Source: an uncultured Gammaproteobacteria bacterium (GTDB lineage: Bacteria; Patescibacteriota; Microgenomatia; Levybacterales; UBA12049). Taken from it: a stretch of 64,000 bases of DNA. Positions 1-64,000 of the stretch are shown piece after piece (within the stretch, counting starts at the first letter, position 1; every line of letters begins with the position of its first letter). Both the position numbers and the translations under genes were made by a program. The stretch is from positions 980,668 to 1,044,667 of the forward strand of contig OZ246394.1 of assembly GCA_965230895.1 (NCBI GenBank), written 5' to 3'. The notes below the pieces were generated by a model. That model was not told the DNA's origin. It did not search any database and worked only from the letters and a program-made list of their open reading frames with translations.

Positions 1-31
1 ATATGTATGTAGTTTAATAAACTATACTATA

Positions 32-1234
32 TTACAAATTGTTCGTTTTGGAACGATGAAGTGGCAAATGAAAATGATTTGCTAAAAAAGCCAATCTTCC
101 TGAAGCAGCAAGTGATGGAGCGTGTTCTTTCTTCGCCTCAAGAGCAATCTTCTCAATTGTGTGTAGGAAATATAATAAATCAGGCTTTGTAACTTCACCA
201 ATATTTGCGACTTGGAAAACTTTTCCTTCCAATGGTCCTTTACCGTTATAAATAACAATTCTTCGCTCTTTTAATTTTTGTTTTAGTTGATCTGCATTAA
301 TATATGATGGAACCATTACTGTTGTCAAAACAGAAGACATTACGGATTCTCCAAGCTCATCTAGTAAGAAAGTAAATCCAAGTTTTTTCAGACCATGTCG
401 CAATACGAAAGCGCGTTCTGCAATTATTTTTCTTCTTTCTTGAATCCCTGTTATGAGAATATTTGCTAACGCTTGATCAAGCGCTGAGAAAAGATGTACG
501 GCTGGTGTATTTGGTGTTTGATTGATTGTTTTCGAATAGTGATATAGATTATAGAGGTTGAGGTACATTATTTTGCGAGGTATATCTTTGAGGTTTTCAA
601 GAGCCTTCTTTTCGGCAATAATAATACCAATTCCAGGAAGAGATCCAATTGCCTTTCCTGAAGATGTTGTACAATAAGTAATATTCCATTTTTCAATATC
701 GACTTTCTCCGCACTTGCGCTACTGACAGTATCGACAAATAACTGGGCACCATACTTCTTTGCTAATTTACCAACAGTGGAAACTGGATTTAGCATACCA
801 GTACTTGTTTCATGATGGACCATTACGACAAGATCGACTTCATGGTTTTGCAAATATTCTTCAATTTTTTTGATATCAAGGGCTTCAGCCCATTGGAAAG
901 AAATTTTATTCGTGTTTCTATTGTGCAATTTTGCAATTGTGTAGAGGCGTTCTCCGAATTCTCCATTTGTTAGTACTAAAATATTTTTCCCTTTACCGAG
1001 TGATGAAAGTACTGTCTCGTTTGCTGCAGTCCCAGAACCAGTAATAATTAATGGGTGATATTTTGATTGGTTCTTAATTTCAAACACATCAAGAACTCGC
1101 TTTTTCAAGCGACTCATTACTTCACAAAACTCTTCTTCACGATGCCCGATATGATTTGATAATGCCTGAACCACATTTGGCGCAACATTTACCGGACCAG
1201 GGCAGAGTAAAATATGTTCTTTAAATTTATTCAT
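32..1234 (-). CDS. Class V pyridoxal-phosphate aminotransferase (AGXT / serine-pyruvate aminotransferase family)
   Basis: 400 aa. N-terminal LLCPGPVNV motif and SSGKAIGS lysine region resemble class V aminotransferases; ATG start confirmed at 1234. Confidence 0.7.
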   Translation of the reverse strand: MNKFKEHILLCPGPVNVAPNVVQALSNHIGHREEEFCEVMSRLKKRVLDVFEIKNQSKYHPLIITGSGTAANETVLSSLGKGKNILVLTNGEFGERLYTIAKLHNRNTNKISFQWAEALDIKKIEEYLQNHEVDLVVMVHHETSTGMLNPVSTVGKLAKKYGAQLFVDTVSSASAEKVDIEKWNITYCTTSSGKAIGSLPGIGIIIAEKKALENLKDIPRKIMYLNLYNLYHYSKTINQTPNTPAVHLFSALDQALANILITGIQERRKIIAERAFVLRHGLKKLGFTFLLDELGESVMSSVLTTVMVPSYINADQLKQKLKERRIVIYNGKGPLEGKVFQVANIGEVTKPDLLYFLHTIEKIALEAKKEHAPSLAASGRLAFLANHFHLPLHRSKTNNL

Positions 1235-1517
1235 AATTTATAAATCAAAAAGACAATAAAAATAACAATATTAATTAATTAAACTAAAAAAACAAAAACC
1301 ACAAACAAGACACTTTCGCTTACCGTTAGAAGATGGCAGTCTAAGGTGAGGGGTCGAAGACAGGCTTTAGAACTATATTTCTCATTACTCTGTTATTATA
1401 ATACTCCTTTAAAGAATGCACAAGTAGATTCTTAAGTTTTGATTAAGGATGAGATTTATACATTATTTTTTCGTTCTTCTTACATTCTCCTTGTAATTGC
1501 AGAGTAATATATGCTTC

Positions 1518-2492
1518 ATGGACTTTAAATCTTACACAAAAGAACTTAATTTCAAAGTCATAAGTGATATCGAAACAGCTAAAGACATGTGGGAATATTT
1601 CTCTCCACAAGGTGAAATTGATGATGATTGGAATTTCCGATATACATTCTATAAGTATTTGAAATTTCCTTTACATTTCATCGTTGGTTATGATGGATCG
1701 AAGCCAGTTGGACTTTTCCCCTTACAAATGAATACTGGTAAAGGACCAATTCCACAAAACTATGAATTTAAGAAAAACTTTCTAGAATTTTTTGGTGGAG
1801 ACGACATGGATAGTAATACAGTATTTATCAAAGAAGGCTATGAACTTTCAATCCCACAGTTCTTGCAACAAATTAATGAAGCAAGTATCTTAGCACCACT
1901 CGCAAATGAGTATGGATTAAACACACTTCATCCTGGTGAATACACAACAAAGTATATTGCAGACCTTAAAGGCATGAAAGAATTTCGAGATTTTACAATG
2001 AAATTCTTTGATGGAAAAGGCAGAGGCAAGCTAAACAACCAATTGAGTAAACTTCACCGAACATACAAAATTCAAATTAAAGATGCAACAAGTGATGATC
2101 TTGAGTTACTTTTTGATTATAATATAAAACGCTTTGGAGAAACTTCATCCTTTCAGTGGGAATATAGAAAACAGGTTTTTTATGACCTTATGAAGCACTA
2201 CGATTATGATGTCTTTAAAGTTATTATTGATGATGAAGTAAAAGCTATTTCTTTTTCTCTTCTCTATAAAAAAGCATATTTATCTATGAACATTGGTTAT
2301 GATTATGATATACGAGATTTAGGAAAACTCGTCGTTAGTACACAATTCGAGCGAGCAATTAAATTGAAATGTGATGTATATGATGGTGGTAAAGGTGATA
2401 GCGGATGGAAAGAACAATTTCATCTTACGAGAATTCCGCAATATATATTAACAATTCCTGGAAATATCAGTAAACAAGTGGTCTATCGATAA
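1518..2492 (+). CDS. Hypothetical protein, possibly FemAB/CelD-like GNAT-fold acyltransferase (uncertain)
   Basis: ORF track start at 1497 is a TTG; first in-frame ATG is 1518 (MDFKSY...). No strong motif; weak resemblance to the Acetyltransf_6/FemAB-like family. Divergent from the aminotransferase gene. Confidence 0.3.
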   Translation: MDFKSYTKELNFKVISDIETAKDMWEYFSPQGEIDDDWNFRYTFYKYLKFPLHFIVGYDGSKPVGLFPLQMNTGKGPIPQNYEFKKNFLEFFGGDDMDSNTVFIKEGYELSIPQFLQQINEASILAPLANEYGLNTLHPGEYTTKYIADLKGMKEFRDFTMKFFDGKGRGKLNNQLSKLHRTYKIQIKDATSDDLELLFDYNIKRFGETSSFQWEYRKQVFYDLMKHYDYDVFKVIIDDEVKAISFSLLYKKAYLSMNIGYDYDIRDLGKLVVSTQFERAIKLKCDVYDGGKGDSGWKEQFHLTRIPQYILTIPGNISKQVVYR

Positions 2493-2549
2493 CACGTAAA
2501 CGATTATTCTTCTCTGCATAAAATCATGTGATCTGATACAATAGCCGCT

Positions 2550-4358
2550 GTGGATACTGCTCATAAAACGCTTCAGAAATATTTTGGATACGAAACATTC
2601 CGTCCTTTGCAAAAAGATATTGTCAAAGACGTATTAAACAAAAAAAACGTTTTCGTTCTCATGCCAACTGGGGGGGGAAAGTCTCTTTGCTATCAGCTAC
2701 CGAGTGTTGTGATGCCCGGAACAACTATTGTAATATCTCCCCTTATTTCTCTTATGAAAGATCAAGTAGATGCACTTAATATTAGTGGAATTAAAGCAGC
2801 ATTTTTGAATAGTTCACTTTCAACTTCCGAACAAAAAAAAGTGTTGCAACAATTACGCTCAAAAGAAATTTCACTTTTATATGTGGCGCCCGAAAGACTT
2901 GCACAACCTGGATTTATAGAAATTTTAAAAGATGTTGATATAAACTTCTTTGCAATTGATGAAGCACATTGTATTTCACAATGGGGACATGATTTTCGCC
3001 CAGAGTATCGTCAATTAAAAATGCTCAGAAAATATTTTCCTGAAAAATCAATCATTGCACTTACGGCTACAGCGACACCGCGCGTAAAATCAGACATAGT
3101 TTCAGAACTGCAAATTCCTGATGCATCAGTCTATCAAGCAAGTTTTGTCCGCCCAAATCTGTCATATAAAATAGTACCGAAACAAAAACCATTTGATCAA
3201 ACGCTTGCATTTATTAAAAGTAGAATGGCAAGTGATGCAGGGATAGTTTACTGTCAATCGCGAAAGAAAGTTGAAAGTGTTGCAGAGAGATTAGAGACAG
3301 AAGGCATCCGTGCACTACCCTATCATGCAGGTCTTCCGGATGAAGTTCGACAAAAGGATCAAGAGCGATTTTTGAAAGAAGACGTGGATGTAATCGTTGC
3401 GACAGTTGCATTCGGGATGGGCATCAATAAATCAAATGTGCGATATATCGTCCACTATGATTTACCTCAAAGTCTCGAGCATTATTACCAGGAAACTGGC
3501 CGTGCAGGTCGTGACGGTTTGCCAAGCGAATGTCTTTTCCTGTATAGCATTGCGGATAAATATGCATACGAACGATTTATTTTAGAGAAACAAAGTGATG
3601 AAGAACAATTGATTGCAAAAGCACAATTACAACGAGTTGTCGATTATGCTACAAGCCGAATTTGCAGGAGAAATTTTTTACTGCAATATTTTGCCGAAGA
3701 AACAAAAGAAGCAAAGTGCAATTCATGTGACAATTGTCTTAATCCTCAAGAAACAATTGATGGGACAGTACTTGCACAGAAAATACTTTCGTGTGTATAT
3801 CGGGTGCAAGAACGATTCGGGATTGGACACATTGCAGGAGTCCTTACTGGTTCTCAACAGCAAAAGATTATGCAATACAATCATGACAAACTCACAACAT
3901 ATGGCATCATAACAGATTATTCTTCGCAAGAAGTAAAGATGTTTATCTATGAACTTTTGCAATTAGGATATTTACAGCAATCAAAAGATCAATATGGACT
4001 TCTTTCTCTAACGCCGCAAAGTAAAGCATTGCTCACAGGAAAAAATAAAATTCTTTTAACCAAGCCAATGGAGCAAAAGATTGTAGTGAAAGAGACGCGT
4101 GAGACATATGATGATTACCAGGTAAATTCACAACTCTTTAATCGTTTAAGAGCACTTCGAAAGAAACTTGCAGATGAAAAAAATGTTCCGCCTTATATCA
4201 TTTTTTCTGATGCGACGCTTAAAGAAATGGCTGCAATAATTCCGTTAAGTTTGAAACAATTTGCAAATATCAAAGGAGTTGGTGCACAAAAATTAGCACA
4301 GTATGGAGATATTTTTATTGCAACAATTAAAGAGTTTGTATCCGAGAAGATGAAGTAA
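2550..4358 (+). CDS. recQ: ATP-dependent DNA helicase RecQ
   Basis: 602 aa; FGYETFRPLQ, Walker A PTGGGKS, DEAHCISQWGHDFRPEY, the RecQ C-terminal Zn-binding Cys cluster (CRR...CNSCDNC) and a C-terminal HRDC-like region. GTG start. Confidence 0.9.
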   Translation: MDTAHKTLQKYFGYETFRPLQKDIVKDVLNKKNVFVLMPTGGGKSLCYQLPSVVMPGTTIVISPLISLMKDQVDALNISGIKAAFLNSSLSTSEQKKVLQQLRSKEISLLYVAPERLAQPGFIEILKDVDINFFAIDEAHCISQWGHDFRPEYRQLKMLRKYFPEKSIIALTATATPRVKSDIVSELQIPDASVYQASFVRPNLSYKIVPKQKPFDQTLAFIKSRMASDAGIVYCQSRKKVESVAERLETEGIRALPYHAGLPDEVRQKDQERFLKEDVDVIVATVAFGMGINKSNVRYIVHYDLPQSLEHYYQETGRAGRDGLPSECLFLYSIADKYAYERFILEKQSDEEQLIAKAQLQRVVDYATSRICRRNFLLQYFAEETKEAKCNSCDNCLNPQETIDGTVLAQKILSCVYRVQERFGIGHIAGVLTGSQQQKIMQYNHDKLTTYGIITDYSSQEVKMFIYELLQLGYLQQSKDQYGLLSLTPQSKALLTGKNKILLTKPMEQKIVVKETRETYDDYQVNSQLFNRLRALRKKLADEKNVPPYIIFSDATLKEMAAIIPLSLKQFANIKGVGAQKLAQYGDIFIATIKEFVSEKMK

Positions 4359-4838
4359 TTATCGCACTTTACTTGAGACTACTTTTGAAGAAGAAGACTT
4401 ATCATCAGGTTGTGAACCAAGATTAATAAGAAATATTGCGATAACTGCAAACACGAGCCCTACAATCTGCATAGGTGTAAGGTTACTTTTGAAGATTAAA
4501 AATGCTAAAAAAGCGACAACACTTGATTGCATACCTGCAACCGCCAAAGCAAGTCCTGCATTTGGAGCAATTGCTGCGGCTTGATATAAAAGATAATTTC
4601 CCAATGCACTTAAAATACCAATTACAAGAAGAAGCATGATATTGCCTGTGGTTATCTCAAATTTTTGATTGCCGAAATAAAACGTCTGTATTGAATAATA
4701 CACTACAAATATCACACCTATCCCTAAAAGAATGAATGAAACTGGGAGTCCTCCTTTTGCAAGTACAGTGATAAGAAATGACATGGTTGAAAGGCAAGCG
4801 AGTGCTGACAATGAAAAAATGAACCAGGTATTATTCAT
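4359..4838 (-). CDS. Small integral membrane protein, EamA/DMT-like (4 predicted TM helices)
   Basis: Hydrophobic 4-helix pattern. Start moved to Met19 (MNNTWFIF) so it does not overlap the secA stop at 4840; convergent with recQ. Confidence 0.4.
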   Translation of the reverse strand: MNNTWFIFSLSALACLSTMSFLITVLAKGGLPVSFILLGIGVIFVVYYSIQTFYFGNQKFEITTGNIMLLLVIGILSALGNYLLYQAAAIAPNAGLALAVAGMQSSVVAFLAFLIFKSNLTPMQIVGLVFAVIAIFLINLGSQPDDKSSSSKVVSSKVR

Positions 4839-4839
4839 A

Positions 4840-7626
4840 TTATTCGCCAGTTTGAGGATAATGGCATTTTTTCCATTTTTTGCCTGATCCACACCAACAT
4901 GGATCGTTGCGACTTAATTTTGCTTTTGCAGATTTTGGTGCTGCAGGCTTTACAGAGACTTCACTTTCAGGTGTATTTGTCACTATCTTTCGGGGAGCTG
5001 CTTGTCCTGGAACTTCAGGGTGTGCAGGACCCTGGTGGACGGAACCATCTGCATGTGTATGTGTCTCTGTAGTATGAACATGTCCAGGTGCACCATGAGG
5101 AGGATTTGTACCAGGTTGTCCTTGTACTTGGACTTTGTAAATTCTGCGGACAATTTCATCATCGATACCGACAATTAATGTTTCAAACATACGAAACGCT
5201 TCGTTTTTATATTCAACCAATGGATCACGCTGTGCATATCCACGAAGTCCAATACCTTGGCGCAAATTATCAATTGCATCCAAGTGATTCATCCATAAGT
5301 TATCAATAACTGATAATGAAACAAATTTTTCAACTTGCCGCATTAATTGTGGACCAAGCTGCTCTTCTCTTTTTGCATAGACATCATTTGCAAGATTGAT
5401 AAGGAAATCTGTTTTTTCTTCGGTTCCTTTAATCTGTTGTAACTGCGTAAGTAACTGTACTTTTGATGCTTCGTCAAAAGGAATAATCATGACAAAAGCA
5501 TCGACGATTTCTTGATTCACTTTTAATGGTTCTTCAGAAGCACTTGCAACTGACAATTCGACCAAACTACGGATTGCATTATGGATTCGTTCAAGCACAT
5601 CTTCTTTTAGAGTACTTGTCTCATCAAGCTTTGATTCAAGAATTGTTCGGCGTCGGCCATAAATGATTTCGCGCTGCTTATTAAGAACATCATCATATTC
5701 AACCAAATGCTTACGAGTATCGAAATTAAATCCTTCAACTTTAACCTGTGCATTTTCAATTGATTTACTAACCAGTGGATGTTCAAGTGGAACATCCTCA
5801 GGCATATTAAATCGGGTCATTAATCCTGCAATTCGGTCTCCACCAAAGAGTCGCATGATTTCATCATCCAATGCTACGAAGAAGCGAGAAGCTCCAGGGT
5901 CACCTTGTCGACCAGATCGCCCACGAAGCTGATTATCAATACGTCGAGATTCATGTCGTTCCGTGCCAATGACATATAACCCACCAAGTTTCAATACTTC
6001 ATCATGTTCTTTTTCCCATTGCTTGTATTCTTTTGAAGACCTATTAACGGTACCATCATCATTCTTTGGTGTTTCTCCACCCAAAACGATATCAACTCCA
6101 CGACCTGCCATGTTTGTAGCGACGGTCACAGCACCTTTTTTACCAGCATCTGCGATAATCTCAGCTTCTTTTGCATGGTTTTTCGCATTCAAGACCTGAT
6201 GCTTAATCTTTCGACGGCGAAGAAGTTCAGAGATAATTTCATTTTTATCAATAGATGTTGTACCAACGAGAACAGGCTGTCCTTTTTTATATGCTTCTTC
6301 GATTGAATCAACTGCTGCAGAATACTTTGCTCGAGCTGTTTTATAGACAGCATCAGCATGATCAAGACGTTGCACTTCACGATATGTTGGGATAACGACA
6401 ACATCTAACTTGTAAATCTTCTTAAATTCTTCTGCTTCAGTTAACGCAGTACCAGTCATACCAGAAAGCGTATCGTACATACGGAAGTAATTCTGAAGTG
6501 AAACTGTCGCAAGAGTCTTTGATTCACGTTGAATTGGAACTCCTTCCTTAGCTTCAATCGCTTGATGAATACCTTCTGAAAGTCGACGTCCTTCAAGAAG
6601 TCGTCCAGTGAATTCATCAACCAAAACAACTTGATTGTCTTGAACAATATATTCTTTTTCACGATGAAACAATGCACGCGCTTTCAGTGCTGCTTCTAAA
6701 TGATAGACAGTTTCAAAATCTTTTTCATAAATGTCTTTGATACCATATAACTTCTCAATTTTTCCTATACCATGATCTGTTAAATGCGCAGTCTTAAACT
6801 TTTCATCAATTTTGAAATCAGTTTCAGGAGATAATTTATCAACAACTTTTGCGTATTCGTAATATCGTTGTGATGGAGATTCATCAGGCGCTGAAATAAT
6901 GTGAGGAGTTCGAGCTTCGTCAATAAGTACAGAGTCGACTTCGTCCACAATTGCATAGTTATATCCTCGTTGAACAAGACTATTCATATCTTGTGCCATA
7001 TTGTCGCGAAGATAATCAAAACCAAATTCGGAATTAATACCATACGTTACATCTGCAGCATATGCTTCTTTTCGATTAATGTTTTTTAGGTGGAGCAAAC
7101 GATAATCTGTTGCTTGTGCATTTGTATAATCAGCATCATAAATAAATGATTGATCGTTAATCATTGCAGCCACACTGACTCCAAGCATGTCGAAAACTGG
7201 TCCCATCCAACCAGCATCACGACGTGCGAGGTAATCATTTACAGTAACCAAATGTGCACCTTTGCCTGTTAAACTGTGGAGGTAAAGCGCAGGAACAGCT
7301 GTTAACGTCTTTCCTTCACCGGTTTTTTGTTCAGCAACTTTTCCTTGAGCTAATGTAATAGCACCCATCAATTGCTGATCAAAATGACGCATGCCAAGCG
7401 TTCTTCGAGCAGCTTCTCGTGCAAGGGCAAATGCTTCAGGAAGTAAATCGAGGACTTTTTCTCCATCAGCAATTCGTTTCTTAAACTCTTCAGTCTTTTT
7501 TGGAAAATCTTTATCCTTGAGTTTTTTGACCTTGTCTTCTTCGGCATTAATTGCATCAACAATTGGCTGGAGCTTTTTGATTTCTTGTTTATTTGAATCG
7601 AAGAGTTTGTTAATTATTCCTAGCAT
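4840..7626 (-). CDS. secA: Preprotein translocase ATPase SecA
   Basis: 928 aa with DEAD-motor motifs and the C-terminal zinc finger CWCGSGKKWKKCH typical of SecA. Confidence 0.95.
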   Translation of the reverse strand: MLGIINKLFDSNKQEIKKLQPIVDAINAEEDKVKKLKDKDFPKKTEEFKKRIADGEKVLDLLPEAFALAREAARRTLGMRHFDQQLMGAITLAQGKVAEQKTGEGKTLTAVPALYLHSLTGKGAHLVTVNDYLARRDAGWMGPVFDMLGVSVAAMINDQSFIYDADYTNAQATDYRLLHLKNINRKEAYAADVTYGINSEFGFDYLRDNMAQDMNSLVQRGYNYAIVDEVDSVLIDEARTPHIISAPDESPSQRYYEYAKVVDKLSPETDFKIDEKFKTAHLTDHGIGKIEKLYGIKDIYEKDFETVYHLEAALKARALFHREKEYIVQDNQVVLVDEFTGRLLEGRRLSEGIHQAIEAKEGVPIQRESKTLATVSLQNYFRMYDTLSGMTGTALTEAEEFKKIYKLDVVVIPTYREVQRLDHADAVYKTARAKYSAAVDSIEEAYKKGQPVLVGTTSIDKNEIISELLRRRKIKHQVLNAKNHAKEAEIIADAGKKGAVTVATNMAGRGVDIVLGGETPKNDDGTVNRSSKEYKQWEKEHDEVLKLGGLYVIGTERHESRRIDNQLRGRSGRQGDPGASRFFVALDDEIMRLFGGDRIAGLMTRFNMPEDVPLEHPLVSKSIENAQVKVEGFNFDTRKHLVEYDDVLNKQREIIYGRRRTILESKLDETSTLKEDVLERIHNAIRSLVELSVASASEEPLKVNQEIVDAFVMIIPFDEASKVQLLTQLQQIKGTEEKTDFLINLANDVYAKREEQLGPQLMRQVEKFVSLSVIDNLWMNHLDAIDNLRQGIGLRGYAQRDPLVEYKNEAFRMFETLIVGIDDEIVRRIYKVQVQGQPGTNPPHGAPGHVHTTETHTHADGSVHQGPAHPEVPGQAAPRKIVTNTPESEVSVKPAAPKSAKAKLSRNDPCWCGSGKKWKKCHYPQTGE

Positions 7627-7706
7627 ATGTGTTTGTCATTTGAAGGAATGACGTTTAGCAATTTATAATAGCACATTGCAGCCTCAATTGAAACAGTAGT
7701 TTCTGC

Positions 7707-8963
7707 CTATTTTAGAGGAACAATTTTGTCTTTACCCATGTACTTTTGTAAGACTTGTGGGATCAATACTGAGCCATCTTCTTGCTGGAAATTTTCAAGG
7801 ATTGCAGCAATTGGACGATTCATAGAGAACGCTGTACCGTTAAGAACATTGAGATATTTTCTCTGATCGCCATCTTGATATCGCATGTTTAAGCGTCGAG
7901 ATTGGAAGTCGGTGACGGTAGATGTTGATGTAACTTCTCGATACTTCTCTTGCGAAGGAAACCATGCTTCAATATCATACTTTCGCGCAGCATTAAATCC
8001 AAGATCACCTGTACAGATATAAAGAACTTGATAAGGCAAACCTAGATCCTGGAAAAACTTTTCTTCAAGTGAAAGCATATATTCATGTTCGCGATCATCT
8101 TCACCTTCCGCAACAAATGAAACCATTTCTACTTTATTGAACTGATGAACACGGAAAATTCCTTTGGTATCTTTTCCATAGCTTCCTGCTTCTCTTCTAA
8201 AGCATGAGGAATAACTGACGTATCTTCGAGGTAAATCTTTTTTCTGCAACACATCATTCATATGAAGCGGCACAACGGATTGCTCAGATGTCCCTACCAA
8301 ATAAAATCCATCTTTATCAAGTTCAAAGATATTATCCTGCTCCCCCATTGCTGTATAACCAAGTCCTTCCATAATTTCTTTTTTCACTAATACTGGTGGA
8401 GTTACCGGGGTGAATCCCTCTTTAATTAAGGTATCAAAAGCAAATTGTCGCAAAGCATTTTCTAAAAGTGCACCATCACCCAATAAATAGTTGAATCGAG
8501 CGCCACTTACAACTGCGGCTTGCTTAACATCAATGATTCCTAATGCTTCACCAAGCTGGAGATGATCTTTTGGTTTGAATGAGAACTTTGGAGGTTCACC
8601 AACTGTTTTCATTACTTCGTTTTCGGAATCGTCTTTGCCAACTTTGACATCAGGTTTTGATGGATTTGGGATACTCTTGAGGATCTGTTTGAGTTGGAGA
8701 TCAACTTCTTGCAAAGCATTTTCTTTCACATCTAATGCTTCTTTCACTTTTTTGCCTTTTTCTACTTGTTCTGGAGTTGGTTTACCTGTAATGCTTTTGG
8801 CAATTGCGTTGCGGTCCTCACGGAGTTTTTGGACTTCTTTTGCAATTGATTGTGATTGTTCATCGAGTTTCAAAAGGGCTTCAGTATCGACTGTTACTCC
8901 TTTTGCTTGTGAAGCTTCTTTAATTACTTGAGGGTTTTGGCGAATACGATTAATGTCTAACAT
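7707..8963 (-). CDS. serS: Seryl-tRNA synthetase
   Basis: 418 aa; N-terminal coiled-coil (MLDINRIRQNP...) plus class II core motifs; typical SerRS length. Confidence 0.9.
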   Translation of the reverse strand: MLDINRIRQNPQVIKEASQAKGVTVDTEALLKLDEQSQSIAKEVQKLREDRNAIAKSITGKPTPEQVEKGKKVKEALDVKENALQEVDLQLKQILKSIPNPSKPDVKVGKDDSENEVMKTVGEPPKFSFKPKDHLQLGEALGIIDVKQAAVVSGARFNYLLGDGALLENALRQFAFDTLIKEGFTPVTPPVLVKKEIMEGLGYTAMGEQDNIFELDKDGFYLVGTSEQSVVPLHMNDVLQKKDLPRRYVSYSSCFRREAGSYGKDTKGIFRVHQFNKVEMVSFVAEGEDDREHEYMLSLEEKFFQDLGLPYQVLYICTGDLGFNAARKYDIEAWFPSQEKYREVTSTSTVTDFQSRRLNMRYQDGDQRKYLNVLNGTAFSMNRPIAAILENFQQEDGSVLIPQVLQKYMGKDKIVPLK

Positions 8964-9046
8964 AGTTTTGTCTAGAATCCTGAAACCAGTTCAGGATGAC
9001 GATAATTGGAATTATACTTCTTTTTGGGAAGCTGTGCAACGAAGGA

Positions 9047-9403
9047 CTATTTGCGGGAAGTTGTTTTTCTCTTAGCTGCTTTTGCTGCACTTGCGATCTT
9101 TGCTTTTGCAAACTTTGCTGCTTTCTTTGATTTCGCTGAAACGTTCTTTGGAGCTTCCTTTACTGCGTCTGAAGCAACATGTTTTGTAAGCTGTGACTTC
9201 ATACGAGCTGCTTTGTTTGCATTAAGGATATTGTGCTTTACTGCTTTATCAACAGCACTGAAAGCTTCACTTACTGACTTTGCTTTTTTATCAGTTTCAG
9301 CAATTTTGATAAGCTTTTTGAAGACTTCTTTAACTTTCTTATTACGAGCTGTTCGAACTTTGTCCTGCTTTAATTTTTTCTTTGCGTGTTTTAATAACGG
9401 CAT
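9047..9403 (-). CDS. rpsT: 30S ribosomal protein S20 with Lys/Ala-rich C-terminal tail
   Basis: 118 aa; MPLLKHAKKKLKQDKVRTARNK matches the S20 N-terminus; extended KA-rich tail. Confidence 0.8.
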   Translation of the reverse strand: MPLLKHAKKKLKQDKVRTARNKKVKEVFKKLIKIAETDKKAKSVSEAFSAVDKAVKHNILNANKAARMKSQLTKHVASDAVKEAPKNVSAKSKKAAKFAKAKIASAAKAAKRKTTSRK

Positions 9404-9522
9404 TTCGTAATTTTAGCATGTTATGGCTAAAAAAACAACAATCACAACAATATTGCAAAAAAACAAAACAGAGAACTTCCAATCTTATTTCAGGACGACT
9501 ATAATAGTACAGTACTAGAATT

Positions 9523-11193
9523 ATGAGAAGCGGATTTTTATCCAAAAGCCTCGATCTTCTAACTCGCCGACAAACAAATATTCTTTCGGCCGCGTTCGTG
9601 ATCATGGTAACAGTTATTATTTCCCAGCTATTGGGATTAGTAAGGCAGCGCCTTTTAGTAGGTATTTTTGGAGCATCGAATGAACTTGGAATCTATCTTT
9701 ATGCCACGCAATTACCAGATACGCTGTTCCAATTAACTATTGCAGCTGCATTATCCTCAGCCTTCATCCCTGTCTTTTCTGATTATCTTGCCAAAGGCCG
9801 AGAGCAAGAAGCTCATAAAATGGCTTCGACATTACTTTCTTTAGGATTCGCAATATTCACCGTACTATCAATACTTATGGCAATATTTGCCCGAGATATT
9901 CTACAGATATTTAATCTTGGATCAAATTTTTCCCCACATGATATGGACCTTATGGCAAATATGATGCGTATCATTATCTTTGGACAACTTCTTTTTATTG
10001 TCGGAACATTCTTCACAGCACTTTTGCAATCATATAATCATTTCTTTATCCCTGGAATTGCAGCTGCGCTTTACAACCTTGGCATTATCATTGGCGTTAT
10101 ATCATTCTCAAGCAGCTTGGGTATTTACTCAACAACGGTCGGTGTTCTTTTGGGAGGATTTATTTTCATACTTGTTCAAATACCACTCGCACGAAAAATT
10201 GGTTTCAGATTTAAACCGTCTATCGCTTATATCAAATCGGATGGTGTTAAAAAAATTGGGAAGCTTATGTGGCCACGGACGATTTCTGTGGTTCTTTTCC
10301 AGTTAGGGACTGTCGCAATCGGGTCATTTATCTCTTTCCTTTCCGATCCAGGGCGTATGAATGTTATTTTTGATTTTGCAAAGACATTGGCATTTGCTCC
10401 TGTTGCGCTTTTCGGACAGACGATTGCGCAGGCTGCTTTCCCTGTCCTTTCGAGAGAGAAAGATAAACCAGCAGAATTTAAAGAGACGTTTATTAATAGT
10501 TTTAATCAAATGCTTTATTTGGTTTTGCCTGTTTCTGTTTTAATTTTGGTATTGAGAATTCCTGTTGTTCGGTTGGTTTTTGGAGCAAGTAAATTTGACT
10601 GGCCAGCGACAGTTTTGACGGGACAAACGCTTGCATTCTTCAGTATCTCAATTTTTGCACAAGCTTTAATTACATTGGTTCTACGAGCTTTTTATGCACT
10701 ACATGATACAAAGATTCCACTTATTGTCGGTGCAATTTCAACAGTAGTATTAATTGCTGCATCTTATTCATTTATCGTTGTTTTCGGATGGGGCGTCGAG
10801 AGTTTGGGAATCGCATTTTCTATCGCAAGTATTTTACAGCTTATTATTTTGTTCCTTATTCTTGAGAAAAAAGTTGGTGGATTTAATAAACTACCACTTC
10901 TTAGTTCTTGGGCGAAATTCTTTATCTCATCTTTCCTCACCGCTTTCGCTCTGTATATCCCAATTAAACTTTTGGACCAATTAGTATTTGATACCACAAG
11001 AACTATCAATTTGATTATCTTAACTGGTATTTCAAGTCTTCTTGGTCTTGCTCTATACCTCTTCCTCACATGGTTCTTTGATGTGAAAGAAGCAAAAGCA
11101 TATGTCCTTATGGCAAAGAAGATTGGAAATTGGAAAGATATCCTCAAGAAGTCCCAAGAATTATTGGGAATGGGCACCGGGAAAATGAATTAA
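9523..11193 (+). CDS. murJ: Lipid II flippase MurJ (MviN)
   Basis: 556 aa polytopic membrane protein; N-terminal region (ISQLLGLVRQRLLVGIFGAS...LYATQLPDTLF) matches the MurJ/MviN family. Confidence 0.85.
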   Translation: MRSGFLSKSLDLLTRRQTNILSAAFVIMVTVIISQLLGLVRQRLLVGIFGASNELGIYLYATQLPDTLFQLTIAAALSSAFIPVFSDYLAKGREQEAHKMASTLLSLGFAIFTVLSILMAIFARDILQIFNLGSNFSPHDMDLMANMMRIIIFGQLLFIVGTFFTALLQSYNHFFIPGIAAALYNLGIIIGVISFSSSLGIYSTTVGVLLGGFIFILVQIPLARKIGFRFKPSIAYIKSDGVKKIGKLMWPRTISVVLFQLGTVAIGSFISFLSDPGRMNVIFDFAKTLAFAPVALFGQTIAQAAFPVLSREKDKPAEFKETFINSFNQMLYLVLPVSVLILVLRIPVVRLVFGASKFDWPATVLTGQTLAFFSISIFAQALITLVLRAFYALHDTKIPLIVGAISTVVLIAASYSFIVVFGWGVESLGIAFSIASILQLIILFLILEKKVGGFNKLPLLSSWAKFFISSFLTAFALYIPIKLLDQLVFDTTRTINLIILTGISSLLGLALYLFLTWFFDVKEAKAYVLMAKKIGNWKDILKKSQELLGMGTGKMN

Positions 11194-11567
11194 GCCGCTT
11201 TCCGTCGACCCTTTGCATTTTGAATTGCCTCTCTCAGATTAACAATTACAGCTTCAGTTGACAATCCACCTTCCAATCGAAGTCGCACGTGATTTCGTTC
11301 ATGTCCATTATCTACGGTCGCATATCCCCAGTGAGGCATATGCTCAACAGTAACTTTTGATTTTCCTATTTGATATTTATTGGGTATATCTGGACCGACG
11401 TGACTATGAGCGAGGACATTGGTCGGTCTTCCCATCTCCATAAGTGTTCCGACAACTGCCAATCCAATTTCCCAATGATCGATTCGTACATCAGATGGTT
11501 TTTTTGCCGAAGCAGCAATCTTTTCATGCGTAAGTCCTCGTACTTTTCTTTCAGTCATAAAAGGCAT
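11190..11567 (-). CDS. Peptidase M15-like (LAS-family zinc peptidase; VanY/CwlK-type D,D- or L,D-peptidase), start uncertain
   Basis: LAHSHVGPD and VEHMPHWGY resemble the H-x(3-6)-D and E-x-x-H/WH motifs of M15 peptidases. The longest ORF starts at 11645, but that 5' end coincides with a strong intrinsic terminator for groEL (11619..11650), so Met27 (11567) or Met30 is used here; Met1 would add a hydrophobic anchor. Confidence 0.35.
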   Translation of the reverse strand: MPFMTERKVRGLTHEKIAASAKKPSDVRIDHWEIGLAVVGTLMEMGRPTNVLAHSHVGPDIPNKYQIGKSKVTVEHMPHWGYATVDNGHERNHVRLRLEGGLSTEAVIVNLREAIQNAKGRRKAA

Positions 11568-11618
11568 TATACATGAATAAAGATTGATTACATGACATAA
11601 ACCAAACATTTTTACCAA

Positions 11619-11650
11619 TAAAAAACCCGCCATCCAGCGGGTCATTTTTC
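11619..11650 (-). terminator. Intrinsic terminator downstream of groEL (hairpin ACCCGC/GCGGGT flanked by A-run and T-run, potentially bidirectional)
   Basis: Minus strand reads GACCCGC-TGGATG-GCGGGT followed by TTTTTATT, 30-60 nt after the groEL stop; on the plus strand the same hairpin is followed by TTTTT. Confidence 0.55.
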
Positions 11651-11677
11651 AACTCTCAATTCGCAACTTTCAATTCT

Positions 11678-13351
<1,674 letters not shown>

Positions 13352-13651
13352 TTATTCTACGATTGCGAGTATATCAGTTTGTCGAACGAGTTTCCACTCT
13401 TCATTATCAACTTTAACTTCATCTCCACCCCATTTTTTGAACATAATCTTTTGGCCAACTTTAACAATCATAGGAATTAAATTCCCTCGATCATCATAAA
13501 CGCCAGTTCCAACGGCTACGATTTCCCCGATTTGTGGTTTTTCCTTTGATGTTTCTGGAAGATACAATCCACCGGCTGTTTTTGTCTCTGCCTTAACAGG
13601 CTTTACAAGGACGTTATCGAAAAGTGGTTTAATATTTGTTTTAGTTGCCAT
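13352..13651 (-). CDS. groS: Co-chaperonin GroES (10 kDa)
   Basis: 99 aa; typical GroES sequence (IKPLFDNVLVKP...); 10 nt upstream of groEL. Confidence 0.9.
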   Translation of the reverse strand: MATKTNIKPLFDNVLVKPVKAETKTAGGLYLPETSKEKPQIGEIVAVGTGVYDDRGNLIPMIVKVGQKIMFKKWGGDEVKVDNEEWKLVRQTDILAIVE

Positions 13652-13672
13652 ACCAATATTATTTTTGACGAG

Positions 13673-13728
13673 TTATCACTCGTTCAAACAATATGCTAAT
13701 TTATACAATACAACGCCATTGATGTCAA
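13673..13728 (-). promoter_or_regulatory. groESL promoter (TTGACA-17-TATAAA) immediately followed by a degenerate CIRCE-like inverted repeat
   Basis: Minus strand: -35 TTGACA (13723..13728), 17-nt spacer, -10 TATAAA (13700..13705). Next comes TTATCACTC-N9-ATATGCTAA (13673..13699), compared with the CIRCE consensus TTAGCACTC-N9-GAGTGCTAA (8/9 and 6/9 matches), in the 5' UTR 22-48 nt upstream of the groES ATG. Confidence 0.4.
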
Positions 13729-13848
13729 TAACCTATAGCCATAATACCTGGCTAGTGGATATTTTTATACTATTATATGCAATATAAAGATACTTGATCG
13801 TTTGAAGGAATGCGTAATGAAAAGCTGAGCTTGTGAAAATAATTCTTC

Positions 13849-13877
13849 TTGACACAACCATTTTTCTTCTATACGAT
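13849..13877 (+). promoter_or_regulatory. Candidate sigma70-like promoter for the PKD surface-protein gene
   Basis: TTGACA (13849..13854), 17-nt spacer, TACGAT (13872..13877), about 40 nt upstream of the ATG at 13918. Confidence 0.2.
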
Positions 13878-13917
13878 AAAATTACCGTTTACTTTATGAA
13901 CGGATACTGTAGTACAT

Positions 13918-15129
13918 ATGAACTCAAAAGGTAAAAAAATTCTTCTCGGTGGATTTCTCGTAGTCCTTCTCGTAGGTATTCCACTTACCGTTTATCTTCT
14001 TCAACAGCAGCAGGAAGTTCGAAGTAGAGCAGAAAAGTCTACAATTGTTACCTTCACGCCTGACTCCACACAGGCTGCTCCTATTCAAAAAGCAGTTGGA
14101 GATAGTATCCCGCTTGATATTAATGTTGATCCAGGAAAGAATCTTGTTTCATTCGTAAAGCTTGAAATTAGTTATGATCCTGAAGTCCTCGCAACGTCAT
14201 CAGCAAATGCCTTCCAGGCAAACACAACTGCATTCCCATCAGTTCTTGAAGGACCAGTCTACACACCGGGTAAGATCGCGGTTACTCTTTCTGTAGGGCC
14301 AGATCCGACGAAAGCTATTCAACAAAAAGTGAAAGCAGCGACTTTGACGTTTACAGCTTTAAAGAATACTCCGCCAGGTACACCAACGCTTGTTACATAT
14401 AGTTCCAATACACAAGTTCTTTCTATTGGATCAAATGATCAAGCAAGTGAGAATGTACTTTCAACTGCAACACCAGCTACTATTGAGATTGGTGGAGCAG
14501 CGCCATCTCCTAGCGATCAGCCTATTCCAACTGGCACAGTTGCGCCAACAGTCCCAGTGACAGATGCACCAACGCAAGCACCATTACCTACAGATGTACC
14601 ATTACCTACAGACATTTTGTCTCCAACTCCAACAGGTCCAGTTACAAGTGGTCCACCAAACACAGCACCTGTTTGTAGTACCTTAGTTGCTGATCGTGAA
14701 TTGACTGGCGCTGCACCATTCTCAATCACCTTGACTGCAAACGGAAGTGATACAGACGGCACAATCGGCAAGGTAACATTTAATTTTGGTGACGGACAAC
14801 AAAGTGATGTCACAACATCAGGTGGAATCGGAACCGCTTCTGTAAACGTACAAGCATCACATACATACAACAATCCTGGAACATATCAAGCAACTGCAAT
14901 TTTGACAGATAGTTCTGCTGGAGTAAGTCTGCCAAGTGATACTTGTAAGCAAACTATTACTGTAACTGAAGCAAGTAACAGTGCAAGTCCTGCACCAAAC
15001 ACTGGCGGTGGTAATGTAGTTCTCACTCCAACTATGCCTCCAACAGGAGCAACAGAGACAGCAATCGGCGTTGGCGTCGCAGTCCTTATGCTCATCGTTG
15101 GTGGAGGATTACTCTTCTTCGTCCTCTAA
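13918..15129 (+). CDS. Secreted/surface protein with PKD domain and C-terminal sorting-like signal
   Basis: 403 aa. N-terminal signal/anchor (KKILLGGFLVVLLVGIPLTVYLL) and Pro/Thr-rich linkers. PKD-like domain (VTFNFGDGQQSD...SHTYNNPGTYQATAILTD). C-terminus LTPTMPPTGATE followed by the hydrophobic stretch AIGVGVAVLMLIVGGGLLFFVL. Confidence 0.6.
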   Translation: MNSKGKKILLGGFLVVLLVGIPLTVYLLQQQQEVRSRAEKSTIVTFTPDSTQAAPIQKAVGDSIPLDINVDPGKNLVSFVKLEISYDPEVLATSSANAFQANTTAFPSVLEGPVYTPGKIAVTLSVGPDPTKAIQQKVKAATLTFTALKNTPPGTPTLVTYSSNTQVLSIGSNDQASENVLSTATPATIEIGGAAPSPSDQPIPTGTVAPTVPVTDAPTQAPLPTDVPLPTDILSPTPTGPVTSGPPNTAPVCSTLVADRELTGAAPFSITLTANGSDTDGTIGKVTFNFGDGQQSDVTTSGGIGTASVNVQASHTYNNPGTYQATAILTDSSAGVSLPSDTCKQTITVTEASNSASPAPNTGGGNVVLTPTMPPTGATETAIGVGVAVLMLIVGGGLLFFVL

Positions 15130-15152
15130 CAGTCTGCTATACTTCGGTAAGC

Positions 15153-15320
15153 ATGTACTCAGAACACTATCATCGAATTCAGAAGTTACACCGTTTACTA
15201 AAAGAGGCAGGAAGTCCTATTGATGAAGCACGCGTCCGGAGAGTTGCAAGTGAATATAAGAAACCTATTGTCATTGTAGAAGCTACCACAAAAACGAAAG
15301 GAGGAGAATCCGTTTTATAA
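15153..15320 (+). CDS. Possible small protein (55 aa), stop overlapping the start of the downstream hydrolase gene (TAATG)
   Basis: ATG at 15153; non-repetitive sequence MYSEHYHRIQKLHRLLKEAGSPIDEARVRRVASEYKKPIVIVEATTKTKGGESVL; stop TAA at 15318..15320 overlaps the ATG at 15320; no clear SD; below the ORF-track size cutoff. Confidence 0.2.
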   Translation: MYSEHYHRIQKLHRLLKEAGSPIDEARVRRVASEYKKPIVIVEATTKTKGGESVL

Positions 15321-15874
15321 TGAAAAATGCGATAATACTACACGGCACAGATGCAACTTCCAAAGATAATTGGTTTCCTTGGGTGAAAGAAGAATTAGAA
15401 TTTGAAGGATGGAGCGTTTGGGTCCCCAATTTACCCAAAGCAAATAAACCCAATATCAAACGCTATAATAAATATTTGGGTGAGCAAAAAGAATTTGAGC
15501 TTAATGAAGAAACCGTTTTAATAGGGCATTCGTCAGGAGCTGTAGCAATACTTGGTCTTCTCCAATCTTTACCAAAGGATGTTATTGTAAAACGGATAGT
15601 TCTCGTCGGTGCTTTCCGAAATGATTTGGGATGGGATTCGTTGAAAGAACTTTTTGAAGAACCTTTTGATTTCGAAAAGATTAAAGAGCAAGTAAAAGAA
15701 GTGACATTAATTCATTCCGATAATGATCCATATATACGATTAGAACAAGCAGAATATTTGGCCGAAAAATTGAACGGTGAATTAATTATCTTGAAAGGCC
15801 AAAAGCATTTCAGTGAAAGCATGGATCCGAAATATAATACATTCCCTTTTCTTGTAGAGTTGTTAAGAGATTAA
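15320..15874 (+). CDS. Alpha/beta-fold serine hydrolase, YdeN/RBBP9-like
   Basis: 184 aa; HGTDATSKDNWFPW N-terminus and GHSSG nucleophile elbow; GGAGGAG SD 13 nt upstream. Confidence 0.6.
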   Translation: MKNAIILHGTDATSKDNWFPWVKEELEFEGWSVWVPNLPKANKPNIKRYNKYLGEQKEFELNEETVLIGHSSGAVAILGLLQSLPKDVIVKRIVLVGAFRNDLGWDSLKELFEEPFDFEKIKEQVKEVTLIHSDNDPYIRLEQAEYLAEKLNGELIILKGQKHFSESMDPKYNTFPFLVELLRD

Positions 15875-16386
15875 TTCAGTGCGTAGACATTTCGCACAAT
15901 GCCAGGAATATTGAGTGCTTGTTTTCGAACTGGATTAACATTGAACTGTGTCATGTTATCTCCCTTTTTCACTTCTCTTCCTACTAATTCAACACTATCG
16001 AGAAATTTAAATTCTTCTTTCATTTGTGCTGGTTTATACGGATCAGACTTGTCTTTGTAAACTTTTCTTATATGCATAAGATAGTGACCTTTTTCTCCAG
16101 CACCTTTCATTGTTTCATCTTCTAAATCTATATCTTCAGGTGTTCTTCCGATTGTGACTTGTCTTGTGATGGTTTCATCTTTATCGCTTGATTCAAACAT
16201 GACAACACCATTCCCTTGGATCACTTCCACAGGTTTACATCCAATATCATATGTTGTGAGGGAATTAAACTCTCCAAAGGCGGAGGCAACAGGTTTCATT
16301 TCATCAGGGAGATCACTCCTTCGACCATCACCAATTTTTGGTTCAGGTAAAGTATCAACTCCTCCAAATTCACCTAACTCAGACAT
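15871..16386 (-). CDS. Hypothetical protein (171 aa), downstream of lepA
   Basis: ATG start confirmed; no recognisable motif; follows lepA on the same strand after a 40-nt gap; the 3' end overlaps the convergent hydrolase gene by 4 nt. Confidence 0.4.
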   Translation of the reverse strand: MSELGEFGGVDTLPEPKIGDGRRSDLPDEMKPVASAFGEFNSLTTYDIGCKPVEVIQGNGVVMFESSDKDETITRQVTIGRTPEDIDLEDETMKGAGEKGHYLMHIRKVYKDKSDPYKPAQMKEEFKFLDSVELVGREVKKGDNMTQFNVNPVRKQALNIPGIVRNVYALN

Positions 16387-16426
16387 AATTTATATATATC
16401 ACAATCTAGCTCAAGGATACAAGAAT

Positions 16427-18160
16427 CTATTTATTATCCGAAATCATGGAGAATAATGCCGACTGTGGGAGAGAGACTTTCCCTTGCTGAATCATACGCT
16501 TCTTTCCTTTTTTCTGCGCTTCAAGAAGTTTATCTTTTCGAGTTCTGTCTCCTCCACTCATCTTTGCCAAAACGTCTTTTCTAAACGGTGGGATTTCTTC
16601 ACGAGCAACAATATTGTTATTTACAGTTGCCTGGATGATTTGACGGAATTGTTGACGATCAAGTGAATCTTTCAATTTTTCAGCTTTTTGACGTGCCACA
16701 TAAATTGCTTCATCTTTATAAACAAGTTCTGAAAGGACATCGATTGGATTCGTATTAATAAGAATATCTAACTTCACCAGGTCCGCTTGTTTGTAATCTG
16801 TAAGTTCATAATCCAATGATCCAAAACCAGCAGTCACTGATTTAATTTCACCATCAAGCCCGCGGATGAACATACTGTATGGCATCTCATATGAAAGAAC
16901 TGCATACGCTTCATGATATTGCATATCCAAAAGGAACCCTTTTTTCTTTTGGCAAACCGTCATAATACTCCCTACGTATTCCGCTGGCGCGTAAATGTTA
17001 AGAAGCATATATGGTTCGTAGATATCGCCATTCTCGCGAGTCTCGTAAAGTACTTGAGGCATTGTGAGTAGGAGGTCCAAATCATATTCTTGCTTCAATC
17101 GCTCTTTCACAATATCAGCATGCAAAAGTCCGAGAAACCCTACACGGAATCCACTTCCTAAATATGCAGAGTATTCATCGGTGTATGTAAGTGCTGTATC
17201 ATTTAATTCCAATTTTCCGAGCGCTTCACGAAGTCTCACAAAATCATCTGAAGATGTTGGATACATACCAAAAAACACCATCGGTTTTGGAGTAACATAC
17301 CCAGCTAAAGGTTCAACATTTGATCCTTCATCAATGACAGTATCTCCTACACGTGCCTGACGAATATCTTTGATTCCACAGGCAATATAACCAATCTCAC
17401 CTGTTTCTAATGCTTCAGCTTCTTTAAGAAATGGCGTAAAGGTTCCTGCTTCCACGACAGTATTTTTCAGTTTGTTTTGATAAAACTGGACAGAATCACC
17501 TTTCGATATTTTACCGTCAATGATACGTACGTATGCTATAACTCCCCGATATTCATCATAAACAGAATCAAAAATAAGCGCTCGCAATGGTGCATCAACT
17601 TTCCCTTGTGGAGCAGGTATTTTATCAACAATTAATTCAAGCAATTTATCGACGTTCTCACCTGTTTTTGCTGAGATAAAAAGTATTTCTTCTTTTTTAA
17701 ATCCAAATGCTTCAAGCTCTTTCACTACAGATTCTGTCATAGCATTTGGCAGATCAATTTTGTTAAGAACAGGAATCATGACAAGCCCTTCTTTTTTCGC
17801 AACTTGATAATGCGCAACAGTTTGCGCTTGGATTCCCTGCGTCGCATCAACAAGCAATACAGCACCTTCGCATGCTGCCAATGTACGAGAAACTTCATAT
17901 GAGAAATCTACATGGCCAGGGGTATCAATCAAATTCAATTGATAGGTTTCATCACCACGTTTATAATTCATTCGCACAGGTGCAAGTTTGATCGTAATAC
18001 CTCTTTTTCGAGAAATAACGTTTTGATCAAGGAACTGTTCTTGCAACTTATCTTTGGCAATTGTATGCGTATATTCCAAGAGCCGATCAGATAATGTAGA
18101 TTTCCCATGATCAATATGCGCGATAATCGCAAAATTACGTATATGATTTAATGTTTGCAT
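16427..18160 (-). CDS. lepA: Elongation factor 4 (LepA) with Lys-rich C-terminal extension
   Basis: 577 aa; NFAIIAHIDHGKSTLSDRLL G-domain and the LepA C-terminal domain; basic tail KDKLLEAQKKGKKRMIQQGK. Confidence 0.9.
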   Translation of the reverse strand: MQTLNHIRNFAIIAHIDHGKSTLSDRLLEYTHTIAKDKLQEQFLDQNVISRKRGITIKLAPVRMNYKRGDETYQLNLIDTPGHVDFSYEVSRTLAACEGAVLLVDATQGIQAQTVAHYQVAKKEGLVMIPVLNKIDLPNAMTESVVKELEAFGFKKEEILFISAKTGENVDKLLELIVDKIPAPQGKVDAPLRALIFDSVYDEYRGVIAYVRIIDGKISKGDSVQFYQNKLKNTVVEAGTFTPFLKEAEALETGEIGYIACGIKDIRQARVGDTVIDEGSNVEPLAGYVTPKPMVFFGMYPTSSDDFVRLREALGKLELNDTALTYTDEYSAYLGSGFRVGFLGLLHADIVKERLKQEYDLDLLLTMPQVLYETRENGDIYEPYMLLNIYAPAEYVGSIMTVCQKKKGFLLDMQYHEAYAVLSYEMPYSMFIRGLDGEIKSVTAGFGSLDYELTDYKQADLVKLDILINTNPIDVLSELVYKDEAIYVARQKAEKLKDSLDRQQFRQIIQATVNNNIVAREEIPPFRKDVLAKMSGGDRTRKDKLLEAQKKGKKRMIQQGKVSLPQSALFSMISDNK

Positions 18161-18301
18161 GCTGCTATTTTAGCAGAGAACAGGCTCGAAAGCCATTTTT
18201 AAACAATCTTGCCTAAGCTTGTCGAAGGCAAATAAATGTATGATCCACTTCGACTCACTTTGTTCGCTCAGCGAAAACATATGTGTTACAATAGGAAAAC
18301 A

Positions 18302-18976
18302 ATGAAAAAATTCCACTATATTCTTCTTGTACTCATTGTCGGTGTCTTCATCGCGATCATCTATGCCAACCAGCAACAAAATGGCAAGACAACAAATGCC
18401 ACTCAAACTCCAACTATCCCTCCTGATGGTCAGACAATGAATTTTAATATGAATCAGGGAAATGGCCAAGGGCAGCAGCAACCACAACAACAAGGCCAAG
18501 TTCAAGGGCAACAGACAGGCGCTCAGCCGACATTTGGCGTTGAAGAAGGTATGAAAGCAACATATTCAGCAGTGATTAAGACAACCAAAGGCGATATTGA
18601 AGCAACCTTATATGGAAAAGAAGCTCCAAATACTGTAAAGAATTTTGTCGATAAAAGCAAAAGCGGATTTTATAAGAATCTGACGTTCCATCGAGTTGAA
18701 GATTGGGTGGTACAAGGCGGTGATCCAAAAGGAGATGGCACAGGAGGCGGCCTCATGAGGACAGAATTAAATACAAAACCATTTGTCGCCGGATCTCTGG
18801 GAATTGCACGTGGAGCAGATATCAGGGTTTCGAATGACTCACAATTCTTTATCACAAAATCAGAAGCATCACATCTTGATCAACAATATACGAACTTTGG
18901 GATGGTTACAAGCGGTATGGATGTGGTAAACAAGATGCAAATTGGAGATAAAATTCTCAGTATCACCGTGGAGTAG
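18302..18976 (+). CDS. Cyclophilin-type peptidyl-prolyl cis-trans isomerase, membrane-anchored with Q-rich linker
   Basis: Start moved to the ATG at 18302 (MKKFHYILLVL...; AGGAAAA upstream). TM helix, Gln-rich spacer (QGQQQPQQQGQVQGQQTGAQ), then a cyclophilin core (FHRVEDWVVQGGDPKGDGTGG). Confidence 0.85.
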   Translation: MKKFHYILLVLIVGVFIAIIYANQQQNGKTTNATQTPTIPPDGQTMNFNMNQGNGQGQQQPQQQGQVQGQQTGAQPTFGVEEGMKATYSAVIKTTKGDIEATLYGKEAPNTVKNFVDKSKSGFYKNLTFHRVEDWVVQGGDPKGDGTGGGLMRTELNTKPFVAGSLGIARGADIRVSNDSQFFITKSEASHLDQQYTNFGMVTSGMDVVNKMQIGDKILSITVE

Positions 18977-19550
18977 CAGGATTCCATCGCATTCTACTAT
19001 GTATTCCAACACCTCTAAATATTCCTTGATTGCTCGGAAGCCATAATTGTTTTTCATAGCTATATGATTGAGACATACCACCACTAACTGGAACTCTTTG
19101 TAAGGGATGAATGCTATGTACTGATGGCGGAAAGATTTGCGTTTCAGTATCCATAAATCGAACATGTAGAGGTTCTTGCTTGGGAAAACGATTAAAATAG
19201 TAGATGTGATCTGCATCATCTAATCGGAATCTATATGGTTCAATTGCAGTAGTCCCACCAATTGTTTCCGTACCAGCGTTTGTTGACCCAGGCTCTTTTA
19301 AAATAATAACTGGAGTCTCTTTATCCGTCTTCGTTTTATGGCCATATTGTTCAAACTTTGCTCGAAGATCTATTTGCGCTGCAAAGTCATAGGTAAATGC
19401 ATCAACCGGAACACCAGGTAAAATATCATGCAGGACATAACGGAACTTACCAAGTGAATCAACTCGTGCTATTTCCTCACGCAGATCTTCACTATCGTAC
19501 GGGATATGGAATTCTTCTCGCTCAACCATTGTGCCACTATGATAACACAT
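18963..19550 (-). CDS. Hypothetical protein (195 aa)
   Basis: No recognised motif; 14-nt convergent overlap with the 3' end of the cyclophilin gene; directly follows the DUF805 gene on the same strand. Confidence 0.3.
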   Translation of the reverse strand: MCYHSGTMVEREEFHIPYDSEDLREEIARVDSLGKFRYVLHDILPGVPVDAFTYDFAAQIDLRAKFEQYGHKTKTDKETPVIILKEPGSTNAGTETIGGTTAIEPYRFRLDDADHIYYFNRFPKQEPLHVRFMDTETQIFPPSVHSIHPLQRVPVSGGMSQSYSYEKQLWLPSNQGIFRGVGIHSRMRWNPATPR

Positions 19551-19565
19551 GAAGTCAACGATAAA

Positions 19566-20027
19566 TCATTTGCCGATAAAAGCTTTGAAGTCTAAAAGAG
19601 GAGGTTTTGGTCCATACTGGTTTTCTGATTGTTCCCCTTGCTTGAAAATAAGCCAAAAGGAATAAAAGATATTAACAAAAGGAATAAGTAACAGTACTAC
19701 CGAAGATCCATCATGTCCAACATCATGAAATCGCTTTACCGAAAGGGAGATATTCATGAAAATCGTAGGTATTGCAATGAGATTTAGCCAAGGCGAACCA
19801 AGAAAGCTCCTGCTATCGCCATTTACAGCATCACTCACCATAGCCAAGAGAAAACCAATAAAGAAATAGAGAATAAACGTCATAACCCCCACAAAAAGAT
19901 ATCCTAAAAAGAACGTTAATCTGCTAATCCGCCCATAAAATAAGCCTTGGAAATAATTACTCGGACGAACATTTGGCGTTTTAATAGAAGCCTCTATTTG
20001 TCCTTGTTTCTCTGCATTTGCATCCAT
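19566..20027 (-). CDS. DUF805 (YhaI-like) inner-membrane protein
   Basis: 153 aa; TM helices and a KRFHDVGHDGS motif resembling the conserved RLHD(T)G motif of DUF805. Confidence 0.5.
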   Translation of the reverse strand: MDANAEKQGQIEASIKTPNVRPSNYFQGLFYGRISRLTFFLGYLFVGVMTFILYFFIGFLLAMVSDAVNGDSRSFLGSPWLNLIAIPTIFMNISLSVKRFHDVGHDGSSVVLLLIPFVNIFYSFWLIFKQGEQSENQYGPKPPLLDFKAFIGK

Positions 20028-20074
20028 TAAAAATAATCATATAAGAGAACACTGAGTTAAGTCAATTTGAAGCA

Positions 20075-20099
20075 TAAAAAAACCGCTCTGAAAGCGGTT
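20075..20099 (-). terminator. Intrinsic terminator ending the rpoB-rpoC-rpsL-rpsG transcription unit
   Basis: Minus strand: AACCGCT-UUCAG-AGCGGUU stem-loop followed by UUUUU, 22-46 nt downstream of the rpsG stop. Confidence 0.65.
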
Positions 20100-20120
20100 C
20101 ATGTTGGAGACAAACTGTGT

Positions 20121-20594
20121 TTACCAGCGGAATGAACTGAATGCTTTGTTTGCTTCTGCTTGCTTGAGTGCGAGTTCTCGCTTTCGAACTGCCTCTCCTT
20201 CGTTTGCAAGAGCTGCTAAGAGTTCTGCAGCTAATTTCTCAGCAAATGTGTGATATTCTTTGTTTGGTCGCTTTCGAGCTGCTTCAATTATCCATCGGAG
20301 TGCAAGCGACATACGTCTTTCTGCACGGACTTCTGTAGGGACTTGGTAATTCGCTCCACCAATACGACGAGCTTTTACTTCAATCTTTGGACCAACGTTT
20401 TGCATAGCCTTTTCAAAAGCCTTCAATGGCTCTTCACCCTTTTCTTCAAGGATCTTAAATGCCTTGTACACTTGTGCTTGCGCGATAGTCTTTTTACCAT
20501 CAATCATGATGTAATTGATAAGCTTCGCAACTACAAATGAATTGTAGATTGTGTCTGGGGCAATTACTCTTTTTGTTACTTTAGCGTGTCTCAT
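20121..20594 (-). CDS. rpsG: 30S ribosomal protein S7
   Basis: 157 aa, canonical S7 sequence. Confidence 0.9.
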   Translation of the reverse strand: MRHAKVTKRVIAPDTIYNSFVVAKLINYIMIDGKKTIAQAQVYKAFKILEEKGEEPLKAFEKAMQNVGPKIEVKARRIGGANYQVPTEVRAERRMSLALRWIIEAARKRPNKEYHTFAEKLAAELLAALANEGEAVRKRELALKQAEANKAFSSFRW

Positions 20595-20602
20595 ATACTA
20601 TT

Positions 20603-21022
20603 TTATGCTGCAGCTTTCTGCATCTTTGTACCATAGATACTTCGTGATGTCTTTCGTTTTTCTACACCAAGAAGATCGAATTTCCCTCGAACTGCATGGT
20701 ATTTAACACCTGGCAAATCTCGGACGCGACCGCCTCGGACAAGAACGATACCGTGCTCAGAAAGCGTATGTCCTTCACCTTGGATGTACGCTGTAACTTC
20801 CATTTTATTGGAAAGCTTTACACGGGCTACTTTTCGAAGCGCTGAGTTAGGCTTCTTTGGTGTCATTGTTTTAACCAAAGTTACAACACCACGCTTTTGT
20901 GGAGCATCTGCAGCCACATACGCGCGATCCTTTGAATTAAAAAGCCTTTTCAAAGCAGTTGCTTTGGTTTTTCCGACTCTTTTTACTCTTCCTCTTTTAG
21001 TTAACTGTGCAAGTGTTGGCAT
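20603..21022 (-). CDS. rpsL: 30S ribosomal protein S12
   Basis: Start moved to Met11 of the ORF ([12 protein letters not shown]...), giving 139 aa, canonical S12. Confidence 0.9.
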
Positions 21023-21159
21023 AATTGGTATTATATCACATTTTACCCACAAAGTACGCTGTAGTTAGCCGTTGGAAGTTTAAATAGTAGAAACTCGCGC
21101 TTCAGTATATTTAATACTTACTGCTGCCAAACTGGCAGTCGGGTCTTAAACGTTATACT

Positions 21160-24100
21160 TTAGACAGTAGCAGGTGCATCTTCAGTTTCTGGTTCAGTAA
21201 CTGGAGATTCTTCTGTAACATCTTCTTTTGGTTCTTCACTAACTTCATCATTTGATTCTTCTCCAGAACCATTTGATCCGCCTTCTTCTTCCTCTGGTTC
21301 AAAATTGCCACTCATACCAGCAACTGGGATGAGTCGTCCAATAATAACATTTTCCTTCAAACCTAGGAGCTTATCGACTCGACCTTCAAGTGCTGCTTCT
21401 GTCAAAACCTTTGTTGTTTCTTGGAATGATGCAGCTGAGAGCCATGAATCTGAGAACAACGCTGACTTAGTAATACCTAAGATAACTTGTCGACCTGTTG
21501 CTGGTTCTCCACCTTCCGAGAGAACTTCTGCATTCATTTCTTCAAATCGTGCCTTTGTTACGAAGTCGCCTGGGATAAGTGATGTATCACCAACAGTTTC
21601 AACGATGATCTTATCAGACATCTTTCGGATAGTAACTTCAAAGTGCTTGTCGTTAATACCGATACCTTGTGATTCATATACCTTTTGAACTTCAGTAATA
21701 AGGTATCTCTGGACCATTGAGAGTCCACCAATCTTCAAAACTTCTTTTGGATCCAAGTCACCTTCTGCAAGAGCTGTACCTGCATTGATTTCTTCACCAT
21801 CTTGTACTTTTAATGTCGCAGACAATGGTACGAAGTATTCTTGTGACTCAATTGGTTTGATCTTTGTATTCTTAACAGTGATAACGTGTCCTTCGTTGTT
21901 TGTTTCAATCTTAACCTTACCAGTGATTTCTGAAACAGCTGCCAAATTCTTTGGAGTTCTCATTTCAAAGAGTTCTTCAACACGTGGCAAACCTTGTGTC
22001 ACGTCACTCATAACAACTCCACCATAGTGGCGGACACGCATGGTAAGCTGAGTTCCAGGTTCTCCGATACTTTGTGCAGCCATAACTCCGACTGGAACTC
22101 CGAGACCAATTCTCTTCTTTGTTGAAAGATCCCAGCCATAACATGATGCACAGAGTCCGTATGGAAGTGCACATGTCAAAGGTGATCGTACAACTGCTTC
22201 TTCAACTTCATGTTCTTCAAGAAGGTGAACATTTTCTTCATTAACTTCTTCTCCAGCTTTGATAGCAATCTTCTTTGAGTTCTTTGCCATTGCATTCTGT
22301 GCAAGAACACGACCCATGAGTCTATCACCAAATGCTGCAGTTCTTTCTTTTTCACCTCGAACAATTGTAATTCCTTCTTCAGTTCCACAATCTTCTTCTC
22401 GGATGATAACTTCATGAGCCACATCAACAAGACGTCGAGTTAAGTATCCTGCATTCGCTGTCTTAAGAGCTGAGTCAGTCAAACCTTTTCGTGAACCTCT
22501 TGCTGAAGCTACGTATTCAAAGATTGAAAGACCTTCTCGGAAGTTAGACTTAACTGGAAGTTCAACGATCTTACCCATAGGATCAACGATAAGCCCTCGG
22601 AGCGCAGAAAGCTGCTTAAGCTGTTCCAGACCTGCACGGGATCCTCCTGAATCGATAGAGATCTTGATTGGATTGTTTGGCTTCAAAGCTTTCCATGAGA
22701 TATCTCCAACTGTATTTGTAACTTTCATCCAAACTTCGTTACTAAGTCTCTTCTTTTCAGAAAGAGTGATCAAACCTTGCTGATATTCTTGGTCAATAGC
22801 TGCAACTTTCTTTTCACCTTCTCTGATCATCGCATCCTTTTCAGGTACGATTTCGTTATCAAACATACTTACAGATACACCTGAGATAGTTGCACCGAAG
22901 AATCCGAGGCTCTTAATCTTGTCGATAAGTGCTGCAACCGTATCACCATCATAGATCTTCATAGATCGAGTGATAAGCTTCTTGATTCCGCCTGCATTGA
23001 TAGCTTCGTTTACATAACCGTAATCTGTTGGAAGAAGTTCATTGAACTTGATTCGACCAACTGAAGTTTCAAGAGTTTTTGAGACACCATCATGTGTTGT
23101 TATACGAACTGTGATTGGTTGGCGCATTCGAACCTTTCCGATGTCATATGCCAAAAGTGCTGAATTAGTATCACTAAAGTGTACTTGATCTTCTTCACTC
23201 TTTCGAAGCGTTTCATCAAGAGTTGTAAGGTAATAAGTACCCAAAGCCATTTCTTTATTTGGAAGTGTGATAGGATCCCCACTAGCTGGCTTCAAAAGGT
23301 TATGATTTGGCATCATAAGTTCGATCGCTTCTTCTTGTGCTTTTGCAGACAATGGAATATGTACAGCCATCTGGTCACCGTCAAAGTCAGCATTGTAACC
23401 TGCACATACACAAGGATGCAATTGGATAGCTGCTCCTTCGATCAAAACTGGGTAGAATGCTTGAATACCGAGTTTGTGCAAGGTAGGAGCACGGTTCAAA
23501 AGAACTGGATGATTCTTTGTGATTTCTTCAAGAATATCAAATACCTCTGGTGGTCGCTTTTCGATGTATCGTTTTGCTGACTTAATGTTTGTAGCCAAAC
23601 CTCGGACGATAACTTCTCGAAGGATGAATGGTTTAAACATTTCAAGCGCCATTTCTTTTGGAAGACCACATTGGTTTAATTTAAGTTCTGGTCCAACAAC
23701 GATAACTGAACGTCCTGAGTAATCAACACGCTTTCCAAGAAGATTTTGTCGGAATCGTCCTTGCTTACCTCGAAGCATGTCAGAAAGTGATCGAAGTGCT
23801 GAAGACATTGTCTGTGAACTTCGCTGTGATGAATCAATAAGCGCGTCAACTGATTCCTGAAGCATTCTCTTTTCATTTCTCAAAATGATTTCAGGAGCTC
23901 CAAGCGCAAGAAGGTGCTTCAAACGATTGTTTCGGTTGATAACTCTTCGATACAAATCATTCAAATCAGATGTAGCAAATCGTCCACCTGAAAGCTGAAC
24001 CATAGGTCGAAGATCTGGTGGGATAACAGGAAGTACAGTCATAACCATAGCTTCTGGAGTGATATCAGCTTTTCGCATATTTTCGAGAAGTCGAAGTCTC

Positions 24101-25038
24101 TTAACAAGCTTTAAGTATCGTTGTGCACTTGCCTTTTCAGCTTCAGTTCGGAGGTTTGCAATCAATGTTGGAATATCCAACTTTGTGACAACTTCCAAAA
24201 GTGCTTCTGAACCAGTCTTAATTGTAAAGAAGATTGGTGTATCGTATTCAAGAAGCTTGAAGTACTCATCTTCTGAAAGAACACTTCCAACTCGAAGACT
24301 CTTCAAGAGCTTTGTGAACGTATCAGAGATTTCGTCTAATTTCTTGAGTTCTCCTTCAAGAGATTCTGAATTTCGAGTCAATTTTTGTCGTGCTGCGAGA
24401 TCAATTTCTTCTTCAATCAATTGCTTTTGTTCGTCTGAACCTTTACTCTTAATTTCTTTCTTCTTTTCTTCAGCTTCAGCAGTGATCTTCTCACCTTCTG
24501 TATCCATTCGCTCAGTCAAAGCATCTTTTCGCTTTGTCATTGTTTCAACAAATGTATCAAGAGCTTCTTTCTTCTTTTCTTCATCAATATTTGTGATTAA
24601 GTATGAAGCATAGTAAATGATTGATTCAAGACTCTTCTGTTGGATATCCAAGAGAAGTGAAAGTGCACTTGAAGCACCTTTAAAGAACCAAACGTGTGCA
24701 ACTGGTGATGCAAGAGTGATATGACCAAGTCTTTCACGTCGAACACGTGAGAGAGTAACTTCAACACCACATTTGTCACAAACGATTCCTCGGTATCGGA
24801 TTCTCTTGTATTTACCACAGTAACATTCCCAGTCCTTCGTAGGTCCAAATATTCTTTCATCGAAAAGACCATCCTTTTCAGGTCGAAGTGTTCGGTAGTT
24901 AATAGTCTCTGGCTTTGTAACTTCGCCATATGACCATTGCATGATATCTTCATTTTTAGCCAAAAGGAGCTTCAATGATTTGAAATCAGCAATATTTAAA
25001 TCTTTTAATATATTTTTGTTTTTGTCTCTATTATTCAT
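21160..25038 (-). CDS. rpoC: DNA-directed RNA polymerase subunit beta' with acidic C-terminal tail
   Basis: 1292 aa; N-terminal Zn-binding Cys motifs and the NADFDGD catalytic motif; starts 2 nt after the rpoB stop; GAGG SD. Confidence 0.95.
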   Translation of the reverse strand: MNNRDKNKNILKDLNIADFKSLKLLLAKNEDIMQWSYGEVTKPETINYRTLRPEKDGLFDERIFGPTKDWECYCGKYKRIRYRGIVCDKCGVEVTLSRVRRERLGHITLASPVAHVWFFKGASSALSLLLDIQQKSLESIIYYASYLITNIDEEKKKEALDTFVETMTKRKDALTERMDTEGEKITAEAEEKKKEIKSKGSDEQKQLIEEEIDLAARQKLTRNSESLEGELKKLDEISDTFTKLLKSLRVGSVLSEDEYFKLLEYDTPIFFTIKTGSEALLEVVTKLDIPTLIANLRTEAEKASAQRYLKLVKRLRLLENMRKADITPEAMVMTVLPVIPPDLRPMVQLSGGRFATSDLNDLYRRVINRNNRLKHLLALGAPEIILRNEKRMLQESVDALIDSSQRSSQTMSSALRSLSDMLRGKQGRFRQNLLGKRVDYSGRSVIVVGPELKLNQCGLPKEMALEMFKPFILREVIVRGLATNIKSAKRYIEKRPPEVFDILEEITKNHPVLLNRAPTLHKLGIQAFYPVLIEGAAIQLHPCVCAGYNADFDGDQMAVHIPLSAKAQEEAIELMMPNHNLLKPASGDPITLPNKEMALGTYYLTTLDETLRKSEEDQVHFSDTNSALLAYDIGKVRMRQPITVRITTHDGVSKTLETSVGRIKFNELLPTDYGYVNEAINAGGIKKLITRSMKIYDGDTVAALIDKIKSLGFFGATISGVSVSMFDNEIVPEKDAMIREGEKKVAAIDQEYQQGLITLSEKKRLSNEVWMKVTNTVGDISWKALKPNNPIKISIDSGGSRAGLEQLKQLSALRGLIVDPMGKIVELPVKSNFREGLSIFEYVASARGSRKGLTDSALKTANAGYLTRRLVDVAHEVIIREEDCGTEEGITIVRGEKERTAAFGDRLMGRVLAQNAMAKNSKKIAIKAGEEVNEENVHLLEEHEVEEAVVRSPLTCALPYGLCASCYGWDLSTKKRIGLGVPVGVMAAQSIGEPGTQLTMRVRHYGGVVMSDVTQGLPRVEELFEMRTPKNLAAVSEITGKVKIETNNEGHVITVKNTKIKPIESQEYFVPLSATLKVQDGEEINAGTALAEGDLDPKEVLKIGGLSMVQRYLITEVQKVYESQGIGINDKHFEVTIRKMSDKIIVETVGDTSLIPGDFVTKARFEEMNAEVLSEGGEPATGRQVILGITKSALFSDSWLSAASFQETTKVLTEAALEGRVDKLLGLKENVIIGRLIPVAGMSGNFEPEEEEGGSNGSGEESNDEVSEEPKEDVTEESPVTEPETEDAPATV

Positions 25039-25040
25039 AG

Positions 25041-28000
25041 TTATTTAACCTCTTCCTCAGCTGCTGCTTCAAGATCAGCATCATCTGGTTCAACTTCTAA
25101 CTCAGGCTCTACTTCTTTTGCTTCTGGTTCTTCAGCTACTGATTCTGCATCAAGTGATTCTTCAAGTTCTTGTACTTCTTCTTTGATTTCTTCAGATGCA
25201 ACTTCAGCTTTTTCTTCAACCTCTTCTTGTTCTTCAACTGCTCCAACTGGAACAACATTCAAACCAAGTGATTGCAATTCTTTAATCAATACCTTAAATG
25301 ATTCTGGAACCTTTGGTGTTGGGATATCTGTTCCCTTAACGATAGCTTCAAAAGCTTTCGCACGACCAACGACATCGTCAGATTTGATTGTAAGCATTTC
25401 TTGAAGGATGTATCGCGCTCGATGTGATTCAAGAGCCCAAACTTCCATTTCTCCAAGTCTCTGTCCACCCATTTGTGCTTTACCACCAAGTGGCTGCTGT
25501 GTAACGAGTGAGTATGGTCCAGTAGAACGTGCGTGAGTCTTATCCTCAACCATGTGGATAAGCTTCATAATGTATTCTATACCAACTACTACTGGATTTT
25601 CAAATGGAATACCAGTCTTACCATCAATCAAGTTCATTTTACCATTAACTGGCAAGCCTGCTTCTTCCAAAAGATCAATCATTCGTTGCTCGTCAATCTT
25701 TTCAAATGCTGGAACTCCAACTTTCATTCCAAGCTTTTGCGCTGCATATCCAACGTGAGCTTCCATGATCTGTCCAAGGTTCATACGAGCAAGGATAGAT
25801 ACAGGAGAGATAATAATATCAATCGGTGTACCATCTTCCAAGTGAGGCATATCCGCTACTGGAAGGATTCTTGAAATAATACCTTTGTTACCGTGTCGTC
25901 CAGCGAGCTTGTCTCCAACAGAAACGTGTCTGAATTGAGCAACTTCAACAATAATCTTTCGCATTGTTCCTGGTTCCAATTCATCACCTTGCTTACGGTC
26001 AAGCACTTGTACTGAAATAACAGTTCCTCGTTCTCCGTGAGGCATTCGAAGTGAAGTATCTCGAACTTCTCGTGCTTGCTCACCAAAGATTGCTCTCAAA
26101 AGTCTTTCTTCTGCTGTTAATTCAGTTTCACCCTTTGGCGCAATCTTACCAACAAGAATGTCTCCAGGTGAGACTTCGGATCCTAACACGACGACACCTG
26201 TTTCGTCAAGGTTTGCGAGATCTTCTTCACTCACATTTGGAATATCTCGTGTTGTTTCTTCTGGTCCAAGCTTTGTTTCTACCACTGCTGCTTCATACTT
26301 TTCGATATGAATACTTGAAAGCGCATTTTGCTTAACAAGGTTGTCTGAGATAACGATAGCGTCTTCATAACCAAGTCCATCAAGAGATGCATATGCAATC
26401 AAAAGATTTCGGCCAAGCGCAAGTTCTCCAAGCTGACTTGAAGGACCATCGATAAGAACATCACCTTTTTTGATCAATTGGCCTTGTGTAACCATTGCTC
26501 TTTGCGTATATGATGTTGCCTGTGAAGTTCTTTCAAATGCTTGAATTGGGAATGACATTGTTTCACCAGTTTGACTTTCAATGTTTACTTTATCAGCGTC
26601 TACATACATAACTTTACCGTCAAATGGAGATTTAATAACACGACCCATTACTTCTGAGATGTCTGATTCCATACCTGTTCCAACAACTGGACTTTGTGGA
26701 TTAATAAGTGGAACAGCTTGACATTGCATGTGAGTACCCATCAATGCACGATTCGCTTCGTCATGAGCAATAAATGGAATAAGTGATGCTGAAGTACCGA
26801 CAACTTGTCGTGGAACAACATCAATGTATTGCAACATTTCTCGATCAACTTCAGTAAAGTCTCCATTGTATCGAACTGGTACACGCTCATCAAGGATTTC
26901 TCCATCTTCGCCAATACTTACACCAGCGTGAGTGATATATGCTTCTCTTTCATCGTCTGCACTTAAGTAAACGATTTCGTCACTAATTCGGACTTTCTTT
27001 CCATCCTTAACAACTTTTCGATAAGGTGCTTCGAGGAAACCATAGTCATTAACCTTTGAATACAATGCAAAGTATGTAACCAAACCAATGTTTGGACCTT
27101 CAGGACTTCGAATAGGATCAATTCTTCCATATTGTGAAGAGTTGATATCACGGATAGAGAAGGCTGCACGTTCTCGTGAAATACCACCTGTACCCATAAC
27201 CGTCAAACGGTTAAGATTGTCAATTTCAGAAAGTGGATTTGTTTGGTCAAGAATTGTTGAAAGCTGTGAAGTTCGGAAGAATTCATTGATTGCAGCCATA
27301 ATTGGTCGCGCATTAATAAGATTTCCAACAGTAACTGGAACGTCAGCTTGCAAAAGTGACATTCTTTCTTTGATACTTCTTTCAACACGGAGGACACCAA
27401 CGCGGAAAGCATTGATTGCAACTAATTCTCCTACACTTCGAACACGTCGGTTTGAAAGAGAATCAATATCATCCGTATTACCTGTACCAGCTTCAAGCTT
27501 CATAAGGTATGAAAGGGTTGCGATGATGTCTTCAATTGTCAAAACATGTTCTTCTGATGGTTCGAATCCTTCAACGGCTTTAAGTCTTTTGTTGATCTTA
27601 TATCGTCCAACAACACCGAGATCGTATCGTCGGTTATTAAAGAAAAGATTTGTGAAATATTCTCGTACTTTGTCCAAAACAACTGGTTCACCTGGATGCA
27701 TCTTTCGGAAGATTTCGATCAATGCTTCAGTATCACTTGTTGTTTCGTCTTTTGCTAATGTATTCTGGATTAATTGTGCACCTGCTTCACCCGCTACATC
27801 TTTGAACTTTTCTTTGATTGCATCATTATCTGAAATACCCAAAGCTCGAAGGAATGTTGTAGCCAAGAACTTTCGTCGGCGATCAATCTTTACAGTAATA
27901 GTACCGTATCGAGTTGTTGCGAATTCCAACCATGAACCATGTACTGGTCGGATTTCTGTTGAGTAAAGAGTCTTTCCTGTGATTGGATCTTGTGTTCCTG

Positions 28001-28445
28001 TGAAGAAAACACCAGATGAACGGACAAGCTGATTAACCACTGCACGTTCAATACCATTTACAACGAACGTTCCTCGTGTTGTCATTTGAGGGATGTCACC
28101 AAGAAAAACTTCTGCTTTGTGATTTTCGCCTGTCTTTTTGTTTGTGAGTGTTACACCAACTGTTAAAGGAGCGTTGTATGTTAAACCTTTATATAATGCC
28201 ATTTCCGGAGTAATAGTTGGTTTACCAATTTTGTGCTCGTGGAATTCGAGAGACCAGTTCTTTCCTGTAAAATCATCTACTGGAGTAATTTCTTTAAGGA
28301 TTTCAGGGATACCTTGTTCTTGAAAAAGTTTGTACGACGCTTTTTGGACTGCCAAGAGATCTAACTTTGGTAGGTCTTTATAATCTTTTCCCCAATTCTG
28401 GCGAACGTATTTAATATTGTCTTGTGCGTCTGATTGCTTAGGCAT
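25041..28445 (-). CDS. rpoB: DNA-directed RNA polymerase subunit beta with acidic C-terminal tail
   Basis: 1134 aa with canonical beta-subunit conserved regions; about 60-aa Glu-rich C-terminal tail. Confidence 0.95.
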   Translation of the reverse strand: MPKQSDAQDNIKYVRQNWGKDYKDLPKLDLLAVQKASYKLFQEQGIPEILKEITPVDDFTGKNWSLEFHEHKIGKPTITPEMALYKGLTYNAPLTVGVTLTNKKTGENHKAEVFLGDIPQMTTRGTFVVNGIERAVVNQLVRSSGVFFTGTQDPITGKTLYSTEIRPVHGSWLEFATTRYGTITVKIDRRRKFLATTFLRALGISDNDAIKEKFKDVAGEAGAQLIQNTLAKDETTSDTEALIEIFRKMHPGEPVVLDKVREYFTNLFFNNRRYDLGVVGRYKINKRLKAVEGFEPSEEHVLTIEDIIATLSYLMKLEAGTGNTDDIDSLSNRRVRSVGELVAINAFRVGVLRVERSIKERMSLLQADVPVTVGNLINARPIMAAINEFFRTSQLSTILDQTNPLSEIDNLNRLTVMGTGGISRERAAFSIRDINSSQYGRIDPIRSPEGPNIGLVTYFALYSKVNDYGFLEAPYRKVVKDGKKVRISDEIVYLSADDEREAYITHAGVSIGEDGEILDERVPVRYNGDFTEVDREMLQYIDVVPRQVVGTSASLIPFIAHDEANRALMGTHMQCQAVPLINPQSPVVGTGMESDISEVMGRVIKSPFDGKVMYVDADKVNIESQTGETMSFPIQAFERTSQATSYTQRAMVTQGQLIKKGDVLIDGPSSQLGELALGRNLLIAYASLDGLGYEDAIVISDNLVKQNALSSIHIEKYEAAVVETKLGPEETTRDIPNVSEEDLANLDETGVVVLGSEVSPGDILVGKIAPKGETELTAEERLLRAIFGEQAREVRDTSLRMPHGERGTVISVQVLDRKQGDELEPGTMRKIIVEVAQFRHVSVGDKLAGRHGNKGIISRILPVADMPHLEDGTPIDIIISPVSILARMNLGQIMEAHVGYAAQKLGMKVGVPAFEKIDEQRMIDLLEEAGLPVNGKMNLIDGKTGIPFENPVVVGIEYIMKLIHMVEDKTHARSTGPYSLVTQQPLGGKAQMGGQRLGEMEVWALESHRARYILQEMLTIKSDDVVGRAKAFEAIVKGTDIPTPKVPESFKVLIKELQSLGLNVVPVGAVEEQEEVEEKAEVASEEIKEEVQELEESLDAESVAEEPEAKEVEPELEVEPDDADLEAAAEEEVK

Positions 28446-28481
28446 CGGTAGTTAATGGTAGGCAGGTATCGCTATTCATGC

Positions 28482-28513
28482 AAAAAAGATACAAAGGGCA
28501 AAACCCTTGTATC
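28482..28513 (-). promoter_or_regulatory. Terminator-like hairpin + U-run within the rpoB 5' leader (candidate attenuator)
   Basis: Minus strand: GATACAAGGG-UUUUG-CCCUUUGUAUC (10-11 bp stem, one bulged A) followed by UUUUUUG, located between the predicted rpoB promoter and the rpoB ATG. Confidence 0.35.
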
Positions 28514-28538
28514 TTCATCGGTAAATGAGAGCTAATCG

Positions 28539-28568
28539 TTTATATCACATAGTCTAAACTCTTGTCAA
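28539..28568 (-). promoter_or_regulatory. Candidate rpoBC promoter (TTGACA-18-TATAAA)
   Basis: Minus strand: -35 TTGACA (28563..28568) and -10 TATAAA (28539..28544); same hexamer pair as the groES promoter. Confidence 0.35.
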
Positions 28569-28594
28569 TACTTTTAGTGCATTTTGGTACTAAA

Positions 28595-28623
28595 TTGATT
28601 GCATACCATCAAAGTGGTATAGT
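28595..28623 (+). promoter_or_regulatory. Candidate promoter giving a leaderless mRNA for the downstream gene
   Basis: TTGATT (28595..28600), 17-nt spacer, TATAGT (28618..28623); the ATG lies at 28633, about 10 nt after the -10, with no SD. Confidence 0.3.
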
Positions 28624-28632
28624 GTTCAGGTA

Positions 28633-29172
28633 ATGACTAAACGTTTTGCAGATAAACGGGTCTATTATTCAGGATCGCTTACAGGCACGCCTGAACATGA
28701 TCTGCAATTCCCCAAAAAATTAGTTAGCTATATTGAAAGTCTTGGAGCAGACGTTCTCGACCCACATGTAGCAATATCCCCTCGATTAATTGGAGAACGA
28801 GAAGCATATTTTGCGAAACAAGGAACAAAATACAACATCTCCCTTGATGCATGGAAGGAGCTCTCATCTGAAGAACAGGACGAGGCAAGATACAAATATT
28901 TTATTGGATTACTCGACGAAGCAACGCATGTGGTAGCGCTCCTTAACGGCCCAACAACAGGAGTTGGTATGGAGATCGAACATGCTGTACTGAAACCGCA
29001 ACTAGGCCTGAATGAAACACCAATTCTTGGTCTAGTTCATACTGATCGGTTAGCAAGTGTTTCGCCAATGATCAGAGGTGCAGCAAAAGTATATCCTCAT
29101 TTTATCCTTAAGACCTATGCAACGTTACGTGATGCAGAAGAAATTATTTATCAATTTTTAGAACAAGATTAA
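28633..29172 (+). CDS. Nucleoside 2-deoxyribosyltransferase-like protein
   Basis: 179 aa; N-terminal KRVYYSGSLTG and TTGVGMEIEHAV resemble the Nuc_deoxyrib_tr fold, including the catalytic Glu (GLGMELGYA in the L. leichmannii enzyme). Confidence 0.5.
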   Translation: MTKRFADKRVYYSGSLTGTPEHDLQFPKKLVSYIESLGADVLDPHVAISPRLIGEREAYFAKQGTKYNISLDAWKELSSEEQDEARYKYFIGLLDEATHVVALLNGPTTGVGMEIEHAVLKPQLGLNETPILGLVHTDRLASVSPMIRGAAKVYPHFILKTYATLRDAEEIIYQFLEQD

Positions 29173-29208
29173 ATATTTCCCTCTTGCATGCTATAATAAT
29201 AGTCTACT

Positions 29209-31056
29209 ATGACCGCATCTGAAATAGTTACAAAATATATTGCATTTTATGAGAAGCGTGGGCACAAAAGAATTGCCAATGCACCAGTTGTCCCACAAAA
29301 TGATCCTACAACCCTTTTTACAAGCTCGGGGATGCAGGCACTTATTCCTTATCTATTGGGAGAAGAACATCCATTGGGGACACGACTTGTAAATGTACAA
29401 AACTGTTTCCGCGCAGTCGATATTGATGAGGTCGGAGATGATCGACATACTACGTTCTTTCGAATGATGGGTAATTGGTCACTTGGAGATTACTTCAAGA
29501 AAGAACAACTTCCTTGGTTCTTCGAATTTCTAACTGACAAGAAAGATGGCTTGGGAATTGATCCTTCAAGATTGTATGTCACTGTTTTTTCTGGCAATGA
29601 CGATATCGAACCAGATACTGAAAGCATTCAATTATGGAAAGATATTTTCAAGAAAGCTGGTATTGATGCAAAAGAAGGCGAACGGATTTTTCCATACGGT
29701 GTTGAAAAGAACTGGTGGTCACGATCAGGAACTCCGGAAAAAATGCCTGCTGGAGAACCAGGTGGACCAGATAGTGAAATGTTTTATGACTTTGGCGCTG
29801 AATTACAACTTCATGAGAACAGTCAATTTAAAGATGAAGCATGCCATGTGAATTGTGATTGCGGCCGATACTGGGAAATTGGAAATAGTGTTTTTATGCA
29901 ATATTTGAAGCAAGATAATGGTGGATTTAAACCTTTGCCAAAGCAAAATGTTGACTTTGGTGGAGGCTTAGAAAGGCTTTTGGGAGCAGCAGAACACAAG
30001 CACGATATGTTTCAAACATCACTTTTTGCTCCAACCATCGCAGCAATTGAGAAAGCAACAGGTGAAGTTTACAGCCAAAACAAAAAGTCTATGCAAATCA
30101 TCGCCGACCATATGGGAGGAAGCTCGTTCATCATCGCTGGTGGAGTACGGCCTGCAAATAAGGAACAAGGCTATATTCTCCGTCGTTTGATCCGAAGAGC
30201 ATATGATCATTTCTCACGACTTGGAGGAAAAGATCTTGCACCGGTTGTCGAAACAGTTGTGGGTCAATACAAAGTAACTGATCCTGAACTTGCACAGAAG
30301 TATGAAGAAATTAAGCTTACAATTTTGGAAGAAGTAAAGAAATATAGTACAGCTTTGAATAAAGCAAAAGGTTATATCGACAAGAAGTATGGCGGGAAAG
30401 AGATAAGTGACGGAATTAAAGAGATTACGCCTGAAGATGTCTTTTACCTTTACTCTTCGCACGGACTCTCCCCTACGCAAGTTGAAAGTCTTGGATATAC
30501 ATTCGATAGACAAAAGTTTGCTGAGCTTATGGAAAAGCATCAGAACCTGAGTAAATCAGGTGCAGGACAAAAATTCCGAGGAGGATTGGCAGATCATCAG
30601 GAGAAAACAGTCATGGGACATACAGCCACTCACCTTTTACATCAGGCGTTGCGTGATATGTTTGGCAAGCAATTGCACCAATCAGGATCAAACATTACAA
30701 CTGAGCGACTTCGTTTTGACTTCAACTTTGACCGGAAACTTACCGATGAGGAAGTACAGAAGCTTGAAGACGTCGTTAATGGAAAGATTAAAGAGAATAT
30801 CCCGGTTCATTTCGAAATGATTCCGACTGAAGAAGCAAAGAAGATTGGCGCAATTGGACTTTTCGAAGATACCTATGCAGACACTTCAAAAATCTATTTT
30901 ATCGGAGGAAGTTCCAAAGATTCTCAGGCTGCATACTCAATCGAATTCTGCGGAGGACCACATGTAGAATTTACAGGAAAGCTAAAATCGTTTAAGATAA
31001 TAAAGCAGGAGAACCTTGGCAATAAAATGCGTCGGGTTTACGCTGTTGTTGGATAA
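29209..31056 (+). CDS. alaS: Alanyl-tRNA synthetase, short form lacking the C-terminal C-Ala domain
   Basis: 615 aa; class II AlaRS catalytic core (FTSSGMQ, VQNCFRAVDIDEVGDDRHTTFFRMMGNWSLGDYFK) and the editing-domain motifs HTATHLLHQAL and CGGPHV; ends soon after the editing domain. An extended -10 (TGcTATAAT, 29189..29197) lies 11 nt upstream of the ATG. Confidence 0.85.
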   Translation: MTASEIVTKYIAFYEKRGHKRIANAPVVPQNDPTTLFTSSGMQALIPYLLGEEHPLGTRLVNVQNCFRAVDIDEVGDDRHTTFFRMMGNWSLGDYFKKEQLPWFFEFLTDKKDGLGIDPSRLYVTVFSGNDDIEPDTESIQLWKDIFKKAGIDAKEGERIFPYGVEKNWWSRSGTPEKMPAGEPGGPDSEMFYDFGAELQLHENSQFKDEACHVNCDCGRYWEIGNSVFMQYLKQDNGGFKPLPKQNVDFGGGLERLLGAAEHKHDMFQTSLFAPTIAAIEKATGEVYSQNKKSMQIIADHMGGSSFIIAGGVRPANKEQGYILRRLIRRAYDHFSRLGGKDLAPVVETVVGQYKVTDPELAQKYEEIKLTILEEVKKYSTALNKAKGYIDKKYGGKEISDGIKEITPEDVFYLYSSHGLSPTQVESLGYTFDRQKFAELMEKHQNLSKSGAGQKFRGGLADHQEKTVMGHTATHLLHQALRDMFGKQLHQSGSNITTERLRFDFNFDRKLTDEEVQKLEDVVNGKIKENIPVHFEMIPTEEAKKIGAIGLFEDTYADTSKIYFIGGSSKDSQAAYSIEFCGGPHVEFTGKLKSFKIIKQENLGNKMRRVYAVVG

Positions 31057-31077
31057 TAACCAACGTTAAAACTAAAT

Positions 31078-33438
31078 ATGAAACTGCCTATCCCTTTTTT
31101 CAATTCTAAATCTGACGACTCCGATTACTATTTAGCCTTGCTACTTACAGAAGATAAAGCAAGCGCGGTTATCCTTAAAGCTACTGAAGATAAGCTTAAA
31201 CCATTAAATACACATTCTGAGTTCTTCCCAGAATCAATTGAACATCTCACCTTAGAAGAAATAATAACTACTGTCGACAAAACCATAAGTCGTGCTGAAG
31301 AGGTTCTGCCTCCTCAGATCGAAACTCATAAAACAGTTTTTGGGGTCAAAGACAAATGGGTCGACCGAGAAACGAAAAAGATAAAGAAAGAATACTTGGA
31401 TAAACTCAAAAAGGTTTGTGATGCACTCGATCTTTCACCAATTGGATTTATGGTCACGACCGAAGCAATCACCCATCTGGTTGAAGATGAAGAAGGAGCA
31501 CCTGTCTCAGCAGTCTTTGCTGAAATTGGAGAAAAACAAATTGTCCTCAGTCTTTTACGCGGTGGTAAAGTCGTTGAGACGATAAGTAGTACCCTCATGC
31601 ATTCTGCTCCCCACACGGTAGATAAGCTTCTCTCCCACTTTACTGTACCTGTTTTGCCTGCTCGAATTATCCTTTATCTTAATAAGCCTGATGAGGATAC
31701 AAACCAAGCATTTATATCGCACCAATGGAGTAAAAGTCTTCCGTTCTTGCATGTTCCGCAAGTGACAGTATTGCCCGCTCATTTTGATACGAGATCACTG
31801 ACGTATGGTGCTGCCACCCAAATGGGATTTACGGTTTCAGAACCTCATCATGAAGCACTTCCGAAATTAACCAAAGAAGAAAAGAAAGAGGAGGAAGCAA
31901 TTGCTGATGAAGTACAGGAACCAGAAAATGAAACTCTAGAAAAGGATTCTGAGCAGATGGAAGAGAATCCATCAGAAGAAAATGAACCTCGAATGGATAA
32001 TATCGCGCCTGTACCAGCAGCTGAAGAGAAATCAGGTGATTTCGGATTTGTTGTAGATGGAGAACCAGTCGCGCAGAAAGCACATCATGAACCAGTAGAA
32101 CACCATGCTGAGGTAGAGCATGAAGCTCATGGGCATACACAACATCATGAAACACATCATCGAGACGATGATGACGATGAGAGACCACGCAAATCCAGCA
32201 ATCTGGCAGACAAAGTACCATTCTTATCCAGTCTTTCTCTTCCAAAGAATGTAAAAATGCCTAATGTCGGAGGGCTCATGAATAGCGTGAGTGGCAAAAA
32301 AGCACCGATTAAGATTATCCTTCCGATCGTAGCGCTCCTCATAATAATCATTGGCACAAGCTTCTATTATATTAATATTGTCAAAGCAACTGTTTCACTT
32401 TCGGTCAAGCCGAATATCGTTAACGAGCAAGCAACCGTAACGTTCTCGAGTGATGAATCAAATAATTTTTCAAGTAATGTCATCGCCGCACGGAGTATTT
32501 CAGCATCAATTCAGTCAGAGATTTCGGGTAATGCTACTGGCAAGAAGGATGTTGGAGAAAAAGCAAAAGGAACCGTAACATTCTTTAATAATGACAATGA
32601 TCCTGTTACTTTAAGTTCAGGTGCAGAAATTCGTGCAAGCAACGGCGAAGTCTTCCTTCTAGATAAAGAAGCAAAGATACCAGCAGCTACAGGAGATATC
32701 TTCACTGGAACAAAACCCGGAAATGCAGATGCTTCAGTCACTGCAAAAGATCTTGGTACTGAAGGTAATGTCCCTTCAGGAACACGCTTTACTGTCGGTT
32801 CAGCAAGTACCCTTGCTGCGAGAAATGACAATGCGTTTTCAGGAGGAACGACCAAGAATGTAACTGTCGTTTCAAAGAGTGACTTGGACAAGCTCCGAAC
32901 AGATATTCTGAAGAAAGGACAAGCTGAAGCACAATCAAAGCTTGCAGAGGAAGCTGAAAGCGGAGAGACAGTGCTTCCTGTCGTCAGTTCACCATCGCTT
33001 GAAAATGCTACCTTCGACAAAAAAGAAGGCGACGAAGCAACGAAGGTCACGTTGAAAGGAAATGTCGTATATCAGGGCTTAGCGTATAGTAATGATGACC
33101 TGAAGGAATATGGATTAACTGTATTAAAGGCGCAGTATGCTGACGATGTCACATTCGATGAAAAAAGTGTAAAGGGATCAGTTGAGGATGTAAGCTTGGA
33201 AGATCCCAAAACAGCAGAGGCAAGTGTGACTGTAGAAGGTGGACAGCTTCCTGAGATGGATACCAATGACATCATCAAAAATGTGAAAGATCAATCACTG
33301 GGACAAGCGAGAGAAACAATTTCAAATCTTCCACAGGTCACGAAAACAGATATTACGTTCTCACCACCGATATTCATTATCCCTGACTTATTCCCTCGAC
33401 TACCAAATCAAATCAATGTCGAGATAAAAACTGAATAA
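31078..33438 (+). CDS. Bitopic membrane protein: N-terminal actin-like (FtsA/PilM-like) cytoplasmic domain, acidic His-rich linker, one TM helix, and a ~370-aa Ser/Thr/Gly-rich extracellular domain
   Basis: 786 aa. The N-terminal 250 aa resemble the actin/FtsA/PilM fold (LALLLTEDKASAVIL; VFAEIGEKQIVLSLLRGGKVVETISS) but with degenerate phosphate-binding loops. His/Asp-rich stretch HHEPVEHHAEVEHEAHGHTQHHETHHRDDDDDE. TM helix IKIILPIVALLIIIIGTSFYYINIV. No LPXTG. The stop lies 7 nt before the sortase gene. Confidence 0.5.
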   Translation: MKLPIPFFNSKSDDSDYYLALLLTEDKASAVILKATEDKLKPLNTHSEFFPESIEHLTLEEIITTVDKTISRAEEVLPPQIETHKTVFGVKDKWVDRETKKIKKEYLDKLKKVCDALDLSPIGFMVTTEAITHLVEDEEGAPVSAVFAEIGEKQIVLSLLRGGKVVETISSTLMHSAPHTVDKLLSHFTVPVLPARIILYLNKPDEDTNQAFISHQWSKSLPFLHVPQVTVLPAHFDTRSLTYGAATQMGFTVSEPHHEALPKLTKEEKKEEEAIADEVQEPENETLEKDSEQMEENPSEENEPRMDNIAPVPAAEEKSGDFGFVVDGEPVAQKAHHEPVEHHAEVEHEAHGHTQHHETHHRDDDDDERPRKSSNLADKVPFLSSLSLPKNVKMPNVGGLMNSVSGKKAPIKIILPIVALLIIIIGTSFYYINIVKATVSLSVKPNIVNEQATVTFSSDESNNFSSNVIAARSISASIQSEISGNATGKKDVGEKAKGTVTFFNNDNDPVTLSSGAEIRASNGEVFLLDKEAKIPAATGDIFTGTKPGNADASVTAKDLGTEGNVPSGTRFTVGSASTLAARNDNAFSGGTTKNVTVVSKSDLDKLRTDILKKGQAEAQSKLAEEAESGETVLPVVSSPSLENATFDKKEGDEATKVTLKGNVVYQGLAYSNDDLKEYGLTVLKAQYADDVTFDEKSVKGSVEDVSLEDPKTAEASVTVEGGQLPEMDTNDIIKNVKDQSLGQARETISNLPQVTKTDITFSPPIFIIPDLFPRLPNQINVEIKTE

Positions 33439-33444
33439 CCTGCC

Positions 33445-34176
33445 ATGAAAACACAAGTGTACAAAAAAGGAAGCCGAAAAGATGTTCGGAAGATAATTCG
33501 TTTTAGTGGATTATTTTCATCGGTCCTCGGACTTATTATCGGGATGTATACATTCTTTCCGCTTATCTCATACGAACTGTATATTAAACCAGCATTTGCA
33601 AGCCAATCTTTTGCTGCACCTATTCCACAAAAGACAATAATCACGCAGGATTATATTCAAAGCTTGTTTAAAAATACTGCAACTTCATTGAGAAATCTTG
33701 GAGCAAATAACTCTCAAGGATGGATGCCGACAACATATCAAGAGATGGAAGTTGCGTCGCAGCTTTCAAATTATTATATTTCTATTCCAAAGCTTGGTAT
33801 AACAAACGCAAATGTTTCAACGATTAGTAATAATGTCGATGAGCATTTGGTCCATTTCCCTGGGACAAACCTACCACCAAACAAAGGCAATGCAGCCATA
33901 TTTGGTCATTCGACATTACCGCAATGGTTTGATCCGACGAACTACAAAGCAATTTTTGCAACCGTCCACACGATGCAAATTGGTGATGCAATTAATGTGA
34001 CGATCAATAATCAGATTTATACTTACAAAGTCATTGATATCTCAATTGTCGATCCTGAACAAGCAAACTATTTTGAGCAAAACGTCGATGGGAGTTATCT
34101 CACAATAGTTACCTGTACTCCACCGGGAACTATCTGGAAACGATTGCTAATAAAGGCTAAACTTGAGACAATATAA
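33445..34176 (+). CDS. Sortase (transpeptidase), N-terminal membrane anchor
   Basis: 243 aa; catalytic His (AIFGHSTLPQ), the active-site Cys in TIVTCTPPGT (TLXTC motif) and a downstream conserved Arg (WKRLL); single N-terminal TM helix. Confidence 0.75.
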   Translation: MKTQVYKKGSRKDVRKIIRFSGLFSSVLGLIIGMYTFFPLISYELYIKPAFASQSFAAPIPQKTIITQDYIQSLFKNTATSLRNLGANNSQGWMPTTYQEMEVASQLSNYYISIPKLGITNANVSTISNNVDEHLVHFPGTNLPPNKGNAAIFGHSTLPQWFDPTNYKAIFATVHTMQIGDAINVTINNQIYTYKVIDISIVDPEQANYFEQNVDGSYLTIVTCTPPGTIWKRLLIKAKLETI

Positions 34177-34194
34177 AAGAAAGGAGGATGACAT

Positions 34195-34347
34195 ATGCAA
34201 GAGAATGTACAACAATCACCGGTAATGATCTTCTTAAAGAAGATATGGCCATATGTGAACCGCGTCATTAATACAGTAATGTATTTTATTATCTCGATGC
34301 TTAAGAATTTTTTCAAAAGTGCCATCCAAATGATCCAAGGTAAATAA
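34195..34347 (+). CDS. Unannotated small hydrophobic protein (50 aa), translationally coupled to the downstream nucleoside phosphorylase gene
   Basis: Perfect SD AAGGAGG 7 nt upstream of the ATG at 34195; sequence MQENVQQSPVMIFLKKIWPYVNRVINTVMYFIISMLKNFFKSAIQMIQGK; the TAA stop overlaps the ATG of the next gene (TAATG at 34345..34349); below the ORF-track cutoff. Confidence 0.45.
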   Translation: MQENVQQSPVMIFLKKIWPYVNRVINTVMYFIISMLKNFFKSAIQMIQGK

Positions 34348-35621
34348 TGACTGAAGAACAACTTGCCCTGCAAGCCATACAAAAAAAACTCGTTGGGAAA
34401 AGACTCAACTACGAAGAAATTTTTGCGGTAATGGATGAAATAAGCCATAATCGCCTTTCACAAGTACTAACAACCTACTTTGCTGCATCTGGTTACTCCA
34501 AAGGATTTTCAAATGAGGAAATGTATTTTCTCACTAAAGCAATGATCGAAACAGGAGAAAAGCTTGAATTTAAAGGTATTGTCGCTGACAAACATTCAAT
34601 AGGAGGCGTACCAGGAACACGAACTACATTGATCGTTACACCAATTGTGGCTGCTGCTGGATTTACAATACCAAAAAGTTCATCCCGCGCAATTACAACT
34701 CCCGGCGGAACTGGTGATGATATGGAAGTTTTAGCACCAGTGACATTTGGTAAAAAAGATATCTATCGAATAGTAGCTGAGACAGGTGCATGTATTGTTT
34801 GGGGAGGTGGAGTTGATATCGCGCCAGCTGATGATGACCTAATACAAGTTGAAGAACCGCTCCTTCTTGAAAGTTTTGATAAAATTCTTGTTTCTATTAT
34901 GGCCAAAAAAGTTGCTTTTGGATCAAATCATATAGTCATTGATGTGCCGTATGGAAAACATGTCAAAGTCCACAATAAAGCTGATGCAATGCTGCTTAAA
35001 CATAAATTCGAATATCTTGCGAAAAGATTTAACGTGAAGCTCAATGTGTATGTCCACGATACACACGAACCATCCGGCCGGGGCATCGGACCGTTACTTG
35101 AAACCAAAGAAGCAATCAAAGTATTAGAGCAACTTCCAGATAGACCACTTGATCTTGAAGAGAAAGGCTTACATCTAGCTGGAATGGTTTTGGACTTATG
35201 CCTTGAAGATTCATCAAAAAAGTTACAAGACAAGATAAAGGAAGAATTTGGAAATGGAAGAAAATGGGCAGAGTATATTCTCTCCAGTAGCCATGCTTTG
35301 AAGAAAATGCGCGAAATTATCAAAGCACAAGGAGGCAACTCTGCTATAATGAGTAAAGATCTACAACCTGGGAAATATCAGTATGAGGTAAAAGCAAAAG
35401 TTGCCGGAGTTGTAAAAGAGATTGATAGCAAAAATGCGACACTTCTTGCAAAGATCTTAGGAGCACCGCAACAGAAAAAAAGCGGTATTTATTTACTAAA
35501 GAAAAGTCGCGAGCATGTAGAAGTTGGTGAAACGACTTTTATAATGTATAGTGAGAAAGAACATAACTTAAATGAAGCAAAGGACTCGTTATCGCACTTC
35601 CCAATATTCGCATACAAATAA
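34347..35621 (+). CDS. Thymidine/pyrimidine-nucleoside phosphorylase family protein
   Basis: 424 aa; N-terminal helical domain and the KHSIGGVPGTRTT phosphate-binding motif (compare DKHSTGGVGDKTS); the length fits thymidine phosphorylase rather than the longer AMP phosphorylase. Confidence 0.8.
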   Translation: MTEEQLALQAIQKKLVGKRLNYEEIFAVMDEISHNRLSQVLTTYFAASGYSKGFSNEEMYFLTKAMIETGEKLEFKGIVADKHSIGGVPGTRTTLIVTPIVAAAGFTIPKSSSRAITTPGGTGDDMEVLAPVTFGKKDIYRIVAETGACIVWGGGVDIAPADDDLIQVEEPLLLESFDKILVSIMAKKVAFGSNHIVIDVPYGKHVKVHNKADAMLLKHKFEYLAKRFNVKLNVYVHDTHEPSGRGIGPLLETKEAIKVLEQLPDRPLDLEEKGLHLAGMVLDLCLEDSSKKLQDKIKEEFGNGRKWAEYILSSSHALKKMREIIKAQGGNSAIMSKDLQPGKYQYEVKAKVAGVVKEIDSKNATLLAKILGAPQQKKSGIYLLKKSREHVEVGETTFIMYSEKEHNLNEAKDSLSHFPIFAYK

Positions 35622-35625
35622 AGGT

Positions 35626-36579
35626 ATGAAAAAATTTTCGTTTCTAATCGTTTTAATAGCTCTTATCGTTGGTGGAATTGGTGCATGGTGGATCAATGGA
35701 ACAGCTCCAGCTGATCCTTCAGATGCAACTACAAAGAATTTTGTAATTAATAAGGGTGAAGGAGTAAGACAAGTTGCAAATAATTTAAAAACCGAGGGTT
35801 TGATCAAAGATCCTATTATCTTTTTTTTATTCCTGAAACAGCAAGGGCTTGATGGCAAAATCCAAGCTGGAGAATTTTCGCTTTCACCTTCAATGAACGC
35901 CTCTGAGGTTGCGAAGGAATTGCAGACTGCCACCAATGATATCACCATAACTGTACCCGAAGGAAAGAGAGCAGAAGAGGTTGCGGATATTTTGCAAGAG
36001 TCACTTCCGGCATACGATGAATCATGGAGACAACAACTTGTTGCTCAGGAAGGATATCTCTTCCCAGATACATATTCATTTCCCAAGGATGCAGATATTG
36101 ATCTAGTAATTACAACAATGCGTGATAATTTCGATAAGAAATACGCAAGCATTCCTGCAGGAAAAAATAGTAATCTTCCACAAACACAGATAGTAACGCT
36201 TGCTTCAATGGTAGAACGAGAAGCAAAGCATGACGAAGACAGACCGATCGTTGCCGGTATTATGCTCAATAGAATTAACGCAGGAATGTCATTGGATATT
36301 GACGCAACGGTGCAATACGCAACTGGTACAGGACGTGATTGGTGGCCAACGCTCAATGATGCGGCAAGAAATATTGCACCAGATTCACCATACAATACAT
36401 ATACACATCCAGGATTACCACCAACTCCAATCTCAAATCCTGGACTAGCAGTACTTCAAGCTGTGATCAATGCACCAGATACAGATTATGTTTTCTATAT
36501 AACTGATAAAACAGGTACAAACCGTTATGCAAAGACCCTGGATGAACATAATAGAAACATTGAAAAATACGGCCTCTAA
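35626..36579 (+). CDS. mltG: Endolytic murein transglycosylase MltG (YceG family)
   Basis: Start moved to the ATG at 35626 (MKKFSFLIVLIALIVGG...); N-terminal TM, LysM-like region and the YceG catalytic region (SMVEREAKHDEDRPIVAGIMLNR...YNTYTHPGLPPTPISNPG). Confidence 0.85.
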   Translation: MKKFSFLIVLIALIVGGIGAWWINGTAPADPSDATTKNFVINKGEGVRQVANNLKTEGLIKDPIIFFLFLKQQGLDGKIQAGEFSLSPSMNASEVAKELQTATNDITITVPEGKRAEEVADILQESLPAYDESWRQQLVAQEGYLFPDTYSFPKDADIDLVITTMRDNFDKKYASIPAGKNSNLPQTQIVTLASMVEREAKHDEDRPIVAGIMLNRINAGMSLDIDATVQYATGTGRDWWPTLNDAARNIAPDSPYNTYTHPGLPPTPISNPGLAVLQAVINAPDTDYVFYITDKTGTNRYAKTLDEHNRNIEKYGL

Positions 36580-36626
36580 ATAATTTTCACTTGACATTAC
36601 TATAAGTCTGTGACAAAATACCCCTC

Positions 36627-37022
36627 ATGGAAAGAGAAACACATGTTAATCTAGAAAAACCATCTTTTCAAGATAGAATTATTGAACATCTCGATAAAAG
36701 ATTTTCTTTTGTACACCCAGATGGCGCAGCATTTTCAGAAGATGAAGTCGAGGAATTTATTGGGGATGCTCAAAAGACGCTCACTCGGATGAATAGAAAA
36801 CTTGCGAGGGAAAGTCAAAGCAATCCCAAACATGTAGATTATCATCGAGCTTTTGCTTTGAGATTGCTTCATGTAGATGCAGCATTTAATCCTGATTTAG
36901 TTGATGGCGACCTTCAAGGATTTGAAGATCGGATGCTTAGCGCTTTAAAGTTTGGGAGTTTTGAAAGAAAAGCTTTTGGAGAAAAAGTATACATACCTAA
37001 TAGGCCCTCAGACAAACGCTAA
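36627..37022 (+). CDS. Hypothetical protein (131 aa)
   Basis: No recognised motif. Possible TTGACA (36591..36596) plus a weak -10 would make the transcript leaderless; convergent 4-nt overlap with the next gene. Confidence 0.3.
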   Translation: MERETHVNLEKPSFQDRIIEHLDKRFSFVHPDGAAFSEDEVEEFIGDAQKTLTRMNRKLARESQSNPKHVDYHRAFALRLLHVDAAFNPDLVDGDLQGFEDRMLSALKFGSFERKAFGEKVYIPNRPSDKR

Positions 37023-37549
37023 CTCTTTTTCTTTAAACCCCTGAACCAACGTCGGCCTTGAATTGCCTTTTGTGGAGCTTTCTCTTCAGGTTCATCAAGG
37101 GCCTCAATTCTTTCTTCGACAGATTCCTTCTCTGACTCTAGTTCTTCAAGGCGTTCAATAGCCGCTGTTTTATGAACTTCCTTTTTAGGCGCAGGCGTTT
37201 TCTCCACAACCTCAATTTTTTCTACAACTTTGGGAGTTTCTTTCACTTCAACTTTCTTTTCAACGGCTTTTGCGACCTGTTCTTCTTTTTGAACAGCAGC
37301 AGCGGCTTGTGGATCAGATTTTACGAAATCCTCTTCATCATCAATTTCATCAAATAACTCAGAGATATCATCGGCTTGATTCGAGTATTGTTCCATACTT
37401 GAGAGCTTTGTAATTATTTTCTCAGAGAGATCACGAAGAATTTCGCGTCCTTTTTTGGTAGTAAAAAGGAGTGCGATAAGCACGCCAACAATGACTCCGA
37501 AAATGAAGCTATTTCCTCCGCCTTGATGCTTTTGCTCTTTTTGATCCAT
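37019..37549 (-). CDS. YtxH-like membrane-anchored coiled-coil protein
   Basis: 176 aa; FIFGVIVGVLIALLFTTKKGREILRDL matches the YtxH N-terminal motif; the rest is a Glu/Lys-rich coiled coil. Confidence 0.5.
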   Translation of the reverse strand: MDQKEQKHQGGGNSFIFGVIVGVLIALLFTTKKGREILRDLSEKIITKLSSMEQYSNQADDISELFDEIDDEEDFVKSDPQAAAAVQKEEQVAKAVEKKVEVKETPKVVEKIEVVEKTPAPKKEVHKTAAIERLEELESEKESVEERIEALDEPEEKAPQKAIQGRRWFRGLKKKS

Positions 37550-37589
37550 ATTTCTGGGATAGAGTTACAGGAAGTACACCTCGCGATTC

Positions 37590-37862
37590 TTATTCTTTAC
37601 TTCGACCCAATAGGCTTTGTACGAACTTTGCGACGGTCAGGAGCGATGTTGCCTTTGTACCTAGCGCCAATGATGATAATGCTGAGAGTGGCGCATCGAT
37701 ATTTTCAGTGATAGATTCCGCATTGTCGAGAACTCGGTTTGTTTTGACCAATGTTTCTCGTAATTCTTTAAGAATGTAATAGACTTGTACTCCTAAAATA
37801 ACTAAAAGGATCGTCAAAACGAGAATGACAAGAAGTAAGACCATTTGGACAGGATCTATCAT
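37590..37862 (-). CDS. DUF948-like small membrane protein
   Basis: 90 aa; one N-terminal TM helix followed by a helical region, the architecture of DUF948. Confidence 0.4.
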   Translation of the reverse strand: MIDPVQMVLLLVILVLTILLVILGVQVYYILKELRETLVKTNRVLDNAESITENIDAPLSALSSLALGTKATSLLTVAKFVQSLLGRSKE

Positions 37863-37974
37863 ACTTAATAAGAGTAACGCAATCGTAACTCTTCTGTCAA
37901 GTAAAAATTAGGAAAGAACTATATCAATGAATGCTTAAAGACATCTAAAGTAATCAAGCAATCCGAGAGAACTG

Positions 37975-38604
37975 CTATTTTACGAGGATATTCCTTTGCT
38001 CTACAGTTTCTTTACCAAAACGATTGGTGGCTTTGATGGAAATTGTTGTATTACCAGGGAAGAGTGTCAATCGTTTACTAAATTTTCCATCAGTACTCAC
38101 AGTCACAGGCTGATTATTAACATACACGGTGGCATTATTATCTGCTTTTCCAGAAACAACAATTTCTTTTGCAGTAGTACTATTTGCAACAGGCGTATCA
38201 ACTGTAAGCGACGGCGGAAGAAATGCAGCGCGATATTGGAAAAATAAATAAATGAGAAAAAGAACTAAAGCCGCACCTGCAAGCAAAAGCGATTGCTGAA
38301 AGCGTAGTCTTTGGAGTGGAAATTCTTCCTGTTTCACCAGAGAATCGGGTAAAACCTTATACGCTTTCTTCTCATCAAATTCTCTTTTGAAAAGTGCAGT
38401 GATTTCAGCTTTGGACAGTCCGAGATATATTGCATAATTACGGACAAATCCTTGCGCATACGCGGGAGATGGGAGTTTGTTATATTCTCCTTTTTCAATT
38501 GCAGAAAGAAAAATCGGTTTTATCTTTATTGCCTGAGACACTTCTTCAAGTGTTAATTTCTTTTGTACTCGTAACGTATGTAGCCTTTGTCCTAACTTAA
38601 CCAT
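37975..38604 (-). CDS. RodZ-like protein (XRE-type HTH, TM helix, C-terminal beta domain)
   Basis: 209 aa; N-terminal HTH (LGQRLHTLRVQKKLTLEEVSQAIKIKPIFLSAIEKGEY), a central TM, and a C-terminal DUF4115-like domain. Confidence 0.55.
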   Translation of the reverse strand: MVKLGQRLHTLRVQKKLTLEEVSQAIKIKPIFLSAIEKGEYNKLPSPAYAQGFVRNYAIYLGLSKAEITALFKREFDEKKAYKVLPDSLVKQEEFPLQRLRFQQSLLLAGAALVLFLIYLFFQYRAAFLPPSLTVDTPVANSTTAKEIVVSGKADNNATVYVNNQPVTVSTDGKFSKRLTLFPGNTTISIKATNRFGKETVEQRNILVK

Positions 38605-38690
38605 ATTATATTTATTCTTGTCTCATTTTATTTTATCGAGATTTTTTCAATAGGTAAATCCTAGGGCAGCTATAAAAAGGCAGTACTTTT

Positions 38691-40844
38691 TTATTGTTCT
38701 TGTTGCTGTTGGCCCGAGAGATAATCTTGAGCATTTTGTCGCAAAACCTCACGCGGCTTCGCGCCATCAGCTGGACCGATAATGCCTAGCTCTTCAAGTT
38801 GATCCATCATACGAGCAGCTCTCGCATATCCAACGGACATTTTTCTTTGTAGGAATGACGCTGAAGCAGTATTAAATTGTAAAACAAGATTAATTGCTTC
38901 CTCAATTTGTCCATCCTTACCATCAGACCCTCCAGACGAACCACCTTTTCCGGTTGCACCTTTCATTGGTAGAGGCTGACTAACAATTTCTTCTGTGTAC
39001 TCAACAGGATAGTTCTTTGACTTCAAAAATTCAACTAGCGTTCTTACCTCTTTTTCAGAGACAAACGTTCCCTGGATACGACTTGGCTTCGCTTGGTCAG
39101 GAGGGATGTACAACATGTCTCCCCGACCCAAGAGCTTTTCAGCTCCAATACTATCTATGATAACACGTGAGTCAATCATGGAAGACACGTTAAAAGCGAT
39201 ACGACATGGGATATTTGCTTTGATAAGGCCGGTAATAACATTAACCGATGGGCGCTGTGTAGCAATTACTAAATGAATACCCGTCGCACGAGCCATCTGT
39301 GCTAACCGAGCAATCGCGTCTTCAACTTCAACAGGCGCAAACATCATAAGATCCGCCAATTCGTCAATGAAAATAACAATATATGGCAATGCTTGAAAAC
39401 CCGAAAGTTCATTATAACCATCAATATTTCGGACTCCACGCTCAGCAAATATTTTGTATCTTCTGTCCATCTCATTCATTGCCCATTTCAATGCTGAAAG
39501 AATCTTTGCCGGGTCAACAATAACAGGGGTCAAAAGATGTGGAATACCGTTATACATCGTAAATTCAACTCGCTTTGGATCAATCATAATCATACGAACT
39601 TCTTGTGGAGATGCTCTAAAGAGGATTGATGCGATAAATGCATTACTCAAAACTGACTTACCGGAACCCGTAGTACCAGCAACCAAGCAATGTGGCATCT
39701 TTGCGATATCAACAGCCATTGGATTTCCTGATACATCTAAACCTAGTGCAACAGTTAATTTGGACTTAGCTTTTTGCATCGCGTTAGATGTGAGCATAGA
39801 TCGAAGTGTTACGACTTCGAGGGATCGATTTGGAATTTCTATACCGACAAGATTACGTCCAGGGATTGGAGCTTCAATACGAATTTGTCCTGTTGGAGCT
39901 TCTGTCGCAAGCGCCAAGTCATTGGCAAGTGATGTAATTTTAGAAACTTTTGTACCAAGTGCAATTTCGAGTGCATACTGAGTAACAGCTGGTCCAAGGT
40001 TTGCCTCAGCGACTCTCGTATCAATACCAAAACTCTGCAATGTACTTTCAATAGTTGAGGCAATTTTCTTCACATCTCCACGCTCAGCTTTTTTGCCAGG
40101 ATCTTCAGACAAAAGAGATGGTGAAGGATACTCCCAAACTCCAGGAGCACTTCCGGCAATAATATTACTGACAAGCTTTTCAGGAACCAAATCCTGATCT
40201 TTCTTTGGAGCTGGCGCAGGTGGACGAGAATTTTCCTTCATTGGCGCAATTTTTTCTTCCTCTTCCTCAGCTTTTTGCCCACCTTTAATCTGCAAACCTT
40301 TACCTTGTGCAAGTAGAGGTTTCTCTTTCTTAAACGACGCGAATAATTGCGTTGGAACCAATCTGCCTAAACCATCTTTGATACCAGCAACTGCTTGCAA
40401 TACTTCATCAATAGATGTATCAAAGAATACAAGAATACCAACAAGTAACCCTCCCAAAAAGACAAGATTTGCACCTGCAGGTGTGATTATTTCTTCGAGT
40501 ATTGAATAGATTTCAGCACCGACTGAACCACTCCGCACTAAGCCAACAAGGGAAACAAATACAAGCATATAACCGACGGTAACGTTAAGCTGAGAGAGGT
40601 ATGTCTTTAATCTTAAGAAGAGAAAACCGAAGCAGAATAATGCAAATGGGAAGAGCACTGCAAGTGGACCAAACATTTGTTCAAGCTTTGTACTAGCAAC
40701 GAGTGTTGACTCACTTTTATTAATAAGTGCAAACAAAAAAAGGAGTCCAGCAAGGAAGAATCCAAGACTGAAGATATTATAAACTGTTTTCTTTTTCAGC
40801 TTAAGCTTTAGTGGTTTTTTTCGACTACTACGTTTACCGGGCAT
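38691..40844 (-). CDS. ftsK: DNA translocase FtsK/SpoIIIE
   Basis: 717 aa; N-terminal TM helices, Walker A GTTGSGKSV, Walker B, and a C-terminal gamma (winged-helix) domain. Confidence 0.9.
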   Translation of the reverse strand: MPGKRSSRKKPLKLKLKKKTVYNIFSLGFFLAGLLFLFALINKSESTLVASTKLEQMFGPLAVLFPFALFCFGFLFLRLKTYLSQLNVTVGYMLVFVSLVGLVRSGSVGAEIYSILEEIITPAGANLVFLGGLLVGILVFFDTSIDEVLQAVAGIKDGLGRLVPTQLFASFKKEKPLLAQGKGLQIKGGQKAEEEEEKIAPMKENSRPPAPAPKKDQDLVPEKLVSNIIAGSAPGVWEYPSPSLLSEDPGKKAERGDVKKIASTIESTLQSFGIDTRVAEANLGPAVTQYALEIALGTKVSKITSLANDLALATEAPTGQIRIEAPIPGRNLVGIEIPNRSLEVVTLRSMLTSNAMQKAKSKLTVALGLDVSGNPMAVDIAKMPHCLVAGTTGSGKSVLSNAFIASILFRASPQEVRMIMIDPKRVEFTMYNGIPHLLTPVIVDPAKILSALKWAMNEMDRRYKIFAERGVRNIDGYNELSGFQALPYIVIFIDELADLMMFAPVEVEDAIARLAQMARATGIHLVIATQRPSVNVITGLIKANIPCRIAFNVSSMIDSRVIIDSIGAEKLLGRGDMLYIPPDQAKPSRIQGTFVSEKEVRTLVEFLKSKNYPVEYTEEIVSQPLPMKGATGKGGSSGGSDGKDGQIEEAINLVLQFNTASASFLQRKMSVGYARAARMMDQLEELGIIGPADGAKPREVLRQNAQDYLSGQQQQEQ

Positions 40845-40890
40845 AGTATTATTATAGTGCGTAAATAAGGTTTTAGCAATTTATATAAAG

Positions 40891-42288
40891 CTATTGTGAG
40901 CAAGTGAAGTTAGCGTCTTTCTGAAGTTTGACCATGCCACCCCATTCAACTGCTGTAAAGCCTGATCGTGTTGGAGTTGTAACAGTTGGTGCATCAACAA
41001 CTTTTCGGTCCTTCAAAGGCTCGAAGAACAATCGAACACGAATTGTTGTATCAGGCTTTGGTGAAATTGTGAGCTTTTCGATCTGATCAACTTCAGAAAC
41101 AGGCATCACTCCAACAAAGTAATATGGTGAGAATGGAAGGTATTTATTCCAATATTCCTTAAAGTCTTTTGTTTCTTTAGCATTCAAACCAAGCTGTGGA
41201 AGAATTGTTGAGTACAAAGAATCAAGTTCTGAATAAGATGCTACATACCCTTTTGTTGGTTTATTAAACGATGAATCTGGAATTTCAGCCTCATAATAAA
41301 GGTATGGGAATTCCTGACCACCTGATGTGATAGTTCCATCTGGTTCAGCTGTTACATTCCATCCACCCTGTGGGTATTGTGGGATAGTCAAGGTTAACGG
41401 ACCCTTTGCATCAACTTTAACTGCTGTTTGTTGCGTTTGTGTAGGATACAAATAGATCGCAGGCTTACAATCTGGTGTAAACCAACTGTATACAGGGGTA
41501 TCGACAAGATAGAACCACTTCAATTGAAGGTTTTCTTTTGCTTCACTTGAGAACTGTACAGGCTGCTGTGTTGGGATATATTCATACGCATCATTTCCAT
41601 CAATGAGGTAAACTGTGCCTAAATGATAGTACAATGTATACGCTTGATTACGTGATTGGACAAATAACGTTCCAGCGTTTTGTACACCTTGACGTGCTTG
41701 TAATGTATTTAATGTACTTTTGATATCTGCATAAATATACGCTGGCTCATTCAAGGCTGCTCCTGGGTTTGTTACATCTGTTTGGTTAAATGCAGCCGGA
41801 GGAAATTGACTTGTTCTCCAGTAATCAACTGTTTGGCGCTCTCCACCTTTACTTGTACAGTTCTTTACAAAATCAGGAATTGCTACACCGTCTTTAATAT
41901 AGACATTAAATAGTCGCATGTTCTTGTTCTTCTTTGTTGAGTCTACATAGATAAAGTCTTCACCAATTGGCTCACCGAAGTAGTTCTTACCTGGGACAAG
42001 ATACATGTCCTTGCCATCAGCGTTACCACCTGCTGCAACACCAACTTTTTTCATATCTTGTTGTACTTTATCTTCGGAGATACCTGCGTTTATTTTAAGG
42101 AGATTGAACTTAGCACCATTATATGTGACCTGATCTGCAGTGTTTGCAGGATCATAATCAACACAAGCTACTGCATCAACAGCTGTTGTATTAACAGGAT
42201 CATAGTTGGGTTTCATTGCGGTTGTTGCAGAAAGAGCTACAGCAGCAACTGCTACAACTCCGACAACAATAATTCCACTATCTTTCAT
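40891..42288 (-). CDS. Secreted hypothetical protein (465 aa) with N-terminal signal/anchor
   Basis: Hydrophobic N-terminus (IIVVGVVAVAAVALSATTA); no recognised domain; Tyr/Pro/Gln-rich; sits between ftsK and rnj. Confidence 0.45.
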   Translation of the reverse strand: MKDSGIIVVGVVAVAAVALSATTAMKPNYDPVNTTAVDAVACVDYDPANTADQVTYNGAKFNLLKINAGISEDKVQQDMKKVGVAAGGNADGKDMYLVPGKNYFGEPIGEDFIYVDSTKKNKNMRLFNVYIKDGVAIPDFVKNCTSKGGERQTVDYWRTSQFPPAAFNQTDVTNPGAALNEPAYIYADIKSTLNTLQARQGVQNAGTLFVQSRNQAYTLYYHLGTVYLIDGNDAYEYIPTQQPVQFSSEAKENLQLKWFYLVDTPVYSWFTPDCKPAIYLYPTQTQQTAVKVDAKGPLTLTIPQYPQGGWNVTAEPDGTITSGGQEFPYLYYEAEIPDSSFNKPTKGYVASYSELDSLYSTILPQLGLNAKETKDFKEYWNKYLPFSPYYFVGVMPVSEVDQIEKLTISPKPDTTIRVRLFFEPLKDRKVVDAPTVTTPTRSGFTAVEWGGMVKLQKDANFTCSQ

Positions 42289-42356
42289 ACTACATTACTA
42301 GTATATTCATATTGGAGAAGCGTTGTAAAGACATCAAAGAATATCAATCTTTTGGG

Positions 42357-44069
42357 TTATACCTCGATAACAACGGGCAGGACCAATGGTCGTGTTCTAA
42401 ATTTCTTGTATAAATGCCTCTCTGCTATTTCTCCTATCGCTCGTCTGACATGAAACCAATTAGTAACTTGATCTTTCTTTGTGGAAAATACTTTTTCAAT
42501 TTCTGTTGTAAGTGATTGTGAAAGGTCTTTCGTATCTGTAAAGGAAGATCCTCTGGAGATAATCTCAGGCCTTTCTGCGAGTTGTCCGTCAGATGATTTA
42601 ACTTCTGCCATAATAATCATTATTCCTTCTTTTGCTAGCTTCTCTCTATCACGAATGACGAAACTATCTACTTCTTCCCCAGAGACTTCATCGACATAGA
42701 CATGCTTAATTGGTACTTTCTTACCATACTTCACACTTTGTTTTGAAAAGATTACTTCTCTTCCATTTTCGACTAAGAAAATATCGTTTCTTTTGTAACC
42801 CATTTTCTGTGCAGTCGTTCGATAATTTACCATGTGCCGATAGGTACCGCTAATTGGCAATAAATACTTCGGCTGTGTTAATGCAATCAATAGCATATGA
42901 TCTCCAGCTGAACCGTGTCCAGAGACATGGAATGTACCTCCAAAATGAGAATTATGTAAAACTTTTGAACCTCTTTTTGAGATTGTGTCAGTAAGAGCAT
43001 TCACAGAAAGTTCATTCCCAGGAATTGTATCTGATGAAAAAAGCACACTGTCTAAAGGATCCAAGATAATGTCTTTATGCTCTCCTTCTGCTATTCTTGT
43101 CATTGCAGAATTCTCTTGACCTTGACTCCCAGCGATTATTAAGCACACTTGCTTGGCTTTGTATTTTGAAATTTCTGTAACTCCAATTTCAGTTCCTGGC
43201 CTCATATGGAGATATCCCAATTTCTCTCCAATTTGCTTTACTTTTAACATAGATCTTCCAACAAAGCAGACCTTTCGCCCAACCTTCTCTGCTGCTTGAA
43301 TTACCTGATTCATTCGAGAAATATTTGATGAATAGGTGGTGACAATAAATTTCCCAGGACATTCACGCATTTCTCGCTCAAAGTTTGCAGCTAGATGAAT
43401 TTCTGAAGGAGTAAACCCATCCTTCTCAGAGCCGAGACAATCCGACATTAAACAAATGAAACCTTCTTGTGCAGCTTGAGTTATTTTAAGAAAATCAGTT
43501 CGTTTTCCATCCGCTGGAGTAAAATCAAATTTAAAGTCACTTCCATGAAAGAAATTTCCTGCTGGCGTTTTAATAATAATATTTGCACTATCAGGAACTG
43601 AATGTGTAACTCGGACAAATGAAACGGTAAATTCACCAAGATGTAATTCTGGATCAGTAAACTGGACAGTATTGATGATAGGCTTCATCTTATAATCTAA
43701 TAATTTTTCATTTGCCAAAGCAGCAGTCAGTGGTGATGCATAAATTGGGAATTCAGGAAGTTGCGGCAATATAAATGGTAACCCTCCGATATGATCTTCA
43801 TGTCCATGTGTCAAAACGAGTCCAACAATTTTCTTTTTCCCAGACTTCAAAGATTCTAATAGCGGCGCTATATCTGGTAGTAATAAATTCACGCCAAGCA
43901 TTCCCTCATCCGGAAAACCAAGTCCACAATCGACAATAAGTATTTGGTCTTTAAACTCATAAAGATACATATTTCGCGTGACATCTTCTTCCCCACCTAA
44001 TGCCATGAATGACACTGAAGGAAGTACTGGAGCATTTTTTTGATTAGTTGTAGGTTTTTTATTTTCCAT
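42357..44069 (-). CDS. rnj: Ribonuclease J (metallo-beta-lactamase / beta-CASP family)
   Basis: 570 aa; HGHEDHIGG metallo-beta-lactamase motif, beta-CASP region and the RNase J C-terminal domain. Confidence 0.9.
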   Translation of the reverse strand: MENKKPTTNQKNAPVLPSVSFMALGGEEDVTRNMYLYEFKDQILIVDCGLGFPDEGMLGVNLLLPDIAPLLESLKSGKKKIVGLVLTHGHEDHIGGLPFILPQLPEFPIYASPLTAALANEKLLDYKMKPIINTVQFTDPELHLGEFTVSFVRVTHSVPDSANIIIKTPAGNFFHGSDFKFDFTPADGKRTDFLKITQAAQEGFICLMSDCLGSEKDGFTPSEIHLAANFEREMRECPGKFIVTTYSSNISRMNQVIQAAEKVGRKVCFVGRSMLKVKQIGEKLGYLHMRPGTEIGVTEISKYKAKQVCLIIAGSQGQENSAMTRIAEGEHKDIILDPLDSVLFSSDTIPGNELSVNALTDTISKRGSKVLHNSHFGGTFHVSGHGSAGDHMLLIALTQPKYLLPISGTYRHMVNYRTTAQKMGYKRNDIFLVENGREVIFSKQSVKYGKKVPIKHVYVDEVSGEEVDSFVIRDREKLAKEGIMIIMAEVKSSDGQLAERPEIISRGSSFTDTKDLSQSLTTEIEKVFSTKKDQVTNWFHVRRAIGEIAERHLYKKFRTRPLVLPVVIEV

Positions 44070-44119
44070 AAATTAACTGATATAGTATACCTCTGAGGGA
44101 TATGTAACACAAGTTATGA

Positions 44120-45451
44120 TTAGACTTCTGAAGTAAAAAGTTTGTGATTATCCGCAGTAATTTTGATATTCTTGGCTTCACCAGCGATAATCATTCTTGC
44201 TGCCTTTCTGCACATCATGTTTACAAGTCGTTCAAGACCACGAATTCCAGGATCGTATCCTAATGGACGAATGATAATTTCCCAAACAGGTTCATCAATA
44301 ACGAGCTGTTCAGGCTTTAAACCAATAAGTTTACTTACTTTTGGAAATACATAATCACGTCCAATGTGCATTTTTTCTTCATCATTATAAGAAGGCATTT
44401 GGATAATTTCCAAACGGTCGATAACAGCAGTTGAAATAGCAGTCGTATTGTTTGCTGTAGCTACGAATAGAGAGTTTGAAAGATTAAATGGATAGTCCAC
44501 ATAATGATCTGTAAACGCATTGTTTTGTCCAGGATCCAAAAGTTCAATTAAAACACCCATGATGTCAGCACGAGCTGCTTCGGTCACACGATCTAATTCA
44601 TCCATGAGAAGCACTGGATTTTTTGTACCTGCATGCACAAGTCTTTTGATAATTTGTCCAGGTTCTGCATCTGGGAAGAAACGTGATTGTCCACGGAGCA
44701 CACGGGAATCAGCCATACCTCCAAAAGGAATACGCTCAAATTGCCTTCCAAGAGCTTCAGCGATTGACATCGCAAATGTTGTTTTACCTGTACCTGCCAA
44801 TCCTACAAAACAAAGCACTGGAGATTGTGTAGCAAAATCAGGTCCGTTATTTTGGAGATTAAGCATAATTGAGGCGATATACTCAAGCATACGATTCTTC
44901 AATATTTCCAATCCGAAGTGATCACGGTCTAAGACTTCCTTTGCTTTCTTTAAATCGAGGATATCGTCACTTTTACTAATCCAAGGCAATCCAGTTACCC
45001 AATTAATATAACGCTGAGTTGATTCATATTCCATGATATACGTGGAACTCATAAACCCAGATCCAGAACGGATTAATGCCAATCGAGCAATACGATCTTC
45101 AAGAATCTTTCGAAGTTCATCAGGTACTGGTGCTTTTTCCACTTTTTCTCCAAGCGCTCGAATCTGATCGTATGATTCACCTTTGCTATTGGTGGAGGTT
45201 GGTTGTGTGATCGTCCCACCACTCGCAGCAGCTTGAGTCACATTTGCGGTTTGTGCAGCGCTTGCTGCTTGCACTTGTACTGCTTCCACTGCTTCTTGTT
45301 GTTGCGTGATTTGACTACTTGGTAATGCAGCAATTGGCTGATCACCATTATTGGTCGAATTATCACCATTAACTCCGCCTCCAGTGGTAGGAGTTTGCGA
45401 TTGTGGTGGTGCAGCAGGAGCTGAACCTGGTGGTTGAGCAGTAGGGTCCAT
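44120..45451 (-). CDS. Lon-like AAA+ ATPase lacking the S16 peptidase domain; disordered ~90-aa N-terminus
   Basis: 443 aa. After a Pro/Gln/Ala/Thr-rich N-terminus it tracks the Lon linker-helix and AAA+ module (YINWVTGLPW; Walker A GLAGTGKTT; FERIPFGGMADSRVLRGQSRFF; Walker B LLMDELDR; sensor-2 region). The ORF stops (ITADNHKLFTSEV) where the Lon peptidase domain would begin, and rnj follows 50 nt later. Confidence 0.7.
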   Translation of the reverse strand: MDPTAQPPGSAPAAPPQSQTPTTGGGVNGDNSTNNGDQPIAALPSSQITQQQEAVEAVQVQAASAAQTANVTQAAASGGTITQPTSTNSKGESYDQIRALGEKVEKAPVPDELRKILEDRIARLALIRSGSGFMSSTYIMEYESTQRYINWVTGLPWISKSDDILDLKKAKEVLDRDHFGLEILKNRMLEYIASIMLNLQNNGPDFATQSPVLCFVGLAGTGKTTFAMSIAEALGRQFERIPFGGMADSRVLRGQSRFFPDAEPGQIIKRLVHAGTKNPVLLMDELDRVTEAARADIMGVLIELLDPGQNNAFTDHYVDYPFNLSNSLFVATANNTTAISTAVIDRLEIIQMPSYNDEEKMHIGRDYVFPKVSKLIGLKPEQLVIDEPVWEIIIRPLGYDPGIRGLERLVNMMCRKAARMIIAGEAKNIKITADNHKLFTSEV

Positions 45452-45529
45452 AAGTATATATTACAATATTTGAGGAATATTACAAAATTATGATCTTTAT
45501 CTCGTATACTCTTTCGTATTGTAGCGTTT

Positions 45530-46285
45530 ATGAATGCAGAAATTTATATTGGCACTTCCGGTTGGCATTATGACGATTGGGTTGGTCTGTTCTATCCTTC
45601 TGAAATTAAGGGATATAACGAACTCCGATATCATGCCCAGTATTTTAATACCGTTGAGAATAACTCATCATTTTATCGAATAGCTGGTGAGTCCACATAT
45701 AAAACTTGGTCCAGAATGACACCAGAACCATATAAATTTTCAATGAAACTTAATAAGGATATTACACACATCCGTAAACTTTCATTGGACGAGGAGACAC
45801 GAAAAAAGATTCATTATGTTCTCGAAACAACGCAAGTTCTTAAAGAGAAACTTGGAGCAATTGTTATCCAATTACCAGCTAGCTTTAAATATGACATCAC
45901 ACTATTAGAGACTTTTCTTTGTTTTTTTACAACAGTTGTTAAAAAACAAACATACTCTTTTGATGTAGCAATTGAGTTCAGAAATAAGTACTGGTTCAAT
46001 GAAGATACCTATGCACTATTAAGAAAATACAATATTGCGCTCGTTGCCAGTCAGTCATCAAGGTATCCAGAAGTTCGTCAAGTTACTGCAGATTTTGCAT
46101 ATATACGTATGCACGGGCCAGAGAAACTCTTTGCTTCAAAATATACTATAGAGCAGTTACAAGATTGGGCTTCGTATGTGAGAAGTATCCAATCGCAAGT
46201 AAAACGAGTCTATATCTACTTTAACAATGATTTCCATGGATATGCTTTAGAGAATGCTAAGGAGCTTAAAAAAATGCTTAAGTAG
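45530..46285 (+). CDS. DUF72 (YecE-like) family protein
   Basis: 251 aa; the IGTSGWHYDDWVGLFYP signature is characteristic of DUF72. Confidence 0.8.
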   Translation: MNAEIYIGTSGWHYDDWVGLFYPSEIKGYNELRYHAQYFNTVENNSSFYRIAGESTYKTWSRMTPEPYKFSMKLNKDITHIRKLSLDEETRKKIHYVLETTQVLKEKLGAIVIQLPASFKYDITLLETFLCFFTTVVKKQTYSFDVAIEFRNKYWFNEDTYALLRKYNIALVASQSSRYPEVRQVTADFAYIRMHGPEKLFASKYTIEQLQDWASYVRSIQSQVKRVYIYFNNDFHGYALENAKELKKMLK

Positions 46286-46291
46286 GATGTA

Positions 46292-48649
46292 TTATCTGCT
46301 GAATCGCTTCTTTGGACCGAATTTTCCTCGGCCTCCACTGCGCTTTTCATCATTTTCTCTTTGCAATTGTCGTGACAATGGATGATCTGATCGAGGTCGG
46401 TCTCCACCACGGTCATTGCGATCATTTCTTCGATTGTTGTTAAATGGTCTACCACTTGGACGATCAAACGATCGTTGTCCTCGATCATCGCCACTACCTT
46501 GTGGTCGATCAAAGTTTGGTTGTCGTTCTTCTCCACCTTCATCCTCAGATGGCCCTTCGTCATCACCAAGAAGCATTGTTAAATTAATTCTTCCTTGCTG
46601 ATCTTTCTCTTCAATCTTTACTCGGACAACATCTCCAATTGCAACAACTTCTGCTGGATCTTTGACAAATCCTCGCTTCATTTTACTAACATGAACCATG
46701 CCTTCTCGTCCTGGAAGATATTCAACAAATGCCCCGAATGGAAGGATTCTCTTTACTTCTCCTTCAAATTCTTCACCTGGGACAACTTCTCGAGTCATGC
46801 CACTGATCCAATCAACGGCTTTCTGTACTGATTCTGCTGAAACACCTGTGATACTTACTTTTCCATCATCATCAATGTCGACATCAGCACCTGTTGTCGC
46901 AATGATATTTTTAATATTCTTTCCACTTGGTCCGATAACTTCACCAATCTTTTCAACTGGAACATGAATTTGCTCAATCTTTGGAGCGTATTCTGAAACT
47001 GCTGCCCGAGGTTCTGAGATTGCATTGACGATTACTTCAAGGATATGCATTCGTGCTGTTCGAGCTCGAGCCAAAATTTCTGAAACCTGTTGGTCAGTAA
47101 GACCTGGGATCTTAACATCTAATTGGATTGCTGTAATACCCTTTTCAGTACCAGCAACTTTGAAATCCATGTCACCTGAGAAATCTTCAAGCCCGATGAT
47201 GTCAGTCAAAAGAGTGTATTTATCACCTTCAGACATCATACCGATTGAAATACCAGCGACAGGAGCAGTGATAGGAACACCAGCGTCCATCAAAGCAAGT
47301 GTTGATCCGCAAGTTGATCCCATTGAACTTGAACCGTTTTGTGAGAGTACTTCTGATACAACTCGGATCGTATATGGGAAATCTTCTTTCGCTGGAAGCA
47401 CTGCTCGCAGTGCTTTTTCAGCCAAAGCACCGTGTCCGATTTCTCGTCGACCTGGAGTTCCAACACGTCCAGTCTGACCAAACGAATATGGAAGACCTGA
47501 ATAGTGATGCATGTAGTGTCGTGATTCTTCACCTTCTGCAGTTTCAATAAGTTGCTCCATTCGTGGAGATCCAAGTGTCGCAATACTTAAAACTTGAGTC
47601 AAACCTCTTTGGAATAGACCTGATCCATGTACTCGAGGGATGAGGCCAACTTGTCCAGTGATTTCACGAAGTTCATCAACTTTTCGGCCATCTGCTCGCT
47701 TTTGCTTGTTAACAACATCTGATCGGATCATCTTGAACATAACTTTTTCGAGCGCTGCTGCAAGTGTTTTCTTATCAATATCCTCTGTTGGATTCTTCAA
47801 TTTGAATTCATCATACACTTTGTCGACGAGAATACCAGTTTCGTTTCCGCCACCTTCTTTGCCTACTCGAGTCTGAATGATTTTTTGGATATCTTCTTTA
47901 TAAGTCTTTTCAAACAAATTGATTGCTTCAGTAAGTTCAGCATCTTGCTGTGGAACTGGAAGTTTTTCTTGTCCTACCTTTTTGACAAGTTCTTCAATTG
48001 ATGCAATAACTTTTCGTGTTTCTTCGTGAGCTTTTACAATACCTTCATGAACAATTTCTTCACTTACCTGCATTGCTCCTGTTTCAATCATGTTTGTAAG
48101 ATCTTTTGTCTGTGAGACTACAAGATCAAGATCTGAAATCAATTGTTCAGGACGTGTTGGATTACTGATAAATCCACCTTCTTCTGTGTATCCCATACGT
48201 ATACCTGCAACTGGACCATTCCAAGGGATTCGAGAGATAGCAAGTGCTGCAGAAACAGTATTGAATGCAACCATATCCGCATCATTATCTTCATCTATAG
48301 AAAGGATTGTAATTATAACTTGAACATCGTGCTTGAATGCTTTAGGGAAAAGTGGGCGAATTGATCGATCGATAAGTCTACCTGTGAGGATTGCATCATC
48401 TGATGGACGACCTTCTCTTTTTACCCATCGACTACCTTTAATTCTTCCACCTGCATACAGTCTTTCCTGCACTTCAACTGAAAGTGGGAAGTAATCAAGT
48501 GAGCTTTCGCCACCTTCAACAACTGTGACAAGAACAACTGTATCGCCAAGTCGGCCAAGTACTGCTGCTGTTGCTTGTGGAGCAAGTTCGCCTGTTTCAA
48601 ATGTTAAAGTCTTTCCTGCAAATTCAGCAGAGACTGAGGTTTTATTCAT
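46292..48649 (-). CDS. pnp: Polyribonucleotide nucleotidyltransferase (PNPase) with Arg/Gly/Asp-rich C-terminal tail
   Basis: 785 aa; two RNase PH domains, KH and S1 domains, then a ~100-aa low-complexity tail (RG, RND and DR repeats). Confidence 0.95.
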   Translation of the reverse strand: MNKTSVSAEFAGKTLTFETGELAPQATAAVLGRLGDTVVLVTVVEGGESSLDYFPLSVEVQERLYAGGRIKGSRWVKREGRPSDDAILTGRLIDRSIRPLFPKAFKHDVQVIITILSIDEDNDADMVAFNTVSAALAISRIPWNGPVAGIRMGYTEEGGFISNPTRPEQLISDLDLVVSQTKDLTNMIETGAMQVSEEIVHEGIVKAHEETRKVIASIEELVKKVGQEKLPVPQQDAELTEAINLFEKTYKEDIQKIIQTRVGKEGGGNETGILVDKVYDEFKLKNPTEDIDKKTLAAALEKVMFKMIRSDVVNKQKRADGRKVDELREITGQVGLIPRVHGSGLFQRGLTQVLSIATLGSPRMEQLIETAEGEESRHYMHHYSGLPYSFGQTGRVGTPGRREIGHGALAEKALRAVLPAKEDFPYTIRVVSEVLSQNGSSSMGSTCGSTLALMDAGVPITAPVAGISIGMMSEGDKYTLLTDIIGLEDFSGDMDFKVAGTEKGITAIQLDVKIPGLTDQQVSEILARARTARMHILEVIVNAISEPRAAVSEYAPKIEQIHVPVEKIGEVIGPSGKNIKNIIATTGADVDIDDDGKVSITGVSAESVQKAVDWISGMTREVVPGEEFEGEVKRILPFGAFVEYLPGREGMVHVSKMKRGFVKDPAEVVAIGDVVRVKIEEKDQQGRINLTMLLGDDEGPSEDEGGEERQPNFDRPQGSGDDRGQRSFDRPSGRPFNNNRRNDRNDRGGDRPRSDHPLSRQLQRENDEKRSGGRGKFGPKKRFSR

Positions 48650-48733
48650 GTTTTTTTATTATATATCCTTTCTCGTTCGTCTACAAACAGTAATTTAAAA
48701 TTCTCTTATGAAGAAATATCTGTAGTCTGTAAA

Positions 48734-49003
48734 TTAGTCTTTTAATCCGATCTTTGCTAAGATTCCGGAAACTCTCTTATCATCAACTTTTTTAAGGAAG
48801 TTAATAAGTCTTCGTCTTTTAGCAATCATTGATAAAAGGCCGCGTCGACTGTGTACATCATGAGCATGTGCTTTCAAATGTTCAGCAAGTCTTTGAATTC
48901 TTGTACTAAGAAGAGCAATTTGGACTTCAGGACTTCCTGTGTCACCTTTTGCTGTTTGGTATTCTGTAATAATTTCTTGTTTTTGTGTAGTGCTTAATGG
49001 CAT
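48734..49003 (-). CDS. rpsO: 30S ribosomal protein S15
   Basis: 89 aa; canonical S15 (GDTGSPEVQIALLSTRIQRLAEHLKAHAHDVHSRRGLL). Confidence 0.85.
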   Translation of the reverse strand: MPLSTTQKQEIITEYQTAKGDTGSPEVQIALLSTRIQRLAEHLKAHAHDVHSRRGLLSMIAKRRRLINFLKKVDDKRVSGILAKIGLKD

Positions 49004-49066
49004 AACAAAATGTATTATAGCATTTTACGCTTGTAACAACAAGTACTAATGTAAGAGCAGATCCTA

Positions 49067-50071
49067 TTAAACGTCTGTAGATCCTTTGTAGACCTTAGGT
49101 GTCAGCCAATCGAGTGGCGGAGCATCATCTTGTTGATCTGCTGTTTGTGCTGCAGGCTGTGGCGCAGGTTGAGGTGCGGGCGCTTGAGCCGGAGCCGGTG
49201 CTGCTTGTGGTCTCGGTGCTGGAGCTGGCTGCGGTCGTGGAGCTGGCGCTGGTTGTTGTGTTGGTCTTGGTTGCGCTTGTGGTCTTGGTGCTGGGATCGC
49301 ATCTGCTGCTTGGTCAGCATATTGTCTTGGCGCTGGTTGTCCACTAACTCTTCGTGCTCCACGCTTCATTAAGAATGCTGAAACTTCAAATGCTAAAGAA
49401 CTTGTTCGTGGATCTTGGAAATTCTTTGTCGCAGTCATAATACCACTTAATAAATTCTGTGCTGCATCTTGTTCGATCTGGAATCCAAGTGTCAAAACAA
49501 TATCTGCAACATGTTCACTGATAGATGAAGATTGAGGATCGATAAGAACGATATCACCATAACCTTGGTTGTTTGCTTTATTATCAATGTTAATAATACT
49601 GATATTTGAGAACTTCTGTTCATCAAAAACATCACCAAGATCAGAAAGACTTGCAGCACCTACGGTAATTAAAAGATCAATCGTACCACTACCACGTGTG
49701 TATCGAACATCTTGCTCATCAAAGGAAAGACCTTGTTCTGAAGCTTTTACAATAATGTTCAAGAAATTATTTTCAAGTGTATATGAAACTTTTTCGATCT
49801 CTCCTTCTTGATATGGGAAAGATACCACTAAATCACCTGCGTCTCCGCCAAATGCGCGTTGTACTTTATTAATTCCAACTAATGAAGAAATTTCTACTAT
49901 AGGGTCTGATGGACTTGCAATACTCACTTTCTTGTTTGCATTCTTAAGAAGTAAATAAAGCGCAAGAGCTGCACCCATCTCATCGACTGAAGGTTCACGG
50001 CCAACGGCAATACCAATACTATTGCTTTTGCCAATTGCATCTTTAAGTTTTTGAATTATATTTTTATCCAT
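49067..50071 (-). CDS. DHH-family (NrnA-like) protein with degenerate catalytic motifs and Pro/Ala/Gln-rich C-terminal tail
   Basis: 334 aa. Occupies the position held by NrnA/CnpB-like DHH genes in actinobacterial nusA-infB-rbfA operons. By-eye alignment suggests DHH motif I (REPSVDEMG) and the DHH and GGGH motifs are replaced (IDNKA, RGARR). About 80-aa tail of PAPRPQ-type repeats. Confidence 0.5.
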   Translation of the reverse strand: MDKNIIQKLKDAIGKSNSIGIAVGREPSVDEMGAALALYLLLKNANKKVSIASPSDPIVEISSLVGINKVQRAFGGDAGDLVVSFPYQEGEIEKVSYTLENNFLNIIVKASEQGLSFDEQDVRYTRGSGTIDLLITVGAASLSDLGDVFDEQKFSNISIINIDNKANNQGYGDIVLIDPQSSSISEHVADIVLTLGFQIEQDAAQNLLSGIMTATKNFQDPRTSSLAFEVSAFLMKRGARRVSGQPAPRQYADQAADAIPAPRPQAQPRPTQQPAPAPRPQPAPAPRPQAAPAPAQAPAPQPAPQPAAQTADQQDDAPPLDWLTPKVYKGSTDV

Positions 50072-50099
50072 AAGTTTCGCTCAATTCTGCCTAACAGAA

Positions 50100-51572
50100 C
50101 TAACTATGGGATATTATCATATCTCCTACTTGTATGTCAAGCCCCCCTGCTAATACTACTCCTGCTTCATTTCCTTTCTCAACTTTAGAGGTTGGATTCT
50201 TACCAATACGTAGAGATTGCATTGTAGTTTCGCCTACAACATCATCTCCACGAAGCACTCTGAGTCTATCACCACGAGCAATTCTTCCATCAAGCACTGA
50301 GATACCAAATGCAAATGTCTTTTCAAAAGGGAACTTCGCAAGAATTTTTGCGGTTCCAAATATTTGTTCCATCTGTGACTGTAATTTACCTTCCAAAGCA
50401 TCACTCACTTCATCGAGCATTTCATAAATAATTTCATAATTTCGAAGAAGTACTTTCTCCGCGAAGGCAAAACTTATTAAATCTGGCTTTACCTTAGTAT
50501 TGAAGCTCAACAAGATACTTCCAGTTGATTTCGCTAACAGAACATCCGCCTCACTTACTTCACCAGTTTTCTGTTGAACAATTTTGATCCCTTCAGGAAA
50601 TGCATTTACAATAGCCTCTAAAGAACCCTGTGAATCAGCAACCAAAACAACTGAAATACCTTTATGCTCTTCTGCTCTTTGATAGACTAACTCTTTCTTC
50701 AACGATTGCTCTTCTTGTTGCGGAACTGAAGCTTTGGCGTGTTCTTTATCTGTAATAATACTTCCAACCTGAGGAACACTTGTAAATCCGAGTATTTCAA
50801 CAGCATCCCCAACAGTTACAGACTGAACTGGTTTACCCAGAGTATTTAATAATGTCCTAATCTTAAAAACTTGACCATCAATCTGGACCTCTTCACGAAC
50901 TGACATACTCCCATTCTTGATAATCGCAGTTGCTTTTGCGCCAGCACGATTGTCCAAACGTGATTCGATAACAACAGCAGACAATGGAGCATCAGCTCGG
51001 ATATCCTCTGCGTACGTAGGAGATCGATGCATATCAAACATAAGCAGGATTAAATCTAGGAGCTCCTTAATGTTATGACCTGTTTTTGCAGATACAGCAA
51101 TAACAGGAGTTTCTCCTCCATACCCTTCAAGCTGAATTCCTTCACCTAAAATTTCTTGTTTTACTTTTTCAGCATTAGCGGTTGGTAAATCAGATTTCGT
51201 TAAGACGACGATAAAATTAGTTTTTGCATCCTTCAGAACTTGGATACTTTCCTTTGTTTGAGGCTTGATACCATCACCTGCTGAGACAATGAGCAAACAA
51301 AGATCTGCAGCTTGCGCTCCACGACCTCGCATTTTATTAAATGCTTCGTGACCAGGAGTATCTATAAATGTAATCCATCGGTTTTCTCCTTCGTGATTGA
51401 TTTCAACTTCAGAAGCACCAATCTTCTGGGTAATACCACCTTTTTCTCGGTCAGCGATAGAACTTTTACGGATAGCATCAAGAAGCGTCGTTTTCCCATG
51501 ATCGACATGCCCAAGTACCGCAACTACAGGCGGAAATTGTTTTTGTGATGATGGTGTATCTTTTTTAGACAT
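50100..51572 (-). CDS. infB: Translation initiation factor IF-2, minimal form
   Basis: 490 aa; the G domain starts at residue ~15 (VVAVLGHVDHGKTTLLDAIR), followed by domain II and the C-terminal domains; none of the long N-terminal region of typical bacterial IF2 is present. Confidence 0.9.
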   Translation of the reverse strand: MSKKDTPSSQKQFPPVVAVLGHVDHGKTTLLDAIRKSSIADREKGGITQKIGASEVEINHEGENRWITFIDTPGHEAFNKMRGRGAQAADLCLLIVSAGDGIKPQTKESIQVLKDAKTNFIVVLTKSDLPTANAEKVKQEILGEGIQLEGYGGETPVIAVSAKTGHNIKELLDLILLMFDMHRSPTYAEDIRADAPLSAVVIESRLDNRAGAKATAIIKNGSMSVREEVQIDGQVFKIRTLLNTLGKPVQSVTVGDAVEILGFTSVPQVGSIITDKEHAKASVPQQEEQSLKKELVYQRAEEHKGISVVLVADSQGSLEAIVNAFPEGIKIVQQKTGEVSEADVLLAKSTGSILLSFNTKVKPDLISFAFAEKVLLRNYEIIYEMLDEVSDALEGKLQSQMEQIFGTAKILAKFPFEKTFAFGISVLDGRIARGDRLRVLRGDDVVGETTMQSLRIGKNPTSKVEKGNEAGVVLAGGLDIQVGDMIISHS

Positions 51573-51671
51573 ATTGTTTTGAAGAGTTGGAGAGGCATTC
51601 AGAGGATGTTTGAAGTAAGAGTTCTTTTTACATGTAATGTTTCATCGCATTTCTCATAACATTCAAGATTC

Positions 51672-52682
51672 TTACTTCTCTTCTGAATCTGATTTCTCAG
51701 CTTCAGAATCCTCAGTTGCTTCTACCGCAACTCCATCTTTTCCTTCAATTTCAATTCGGTATTTTGTCAATTTGTATGCAAGTCGTACATTTTGGCCATC
51801 TTTTCCAATTGCCAAAGATAATTCATCTTGTGGGACAAATACATGTGCAACTTTTTCAGCTTCATCAATTTCTACACGAACATTCTTTGCTGGAGAGAGC
51901 GCTTGAGCAATATATGTTGCAGTATCCTCAGACCATTGGATGATATCAATCTTTTCAAGTCCACCCAATTCTTGGATGATAGCTTGTACTCTTACACCCT
52001 TTTGTCCCACGCATGAACCGACTGGATCGATACCTGGTTGTGTTGAGAAAACAGCAATCTTTGCTCTATTTCCAGGCTCACGAACAACTGCTTTAATTTC
52101 GACACTACCTTGTGCAACTTCTGGAACTTCTCGCTTAAATAATCCTTCAAGTAAACCATTATGCGCTCGGGAAACAACAATTTCTTCACCTTTTGAACCT
52201 TGGCGAATTTCAGAAAGGAAAAATACCAATCTTTGATTCAAATGATATTTTTCATTTGAAATTTGCTCTGAAACAGGCATAATGGCCTCAGCTTTCCCTA
52301 TATCAACAATGATATTTGGACCTGCAAATCGAAGTACCATACCATTTACAATTTGTCCAATTTTAACTCGGTAATCAGTAAATATTGCTTCCTTTTCTTT
52401 CTCTCTTATTTTCTGGAGAATAACTTGCTTTGCAGTTTGCGCAGCAATACGTCCGAATCCTGGAGGTGTAACATCCTTATCATTTTGGAAAATTTTTGCT
52501 TCACCTGAATTAGGATCCAATACTGCTCGGTATTCATCAACCTCAACACCAGGGTGATCTTTCCGATATGCTGCCAAGATAGCGTTCTGGACGGTATCAA
52601 GCACAACATCGACGTCAACCCCTCGTTCTGAGGCGACTTGATTTAAAGCTAATGCGAATTCACTACGTTGTATAGCTGGCAT
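51672..52682 (-). CDS. nusA: Transcription termination/antitermination factor NusA (no AR1/AR2 domains)
   Basis: N-terminal, S1, KH1 and KH2 domains. The ORF-track start at 52733 is a TTG; homology favours the ATG at 52682 (MPAIQRSEFALALNQVASERGVD...). Confidence 0.85.
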   Translation of the reverse strand: MPAIQRSEFALALNQVASERGVDVDVVLDTVQNAILAAYRKDHPGVEVDEYRAVLDPNSGEAKIFQNDKDVTPPGFGRIAAQTAKQVILQKIREKEKEAIFTDYRVKIGQIVNGMVLRFAGPNIIVDIGKAEAIMPVSEQISNEKYHLNQRLVFFLSEIRQGSKGEEIVVSRAHNGLLEGLFKREVPEVAQGSVEIKAVVREPGNRAKIAVFSTQPGIDPVGSCVGQKGVRVQAIIQELGGLEKIDIIQWSEDTATYIAQALSPAKNVRVEIDEAEKVAHVFVPQDELSLAIGKDGQNVRLAYKLTKYRIEIEGKDGVAVEATEDSEAEKSDSEEK

Positions 52683-52735
52683 AGAGCTTAGTATACCAGA
52701 TACAAGCGTAACCTTCAACCACCGCGTGGGCAAGA

Positions 52736-55700
52736 TTATGGAGCAACTTCGTTGGAGGTAATCGACTGTATACGAACTAACTCTGGTAGATTAACGACAA
52801 AATCGAGCCGCTGAACAATTTGAAGGGAAGGATTATCAAGATTATTACCGCATAGATCTCTATTATTCTGAAGCTTTCCACCTGATTGTGCTGCATTAAC
52901 GATGAGTACACCTGCAATGTTTAAGCGTAGATCTGCACAGGTGTTTGTACTTTGCATAATAAATGATTTATCTGTACTAAAGATTCCTGCAAGGTTTGTA
53001 GTACTGGAGCTTGGGGCAGACCCAACGGTTGGAGGGACGATAATATTTCCGGAGACGGAGAAAACGACTGTGGAACCGACAGGAGTAACAATATTCCCTT
53101 TAATAGTCAGGTTGCCATTAATAATAAACACATAATGTTGATTCGCCGGGAAAGTAAATCCATTCAAGGAGACGTCACCTGTTGCAGTATACGTTCCTTG
53201 TGGTAGCGTAACTGGCAACGTGCAATTCGAAAGAGTACAAATCGTTGATAGATTTGTTGGAGTCGTATCAGAGGCTTTTACTTTCGCACTGAGATAATCA
53301 TACGATGAGAAAATACCTCCGCTATTTGATGGCACATAAACTTCAGGATATGAATAACCTCCAACAACTTGATTTGTGCTCGATGCTTGACCTACTCCAA
53401 ATTCAGCCTGAGAATCACCAGTAAAGATTACGCCAGGTGTACTACAAGTTGGATTTGAGGTCATCATTGTTTTACCTTCTGGGACTGGATTATCAATACC
53501 ATTATCCATACGTAACTCTCCGCATTGTACCTGCATCCACGGATTGAAGTTTGTGAGATAGTAATTTAAGTTCGAAATATCACCCGGAAGCGTTGTTACA
53601 GTACCGGTCCTACTTTCTTCATTTCCAAATGTATTCATATTATTTAATCCTGAAGCATATTCAGCTTCGATCCAATCTGCAGAACGAGCAACTCTCGCCA
53701 TACGTACTTCGTCAATTTTTCCATCAAAGCACCATGCATAATCAGCCGAGCACGCACCATTGATATCAGCTTGTCCAATTGATGAAGCCTGTGTACCATA
53801 GTCACGTAAAGTCCCGGTATAAGTATTCCCATTGCGTAAAGCTCCATCTACATAGAGGTTCTCCCGCTTTGTTGCCGTATCAACGGTCTCAGCAACGTGG
53901 CGCCAGGTTCCAGAAGTATAAGGAGAAGCGCTTGCACCATAAGCAGTACCTGAAGTGTTATAAACAGTTGAAAACCAGTTACTTCCACTCGCAAAACGAA
54001 GTCCAGTATGCTGCCCTCTTTTTCCTACAACGAAATAATCGTTAAGTCCTGAGCTATTTGGATTTGTATCGGGATTTGCCCAAGCTGTATACGTGAAATT
54101 AGCTTCTGTCAAATCCTGCAGGCTTGAGGAATTAGGAATTGTTATTTTATCGTTTCCGGATGTTCCTCCGTCAAAGTTTTGAGCATTTCCAATTCTTCCA
54201 GCATTTGTACTTAAAGTGAAACCGCTTGCTGTTCCATTATTTGCATTCGAGGTTGAATCAATAACAGTTGTTCCAGACGTTTCAGCCATATGGTAAACGG
54301 CGGCATACCCATTGCTCCAGACATTAGCCTTATTTTGTCCATCAGCTGCATTAGAATTATTGTAGTACATCCAAATATAGTCAGCGTTTGAATTTGCATC
54401 AATTTGAGGAACTTTAACCCAAAGATCCGACGTTCCGTTTTCATCCCATTTTTCAATTTCATGTGCCAATAACGTCACTCCATCAGCGTCTACAAAGCGA
54501 ACATCCTGACCTAGGTTCTGAGTTTTTGCGTAATCCACATTTGTGCTATTCAACGAAACTCTCAAGGGGAAATTGACTAAGCTTTCTGCTGATGCTGTGT
54601 TATTGATAGTTATCTTTTTTCGGGATAACCATTTCGGATCCCACCAGTCTATTGTAGGTTCTTCAGCTGAGATACCATCACTCGTGTAAACTTCAATTCC
54701 AGAAAGATTAAAATCCCCTCCTGTTTGGAAAAAGGACAGACTTCCATCTGAAACTGTTACATGATATGGTCCAAGCTTTTTCCAGGTTCCTGCGTTACCA
54801 CTTTGCAAATTAGACTCCTTTGCTACCCCTTCAAAACCAATATTATATGTGGTCGATGTAGTATCTTCCCAAGTATAAACATATACTGAATACTCTCCAT
54901 TGGTTATGGGAATTTCTGCGTTCAGTTGGATATTGCCGCCTCTCCATATTGAAGATCGTAGCATTTGTGCCTTATTTGCACTAACTGAAGGACTTAACGT
55001 AATTCCTTGGTTCTGGAAATTTGTACCATTTGTTGTAATTCCTGCTGCAGATTGAGCTTGAAATGTTGTACCATCTACGTCTAATTGTGGTCCGTTAAAG
55101 TTCACTGCTTTTATAAGAGTATTCGCTGGCAGCGTTGAACTTGGTGTTCCTTCATACAATTGCACATCGTCGATCCAAACTGTTCCAGTTGCAGTTGCAA
55201 CTTGGAATCCTACAAGAGCATTATCTGTTGTTTCTGTTGGCTGGAATGTATATGTATATTGCTGCCAACTACTCGTAAGCGATGCAGTCTTGCGAGTGTA
55301 AAGAGTATACGGATCATTCCCGTTTTGGACAATCGCATCCATAGTCCTGTTTCCCGAGGCCTTTGCCCAAAAGCTTAATGTATAGGTTTTGCCTGCAGAA
55401 ACTGGGACGCCGTAGGTTGCAAGTTCTAAATCTTGAAGATTGCTCGTCGTCGTAGTAACGACTATTTGCGCAGAATATGCTCCATGTGTGCTTGTTGCAT
55501 TTGTAGCTGTAAATGTACCATTTGCGCTGCCTTTTTTTTGTAAGAACCAATCCGTGGTCCCCAATTCATAACTCCAATTCTGGACAAGATTCTGCCGACT
55601 GCCTGGAGTAGGAGTCACCGTAGCAGCATCGATCAATTCCATATCATCAACATAGAAACTGTTCCCAGAGACAGCTGAATCCTGGACGATATAATAATCA

Positions 55701-56185
55701 ATACTATCAACCGCTGAAGTAACTGTTACCGTAGCAGTAATTTTTTGCCAATCAGTAGTCAGATTGACGATAGGACCAGAAGTCATCGTTTTGTTACTAC
55801 CTGTCCATTGCCTCAAGATGATATGAATCGGTTTCCCAACAGCAGTTGTTGATCGAACCCAAGCTGTTGCGGTATATGTTTTCCCTACCGGAGGATTGGT
55901 AATTGGATCTTGGTTATCATCTATTGTGTAGTAGTCTCCAACTGATCTTGTTACCAGACAAGATGCAGACCCACTATGTGCGACATTTGTCACCCGTGTT
56001 AACGTTCCCTGATACGAATTCCATGAAGAAGTATTTGTTTCGCACCCGGGATTTGGGATCAGATTGGCATAAGCAATATTATGAATCGAACTTAATGAAA
56101 AAATTACCCCAGAAATAATAAGCATAAAAGCTAGTACTGTGAAGATGATTGAATGATGTTTTTTTGAAAGAAATATGCTTTTCAT
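52736..56185 (-). CDS. Large secreted surface protein: two CBM_4_9-like carbohydrate-binding modules, DUF2341 and LamG-like domains
   Basis: Start taken at the ATG at 56185 (MKSIFLSKKHHSIIFTVLAFMLI..., a signal anchor) rather than the TTG at 56236. Two repeats with NPGCE/NWSYE...W...VDDxxL CBM-like patterns, a DUF2341-like region (WWDPKWLSRKKITINN) and a concanavalin/LamG-like region. Ends 2-53 nt upstream of nusA. Confidence 0.6.
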   Translation of the reverse strand: MKSIFLSKKHHSIIFTVLAFMLIISGVIFSLSSIHNIAYANLIPNPGCETNTSSWNSYQGTLTRVTNVAHSGSASCLVTRSVGDYYTIDDNQDPITNPPVGKTYTATAWVRSTTAVGKPIHIILRQWTGSNKTMTSGPIVNLTTDWQKITATVTVTSAVDSIDYYIVQDSAVSGNSFYVDDMELIDAATVTPTPGSRQNLVQNWSYELGTTDWFLQKKGSANGTFTATNATSTHGAYSAQIVVTTTTSNLQDLELATYGVPVSAGKTYTLSFWAKASGNRTMDAIVQNGNDPYTLYTRKTASLTSSWQQYTYTFQPTETTDNALVGFQVATATGTVWIDDVQLYEGTPSSTLPANTLIKAVNFNGPQLDVDGTTFQAQSAAGITTNGTNFQNQGITLSPSVSANKAQMLRSSIWRGGNIQLNAEIPITNGEYSVYVYTWEDTTSTTYNIGFEGVAKESNLQSGNAGTWKKLGPYHVTVSDGSLSFFQTGGDFNLSGIEVYTSDGISAEEPTIDWWDPKWLSRKKITINNTASAESLVNFPLRVSLNSTNVDYAKTQNLGQDVRFVDADGVTLLAHEIEKWDENGTSDLWVKVPQIDANSNADYIWMYYNNSNAADGQNKANVWSNGYAAVYHMAETSGTTVIDSTSNANNGTASGFTLSTNAGRIGNAQNFDGGTSGNDKITIPNSSSLQDLTEANFTYTAWANPDTNPNSSGLNDYFVVGKRGQHTGLRFASGSNWFSTVYNTSGTAYGASASPYTSGTWRHVAETVDTATKRENLYVDGALRNGNTYTGTLRDYGTQASSIGQADINGACSADYAWCFDGKIDEVRMARVARSADWIEAEYASGLNNMNTFGNEESRTGTVTTLPGDISNLNYYLTNFNPWMQVQCGELRMDNGIDNPVPEGKTMMTSNPTCSTPGVIFTGDSQAEFGVGQASSTNQVVGGYSYPEVYVPSNSGGIFSSYDYLSAKVKASDTTPTNLSTICTLSNCTLPVTLPQGTYTATGDVSLNGFTFPANQHYVFIINGNLTIKGNIVTPVGSTVVFSVSGNIIVPPTVGSAPSSSTTNLAGIFSTDKSFIMQSTNTCADLRLNIAGVLIVNAAQSGGKLQNNRDLCGNNLDNPSLQIVQRLDFVVNLPELVRIQSITSNEVAP

Positions 56186-56186
56186 A

Positions 56187-59132
56187 TTATTCACACTTCG
56201 CTCCAGTTGCGCCATTTGTATTACATTCTGGGCCAAGTGTCACTTGAAATGATGGAGGAGGTCCATTGAGCGGATATGTCATCCTGTATCCAGTCGTCAG
56301 AGGAGAAACAAGGGAAACAGTATACGTTCCAGGAGGCAAAGCTCCACTAGAATACGATCCGTTTGAAGTTTCAACAGTTTTCCTCGTCGGTCCTGAGAAG
56401 AAAATAAGCATAGGATCAGTAATAAGTGTGTCTGGTGGCGCGAGATTAAGATCCTTATCAAAGTCTTTAACAATATTTCCTGAGATAGTAAATCCTGTCG
56501 CATTCCCAAAATCGATATTATCGTAGGAATTTCCAGATTCGACACTTAAATTATATGCTTTTGTATCAGTTGTCTGATACCAACCCGCCTGCACAACTTC
56601 TGTGAATGTAAAATCCTTCGTACATAATCCTGTAAATGAGAACTGGCCTGCTGAATTCGTCTTGGCGGTGATAGGAACGTCCAAATCTTCTGCTGAAGCC
56701 TGAACTGTCCAGTTATACAAGGGAAGGTCGCCTCCATCGTATACTTTATTTGTATTCTTGTCATTGAAGATCATACCGTTAACGACACCGGTTCCAATAT
56801 CTTCTGCAATACTTTGATAAATTGATTCAAGTGTTGAAGTAGATGGAGAATTGTAGAATCTTCCACCGTTCGTATCAGCAAGCTGTTGCATAAAGATAGG
56901 ATCAAACGAGCCGGATCCTTGTCCAATACCAATAACTTGATAGATAATGTTTTGTGCATTTACACCGTTAATTGTGGCGGTCATAGCAGCATTTTCAGCA
57001 GCATCAATAGAGACATTTCCCCCATTTGAACCAATTATTTGATTTGTAGCACCATCTGTCATAACAATGACAACTTTTTGAGCATTTCTTGTAGATCTAC
57101 TAAGCTCTCCATTCCCTAAAACAATTCCGCACTCTACACATGTACCGCCTCCATTATCTGGGACTGCACTAATAGCGTTTTTAATAGCGGATGTATTCGT
57201 AGTAAGTGGTTGAGAAACACGGGTATTCACATCATTTGGATAATTATTACTCCCTGAGAAAACAGTCAATCCATATTGTGCATTTTTGACATGAGAAGAG
57301 ACAATATCGATGAAGCTACTTGCTGCCCGCTTTGCGGCAAGCATTTTTGTCATACCTGTTGTTGGATCTGTTTCTTGCATACTTCCAGAATCATCAAATA
57401 CAAGCATAATATCGACACCATTTGCACTACATGATCCTCCGACCTTTGTAGTCGTACTTTCGACAATACCAAAGTTAACCGTCTTATCTGTCGAAAGCGG
57501 AAAATTAAGCGAATTTGCAGTAGTACTTCGATAACCGGTTGGCGTATCAACCCGAATTGTATAGTCACCGCTCGCCTGATCAGCAAAGAGATAGCCTCCA
57601 CTAACATCTGTTGTTTTTGTAACAGGTGTCGTCTTCGTCAATGTAACTGTTGCTCCCTGATAAAGCGGTTCACTCGGATCTAATAACCCATTCTTATTTA
57701 AATCTATAAATACTTTTCCGGTAACGTTATAAAGTGTTACCATTCCGAATTCAACTGTTTTCGCAGGCGTTCCTCCAGCAGTACCTGCAGTAGAAGGAGG
57801 AGCAAAGGTAATTGTCTGAGTGTTTGTTGTTGTACTCTTTTTCTTGGCAGGAAGTGTATATGTGATTGTATATGTTCCTGCAAAAAGATTTGGGAAAGAG
57901 AAATTTCCGGAGTTATCTGTTACAGCAGAACCTGTAGCAGTACCCGAGAGTACAATTGTTACCCCAGGTTCCACAGAGTCGCCATTACCTCGTTTTCCAT
58001 CTTCATTTTTATCTTCAAAAATCGCTCCTGAGATAGTAAAAAGAGGTACAATTCCGAAATTGAGTGTTCTATTTGGCCCTACTGTAAAATTCGCTTCCGA
58101 TGGCGTTGATGCCTGATAATTAGCGGGCAAAGGGAATTCCGCGTTATAGGTACCAGCAAAAAGCTGTGCTGTATAGCTCCCATCTGAGGCACTTCGCGCA
58201 GTTACGGTAGTAGGACCAGTAAATGTAATTGTGCCTCCAGTGTAATTACCATCACCATTATCGTCGACACTGTTTCTGTTATTGTCTAAAAATATCATTC
58301 CGGAAACTGTGTAATATTGTGCAACTCCAAAGCTTACCGACTGATTCGAGTTTAGCGTCACAGATCTTGGATTTGTATTTGTAGCCTTATATCCCCCTGG
58401 AACAGCGATTGTCACAGTATAGGTTCCAGCAAACAATGCCGGGAAAGTGAAATCTCCATTTTCATCGGTTGTTGTACTTGTTGATGTTGGACCTGACACA
58501 GAAACAGTTATGCCACTATTTCCTGATTCACCAGCATCCTTTGTTGTATCAATATCTGTATCTGTAAATACATTTCCTGAAAGAGTATGGACAAAACCAA
58601 TACCAAAATTAACAGTTTTATTGGATGTTAGAGAAACAGATTGTGGATTTGTCGAAGTATTTTTATAACCATTTGGGACAGTAATCGTAACTGTATAATC
58701 ACCCCTCGGAAGAGTCACAGAATATCCTCCCGTTAAACTTGTCGTTGTTGTTGTAGACGAGGCTCCAGTAATTGTAACAGTAACGCCACTCACCCCAGCT
58801 TCAAGTGTATCTTTATTTCCATTTGCATTTGCATCAACATAAATAGTTCCTGAAAGAACTGCCGTTGGAATAGGTGTAGGAGTCGGAGTGGATGTCGGAG
58901 GAGCAGGAGTTGGAGTGCTTGATGGTGTCGGAGATGCAACTACCTGTGCAATCAAATCACCAAGTACTCCTTGCTGCTTTTTTTCTTGCTGAGGCATAAT
59001 TAACTGCTCAATTTGTTGCAGTTTTTCTGGGTAAAAGATACTTGCAGCACTTGTAATAATTCCTACAAAAACAATCGCGACAAAAACTGTATTGATAATT
59101 TTAAAAACATTTAATCGAGGTTTTTTTAACAT
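56187..59132 (-). CDS. Large surface adhesin-like protein: N-terminal TM anchor, Pro/Thr linker, multiple SdrD-B/CnaB-type Ig-like repeats and a von Willebrand factor A domain
   Basis: 981 aa. Repeated about 100-aa units of the form GxxxxDxNxNGxxD...GYxxTxxN...NFG; vWA with a MIDAS-like DDSGSM...TDG; N-terminal TM helix FVAIVFVGIITSAASIF. Confidence 0.65.
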   Translation of the reverse strand: MLKKPRLNVFKIINTVFVAIVFVGIITSAASIFYPEKLQQIEQLIMPQQEKKQQGVLGDLIAQVVASPTPSSTPTPAPPTSTPTPTPIPTAVLSGTIYVDANANGNKDTLEAGVSGVTVTITGASSTTTTTSLTGGYSVTLPRGDYTVTITVPNGYKNTSTNPQSVSLTSNKTVNFGIGFVHTLSGNVFTDTDIDTTKDAGESGNSGITVSVSGPTSTSTTTDENGDFTFPALFAGTYTVTIAVPGGYKATNTNPRSVTLNSNQSVSFGVAQYYTVSGMIFLDNNRNSVDDNGDGNYTGGTITFTGPTTVTARSASDGSYTAQLFAGTYNAEFPLPANYQASTPSEANFTVGPNRTLNFGIVPLFTISGAIFEDKNEDGKRGNGDSVEPGVTIVLSGTATGSAVTDNSGNFSFPNLFAGTYTITYTLPAKKKSTTTNTQTITFAPPSTAGTAGGTPAKTVEFGMVTLYNVTGKVFIDLNKNGLLDPSEPLYQGATVTLTKTTPVTKTTDVSGGYLFADQASGDYTIRVDTPTGYRSTTANSLNFPLSTDKTVNFGIVESTTTKVGGSCSANGVDIMLVFDDSGSMQETDPTTGMTKMLAAKRAASSFIDIVSSHVKNAQYGLTVFSGSNNYPNDVNTRVSQPLTTNTSAIKNAISAVPDNGGGTCVECGIVLGNGELSRSTRNAQKVVIVMTDGATNQIIGSNGGNVSIDAAENAAMTATINGVNAQNIIYQVIGIGQGSGSFDPIFMQQLADTNGGRFYNSPSTSTLESIYQSIAEDIGTGVVNGMIFNDKNTNKVYDGGDLPLYNWTVQASAEDLDVPITAKTNSAGQFSFTGLCTKDFTFTEVVQAGWYQTTDTKAYNLSVESGNSYDNIDFGNATGFTISGNIVKDFDKDLNLAPPDTLITDPMLIFFSGPTRKTVETSNGSYSSGALPPGTYTVSLVSPLTTGYRMTYPLNGPPPSFQVTLGPECNTNGATGAKCE

Positions 59133-59226
59133 GCGTAATAAGAAGAGACTTCTCTCCCTATAACCATTATAGGAAGTTACTCCGCCTCAGGCAATGCTAA
59201 GATTTTAAGAAAGGATAGGAGAGAAA

Positions 59227-61635
59227 TCAGGAGACATCAGCATGAAGTGCGCCTGTACCATCAATAGTAAAGTTAACTTTTTTACCACGATCTATTTCCT
59301 TCGTCAAACGTTTCTGCGCAATAATATCTTCAACTGTATCTTGTAAATATCGTCGTAAAGGACGTGCCCCAAAGTCTTTATCAAAGCCTTCTTGCGTAAT
59401 CTTTTCAATGACGGCGTCGTCAAAAGTTAATGTAATATCCTGTGCCGCCAATGACTTTGTTAATTGAGCTAATAATAACTTTGTTACAGCAACGACTTGC
59501 TCTGGACCAAGCGGATTAAAGGTCACGACATCATCAAAACGATTGAGTAGCTCTGGTTTGAAAATACCTTTTGTTTGTAACTGCTCCAGCAACCTTTGCT
59601 CAAATTTCTTATCAATCGCAGTACCTTTCTCAACTTCTTCACGAATAAATTCTGAACCGGCATTTGACGTAGCGATAATAATTGCATTGCGGAATGATAC
59701 TGTTGTTCCTTTATTATCAGTCAATCGACCATCATCGAGAACTTGCAAGAAAAGATTATGGATTGCAGGATTTGCTTTTTCAAATTCATCGAGCAAAATA
59801 AGTGATGCTGGATTATCATGAATTTTATCAGTCAGTTGGCCTCGGTCTTCTCCCTCGCCAGGTGCAGCTCCCAATAATCGCTTTAATCCATTCTCGTCAG
59901 TATATTCACTCATATCCAAACGAATCATGTGCTGCTCTCCTCCAAAGTAAAATTGTGCTAAAGCTTTCGCAGTCTCTGTCTTACCGACACCCGTCGGACC
60001 TAAAAAGAGAAAAGAAATAGGACGTTCACTGGTCGTCATACCAGAGCGGATACGTCGCATTGCTTCACTAATCGCTTTCACCGCGGTATCCTGGGCAATA
60101 ACTCGCTCATGCAGCTTGTCTTCGAGATGTAAGAGCAGATTAATTTCTTGTCCTGTTGGGAGTGCAATTGAAACATGGCTTGTTGCTTCGACTTTTTTAA
60201 CAACATCTTGTTCGAGCACCATCTTACGATGTGACTTTTCAAATGATGGACGTTCTTTTTCCTGAGAAACAGAATTAGCCACAGTTTCAAGCAAAGAGAC
60301 TGCACTTCCTGGTAAAACTTGATCCTGAAAAAAACGATTAGCAAGTTCAACAGCACTCAAAACTGCACGATAACTGATAATTACTCCATAGGTATTTTCT
60401 ATTTTAGCTGCTTCTCCTAATACCATCTGGATCGCATTAGCAGGCTCAACCGGTTTTAGTTCAACAACGGCAAAGGCCTCTTTTAAAGGATTTTTTTCCA
60501 TATACGTTTTGTAACTTCCAGTTGTCATTGTGGCGACCATGGGAATATTTCCACTTTTTAGGTATGGCAAAAGCGCACCTGAAAGATCCAGTCCATATGA
60601 TGATGCACCTAATATATTTTGAAAATCAGGGATATAGACAAATACATCATTTGCATGAGAGATCTCGGCAATAATATTTTGTAGTCGTAATTCAAGGTCA
60701 TTACGATTTCCAGCACCAGCTGTTAGCGCTCCGACCAGTAATTGGAAAATTCGCTTATGATTAAGATAGCCGCCTAGATTTCCAGTGAAACTATGATACG
60801 CAAGCGCTCGGACTAAGTTCTCTTTTCCTGATCCGATATCGCCGACGATAAGCACATTATTATTTTCAATTTTCGTAAGCCCTTCCAAAACCATTTTAAA
60901 TTCTGACTCTCGCCCACCAATATGTGGTTCTGTTCTTAAAGCGTAGTTTGTAAATAATGCAGTATATTTTTTTGTTTCAGGAGTCCAACCTGAGGTAAGC
61001 GCTTCACCAATTCCTCCACCTGCAAAATTAATTCGTACCGGTTTTGGATTTTCTTCATCTGGTAAGTCGAGACGAACCCAATAGAGGATATTGTATAAGT
61101 CTGTTATCTTGAGCTGTTTGGCAAATAATATCTTTGTATCCTTTTCAATTAAGAAGAGATATGCCACAAGAACATCCAAGGTGGTTACATACTTTGCTTT
61201 AAATGTCTGAGCTGTTTGAAATGCACTTTGTGCAAGTAATTTTTTATCAACTTCCTGCACTACAAGATCTTTACTGGTGATATTAGCTTTTTGCAGGACA
61301 AGTTTCACTTGAGGGTAAGTCATAAGGCGCTTAATTAATGACGTTGCGTTAGGTTCTGTTATAAATCCATACAATGCAGCCATAGTAAATGATTCATACA
61401 TATTCTCTTCTTTATTTTTGGAGACTTCAATTTTGGGAACTGCACGGCTTATCTTGTAATGAAAGAATACCTCAAACATTACAAACAGATTAAAAAGAAA
61501 AACACTAAAGTTGGCTGGAATATCATTTGATACTTGATACAGTATTAAAGACAATAGCATCGCACAAGCGACAAGTCTGATGCTTCGCACGAGTGCGGTT
61601 CTATAAAATCGGTATAGTCGGACAGATAATTCCAT
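59227..61635 (-). CDS. Membrane-anchored Hsp100/Clp-family AAA+ protein with degenerate first nucleotide-binding domain
   Basis: 802 aa. Two N-terminal hydrophobic helices. D1 Walker A GDIGSGKEN (consensus GxPGVGKT) and Walker B VFVYIPDF (DE lost). D2 is intact (GPTGVGKTE, ILLDEFEKA, GARPLRR). Confidence 0.7.
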   Translation of the reverse strand: MELSVRLYRFYRTALVRSIRLVACAMLLSLILYQVSNDIPANFSVFLFNLFVMFEVFFHYKISRAVPKIEVSKNKEENMYESFTMAALYGFITEPNATSLIKRLMTYPQVKLVLQKANITSKDLVVQEVDKKLLAQSAFQTAQTFKAKYVTTLDVLVAYLFLIEKDTKILFAKQLKITDLYNILYWVRLDLPDEENPKPVRINFAGGGIGEALTSGWTPETKKYTALFTNYALRTEPHIGGRESEFKMVLEGLTKIENNNVLIVGDIGSGKENLVRALAYHSFTGNLGGYLNHKRIFQLLVGALTAGAGNRNDLELRLQNIIAEISHANDVFVYIPDFQNILGASSYGLDLSGALLPYLKSGNIPMVATMTTGSYKTYMEKNPLKEAFAVVELKPVEPANAIQMVLGEAAKIENTYGVIISYRAVLSAVELANRFFQDQVLPGSAVSLLETVANSVSQEKERPSFEKSHRKMVLEQDVVKKVEATSHVSIALPTGQEINLLLHLEDKLHERVIAQDTAVKAISEAMRRIRSGMTTSERPISFLFLGPTGVGKTETAKALAQFYFGGEQHMIRLDMSEYTDENGLKRLLGAAPGEGEDRGQLTDKIHDNPASLILLDEFEKANPAIHNLFLQVLDDGRLTDNKGTTVSFRNAIIIATSNAGSEFIREEVEKGTAIDKKFEQRLLEQLQTKGIFKPELLNRFDDVVTFNPLGPEQVVAVTKLLLAQLTKSLAAQDITLTFDDAVIEKITQEGFDKDFGARPLRRYLQDTVEDIIAQKRLTKEIDRGKKVNFTIDGTGALHADVS

Positions 61636-61642
61636 AATCTAA

Positions 61643-62020
61643 TTACAAAAATAATAACCAAATCGTTGCAAACGGCAAGAATATATAACCCAGAAACACA
61701 GTAATTTCAAAGAGAAGTAATAGGAAAAGCATTAATACATCAGCAAGAATAAGCCATGTTTTGACAAAGATACCCATAGCCCTTGAAAAACCGACTAATC
61801 CTTGTCTGTATTCATTTTTTATAGGTTGAAAGTACGTCTTTATAAAAAGTGGTAATGAAAATAGATGAAAAAATGAGCTATTCAGGGAAGCAAAGAACTG
61901 GAGTAAGGAAAGTGGACTTTCATAAAACCAAAATTTTAAAAATAGAATCGGTACATTTAAATAGCTTCTATGCCAAACAAAATGAGGTAAGTGAACCTGG
62001 ACAGGTTTTGTATTTTTCAT
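61643..62020 (-). CDS. Small polytopic membrane protein (125 aa)
   Basis: Highly hydrophobic, Phe/Leu-rich; ends 7 nt before the start of the membrane-anchored Clp-like gene. Confidence 0.35.
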   Translation of the reverse strand: MKNTKPVQVHLPHFVWHRSYLNVPILFLKFWFYESPLSLLQFFASLNSSFFHLFSLPLFIKTYFQPIKNEYRQGLVGFSRAMGIFVKTWLILADVLMLFLLLLFEITVFLGYIFLPFATIWLLFL

Positions 62021-62129
62021 ATTCCCAACACAAAGAATCCGAACGAATTCGGTCCTTATCTTAAGTATATGCAGTCGAACTGATAATTACAATGCAAGGA
62101 AACACGAGTGGGACAGAGAAGTTAAGAAA

Positions 62130-64000
62130 TTATTCTATTTCTTCGTGGCGGGATTGTGGCGCGACATAATTTACTGGCCGGAAGTTTGATGGAATTCCAG
62201 AGTAATTGTATGCTGACTGAGATGCCATTGCTGCACCATTGGACGCTACACCGTTTGCAGGTGGAGGCGTACTATCTACAGCACCATTTGGAAGACTTGT
62301 TGGAGCTGGAGTCTGGAAAACAGGTCCGGTATTCTCCGCTGGTGCATTTGTTGGCGCTTGCGGTGTAGTTGGTGCTGCTGCAGGATTATTAACAGCAGCT
62401 CCACCTGGTGCAGGAGCAACTGGTTCAGGCGCTGTTGGAGTATTTGCCGCTTGTCCATCAGTTGCTTGTGTCGGATTCTGATTAGGAGCCTGTGGAGCGC
62501 CACCTGGAACATTTTGTGGTTGATTAGCGTCTTGTCCCTCTGAAGGTTTTGACTCAGCGCTTTCAGCCGGCTTCACATCACTTGAATCAGATGATTGTCC
62601 GCCTTGTTCTGCTGAACCTTGATCATCAGGAGCAATATTCTTAACTCCTGCTGCTTCAAGTACCATAATTGCAATTTCATCCTTTTGTTGAGCTGCAGCA
62701 ACCATATCAGCAACCATCTTTTCTAATTCTTCATATTTTATAGTATCTTTGACACTAAGTACTGCTGCTGCTAATGCGTTACCTTTTTGACTTGCTTCAT
62801 TAAGCTTCGTTTGAACAGCAGTATACTTCTCTTTGTCTGCTGGTAATTCAGCTGTAACTGGATTATTAATTAACAGTAACGTTTTCTTAAAGTTACGCAG
62901 TGGTTGATGAGCCAGCTCTTCTTCAATTATCTTTAATATCTCAGTTGCTAATGGATCACCAGATTCTTTTGCAGCTTGCAACTCTTTTTGAATTCCAGCA
63001 ATGTCATCATCAGATGTGATATCAGTAATCGCAAGAATCTTTGTAGCTAAAGGATTACCTTCAGTCTTTGCTTTTTGCATCTTCTCGTAGACAACATTAA
63101 ATTGATCTTTAACTTCAGGGTCAGCGAGATACAATGGATTAATCAATTGTTTTAATACATTCTTAAACTTGGTAACAGGCTCTTCTTCATGTGCTGCCTC
63201 TGCTTCTTCGACAAGCTCACTATTTACTGCCGCGAGAATATCCTCAGCAAGGCTATCTTCATTTTCCTTTGCAACCTTCAATTCTGCCATCAAATCTTCA
63301 ATAGCTGCATCGGTTGTTGTATCGTTCACAGCAAGAATCTTTGCTGCCAAAGCATTTCCACGCTGATTTTCCATAGTCAGTTTCTCATGAAGTTCCATGA
63401 AACGAACCTTCTTATTACTATCTTTAATATTATCTGGATGAATGATCTCAAGAAGGATTTGCTTAAGCTTCAATGAGGCTTGGATCTGCTGTGCCATACT
63501 ATTTGCAAGTTCAATAATTTCGAAAGCTAGATTGTCACCTTTAGCTTTTGCTTCTTCAATTTGCTTACGTAAGGTTTGGATTTGCTTCAAATCTGTTGAA
63601 ACTGTTACTTCAAGGATGCTGCTTGCCATTGCATTCTTTTCAGTACGAGCTTGCGTTAATTTGTCGTGGAGGACAATAAAGCGTGATTTATCTGTAGTAC
63701 TTGTTATATTGTCTGGATTTGCCAAGTTAATCAAAACTGTTCGGAACTGCTCATCTGTAAGTGGAGCGACTGTTGCACCCGCACCACCCTTATTGAAGAC
63801 AAACTCATTGGTATTATCACTGTAATCGATCACAATTGTATCTCCAGCAACAAACTTCTTTGAAATAATTGCTAACGCAATGGGATTTTCAATAGCAGTT
63901 TGAACGAGTCTTCGGAGTGGTCGAGCACCATAGACTGGGTCATAACCATCTTTTGCCAATTGATTAACAGCTTTTTCAGTGATTTGAAGGTTAAAGCCTT
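62130..64000 (-). CDS. ClpB/ClpC-like AAA+ chaperone (5' end outside the window) with a ~540-aa C-terminal extension of four ~95-aa repeats plus a Pro/Ala/Gln/Asn-rich tail
   Basis: The frame is open to the window edge. The region near 63900-64000 encodes the D2 small domain (GYDPVYGARPLRRLVQTAIENP). Then come four degenerate repeats sharing F..LH.KL...T.GN.LA..IL.V.D.T.D..I..L..EL..AK..GD.LA.EIL, then a low-complexity tail. Confidence 0.7.
   Translation of the reverse strand, partial: GFNLQITEKAVNQLAKDGYDPVYGARPLRRLVQTAIENPIALAIISKKFVAGDTIVIDYSDNTNEFVFNKGGAGATVAPLTDEQFRTVLINLANPDNITSTTDKSRFIVLHDKLTQARTEKNAMASSILEVTVSTDLKQIQTLRKQIEEAKAKGDNLAFEIIELANSMAQQIQASLKLKQILLEIIHPDNIKDSNKKVRFMELHEKLTMENQRGNALAAKILAVNDTTTDAAIEDLMAELKVAKENEDSLAEDILAAVNSELVEEAEAAHEEEPVTKFKNVLKQLINPLYLADPEVKDQFNVVYEKMQKAKTEGNPLATKILAITDITSDDDIAGIQKELQAAKESGDPLATEILKIIEEELAHQPLRNFKKTLLLINNPVTAELPADKEKYTAVQTKLNEASQKGNALAAAVLSVKDTIKYEELEKMVADMVAAAQQKDEIAIMVLEAAGVKNIAPDDQGSAEQGGQSSDSSDVKPAESAESKPSEGQDANQPQNVPGGAPQAPNQNPTQATDGQAANTPTAPEPVAPAPGGAAVNNPAAAPTTPQAPTNAPAENTGPVFQTPAPTSLPNGAVDSTPPPANGVASNGAAMASQSAYNYSGIPSNFRPVNYVAPQSRHEEIE

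Follow-up and report, generated by a model that had tools for sequence, protein, structure and literature searches.

The locus examined here places a large membrane protein immediately upstream of a sortase, and the question it raises is what this protein (the product of gene X) is and whether it works with its neighbour. No description of it was found in the literature that we searched. According to our analysis, gene X is probably the fused, single-chain form of an envelope module that other lineages of these ultrasmall bacteria, the CPR (Candidate Phyla Radiation, Patescibacteria), encode as two genes, i.e., a wall-facing scaffold for the envelope or for division, to which the sortase was added later.

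Organization of the locus

As the original prediction had it, gene X is one uninterrupted frame rather than two ORFs: since more than 950 homologs of similar length align with it end to end, a hidden stop is excluded. Its N-terminal domain is represented by 1327 clusters at 50% identity. The parts of gene X and its neighbours within the window (the whole stretch of 64,000 nucleotides that was analysed) are given below, with the evidence for each.

29209..31056, + strand: alanyl-tRNA synthetase (AlaRS), context gene; directly 5' of gene X in 71/74 loci
31078..33438, + strand: gene X, bitopic membrane protein, 786 aa; intact ORF, >950 full-length homologs
31078..31119, + strand: gene X N-terminal peptide MKLPxPF, residues 1-14, predicted disordered; conservation, pLDDT
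31120..31842, + strand: gene X reduced actin-like (ASKHA) domain, residues ~15-255; AlphaFold, Foldseek, hhalign, tblastn
31843..32301, + strand: gene X acidic cytoplasmic linker, residues 256-408, variable in sequence; conservation/gap profile, composition
32041..32049, + strand: FGF motif of the linker, residues 322-324; conservation
32314..32373, + strand: gene X single transmembrane helix, residues ~413-432; hydrophobicity, sequence
32383..33435, + strand: gene X extracellular baseplate-J/wedge-like domain, residues 436-786; Pfam, PHROG, Foldseek
32554-32850, + strand: barrel core of the outer domain, residues 493-591; Pfam Baseplate_J
33445..34176, + strand: sortase, 243 aa, with N-terminal membrane anchor; Pfam, TIGR01076
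34195..34347, + strand: conserved 50-aa small protein; 57 distinct orthologous sequences, same position
34347..35621, + strand: thymidine/AMP-phosphorylase homolog, context gene; NF003338 452 bits, conserved position
35572..36579, + strand: YceG/MltG-family protein, context gene; Pfam YceG 2.4e-79, conserved position

The spacer between gene X and the sortase measures 6 nt (TAA cctgcc ATG), and not 7 nt as first reported. Further downstream, the YceG/MltG gene marks the end of a conserved alaS...mltG neighbourhood. Near gene X, the flanks of which are AlaRS, the sortase, YceG and rpoB, no phage or pilus genes were found, and the PADLOC defence models returned zero matches in the neighbourhood.

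Domains of the gene X protein

The N-terminal domain had been read as an actin fold close to FtsA and PilM with degenerate nucleotide-binding loops, and both points hold. Its AlphaFold model (pLDDT 85.5, pTM 0.80) shows the order three strands, helix, strand, helix, strand, helix twice over, i.e., two RNase-H-like halves, which make up the whole of its ~240 residues, the 1C and 2B inserts being absent. When searched against the PDB with Foldseek, the domain yields 577 matches at E<=0.001; PilM, Ppx/GppA, FtsA, EutJ and CoaX head the list, and the top ones are PilM chains (E 5e-10, with a moderate TM of 0.57) and not FtsA. Secondary-structure order and PDB matches thus both place it in the ASKHA, or actin-like ATPase, fold.

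Family models are silent on this domain: no actin-type Pfam or NCBIfam model matches gene X, the FtsA models (TIGR01174, PF14450, PF02491) match neither gene X nor any of 47 members of its family, and PilM_2, TIGR01175 and the GspL models do not match gene X. Comparison of profiles with hhalign nevertheless relates the domain to a CPR family of FtsA-like proteins (probability 93.7%, E 1.9e-7), by pairing gene X residues 106-234 with FtsA-like residues 189-366 and leaving the 2B region as a gap; this sequence-level alignment covers the second half of the domain, and the first half is linked by its fold only. Likewise, tblastn searches with FtsA-like proteins hit X genes in the N-terminal domain only (best E 7e-8). 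In the hhalign alignment, DIGGGTTD (phosphate 2) is replaced by AEIGEKQI and CGGGS (adenosine) by LYLNK in gene X, the first hairpin of which reads LLLTEDK, without the DxG of phosphate 1. Judging from these motifs, the domain would no longer bind ATP. Compared with FtsA, gene X thus lacks intact nucleotide motifs. Subdomains 1C and 2B are missing from it as well, and in place of the amphipathic helix at the C-terminus of FtsA it has a true membrane helix. Ahead of the domain, residues 1-14 are modelled with pLDDT <50, and M1, L3 and P4 are nearly invariant among the 47 diverse members.

The linker that follows had been described as acidic and His-rich. Its acidity (25% D/E, net charge -21) is a family trait (median 22% D/E in 119 homologs), but its histidines (8.5%) are particular to this genome, the family ranging from 0 to 16% with a median of 3.9%. 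Within this variable region, two residues do not change among the 47 members (27-51% identity), G323 and F324, and F322 and D329 are almost as constant. The FGF motif survives as VGF or LGF in the remotest members (P0349, P0351); we regard it as a candidate short binding motif. The single membrane helix that had been predicted (IILPIVALLIIIIGTSFYYI) is preceded by KKAPIK and, as gene X has no signal peptide, the N-terminus lies inside and the C-terminus outside the cell.

The outer part, supposed to be rich in Ser, Thr and Gly, is indeed moderately so (26%), but it is well folded (AlphaFold pLDDT 88) and not of low complexity. Pfam Baseplate_J (PF04865) matches residues 493-591 with 22.9 bits (cut-off 21.1) and is recovered at E<=0.01 in 43/47 members (best 3.4e-9); the GlxA barrel is hit in 7/47. 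PHROG_6, a baseplate wedge family, matches the outer domain at 1e-6. Against the PDB, Foldseek retrieves baseplate chains of phages Mu, XM1, A-1(L), Bas63 and Pa193, and nearly all the named proteins among the 24 matches at E<=0.001 in a viral structure library are baseplate J/wedge proteins; relatives of gene X bear the NCBI name 'baseplate J/gp47 family protein'. This agreement between Pfam, PHROG_6 and two Foldseek libraries supports the identification of the outer region as a folded baseplate-J/wedge-like domain. Its last strand belongs to the predicted fold, and no tail resembling a sorting signal was found at the C-terminus of gene X, which bears out the expectation that gene X is no sortase substrate of the classical type.

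Split and fused forms, and the sortase

Among the other CPR loci sampled, labelled Berkelbacteria, Moranbacteria and Parcubacteria, plus three further CPR loci (L091, L094, L095, L096, L097 and L098 altogether), a ~420-aa FtsA-like gene lies directly 5' of a J-like gene in all six. Four of them read alaS–ftsA-like–J-like–ruvX–mltG; one gene intervenes after AlaRS in L097 and L098, and RuvX and then EF-G follow the pair in L091. The FtsA-like protein has its DIGT, DIGGGTTD and CGGGS motifs intact and an amphipathic C-terminal tail; it matches Pfam FtsA at 4e-19 and scores 126 bits against TIGR01174 (under the 176-bit cut-off) and 35 bits against pilM. NCBI and IMG label it 'cell division FtsA domain-containing protein' or 'FtsA'. 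Its J-like partner is a bitopic membrane protein, in which a single membrane helix stands between a small head in the cytoplasm and an outer domain resembling phage baseplate J/wedge proteins. By sequence comparison, the outer domains of the fused and split forms are orthologous, and the motifs ATGKKxVGxKAxGT, YN.P and GG.tK.v.vv are common to both; the head bears a faint, non-significant resemblance to gene X residues 107-145.

The adjacency of the two genes in six out of six loci identifies gene X as the fused form of this pair, found in Levybacteria and their close Microgenomates relatives. The most economical history is that the two neighbouring genes fused, even though a tandem duplicate of the ftsA-like gene, or an older origin of the N-terminal domain, is also possible.

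The gene after gene X does encode a bona fide sortase, as had been announced: it passes both Pfam Sortase (PF04203; 3e-20, 72.6 bits, cut-off 26.6) and TIGR01076 (55.6 bits, cut-off 39.35), it has the catalytic His, Cys (TLxTC-type) and Arg, its motifs FGHST, TCTPPGT and WKRL are >=90% conserved in 66 orthologs, and its best PDB match is 4d70 (2e-13). All class-specific NCBIfam models for sortases A-F remain far below their cut-offs, the best being class C (63 vs 160 bits). Just outside its membrane anchor stands a conserved P-AFA-sQ motif, which is AXA-like.

The micro-ORF reported after the sortase is likewise genuine. It starts 7 nt after a Shine-Dalgarno sequence (AAAGGAGG), its stop codon TAA shares one base with the ATG of the gene that follows (TAATG), and 57 distinct orthologous sequences are known, located directly after the sortase, with the consensus ..IWPxxYRxxNxxxYF....IK.....A..QIKG. 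The best 19-residue hydropathy has a median of 1.37, borderline for a membrane helix, and the segment is strongly amphipathic. Its position recalls SafA of Actinobacteria, encoded by a small conserved gene immediately downstream of a sortase, which protects the AXA-type anchor of that sortase from signal peptidase (PMC9282373); here too, the sortase has a signal-peptide-like anchor with an AXA-type motif (AFA). SafA has one membrane helix, preceded by PGP and closely followed by FPW (PMC9282373), whereas our small protein has IWP ahead of its hydrophobic stretch, and neither a clear membrane helix of that type nor the PGP and FPW signatures were found in it. Moreover, it is kept in one locus without the sortase (L076).

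At face value, the arrangement might mean that gene X positions or regulates the adjacent sortase, or serves as an acceptor or organiser for anchored surface proteins, thereby coupling a cytoplasmic platform to anchoring. The pairing is tight: wherever there is room to see it, the sortase immediately follows the fused gene in 72/73 loci, the commonest junction being an 8-nt overlap (30 loci), and this adjacency persists across three downstream contexts, i.e., small protein–phosphorylase–YceG, RuvX (L092) and another (L093). A sortase family is reported as almost universal in Microgenomates and patchy in other CPR (PMC6744442), a range that matches that of the fused form, and the window also encodes a candidate substrate, the C-terminal signal of which is of the PPTG type. 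However, the sortase is not a core part of the module: none was found in any of the six split-type loci, where the FtsA-like and J-like genes do without it, and at the single exception among fused loci (L076), gene X and the small protein are present while the sortase is missing. Gene X itself carries no sorting signal. In addition, AlaRS on the 5' side and the phosphorylase homolog downstream (45/50 loci long enough to show it) are just as fixed, and thus synteny alone is no proof that gene X works with the sortase. We consequently hold a sortase platform to be possible but do not favour it. The linkage between gene X and the sortase may reflect lineage history, but its near-universal and usually overlapping character could mean more than that.

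Comparison with known systems and proposed role

A fusion of this kind paired with a sortase had been presented as an undescribed module, but the layout of the fusion is a known design: an actin-like domain, a membrane helix and an outside domain are joined in the same way in GspL and distributed over two proteins in PilM+PilN, where the actin-fold domain binds a bitopic membrane protein. The parallel extends to the split and fused states, with PilM+PilN and GspL on one side, the FtsA-like and J-like pair and gene X on the other. That gene X might be an alignment component of a pilus or secretion machine, of the PilM–PilN or GspL type, also agrees with its best PDB matches to PilM and with the wide occurrence of type IV pili in CPR (PMC6744442). 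We nonetheless consider it improbable, as none of the 47 members matches PilM_2 or GspL, the nearest sequence family is FtsA-like (see the scores of the split partner against ftsA and pilM), the outer domain is J-like instead of adopting the ferredoxin-like fold of PilN and GspL, and pilB, pilC, pilN, pilO and pilin genes, like secretion genes, are absent from every neighbourhood seen.

The barrel core of gene X matches wedge J, Mu gp47 and T4 gp6 (PF04865) in sequence, and the outer domain aligns with them in 3Di over ~350 columns, with low global TM-scores (~0.23) indicating that the arrangement of domains differs. The Pfam, PHROG_6 and structural matches could also be taken to point to a baseplate gene left over from a decayed prophage or tailocin and fused by chance to a host gene. 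This is very improbable and largely refuted by gene context, considering that no tail, wedge, hub, sheath or other baseplate genes were found around gene X or at any of the related loci, that the family numbers more than 1300 clusters with identity down to 26-27% in a fixed position within a housekeeping block, that the domain lies beyond a membrane helix on the outer side of the cell, unlike the site of baseplate assembly, and that base composition is flat across the region.

Actin-family proteins working with a bitopic membrane partner are familiar from FtsA–FtsN and MreB–RodZ, and the gene X module follows the same logic, with an N-terminal domain homologous to the CPR family for which ftsA models give the highest scores; its partner domain, in contrast, is unrelated to FtsN, FtsQ/DivIB or RodZ. 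The cytoplasmic domain of GspL, for its part, is an actin-like scaffold that is not known to bind ATP. The architecture, homologies, split and fused states and synteny of gene X come directly from the data; for its function, our best guess, based on architecture and neighbourhood, is a non-catalytic transmembrane scaffold of the envelope or of division.

Under this preferred reading of gene X as a fused envelope module, the actin-like part would have shed its 1C and 2B inserts, its phosphate-binding and adenosine motifs and its membrane-targeting tail in the fused form, where the tail is dispensable, the domain being held at the membrane by the helix. Without ATP turnover, the cytoplasmic domain would act as a docking or oligomerisation platform, like that of GspL, with the MKLPxPF and FGF peptides as putative partner- or self-binding motifs, and the membrane helix would join this platform to the wall-facing J-like domain, which probably oligomerises. 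The whole protein would then be a transmembrane scaffold for cell-envelope growth or division, as suggested by the ancestral site of the module inside the alaS–ruvX–mltG neighbourhood and by the FtsA-family nature of its partner. The sortase and the 50-aa protein would have joined in the Microgenomates lineage and may use the scaffold, the module existing without them.

More tentatively, these genes could belong to a CPR-wide and so far undescribed transmembrane machine, a lineage-specific apparatus for division, envelope growth or host contact. It would combine an FtsA-family protein with an extracellular wedge-like domain that either came from phage baseplate wedges or is common to them and the CPR; Levybacteria would have fused the pair and recruited a sortase and a SafA-like helper.

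For now, known biochemistry is unchanged, and gene X is a well-defined lead and not a demonstrated system. With a conserved small protein following an AXA-anchored sortase, the SafA principle may extend to bacteria other than Actinobacteria. The CPR account for a large share of bacterial diversity and, to our knowledge, their cell biology is almost unknown. Adjacent in several named CPR groups, an FtsA-family protein and a wedge-like membrane protein offer a concrete candidate, open to testing, for a component of the division or envelope machinery that is particular to the CPR; if true, this would be a clear case of a phage wedge fold doing housekeeping work at the cell surface.

Gene X, its family and its surroundings

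The original prediction had read, directly upstream of a sortase, one gene that fuses an actin-like domain, a membrane helix and an extracellular domain. Gene X is indeed a single uninterrupted ORF of 786 aa, with full-length relatives, and it sits in the following arrangement.

Features of the window discussed in the text (position, strand, description)
13918-15129, +, secreted cohesin–PKD protein, 403 aa: cohesin, Pro/Thr-rich linker, PKD
29209-31056, +, alanyl-tRNA synthetase (AlaRS, gene alaS), 615 aa, upstream of gene X with a 21-nt spacer
31078-33438, +, gene X, 786 aa, one unbroken ORF
31843-32301, +, linker of gene X, with the His-rich run HHEPVEHHAEVEHEAHGHTQHHETHH
33445-34176, +, sortase, 243 aa, beginning after a 6-nt gap from the end of gene X
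33445-33640, N-terminus of the sortase: membrane anchor, then the conserved FFPLISWQxYxxPAFAsQxxxPIP
34195-34347, +, 50-aa ORF (the small protein), downstream of the sortase
34347-35621, +, thymidine/AMP-phosphorylase homolog, 424 aa
35572-36579, +, YceG/MltG-family gene, next past the phosphorylase homolog
37975-38604, -, RodZ-like protein (HTH_25, membrane helix, glucodextranase-B-like outer domain), adjacent to the next feature
38691-40844, -, FtsK homolog

Base composition is flat across the gene X region, promoter and terminator scans gave chance-level results, with no intergenic terminator found between alaS and yceG, and the PADLOC defence models yielded no relevant match. The synthetase is short, its counterparts in the CPR loci fetched for comparison measuring 565-638 aa; bacterial alanyl-tRNA synthetases are usually roughly 870 aa long. 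The phosphorylase homolog, also 424 aa in the related locus L007, aligns to positions 90-485 of a 502-position archaeal-type model, and thus the N-terminal ~85 residues of the family are missing. The RodZ-like/FtsK pair recurs in the remote locus L092 (L092:451-2438), there too upstream of alaS–X–sortase, which indicates that the envelope and division genes of the region travel together.

A word-indexed search returned more than 950 full-length relatives of gene X (43-100% identity), all 750-810 aa long, and an exhaustive profile search with the N-terminal domain collected 1327 representative clusters at 50% identity; among the complete proteins of the best 150 of these 1327 clusters, the domain is always N-terminal and the total length is the same as in gene X. 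Conservation is uneven, i.e., high over residues 1-255, low in the variable, gap-rich linker (256-408) and moderate after the membrane helix. Among 47 members that share 27-51% identity with the window protein, the N-terminal motif MKLPxPF stands out and, within the FGF motif of the linker, G323 and F324 are invariant. The linker had been described as acidic and His-rich: its acidity is a family trait (median of 22% D/E across 119 homologs), whereas its His content, 8.5% in the window protein, varies from 0 to 16% across the same homologs (median of 3.9%), the run HHEPVEHHAEVEHEAHGHTQHHETHH being limited to this genome and a few relatives. A His-rich metal-binding linker is therefore rejected as a family trait. 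Some public genome bins carrying a Levybacteria-type gene X bear the names Gammaproteobacteria, Methylomirabilota, Sulfotelmatobacter, Xanthomonadales or Limnocylindrales, probably through wrong taxonomic labelling of the deposited records.

Neither Pfam nor NCBIfam gave an actin-type match for gene X, and searches of PDB sequences, whether with the full protein or with a profile of the N-terminal domain, returned chance-level matches only. The actin fold postulated for this domain nevertheless emerges from a confident AlphaFold model (pLDDT 85.5, pTM 0.80, with 21 homologs as input), in which the succession of three strands, helix, strand, helix, strand, helix occurs twice, as in actin-like (ASKHA) folds; extra subdomains are absent from the model.

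On the other side of the membrane, the domain first described as Ser/Thr/Gly-rich contains only 26% of these residues and instead folds confidently (pLDDT 88) into a baseplate-wedge-like structure. The Pfam Baseplate_J match (residues 493-591) is slightly over the cut-off in the window protein, and 43 of the 47 diverse members match this model, the related GlxA barrel being matched as well by 7 of the 47. PHROG_6 (“baseplate wedge subunit”) also matches the outer domain (1e-6). In Foldseek comparisons with the PDB, the leading structures are baseplate chains of phages Mu, XM1, A-1(L), Bas63 and Pa193, along with the GlxA barrel, and a viral structure library gave 24 matches at E<=0.001, of which the named ones are nearly all baseplate J or wedge proteins. 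Global TM-scores are low (~0.23), rigid similarity being confined to the barrel and the domain arrangement being different. Since gene X lacks a signal peptide and has a single membrane helix, the outer domain faces outward: the protein is bitopic, the N-terminus lying inside the cell and the C-terminus outside. A prophage remnant is rejected as an explanation of gene X, its neighbourhood being made of housekeeping genes.

A split FtsA-like/J-like pair in other CPR

The most remote matches of the homolog search have only the outer domain in common with gene X. One of them, P0352 (558 aa), represents a family of proteins of 530-680 aa assigned by their sources to Berkelbacteria, Moranbacteria, Parcubacteria or “Patescibacteria group”. 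These J-like proteins, i.e., resembling the phage baseplate-J/wedge protein, consist of a conserved cytoplasmic head of ~80 aa (consensus YLExDEEITSV...NLKLLKK), without match in Pfam or the PDB, followed by a linker, one membrane helix and the outer domain, which has the motifs ATGKKxVGxKAxGT, YN.P and GG.tK.v.vv in common with that of gene X. In six of six such loci, a ~420-aa FtsA-like gene lies directly 5' of the J-like gene.

Coordinates of the FtsA-like/J-like pair in the split-type loci
L091:5723-8677
L094:3720-6656
L095:3734-6962
L096:3618-6986
L097:3589-6644
L098:3699-7043

The FtsA-like protein matches Pfam FtsA (4e-19), while its best NCBIfam score is to TIGR01174 ftsA, at 108-126 bits (below the 176-bit cut-off). 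It retains the canonical DIGT, DIGGGTTD and CGGGS motifs, as well as a C-terminal amphipathic stretch, and is named “cell division FtsA domain-containing protein” or “cell division protein FtsA” in NCBI/IMG. Five aligned copies (L091 and L094-L097), including ones labelled Berkelbacteria, Moranbacteria and Parcubacteria, show 56-63% identity to the L091 copy. AlaRS is found upstream of the FtsA-like gene in four of the six loci, either adjacent (L091, L094) or with one gene between (L097, L098), and in the same four loci RuvX lies 3' of the J-like gene, followed by YceG in three and by EF-G in L091. In L094, mreB and mreC are also close to the pair. Neither the family nor the pair was described in the literature that we searched for CPR together with sortase, baseplate J, actin-like, PilM, FtsA or divisome.

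Profile-to-profile comparison relates the N-terminal domain of gene X to the FtsA-like family (probability 93.7%, E 1.9e-7), by pairing residues 106-234 of gene X with FtsA-like residues 189-366; the FtsA 2B region corresponds to a gap, and the stretch W..lPF...P.V is common to both. This alignment also bears out the degenerate nucleotide-binding loops of the original prediction, with AEIGEKQI opposite DIGGGTTD and LYLNK opposite CGGGS. When FtsA-like proteins were searched by tblastn against all comparison loci, matches fell only within gene X N-terminal domains (best E 7e-8). In the window itself, each of five FtsA-like queries has its strongest, non-significant match in that same region, the other matches being at chance level. 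The inner domain of gene X is an FtsA-derived pseudo-enzyme domain, and gene X is the fused form of the conserved FtsA-like/J-like pair of Berkelbacteria-, Moranbacteria- and Parcubacteria-labelled loci and of other CPR. The J-like domain lies outside, the module exists in split and fused states, and the neighbourhood is a housekeeping one.

The simplest history leads from alaS–ftsA-like–J-like to alaS–[ftsA-like::J-like] in the Levybacteria lineage. The fusion would have entailed the loss of the 1C and 2B inserts, the nucleotide motifs, the amphipathic tail and the small head domain. The N-terminal domain of gene X might also have come from a duplicated ftsA-like gene, which is a possible source. 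The split head bears a faint, non-significant and unexplained resemblance to residues 107-145 of gene X.

The sortase, its candidate substrate and the small protein

A metagenome scan provided 80 loci, which, with others fetched, amounted to 73 distinct fused-type loci having at least 400 nt downstream of gene X. The sortase comes next in 72 of them, the commonest junction being an 8-nt overlap (30 loci); AlaRS is directly 5' of gene X in 71 of 74 loci, and the phosphorylase homolog lies downstream in 45 of the 50 sufficiently long ones. AlaRS–X–sortase is kept at 26-27% identity despite differing downstream genes (e.g., in L090, L092 and L093), RuvX lying downstream in L092, with YceG further along. 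Coupling this close is consistent with a functional link, yet it is improbable that gene X is the dedicated partner of the adjacent sortase: the core FtsA-like/J-like pair occurs without it, as no sortase was found in any of the six split-type loci examined, one fused-type locus (L076:901-4588) passes directly from gene X to the small protein and the phosphorylase homolog, and functionally unrelated genes are just as fixed in the block.

The sortase itself is genuine, as first recognized, even if it fits no class-specific model. After its membrane anchor, the AFA of P-AFA-sQ, retained by most of 66 orthologs, constitutes a signal-peptidase motif of the AXA type. A sortase family is reported to be present in almost all Microgenomates and to be patchily distributed in the rest of the CPR (PMC6744442), a distribution that agrees with the range of the fused form. 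Gene X is rejected as a substrate, in line with the original prediction, because it lacks a sorting signal. In contrast, the C-terminus of the cohesin–PKD protein reads ...TPTMPPTGATE and continues into a hydrophobic tail (TAIGVGVAVLMLIVGGGLLFFVL) without basic residues, making it a plausible non-canonical (PPTG) substrate; a search for LPXTG-type tails that covered the window and ~0.9 Mb of related loci gave no other candidate.

The SD-driven micro-ORF noted 3' of the sortase is a real gene: AAAGGAGG lies 7 nt before its ATG, its TAA has one base in common with the ATG of the phosphorylase homolog, and 57 distinct orthologs (~38-63 aa), whose consensus is ..IWPxxYRxxNxxxYF....IK.....A..QIKG, are located at the equivalent place. 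The actinobacterial SafA (52 aa), whose gene lies just 3' of srtA, protects an AXA-type site against the signal peptidase LepB2 (PMC9282373). The parallel with SafA is positional only: the motifs of the small protein, which is amphipathic, are not those of SafA, its hydropathy is marginal for a membrane helix, and the likeness is further weakened by L076, where the small protein occurs without a sortase.

Proposed function of the gene X protein

The closest design is that of PilM+PilN versus GspL, which likewise exist as split and fused forms. This is an analogy of design and not family membership, since gene X matches neither the PilM nor the GspL model, has no pilus genes nearby and carries a different outer fold. 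Overall, the observation made in the original prediction stands and its interpretation does so in part; what is gained is the recognition of gene X as the fused form of a conserved CPR FtsA-like/J-like pair. Its inside domain may serve as a docking or oligomerisation platform instead of an ATPase, with the MKLPxPF and FGF peptides as putative binding motifs. The gene X protein would then be a transmembrane scaffold in envelope growth or division, both because its partner in other CPR is an FtsA-family protein and because the ancestral site of the module adjoins ruvX and mltG and, in L094, is also close to mreB and mreC.

Follow-up and report, generated by a model that had tools for sequence, protein, structure and literature searches.

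Gene content and putative transcription units

The window, a 64,000-nt stretch of a Levybacteria genome (a candidate phylum of the Candidate Phyla Radiation, CPR), carries seven collinear features on its minus strand, whose positions and domain calls, as made in a first-pass annotation, were confirmed by coordinates and by the Pfam and NCBIfam profiles used for domain assignment. Two atypical Hsp100 paralogues (ClpExt and clpTM), a small membrane protein (smallTM), and a vWA and a lectin-like protein, both predicted to be exported, lie upstream of nusA-infB, and in this respect the initial structural description was correct. The upstream edge is indeed cut by the window, the ClpB-like gene running past position 64000. 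Taking the longest nusA ORF (51672-52733), the gaps in the order ClpExt, smallTM, clpTM, vWA, LamG and nusA measure 109, 7, 94, ~1 and 2 nt, in line with the 2-110 nt given previously. The last of these values, however, has to be revised: NusA most likely starts at M18 of this ORF (52682), as do nearly all of its homologues, placing nusA at 51672..52682 (minus strand) and making the LamG-nusA gap ~53 nt rather than 2. nusA is the first gene of an operon of the order nusA-infB-DHH(NrnA-like)-rpsO-pnp, in which infB (50100..51572, minus strand) encodes a short IF2 of 490 aa.

Scoring against the sigma-70 consensus, which may not suit CPR bacteria, revealed three promoter-like elements on the minus strand. 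Between ClpExt and smallTM (109-nt gap), the hexamers of TTGTAA-17-TATACT (62064..62092) form a conserved island in comparison with the closest relative (L002, the reference for element conservation) while the surrounding intergenic sequence diverges, and a small conserved hairpin follows (62039-62052). The 94-nt clpTM-vWA gap contains TTGCCT-17-TATAAT (59166..59194); both hexamers (-35 and -10) and the leader that follows them are conserved in L002, but conservation does not extend to the upstream half of this gap. Finally, the LamG-nusA gap harbors TTGAAG-17-TATACT with a TG extension (52690..52718), with 7 nt separating the end of its -10 hexamer from the conserved ATG at 52682. That promoters or terminators might divide the genes had been raised before; promoter-like pairs conserved with respect to L002 occur in all three gaps, but a sequence scan found no convincing intrinsic terminator between the three units, and promoter and terminator scan totals equaled those of shuffled sequence. 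We infer that the three units are transcribed separately, and, for want of convincing terminators and with scan totals at the level of shuffled sequence, transcription may read through from clpTM into the surface-protein genes and nusA.

Two Hsp100 paralogues and a small membrane protein

ClpExt, a ClpB-derived two-ring Hsp100, is represented in the window by its 3′ part (62130..64000, minus strand), encoding the end of D2 (ClpB_D2-small), four ~90-aa helical repeats and a P/A/Q-rich low-complexity tail. In its full-length orthologue (L002:5211-9506, 1431 aa) the Walker motifs of both D1 and D2 are canonical, the pore loops read SHRGEFEER (D1) and GYVGY (D2), and a ClpP loop is lacking. ClpB was the best PDB match to ClpExt, and the ~90-aa repeat found no match in the PDB. 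The earlier call of a ClpB-like ATPase with a repeat extension thus holds for Hsp100 fold and repeats, with the correction that the M-domain is missing: ClpB residues 408-516 have no counterpart in the full-length orthologue. In relatives, ClpExt belongs to a block reading hrcA-grpE-dnaK-dnaJ (identified by clustering, with Pfam confirmation), a small T4SS-pilin-like protein, a weakly VirB6/TrbL-like polytopic protein whose tail repeat is common to ClpExt, ClpExt itself, a variable slot A, and smallTM-clpTM.

Pfam and NCBIfam profiles, alignment to B. subtilis ClpC (the residue-level reference) and an AF2 model (pLDDT 80.9) indicated clpTM (59227..61635, minus strand) to encode an 802-aa membrane-anchored Hsp100 paralogue. 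It combines a TM hairpin at the N-terminus and a helical, Clp_N-like domain with an invariant GWTPET linker and two AAA+ rings, of which D1 is dead and D2 intact. The membrane anchor proposed in the first-pass annotation corresponds to a two-helix hairpin (AF2 helices 14-36 and 42-62), the topology of which was derived from hydropathy and the positive-inside rule alone. The proposed dead D1 was borne out as well, with degeneration greater than initially noted and both pore-loop tyrosines missing too. Compared with ClpC, D1 has GSGKE as Walker A (Thr to Glu), IPDF as Walker B (DE to PD), KEAF instead of the ERRF Arg fingers, and GNR in place of the KYR pore loop (Tyr to Asn). The D2 pore loop reads PGEG-EDRG rather than PGYVGYDEGG, its tyrosine being replaced by Glu or Gln next to a 2-residue deletion, and a 6-aa deletion takes out the VGF ClpP loop; otherwise D2 is complete (Walker A and B, sensor 1, Arg finger, sensor 2). 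In a motif census, this pattern was common to 156 family members, while the ClpExt beside clpTM retains canonical motifs. The family comprises 91 clusters at 50% identity, and mean column identity is 72% (43 full-length members), which argues that it is under selection and not decaying. ClpC, ClpB and ClpC1 are the nearest solved folds, ClpC being marginally the best PDB match, and ClpB (TIGR03346) is the best NCBIfam match, its score of 436 bits lying below the cut-off of 1232. An M-domain is absent. Lacking the pore-loop tyrosines, the M-domain and the ClpP loop, clpTM is, on the basis of its sequence, unlikely to be a classical threading unfoldase.

smallTM (61643..62020, minus strand) encodes a small helical membrane protein of 125 aa, with a family core of ~108 aa in which the family alignment reveals a nearly invariant KNEYRQGLVGFS loop; the AF2 model (pLDDT 78.6) contains three helices. 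It matches no Pfam or NCBIfam profile, and its homologues fall into 79 clusters, all annotated 'hypothetical'. The gene sits directly 5′ of clpTM in every related locus with readable upstream sequence, the two frequently overlapping by 4 nt, and in locus L059 they read as one fused ORF. smallTM is an obligate neighbor of clpTM, and the pair is often translationally coupled.

The surface-protein cassette and its distribution

The vWA/CnaB surface protein (56187..59132, minus strand; 981 aa, SdrD_B and vWA domains) begins with an N-terminal anchor and a P/T linker, followed by ~6 Ig-like domains of the SdrD_B/CnaB type; next comes a vWA domain whose MIDAS motif (DDSGS, residue 580) is intact, and then further Ig-like domains. 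Its sequence has no LPXTG motif. The lectin-like LamG protein (52736..56185, minus strand; 1149 aa from M18) contains two CBM_4_9 domains, DUF2341 and Laminin_G_3, followed by ~300 C-terminal aa devoid of domain assignment; M18 (56185) is most likely its start, with the membrane anchor retained. Both proteins are predicted to be exported and N-terminally anchored. Elsewhere in the window, further surface-protein genes (cohesin/PKD, and a sortase gene with its neighbor) are scattered between housekeeping genes, which makes such juxtapositions normal in this genome.

For comparison we collected ~70 related loci, 45 of which, having both genes visible, were scored for the interval from clpTM to nusA (slot B). 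clpTM abuts nusA without an intervening gene in 22 of the 45, all deep-branching clades among them, with a spacing of 3-120 nt; where insertions occur, they reach 6 kb. Slot B holds vWA orthologues in six lineages (L002, L003, L031, L068, L069 and L070) and a LamG protein in four to five. All close vWA orthologues reside in this slot, and a search of 5.8 billion proteins returned five LamG homologues of the same architecture, 5/5 between a vWA gene and nusA. More distant vWA/SdrD_B proteins encoded at 80 metagenomic loci had none of clpTM, smallTM and nusA as a neighbor. On the clpTM tree, a simple neighbor-joining gene tree, the cassette is patchy. The vWA-LamG pair is an optional cassette, missing from most relatives, and not an obligatory part of a machine. 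Measured against the question whether Clp and surface-protein genes recur together among relatives, the functional proposal of the first-pass annotation mostly fails: the genes co-occur in only a few lineages, and about half of the scored loci have no gene at all between clpTM and nusA.

In other genomes slot B is occupied by unrelated genes, for beta-helix/Big_7 proteins, a TPR polytopic protein and a fusion of M48 and S26 peptidases; cytoplasmic ORFs occur there as well, the GIY-YIG-like and TIR-like ones being called from N-terminal sequence only. N-terminal anchors are present in 34 of 56 ORFs in slots A and B as compared to 74 of 264 other ORFs, an approximately twofold enrichment that ignores kinship among loci; among the anchored proteins are SdrD_B proteins and secreted proteases of families S8 and M4. 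ClpExt lies 0.1-6 kb from clpTM in roughly half of the loci, and ~20 loci have no ClpExt within 10 kb upstream of clpTM. The clpTM-nusA linkage is the most conserved in the data set, above that to ClpExt.

Interpretation and comparison with known systems

We moderately favor a reading of the region as a mosaic of three units that are collinear in this lineage, rather than as one dedicated machine. Unit 1 would be the end of a proteostasis gene block that is conserved throughout Levybacteria, in which ClpExt may act as a ClpB-derived disaggregase-type ATPase with a helical-repeat C-terminal tail and without the DnaK-coupling M-domain, and smallTM and clpTM would form a membrane-embedded complex. 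Within it, clpTM would be tethered by a putative N-in/C-in helical hairpin; its D1 ring would be a conserved pseudo-ATPase with a structural role, leaving the D2 ring as the sole motor. Being tethered, with a pseudo-ATPase D1, replaced pore-loop tyrosines and no ClpP-docking loop, clpTM most likely acts at the cytoplasmic membrane face as an ATP-driven holder or remodeller that would work by a non-threading mechanism, i.e. neither as a processive threading unfoldase nor as a protease partner. Unit 2, the vWA/CnaB-type adhesin and the CBM/DUF2341/LamG lectin-like protein with their signal-anchor helices and apparently their own promoter, probably entered the crown group of the clade in a single acquisition, stayed in slot B and was repeatedly lost. 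Unit 3 would be the nusA-infB-rpsO-pnp operon, apparently also with its own promoter. Some observations count against a mosaic: the patchy distribution of the cassette and its single-slot occurrence would also fit selection for linkage, and anchors are enriched in both slots flanking clpTM.

The same patchiness on the clpTM tree, single slot (5/5) and anchor enrichment speak for the dedicated system suggested at first, in which ClpExt, smallTM and clpTM constitute a membrane unfoldase extracting, unfolding or quality-controlling the adjacent giant surface proteins or, in a wider version, any exported slot proteins. The collinear, closely spaced genes are consistent with it, as are the slot-encoded proteases of families S8 and M4, the HtpX-like fusion of M48 with a signal peptidase, and the T4SS-pilin-like and weakly VirB6/TrbL-like proteins upstream in relatives, the latter with the tail repeat of ClpExt. 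Yet smallTM-clpTM stays highly conserved in the roughly half of loci, including all deep clades, in which no gene separates clpTM from nusA, and the proposal is mostly unsupported. Moreover, cytoplasmic ORFs (UvrD-like, GIY-YIG-like and TIR-like) are also found in the slots, a conserved promoter-like element of its own precedes the cassette, and clpTM is devoid of pore-loop aromatics and ClpP loop. The surface proteins bear ordinary N-terminal signal anchors, with SecA encoded in the window, and the enrichment is not phylogenetically independent, CPR accessory genes being generally rich in exported proteins. We therefore regard a dedicated system as quite unlikely.

clpTM might instead be a membrane tether or regulatory subunit of ClpExt, with mixed or stacked assemblies bringing a pore-competent motor to the membrane, by analogy with Pex1/Pex6 on Pex15/26 or Torsin with LAP1. 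A passive tether would have no need of the complete D2 catalytic set, though, ClpExt is missing from the upstream 10 kb at the ~20 loci mentioned, and no fusion or co-variation evidence joins the two proteins. This makes such a role unlikely, even if the GYVGY loop that clpTM has lost is retained in ClpExt, both paralogues share the M-domain-less spacing, their genes are often within 6 kb of each other, and the residue-for-residue conservation of the degenerate D1 suggests binding rather than catalysis. It is very unlikely that smallTM-clpTM belongs functionally to the nusA-infB operon, linking transcription/translation to the membrane from the position usually taken by rimP: the Clp ATPase has no RimP-like feature, a conserved promoter-like element precedes nusA itself in the window, and multi-kilobase insertions between clpTM and nusA are tolerated. 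The short spacing in 22 loci and the strength of the linkage, exceeding that to ClpExt, do point toward membership, but shared descent alone predicts conserved housekeeping adjacency within one order-level clade.

Among known systems, ClpB/Hsp104 (TIGR03346) resembles the two paralogues in its two-tier AAA+ architecture, Clp_N-like N-domain, AAA_lid_9, AAA_2 and ClpB_D2-small domains and absent ClpP-docking loop, and the relatives' genes lie in a dnaK/dnaJ/grpE neighborhood. However, both clpTM and ClpExt lack the M-domain coiled coil, and clpTM further differs in its dead D1 (Walker A, Walker B, Arg fingers), missing pore-loop Tyr and N-terminal TM hairpin. ClpC/ClpA share overall length and D1-D2 spacing with clpTM, ClpC being the best structural match, but the [IVL]G[FL] ClpP-docking loop is deleted in clpTM, which also departs from them in pore loops, D1 and membrane anchor. 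An AAA+ gene adjoining a vWA-domain gene recalls MoxR-vWA and CbbQ-CbbO, and this analogy had been drawn initially; it fails because the ATPase is Clp-type (bpMoxR match of 21.5 bits, under the 27-bit cut-off), the predicted location is cytoplasmic for its AAA+ domains but extracytoplasmic for the vWA domain, part of an exported Ig-repeat surface protein, and the pairing is missing from most relatives. The vWA protein resembles Sdr/CnaB-type MSCRAMM adhesins and vWA-tipped surface proteins in its SdrD_B/CnaB-like Ig repeats and its MIDAS-bearing vWA domain, but its anchor is N-terminal, LPXTG is lacking and the score, 81 bits, is far from the MSCRAMM cut-off of 2500.

Pex1/Pex6, with Pex15/Pex26, are double-ring AAA+ motors with an inactive D1 that act on proteins at a membrane, and HSP101 of the Plasmodium PTEX is an Hsp100 motor coupled to membrane proteins; both keep aromatic pore loops, thread their substrates and have no TM-hairpin anchor of their own. 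clpTM shares the inactive D1 with Pex1/Pex6, but has no aromatic pore loops and brings its own TM hairpin. Torsin, a single-ring, lumenal AAA+ protein related to Clp D2 and without an Arg finger of its own, acts at a membrane without aromatic pore loops and together with a small membrane-protein partner, LAP1 or LULL1. smallTM-clpTM compares with this system only as a 'works like' analogy: clpTM has two rings, predicted to be cytoplasmic, and its D2 Arg finger is intact, and smallTM is not homologous to LAP1. The new element of the region is the Clp variant itself, a conserved Clp/Hsp100 ATPase, anchored in the membrane and paired with a small membrane protein, that seems not to have been described before.

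Gene order and genomic setting

ORF listing and translation placed six collinear genes on the minus strand between positions 51672 and 64000, reproducing the gene places and orientation of the first-pass annotation, and each of its domain calls was recovered with Pfam and NCBIfam. The most upstream gene is represented by the C-terminal fragment of ClpExt, i.e., a ClpB-derived Hsp100 paralogue (62130 to beyond 64000), which carries a ClpB_D2-small domain and a tail without family assignment before running off the window end. It is followed by smallTM (61643-62020), encoding a small, hydrophobic, helical membrane protein of 125 aa without Pfam or NCBIfam match; clpTM (59227-61635), encoding an anchored Clp/Hsp100 ATPase of 802 aa with AAA_lid_9, AAA_2 and ClpB_D2-small domains; the gene for a 981-aa vWA protein (56187-59132), in which a vWA domain accompanies six SdrD_B/CnaB-type repeats; a ~1150-aa LamG ORF (52736-56185/56236) with CBM_4_9, DUF2341 and Laminin_G_3 domains; and nusA (51672-52733 as the longest ORF), assigned to NusA by Pfam and NCBIfam. 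The gene for a short IF2, infB (50100-51572, minus strand), lies 3′ of nusA.

The intergenic gaps amount, in order, to 109, 7, 94, ~1 and 2 nt. Judging from homologues and from where the membrane anchor sits, the LamG protein most likely starts at M18 (56185), and homologues likewise point to M18 (52682) as the probable NusA start, which would extend the LamG-nusA gap to ~53 nt.

The genes for NusA, IF2, S15 and PNPase are collinear (nusA-infB-rpsO-pnp, by Pfam), an order that recurred in more than 40 loci. The IF2 is unusually short (490 aa, without N-terminal extension), and the place after infB, usually held by rbfA and truB, is taken by a DHH-family (NrnA-like) gene (both within 49067-51572, minus strand); the short IF2 and its DHH-family neighbour are conserved across Levybacterial loci. 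After pnp lies a gene for a 443-aa Lon-like protein (44120-45451, minus strand) with AAA and Lon_lid domains and no detectable protease domain, its syntenic position being kept in many Levybacterial loci.

Other genes of the window are of housekeeping type (SecA, SerRS, MurJ, GroEL, LepA, RpoB/C, AlaRS, FtsK, RNase J and PNPase), and further surface-protein genes are scattered among them. These comprise a cohesin- and PKD-domain protein (13918-15129, plus strand) between the groES-groEL and lepA regions and a 786-aa ORF without Pfam match that is directly followed by a sortase gene (31078-34176, plus strand) and probably encodes a sortase substrate at the surface. Given this interspersion, the wedging of surface-protein genes between core operons is normal for this genome. 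Neither Rfam nor tRNA scanning returned a match anywhere in the window. Where clpTM homologues bear a credible label, it is Candidatus Levyibacteriota/Levybacteria, and the window is accordingly assigned to Patescibacteria/CPR. Public records of this Levybacteria-specific locus (L002, L008, L009, L054 and many other related loci) bear titles such as 'uncultured Gammaproteobacteria bacterium', 'Woesearchaeota archaeon' or 'Acidiferrales', which are evidently placeholders or mis-binned.

As an exact-protein look-up to extend the contig returned solely a 6.4-kb Logan contig, the context upstream of the window was taken from the closest, 90%-identical relative, L002. All-against-all clustering of the loci identified hrcA, grpE, dnaK and dnaJ upstream in relatives, so that the window captures the end of a proteostasis gene block. 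Between dnaJ and ClpExt, L002 carries two genes (L002:1053-5110). The first encodes a 100-aa, T4SS_pilin-like protein (PF18895, E = 5.7e-5) and the second a polytopic protein of ~1250 aa (1248 aa in L002) with a signal peptide, about seven transmembrane helices and a long C-terminal tail containing a ~90-aa helical repeat that also occurs in the ClpExt extension. Assignment of the polytopic protein to TrbL/VirB6 was not adopted and serves as a lead only: one of six copies (L041) matched at E = 2.6e-5, just under the Pfam cut-off.

The full-length ClpExt orthologue (L002:5211-9506, 1431 aa; tail 82% identical to that in the window) consists of a Q/P/A-rich N-terminus, Clp_N, the two AAA+ rings D1 and D2, four ~90-aa helical repeats without match in Pfam or PDB, and a low-complexity tail. 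The Clp_N domain is matched by Pfam in the L011 and L063 orthologues and is predicted from sequence in the L002 copy. The Walker A and B motifs of D1 and D2 and the D2 pore loop (GYVGY) are canonical; the pore loop of D1 (SHRGEFEER) has His in place of Tyr, and residues 408-516 of E. coli ClpB, i.e., the M-domain, have no aligned counterpart.

A conserved membrane-hairpin Hsp100 with catalytic equipment in D2 only

With two tandem AAA+ modules and its AAA_lid_9, AAA_2 and ClpB_D2-small domains (Pfam), clpTM qualifies as a class-I Hsp100/Clp protein. Its sequence matched ClpC and ClpB in the PDB at E of about 1e-104 (phmmer), and its structural model matched ClpC at E = 1.8e-49 (Foldseek), the closest solved structures being ClpC, ClpB and ClpC1. 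Against the ClpB model TIGR03346 it scored 435.8 bits, below the cut-off of 1232.1, and its relatives are listed in databases under unspecific names ('ClpA/ClpC' or 'AAA family ATPase'). In the confident AlphaFold2 model (pLDDT 80.9), an N-terminal amphipathic helix is followed by a helical hairpin (residues 14-36 and 42-62) and a Clp_N-like helical domain; a GWTPET linker of low model confidence and invariant sequence then leads to the two AAA+ modules. Segments rich in Arg and Lys flank the hairpin on both sides, and by the positive-inside rule the ATPase would be cytoplasmic.

Two comparisons, of clpTM with B. subtilis ClpC residue by residue and of motifs across 156 family members, agreed with each other. 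D1 lacks the features of a competent ATPase (Walker A GKT, Walker B hhhhDE, Arg fingers): Walker A reads GDIG[AS]GKE across the family and GSGKE in clpTM, with Glu in place of Thr, Walker B reads YIP[DE]F across the family and YIPDF in clpTM, with P[DE] in place of DE, and the Arg-finger motif is KEAF versus ERRF in ClpC. D2 is intact in Walker A (GPTGVGKTE), Walker B (LLDEFEKA), sensor 1, the NR Arg finger and sensor 2 (GARPLRR). Family-wide, both pore loops have lost their aromatic residue, that of D1 reading AGAGNR (GNR for KYR, Tyr to Asn) and that of D2 reading PGEG--EDRG, in which GYVGY is lost along with a two-residue deletion. At the site of the ClpP-docking VGF loop of ClpC, clpTM has a 6-aa deletion, and no [IVL]G[FL] tripeptide occurs in the aligned segment across the clpTM family or in ClpExt. 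The D1 lid and AAA_2 are spaced by 141 aa (Pfam), leaving no space for an M-domain.

A reading of clpTM as a decaying, pseudogene-like paralogue is ruled out by a mean column identity of 72% over 43 full-length members and by the invariant D2 motifs. Even the degenerate positions of D1 do not vary among 43-156 homologues, which, in a family this well conserved, argues that the present state of clpTM is selected rather than the product of decay. The N-terminal 240 residues delimit a small family, with 91 clusters at 50% identity out of 1.84 billion representatives, whose full-length members all measure 778-832 aa. clpTM is thus a conserved membrane-hairpin Hsp100 with its catalytic equipment in D2 only.

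smallTM is the obligate small membrane-protein neighbour of clpTM, and the pair ends the DnaK/DnaJ/ClpB-type block. Across 66 genome loci retrieved with the clpTM N-terminal profile, smallTM lay directly upstream of clpTM wherever the upstream sequence was readable, frequently with a 4-nt overlap. Its 79 homologous clusters carry only hypothetical annotations and no Pfam domain; members typically measure 108-110 aa, three helices are predicted, and the loop KNEYRQGLVGFS is nearly invariant. In the metagenome-assembled genome L059, the two genes form one 872-aa ORF (9605-12223) that lacks the first of the two clpTM hairpin helices and runs from the smallTM C-terminus straight into the second. 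This could be a Rosetta-stone fusion; as the junction falls in a T6 homopolymer run, it may instead reflect a sequencing error, and one extra T would bring back the usual stop codon. Together, adjacency, the 4-nt overlaps and this possible fusion lead us to infer that smallTM and clpTM form a two-protein membrane complex.

Promoter-like signals and the variable slots

The Clp genes had been proposed to be transcribed directly into the surface-protein genes, which we could not establish. A generic promoter and terminator scan gave site totals equal to those of shuffled sequence, so that only position within a gap and conservation relative to L002 were used as promoter signal. On these grounds, each of three gaps contains a promoter-like pair on the coding (minus) strand: TTGTAA/TATACT upstream of smallTM (62092-62064), TTGCCT/TATAAT in the clpTM-vWA gap (59194-59166) and TTGAAG/TGnTATACT upstream of nusA (52718-52690). 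Compared with the 90%-identical relative, the former two are conserved islands within diverged spacers, and the third lies inside a spacer of 95% identity. No good intrinsic terminators were found, and read-through is therefore possible. Three putative promoters, rather than direct transcription, are the better-supported reading. On the nusA side (52682-52718, minus strand), the -10 hexamer ends 7 nt before the conserved ATG, so the nusA transcript may be leaderless or nearly so.

The three gaps contain no CIRCE element at up to four mismatches, leaving HrcA control of the module unsupported. The only CIRCE-like element of the window (13673-13699) lies upstream of groES, shortly after a TTGACA/TATAAA promoter-like pair, and is degenerate (TTAGCATAT-N9-GAGTGATAA, four mismatches). 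In related loci, a CIRCE variant (TTAGCAGT-N11-ACTGCTAA) occurs several kb upstream of smallTM.

clpTM and nusA were both visible in 45 loci. In 22 of these, including every deep-branching clade of a neighbour-joining clpTM tree, no gene lies between them (gaps of 3-195 nt). The remaining 23 carry an insert of 0.4-6.4 kb in this stretch, here termed slot B, with heterogeneous content, for example vWA/SdrD_B, beta-helix/Big_7 and polytopic TPR proteins, an M48-S26 peptidase fusion, anchored proteins without assignment, and cytoplasmic ORFs, some of them GIY-YIG- or TIR-like as judged from N-terminal sequence only. The peptidase fusion (L053:12842-15229) is a 795-aa polytopic protein joining an HtpX-like M48 peptidase to an S26 signal peptidase. 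Slot A, the variable stretch between ClpExt and smallTM, includes genes for secreted S8 and M4 proteases, SdrD_B proteins and a UvrD-like helicase.

Within the slot B cassette of the window, i.e., the vWA and LamG genes, the vWA domain (VWA and VWA_2 above cut-offs) has an intact MIDAS (DDSGS at residue 580, matching DxSxS), and the protein combines an N-terminal anchor with extracellular-type Ig repeats. The LamG-type protein has only five homologues of the same architecture among 5.8 billion proteins, all five encoded after a vWA orthologue and before nusA, and also downstream of clpTM in all four with a contig reaching far enough. A metagenome scan with the C-terminal half of the vWA protein gave no match, and the relatives retrieved by an alignment-based scan were all distant (≤35% identity) and lay in unrelated contexts; none of 80 metagenomic loci with more distant vWA/SdrD_B proteins had clpTM, smallTM or nusA as neighbours. 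The cassette is patchily distributed in the crown group of the clpTM tree ({window, L002, L069, L003}, L068 and L031), for which one old acquisition followed by repeated loss would be the simplest explanation.

An N-terminal hydrophobic anchor was found in 34 of 56 slot A and B ORFs versus 74 of 264 other unmatched ORFs of the same, mutually related loci, an enrichment that, given this shared ancestry, is only suggestive of a link to the Clp pair; CPR accessory genes are generally rich in exported proteins. On present sequence comparisons, we regard the supposed Clp-plus-adhesin system as a lineage-restricted juxtaposition in which hints of linkage persist but stay unproven.

Possible roles and comparison with known systems

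Membrane-proximal proteostasis is the most economical guess at the role of the pair. smallTM and clpTM would assemble on the cytoplasmic side of the membrane into a complex in which the D2 ring may perform ATP-dependent remodelling or holding rather than processive threading and D1 would act as a structural or binding ring. A live rival is that clpTM is a membrane tether for ClpExt. Considerably more ambitious, and in our estimate quite improbable, is the proposal that smallTM-clpTM is an unrecognised, non-threading Hsp100 machine embedded in the membrane, acting together with ClpExt and the pilin-like and VirB6-like proteins in a chaperone-coupled system for envelope-protein biogenesis or export in Levybacteria, with the exported proteins of the slots, including the vWA-LamG pair, as its clients.

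In the textbook view, Hsp100 proteins are soluble threading motors. The clpTM family departs from several of these rules at once by its own hairpin anchor, constant pairing with smallTM, a pseudo-ATPase D1 and the absence of pore-loop aromatics, yet its conservation across a CPR lineage is strong. If functional, it would point to a use of the Clp D2 motor at the membrane without threading, and extend what little is known of proteostasis in ultra-small CPR bacteria. More generally, close collinearity in compact CPR genomes does not equal one functional system; here, synteny parts a conserved core from an optional cassette.

In the full-text literature searched, no transmembrane-anchored Hsp100 was described for CPR or other bacteria. 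Unlike ClpB (TIGR03346), which carries a DnaK-coupling M-domain coiled coil in the D1 small domain, clpTM and ClpExt have no such insertion; they also lack the [IVL]G[FL] docking loop that the ClpP partners ClpA, ClpC and ClpX present in their last AAA+ module, and clpTM has neither of the aromatic Tyr residues of threading Hsp100s in the D1 and D2 pore loops. The analogy drawn in the first-pass annotation to MoxR-vWA systems fails on ATPase type, predicted compartment and conservation: those systems use a MoxR-type single ring (AAA_3/bpMoxR), whereas clpTM matches bpMoxR at 21.5 bits, below the cut-off of 27; and their ATPase and vWA protein share a compartment in a conserved pairing, whereas here the vWA protein is anchored and extracellular-type and most relatives lack the pairing. 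The vWA protein shares SdrD_B repeats with the MSCRAMM Sdr adhesins, but it scores 81 bits against the SdrD cut-off of 2500 and, unlike those adhesins with their C-terminal LPXTG sortase signal, contains no LPXT[GAS] motif. The nearest functional analogy for the clpTM pair is Torsin-LAP1, and Pex1/Pex6-Pex15/26 offers a parallel for a dead D1 combined with a membrane anchor, both being analogies rather than family memberships.

Follow-up and report, generated by a model that had tools for sequence, protein, structure and literature searches.

A candidate two-part, glycan-binding surface assembly with exchangeable lectin modules encoded next to nusA in Candidatus Levybacteria

Results

Layout of the locus

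The window analyzed here is a stretch of 64,000 nucleotides from a member of Candidatus Levybacteria (Microgenomates, CPR/Patescibacteria). Two long open reading frames, hereafter genes A and B, were confirmed on its minus strand between a ClpB-like gene and nusA (Table 1), and gene calls place infB, a gene for a DHH protein, rpsO and pnp, in that order, downstream of nusA. The GC content of the locus is 0.40-0.41, the same as in the remainder of the window, and an identical gene A protein is present on three metagenome contigs. Since the longest known contig carrying gene B measures 1.61 Mb, the pair accounts for about 0.4% of the genome and not for a tenth of it.

In the list of open reading frames, gene B extends over 52736..56236 (1166 aa) from a TTG start. 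The likely start is instead the ATG at 56185, 1 nt past the TAA of gene A, which would give a product of 1149 aa. The gap between the gene A stop and the gene B start is 1 nt here and 1-5 nt in the orthologous loci L004, L098 and L099, and with the ATG as start codon genes A and B no longer overlap by the 50 nt that a TTG start would entail. Likewise, the TTG start listed for nusA at 52733 is an artefact, and the ATG at 52682 was used in its place. The gene B stop lies 53 nt from this codon, in agreement with an earlier sequence-only reading of the window, according to which the two genes abut nusA.

Table 1. Coordinates of the genes, protein modules and predicted promoters at the locus (positions within the window)
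Feature	Position	Strand	Basis
ClpB-like AAA+ gene, 802 aa (left border of the variable slot)	59227..61635	-	Pfam
Promoter-like site of the A-B unit	59166..59194	-	TTGCCT-17-TATAAT, consensus scan; predicted
Gene A, 981 aa	56187..59132	-	ORF and Pfam
Gene A hydrophobic segment, about residues 10-32	59037..59105	-	Single Kyte-Doolittle window >=1.6 in the protein
Gene A, five tandem SdrD_B (CnaB-type) repeats, residues 92-560	57453..58859	-	Pfam
Gene A, vWA domain, residues 574-773	56814..57413	-	Pfam VWA and VWA_2
Gene A, two C-terminal SdrD_B-like repeats, ending ...YPLNGPPPSFQVTLGPECNTNGATGAKCE	56190..56762	-	Family alignment/consensus
Gene B, 1149 aa from the likely ATG	52736..56185	-	ORF, Pfam and orthologues L004, L098, L099
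Gene B, CBM_4_9 module 1, residues 41-166	55688..56065	-	Pfam 3.4e-9, 37.6 bits vs cutoff 25.9
Gene B, CBM_4_9 module 2, residues 199-329	55199..55591	-	Pfam and PDB sequence matches
Gene B, MID module, residues 357-506	54668..55117	-	AF2 and Foldseek: beta-jelly-roll, CBM6/35/61-like fold
Gene B, DUF2341	54266..54511	-	Pfam 1.3e-13, 51.6 bits vs cutoff 23.4
Gene B, Laminin_G_3 (ConA-like lectin)	53669..54160	-	Pfam 1.2e-20, 74.6 bits vs cutoff 27.6
Gene B, X domain, about 290 aa, ending ...EVAP	52736..53614	-	AF2: Cys-containing beta-solenoid, without Pfam model
nusA promoter	52690..52718	-	TTGAAG-17-TATACT with upstream TG; predicted from consensus and conservation
nusA, 336 aa	51672..52682	-	Conserved MPAIQRSEF start; NCBIfam NusA 2e-95; Pfam

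Domain architecture of the two proteins

The product of gene A is composed of an N-terminal hydrophobic anchor, a Pro/Thr linker, five SdrD_B repeats, a vWA domain and two further SdrD_B-like repeats. SdrD_B is matched by Pfam in six stretches (E 2e-59), seven repeats being recognisable by eye, and the sole PDB sequence match of the protein is the B region of SdrD. The repeats of the stalk begin at residues 93, 184, 276, 367 and 470, several carry D-x-N-x-N-G motifs resembling Ca-loops, and at the DNA level two weak families of repeats (D1, D2) occur in the stalk-coding region. The vWA domain (PF00092, E 1.3e-12, 48.8 bits vs a cutoff of 23.8) has a complete MIDAS (DDSGS ... GGT ... TDG), kept in 10 of 10 aligned family members; the motif D-x-S-x-S ... 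T ... D is thus present and metal binding is predicted. The N-terminal hydrophobic segment is a probable signal anchor, and the orthologues of gene A have similar N-termini with no obvious AXA cleavage site. Neither LPXTG nor a dockerin was found by sequence inspection and Pfam in the protein, whose C-terminus reads ...GATGAKCE.

The gene B product starts with a signal peptide, followed by two CBM_4_9 modules, a CBM6/35-like module (MID), DUF2341, Laminin_G_3 and a C-terminal domain that we call X. CBM_4_9 (PF02018) is matched in two stretches with E 8e-19 and 68.9 bits in total. By HMM, both modules belong to CBM family 4/9, with carbohydrate binding predicted. The dockerin-bearing protein P0011 has an N-terminal module that shares 54% identity with module 1, and module 2 matches the CBM4 of laminarinase 16A (1gui, 8e-11) and xylanase CBM4-2 (1k42), the PDB sequence matches of gene B being confined to its CBM4 modules. 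As Pfam and PDB sequence searches left MID and X unannotated, structure prediction was needed for both. MID, which has no Pfam match at E <= 1, was modelled by AF2 with a pLDDT of 80.8 and retrieved 7ehg, 2vzr and 2xon in Foldseek (E 7e-5 to 4e-4); a GH140-like enzyme (Apiosidase + Collagen_bind_2) of the sister genome (P0007) has an N-terminal module with 57% identity to MID. No catalytic domain was found in gene B with Pfam.

The domains named in the sequence-only reading (vWA, CnaB-type or SdrD_B, CBM, DUF2341 and LamG) were all recovered above gathering scores by HMM search. Its description of protein B as a double-CBM protein is not correct, as it leaves out the third CBM-like jelly roll and the X solenoid. 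Each protein has one hydrophobic segment, N-terminal in both, a pI of 4.6-4.8 and a composition rich in Thr, Ser, Asn and Gly. The single segment, the acidity and the Thr/Ser/Asn richness argue for an extracytoplasmic location, as had been proposed. Pfam and sequence searches matched no known anchor (LPXTG, SLH, dockerin, CTD) in A or B, and Pfam detected neither Dockerin_1 nor Cohesin at E <= 0.01. As judged by their own domains, with neither dockerin nor cohesin, A and B are not members of the cellulosome class.

The X domain defines a large family

X is the constant C-terminal module of a large protein family. It matches 2483 representative clusters (50% identity), nearly always at the protein C-terminus, and the family order consists of variable N-terminal binding modules, an SdrD_B stalk and X at the extreme C-terminus. 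In a Pfam scan over 60 proteins, the binding modules accompanying X included CBM96, F5/8 type C, PA14, CBM_4_9 and vWA. In L091 and L093, the gene of a vWA/SdrD_B protein is directly followed by one for a stand-alone X protein, and at L089, a second locus of the same genome, an SdrD_B+X protein lies between two vWA/SdrD_B proteins. Statistics on vWA-X adjacency are limited to 11 loci, since a tighter X alignment yielded 5 loci.

The AF2 model of X has a core with pLDDT >90, residues 1-23 and 66-99 being poorly modelled. At E <= 1, Pfam offers DUF7305 alone, below threshold (E 0.06), and literature searches returned nothing relevant on DUF7305, Levybacteria dockerins or Levybacteria CAZymes. 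The best Foldseek folds, all weak, come from ice-binding-like solenoids (DUF3494/IBP-1) and from the solenoid of ComZ; the top match, 5b5h, is itself weak (E 3.2e-3, TM 0.40/0.50, rmsd 8 Å). X may share with these proteins, its top matches in both PDB and BFVD, a right-handed beta-solenoid plus an alpha-helix, but TM values are only 0.4-0.5 and no Pfam match lies above threshold; a conserved arrangement of Cys residues and the EVAP motif at the C-terminus are peculiar to the X family. As assessed by sequence profile, X is not in DUF3494/IBP-1 or any Pfam family. Among viral structures (BFVD) nothing significant was retrieved, the best match being a DUF3494 protein with E 0.5.

The ComZ match bears on a reading in which A and B would belong to a pilus, type IV or sortase-type, as tip or accessory components, with the vWA domain resembling PilY1 or RrgA and X resembling ComZ. 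Adhesins with a vWA domain at the tip are well established in type IV pili and in those of Gram-positive bacteria, and the solenoid of Thermus ComZ (6qvi) does appear among the matches of X, but at E 0.3-0.9, far from significant. By inspection, moreover, A, B and nine proteins of the X family have Sec-type N-termini and no class III (prepilin) signal (G|FTLxE), LPXTG is absent, and genes for pilins, PilB/C/T or sortases are missing from every inspected locus. With N-termini that are not prepilin-like and pilus genes absent from the inspected loci, we rejected this reading, which we consider highly improbable.

A split gene with exchangeable lectin modules

Gene A ends exactly at the SdrD_B/X junction, which is continuous in canonical family members. 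Its last 30 residues match the segment preceding X in L054_989, P0045, P0061, L095 and L097, the terminal ...YPLNGPPPSFQVTLGPECNTNGATGAKCE being the sequence directly before X in unsplit family members. In L054, an unsplit 989-aa gene occupies the same slot between the ClpB-like gene and nusA, and in P0006 CBM, SdrD_B, vWA and X are fused in one chain. The position of the gene A stop thus implies that A and B together represent a split SdrD_B-vWA-SdrD_B-X gene plus an inserted lectin cassette. The starting point would have been a single ancestral gene of a type frequent among Levybacteria and their CPR relatives, and the cassette, bringing its own signal peptide, would have entered between the last SdrD_B repeat and X, giving rise to the pair.

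The split is kept in four lineages (this genome, L004, L098 and L099), in which the content of gene B varies considerably. Between the sister locus L004 and the present one, identity amounts to 97% for NusA and 90% for X, as against 40% for CBM module 1 and 48% for LamG, and in L098 and L099 the module order of gene B differs. These comparisons indicate that the lectin modules of gene B are reordered or replaced among close relatives, X being conserved. A-B is lineage-specific and fast-evolving, a variant of a surface-protein family common in the lineage and not an unprecedented system.

The slot between the ClpB-like gene and nusA

The upstream neighbours of nusA were scanned in 63 related loci, with Pfam run on ten. 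The ancestral direct upstream neighbour of nusA is a ClpB-like gene, and fewer than 150 nt separate the two in L013, L014, L015, L019, L020, L022, L026, L027, L028, L031 and L070. In most Levybacteria the slot between them is empty, A-B being absent from at least 11; other relatives carry a beta-helix/Big_7 protein, DUF3800, a NUDIX-like protein or opposite-strand genes. As seen across these genomes, the slot is a variable hotspot for surface-protein cargo.

The sequence-only reading had placed A-B where rimP usually sits, a view that did not survive the comparison. In Levybacteria the neighbour is ClpB-like, DnaJ-like and ribosomal L25 neighbours belonging to other CPR loci. The nine CPR neighbours other than ClpB comprise three DnaJ-like proteins, three L25, one TPR protein, one DUF3800 protein and one without a match, so that rimP is upstream of nusA in 0/9 of them; RimP was found in that position solely in the actinobacterial outgroup L088 (DUF150_C 2.5e-15). 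No RimP is encoded next to nusA at the present locus either. Given the absence of rimP upstream of nusA in the sampled CPR loci, nothing has been replaced by A-B.

A lineage-specific insertion in a variable hotspot, together with a match of the CBM region to the NCBIfam 'phage head spike fiber domain' (1.5e-11), could suggest receptor-binding proteins of phage origin or the remains of a mobile island. However, the region matched by the spike-fiber model overlaps with a CBM_4_9 jelly roll of the usual kind, the viral structure search gave nothing significant, and in four lineages the locus has been conserved vertically together with its flanks. Between 52500 and 59400, a search for repeats, direct or inverted, found none on either side of the insert, and no integrase, transposase, phage structural gene or tRNA was found near the locus. 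A mobile-element origin was rejected on account of the missing repeats, the flat GC content and the lack of a nearby integrase or transposase, and we find the reading as phage-derived proteins or a mobile island scarcely credible. Of the recent insertion with mobile-element scars that the earlier reading had named as evidence against its own view, the lineage-specific occupancy of a variable slot is borne out; the scars are not.

Promoters and transcription

A TTGCCT/TATAAT pair with 17-nt spacing precedes gene A here and is also found upstream of its orthologues in L004, L099 and L098. Upstream of nusA, a promoter-like TTGAAG-17-(TG)gTATACT ends 7-11 nt before the ATG across loci (7 nt here), a placement that implies a near-leaderless mRNA, and it is recognisable in most of about 26 Levybacteria nusA upstream regions, whatever the upstream gene. 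The total number of consensus promoter matches in the region equals the shuffle expectation, and the weight of these promoter calls derives from conservation across loci alone. No terminator-like hairpin was found between gene B and nusA.

A and B would form one transcription unit, as we infer from their arrangement. It had been suggested that the position of the pair makes read-through into nusA likely, and one may go further and regard this position as functional, with A-B coupled to nusA-infB by read-through, replacing rimP and hence co-regulated. The common strand, the short gap between gene B and nusA with no terminator-like hairpin in it, and the preservation of the arrangement in four lineages favour such coupling. 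It is opposed by the nusA promoter, conserved across Levybacteria irrespective of the upstream gene and placed near-leaderless, by the empty slot of at least 11 relatives and the unrelated cargo of others, and by the rimP counts given above, and we deem it very unlikely. Because A-B and nusA each have a conserved predicted promoter of their own, read-through into nusA, though it may occur, is not needed, and the suggestion that it is likely is not upheld.

Discussion

The prevailing view of CPR/Patescibacteria is that they live attached to particles or to other cells, the attachment proteins being mostly unknown and unannotated. In this regard, A-B provides a concrete, testable attachment candidate, made up of a stalk protein and a multi-lectin protein. 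We consider it moderately probable that the two genes encode, as one unit, a two-part, cell-surface, glycan-binding adhesin-like assembly that arose by insertion of a lectin cassette into an ancestral gene. An adhesin- or lectin-like surface apparatus, as first proposed from the sequence, is still the best functional reading, with A supplying a vWA domain on tandem stalk domains.

According to this model, A would be tethered through its N-terminal hydrophobic segment and would project the Pro/Thr linker and seven SdrD_B beta-sandwiches bearing the metal-dependent (MIDAS) vWA ligand-binding domain; if cleaved, however, the gene A product would be released instead of tethered. B would be exported by its Sec signal peptide and would present five lectin-type modules (two CBM4/9, the CBM6/35-like module, DUF2341 and LamG), followed by the X solenoid. 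X may keep B on the cell, either by re-association with A, through the part once joined to it covalently and/or the vWA MIDAS, or by envelope binding, and the exchangeable lectin modules could bind glycans of a partner cell or of polysaccharide particles. The proximity to nusA would then have no regulatory meaning.

A bolder proposal is that X constitutes an unrecognised, CPR-wide docking module, still non-covalently bound to the terminal SdrD_B/vWA part of A, possibly with its invariant C-terminal glutamate at the MIDAS, so that stalk A takes exchangeable lectin heads. We regard this as speculative and rather doubtful. If true, stalk A would accept B, and perhaps stand-alone or paralogous X proteins, with a change of specificity by cassette swap, and X, a family of at least 2,400 clusters (50% identity), would give many surface proteins in ultra-small bacteria their missing anchor or dock domain.

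Because the modules of B are common to glycosidases, substrate capture is as compatible with the data as cell-cell adhesion, and the sharing of modules with glycosidases and dockerin proteins would point equally to polysaccharide binding and to host attachment. One alternative takes A and B as the non-catalytic parts of a cellulosome-like, extracellular system that degrades glycans for nutrition, in which B would hold plant, algal or microbial polysaccharide on the cell surface for glycosidases encoded elsewhere, with no host attachment. The relationships of MID to a GH140-like enzyme, of CBM module 1 to a dockerin-bearing protein and of CBM module 2 to laminarinase and xylanase CBM4 structures agree with it. 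So does the paralogous locus L089, where cohesin (3e-6) and dockerin (9e-6) matches occur beside vWA and X proteins, and the L091 version of that locus, where two GH140-like genes come directly after the X protein. The cohesin and dockerin matches, however, are barely above threshold; A and B themselves contain no dockerin, cohesin or catalytic domain, and the locus encodes no enzymes. In addition, vWA domains and stalks of SdrD_B repeats typify adhesins rather than scaffoldins, and the quick turnover of lectin modules among near-identical genomes fits partner recognition better, although such turnover is known in CAZyme loci too. We judge this nutritional role to be unlikely, yet deserving of serious weight. 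Module swaps between near-identical genomes are the pattern expected for partner or substrate recognition.

The assembly resembles several known systems and coincides with none of them. Fibrillar-adhesin-like proteins are operationally defined by a vWA-type adhesive domain plus stalk domains (PMC8286594, PMC9210967); VWA was the second commonest adhesive domain in one survey (PMC8286594), and SdrD_B is named among the stalk domains (PMC9210967). With its adhesive VWA and tandem SdrD_B stalk, gene A fits this definition (Monzon, Lafita & Bateman 2021, PMC8286594), adhesion itself being predicted. The order of the X family (binding modules, stalk and constant terminal module) and its rapid modular evolution are likewise shared with fibrillar adhesins. 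Unlike these, A-B occurs in a CPR bacterium and has no LPXTG, CTD or SLH, A possessing only the hydrophobic N-terminal segment; its 'head' resides on a separate polypeptide after the gene split, and the beta-solenoid that serves as constant terminal module has no annotation.

The SdrD_B stalk of A, a CnaB-type Ca-binding beta-sandwich, is common to the Sdr-family MSCRAMMs (SdrC/SdrD), whose dock-lock-latch A-region, Ser-Asp repeats and LPXTG are nonetheless absent. NCBIfam scores for gene A reach 81 bits against a cutoff of 2500 for SdrD and 53 against 1700 for SdrC, and Pfam matched neither SdrG_C_C nor Big_8; on these profiles, gene A is outside the Sdr-family MSCRAMMs. Giant RTX or 'periscope' adhesins such as Marinomonas MpIBP reportedly combine an anchored Ig-like extender with sugar-binding, vWA-like peptide-binding and beta-solenoid modules. 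The concept of an anchored repeat extender carrying several ligand-binding modules is the same in A-B, which appears to differ in having no RTX/T1SS signal and a non-homologous extender, and does differ in a beta-solenoid of only weak similarity to the DUF3494/IBP-1 fold and in its division into two proteins.

With cellulosome assemblies and CBM scaffoldins, A-B has in common a non-catalytic multi-CBM protein whose modules recur in a GH140-like enzyme and a dockerin protein, and at genome level the paralogous locus with cohesin and dockerin genes; the differences are those set out above, namely no cohesin or dockerin in A and B and no enzymes at the locus. Giant DUF2341-bearing proteins of Patescibacteria have been proposed to act in adhesion or host interaction (PMC11809585). 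B shares with these DUF2341/LamG giants the occurrence of DUF2341 in large secreted CPR proteins, but they exceed 4000 aa and have FhaB-like regions, whereas B has 1149 aa, contains CBMs and X and is paired with a vWA stalk (PMC11809585).

The X family could serve as a systematic search handle for surface proteins of this kind. As for the chromosomal setting, giant genes at the supposed site of rimP and the chance of read-through into nusA are both normal in this lineage and call for no special explanation, and nusA has a conserved promoter from which a probably leaderless transcript would arise.

Architecture of the two proteins

The stalk protein gene (gene A) and the multi-lectin protein gene (gene B) lie between a ClpB-like AAA+ gene and nusA, and the gene coordinates of the sequence-only reading proved exact. 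Chance cannot account for open reading frames of about 1,000 codons at 40% G+C that also reach Pfam E-values as low as 1e-59. As expected of extracellular proteins, the two products have an acidic pI (4.6-4.8) and a high content of Thr, Ser, Asn and Gly.

From its N-terminus, the gene A product comprises a hydrophobic stretch (about residues 10-32; no second such window occurs in the protein), a Pro/Thr-rich linker, five SdrD_B repeats of ~92 aa each (starting at residues 93, 184, 276, 367 and 470), a vWA domain and two SdrD_B-like repeats. In Pfam, six stretches match SdrD_B (2e-59) and residues 574-773 match VWA/VWA_2 (1e-12), and the vWA domain carries a full MIDAS motif (DDSGS ... GGT ... 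TDG) that is kept in all 10 aligned family members. The B-repeat stalk module is common to gene A and the staphylococcal Sdr proteins, and the earlier label of 'CnaB-repeat' is acceptable as a description of fold type. Assignment of gene A as an MSCRAMM is ruled out, however, by scores far under the NCBIfam cut-offs (81 against 2500 for SdrD, 53 against 1700 for SdrC) and by the absence from gene A of an LPXTG motif, an SD-repeat region and an A-region.

The listed reading frame of gene B opens with a TTG at 56236, which would place B 50 nt into A. An ATG at 56185, 1 nt past the TAA of A, yields a typical signal peptide (MKSIFLSKKHH, a hydrophobic core, and ...AYA followed by NL), and orthologues of B begin 1-5 nt past the stop of their A gene. 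The product of gene B is therefore most likely 1149 aa long, the numbering used for its modules in the table. MID, its CBM6/35-like module, has no match in Pfam.

Features of the locus and modules of B, with identities between the sister genome L004 and the window
Feature	Position	Strand	Length or basis of assignment	Identity
Long ClpB homologue, C-terminal part	62130-63959	minus		
Small hydrophobic protein	61643-62020	minus		
ClpB-like AAA+ gene	59227-61635	minus	802 aa	92%
Gene A	56187-59132	minus	981 aa	85-92%
Gene B, reading frame	52736-56236	minus		
CBM_4_9 #1 (CBM1)	B residues 41-166		Pfam	40%
CBM_4_9 #2 (CBM2)	B residues 199-329		Pfam; laminarinase and xylanase CBM4 modules matched by sequence in PDB	77%
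MID	B residues 357-506		AF2 pLDDT 80.8; CBM6/35/61-type jelly rolls matched at 7e-5 to 4e-4	84%
DUF2341	B residues 559-640		Pfam	82%
Laminin_G_3 (LamG)	B residues 676-839		Pfam	48%
X domain	B residues about 860-1149		AF2 model, family profile	90%
Promoter-like element of nusA	52690-52718	minus		
nusA	51672-52682	minus		97%
DHH-family gene	49067-50071	minus		
pnp	46292-48649	minus		

The X domain family

The X domain, the C-terminal module of B, has a single Pfam match, to DUF7305 at an E-value of 0.06. In its AF2 model a single helix leads into stacked short strands; pLDDT exceeds 90 in the core (residues ~110-240 of the modelled 292-aa fragment) and averages 75.7. In PDB the closest folds are DUF3494/IBP-1 'ice-binding' beta-solenoids (best E 3e-3, TM 0.40-0.50), followed more weakly by the solenoid of ComZ, a minor pilin of Thermus; among viral structures the top match was a DUF3494 protein and was not significant. 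The model points to a beta-solenoid of IBP-1-like type, which we do not place in the IBP-1/DUF3494 family.

A profile search covering 1.84 billion representative proteins returned 2,483 clusters at E <= 1e-3, 710 of them at <= 1e-30, so that X defines a large family without annotation. In all but 3 of the 150 best hits, whose total length is about 275 to 1,600 aa, the match reaches within a few residues of the C-terminus. Close relatives include stand-alone proteins made of a signal peptide and X (306-320 aa), SdrD_B+X proteins such as P0023 (428 aa), a paralogue in the window's own genome, and one ricin-lectin+X protein. A Pfam scan of 60 further members found SdrD_B in 36 and VWA in 5, with CBM96, F5/8 type C, PA14, CBM_4_9 or CARDB as other domains; one of the 60 reached DUF7305 at 1.6e-6. 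Cys residues are invariant in the alignment, and a C-terminal ...(Q/E)EVAP is almost invariant. The grammar of the family is that of variable binding module(s), an SdrD_B stalk and a constant X domain.

X is also associated with vWA proteins at other loci. At L089, the second locus of the window's genome, a 402-aa protein is followed by a vWA/SdrD_B protein (739 aa), an SdrD_B protein (248 aa), P0023, a further vWA/SdrD_B protein (888 aa), a dockerin protein (Dockerin_1, 9e-6) and a cohesin protein (3e-6). L091 and L093 carry the same cluster with a stand-alone X protein directly after the first vWA protein, and L091 has in addition two GH140-like genes/glycosidases. The vWA proteins of these clusters end in dockerin-like Ca-binding motifs (D.NDD..VN..DYN.F), which, together with the cohesin and dockerin genes, suggests that a CPR lineage has a surface assembly of cohesin-dockerin type. 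A fusion of X to SdrD_B that lacks vWA occurs at four further loci (L094-L097), so the vWA domain, though frequent in the X family, is not obligatory. The L089 cluster (5757-15876) adjoins dCTP deaminase and thymidylate synthase genes, an arrangement conserved in L091, L093 and L008, and its cohesin protein is small and N-terminally hydrophobic.

A and B as probable halves of an ancestral gene

In canonical members of the family (L054_989, the unsplit 989-aa protein of L054; P0045; P0061; and those of L095 and L097), X follows the last SdrD_B repeat without a break, and the junction has the consensus ...GY.(L/M)(T/S)YP(L/R)NGPPPSF.V.VG..C...G...A.C....I.NLNFGI.N..PW.Q..C.D.R.D.G... Gene A ends, as ...GYRMTYPLNGPPPSFQVTLGPECNTNGATGAKCE-stop, exactly at this SdrD_B-X junction, a few residues ahead of the start of X, and the X domain of B opens with ...GDISNLNYYLTNFNPWMQVQCGELRMDNG. 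In L054, whose NusA is 87% identical, a single 989-aa gene of the order SdrD_B-VWA-SdrD_B-X occupies the same chromosomal slot, and in P0006 a single chain of 1354 aa unites CBM_4_9, SdrD_B, VWA and X. A and B correspond to the two halves of such a gene. The simplest reading of these sequences is that one ancestral gene was split by insertion, at the SdrD_B-X junction, of a cassette encoding a stop, a new signal peptide and lectin modules. The opposite direction, in which deletion and fusion gave the unsplit form, is possible. The split state is common to four lineages (the window, L004, L098 and L099), in all of which the end of A falls on the same residue and B begins 1-5 nt later, and it is thus old enough to have been maintained. 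Both halves are intact.

X is conserved while the lectin modules turn over, as seen in the per-module identities to L004. The order in the B protein of L098 is CBM2-like, DUF2341, LamG, CBM1-like, MID and X, and that of L099 reads CBM1, DUF2341, LamG, MID, an unassigned stretch and X, without CBM2. Single B modules are 54-57% identical to modules of other secreted proteins in the lineage: for MID this is the N-terminus of an enzyme of GH140-like type (Apiosidase + Collagen_bind_2), and for CBM1 a dockerin-bearing protein. This mosaic fits a recognition protein whose specificity modules would be exchanged with X held constant.

Chromosomal slot

The window belongs to a genome of Candidatus Levybacteria (Microgenomates, CPR/Patescibacteria): of the 80 nusA loci in the genome collection that are closest to its own, nearly all come from MAGs of Levybacteria or other Microgenomates. 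The ClpB-like gene directly precedes nusA, with a gap of <150 nt, in at least 11 Levybacteria loci. In other relatives the slot between them is filled by a secreted beta-helix/Big_7 protein of 691 aa (L012), a DUF3800 protein (L011), small proteins that are secreted or membrane-bound (L023, L024) or opposite-strand genes of 148 and 136 aa (L021 and L029, respectively). The slot is thus a variable hotspot, of which the A-B pair is a lineage-specific occupant; flanking repeats, an integrase or a compositional shift were not found at the A-B insert. The pair had been thought to take the place of rimP. However, rimP is not displaced here, since other genes lie upstream of nusA in CPR loci, namely a DnaJ-like gene (L033, L036, L049) or ribosomal protein L25 (L058, L063, L080), and among the upstream neighbours scanned RimP was seen only in the actinobacterial outgroup L088.

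The N-terminus of the ClpB-like protein is hydrophobic and apparently spans the membrane, the D2-type AAA module alone is at full strength, and the gene is always preceded by that of a small hydrophobic protein (108-125 aa; L004, L011, L012, L023, L024, L054). The two form a conserved pair, unusual for Clp/Hsp100, which is the ancestral nusA neighbour in Levybacteria. The very long homologue of ClpB, which has 1431 aa in L004, carries, beyond its D2-small domain, about four helical repeats of ~90 aa (NP.NI.. / ..LH.KL..A...GN.LA..IL.V) and then a long Pro/Ala/Gln-rich tail. L098 has an additional gene (1694-4339) between those of the long ClpB and the small membrane protein; its 881-aa product is secreted and combines Fervidolysin-like, Peptidase_S8 and polysaccharide-lyase domains, another sign that secreted-protein cargo accumulates in this neighbourhood.

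Transcription

The 53-nt spacer between B and nusA contains TTGAAG-17-TATACT with an upstream TG, and this element ends 7 nt before the ATG. This promoter-like arrangement (GGTTGAAG ... TGGTATACT ... ATG) can be made out in most of ~26 regions upstream of Levybacteria nusA, whatever gene precedes, in the strongly conserved form GGTTGAAG-N17-(TG)gTATACT whose end lies 7-11 nt from the ATG (L004-L031, L054, L070); it is absent at the Gottesmanbacteria-type loci L033, L038 and L042. Given this spacing and the lack of a Shine-Dalgarno sequence upstream of Levybacteria nusA, nusA-infB is probably an autonomous transcript with a leaderless or near-leaderless mRNA. A promoter-like TTGC(C/T)T-17-(T/C)ATAAT upstream of A is likewise kept in L004, L099 and L098. 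A consensus scan alone gave 30 sites where 27.7 were expected, which is not significant, and the predicted promoters take their weight from conservation across loci. No terminator-like hairpin was found between B and nusA, so some read-through is possible. The earlier view that read-through into nusA is likely finds no functional support in the comparative data, and with a conserved predicted promoter of its own nusA does not require it.

Proposed function

A and B are coupled in an operon-like manner and extracytoplasmic in character. In the proposed model, A would be an N-terminally tethered stalk displaying the MIDAS vWA domain, and B would be kept at the surface through X. X could still be in contact with the part of A to which it was once covalently joined (the last SdrD_B repeat and/or the MIDAS site of vWA); the invariant glutamate of the C-terminal EVAP is a speculative candidate ligand. 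Alternatively, X could be a constant envelope-docking module of the whole family, a reading that fits the adhesive-stalk-anchor grammar of fibrillar adhesins and the anchorless share among them, nearly half having no known anchor (PMC8286594).

The CBM, LamG and DUF2341 modules would bind glycans. The predicted target of B may be a partner or host cell surface, as in the episymbiont idea of the sequence-only reading, and the vWA/stalk architecture together with the rapid turnover of the head speaks for such partner recognition; it may equally be a polysaccharide substrate, toward which the links to GH140-like, dockerin and cohesin proteins point. Adhesion or host interaction has already been proposed for giant DUF2341 proteins of Patescibacteria (PMC11809585), and large LamG/DUF2341/vWA surface proteins of CPR genomes are known in outline. 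What is new here is the gene-split architecture, the cassette shuffling, the size of a C-terminal domain family without annotation and the hotspot beside nusA, findings that a specialist should regard as useful, not startling.

Other observations

On the minus strand, nusA is followed by infB (490 aa), the DHH-family gene, rpsO and pnp, an order without rbfA and truB. IF2 is short and lacks the N-terminal region, the DHH-family protein has a ~90-aa Pro/Ala/Gln-rich C-terminal tail with PAPRPQ repeats, and PNPase a ~90-aa Arg/Gly/Asp-rich C-terminal extension. Many of the closest records are titled 'uncultured Gammaproteobacteria', 'Acidiferrales', 'Limnocylindrales' or 'Methylomirabilota' (L011, L014, L015 and others); with NusA 77-92% identical to the Levybacteria protein of the window and synteny unchanged, these titles evidently reflect mis-assigned taxonomy or bin contamination.
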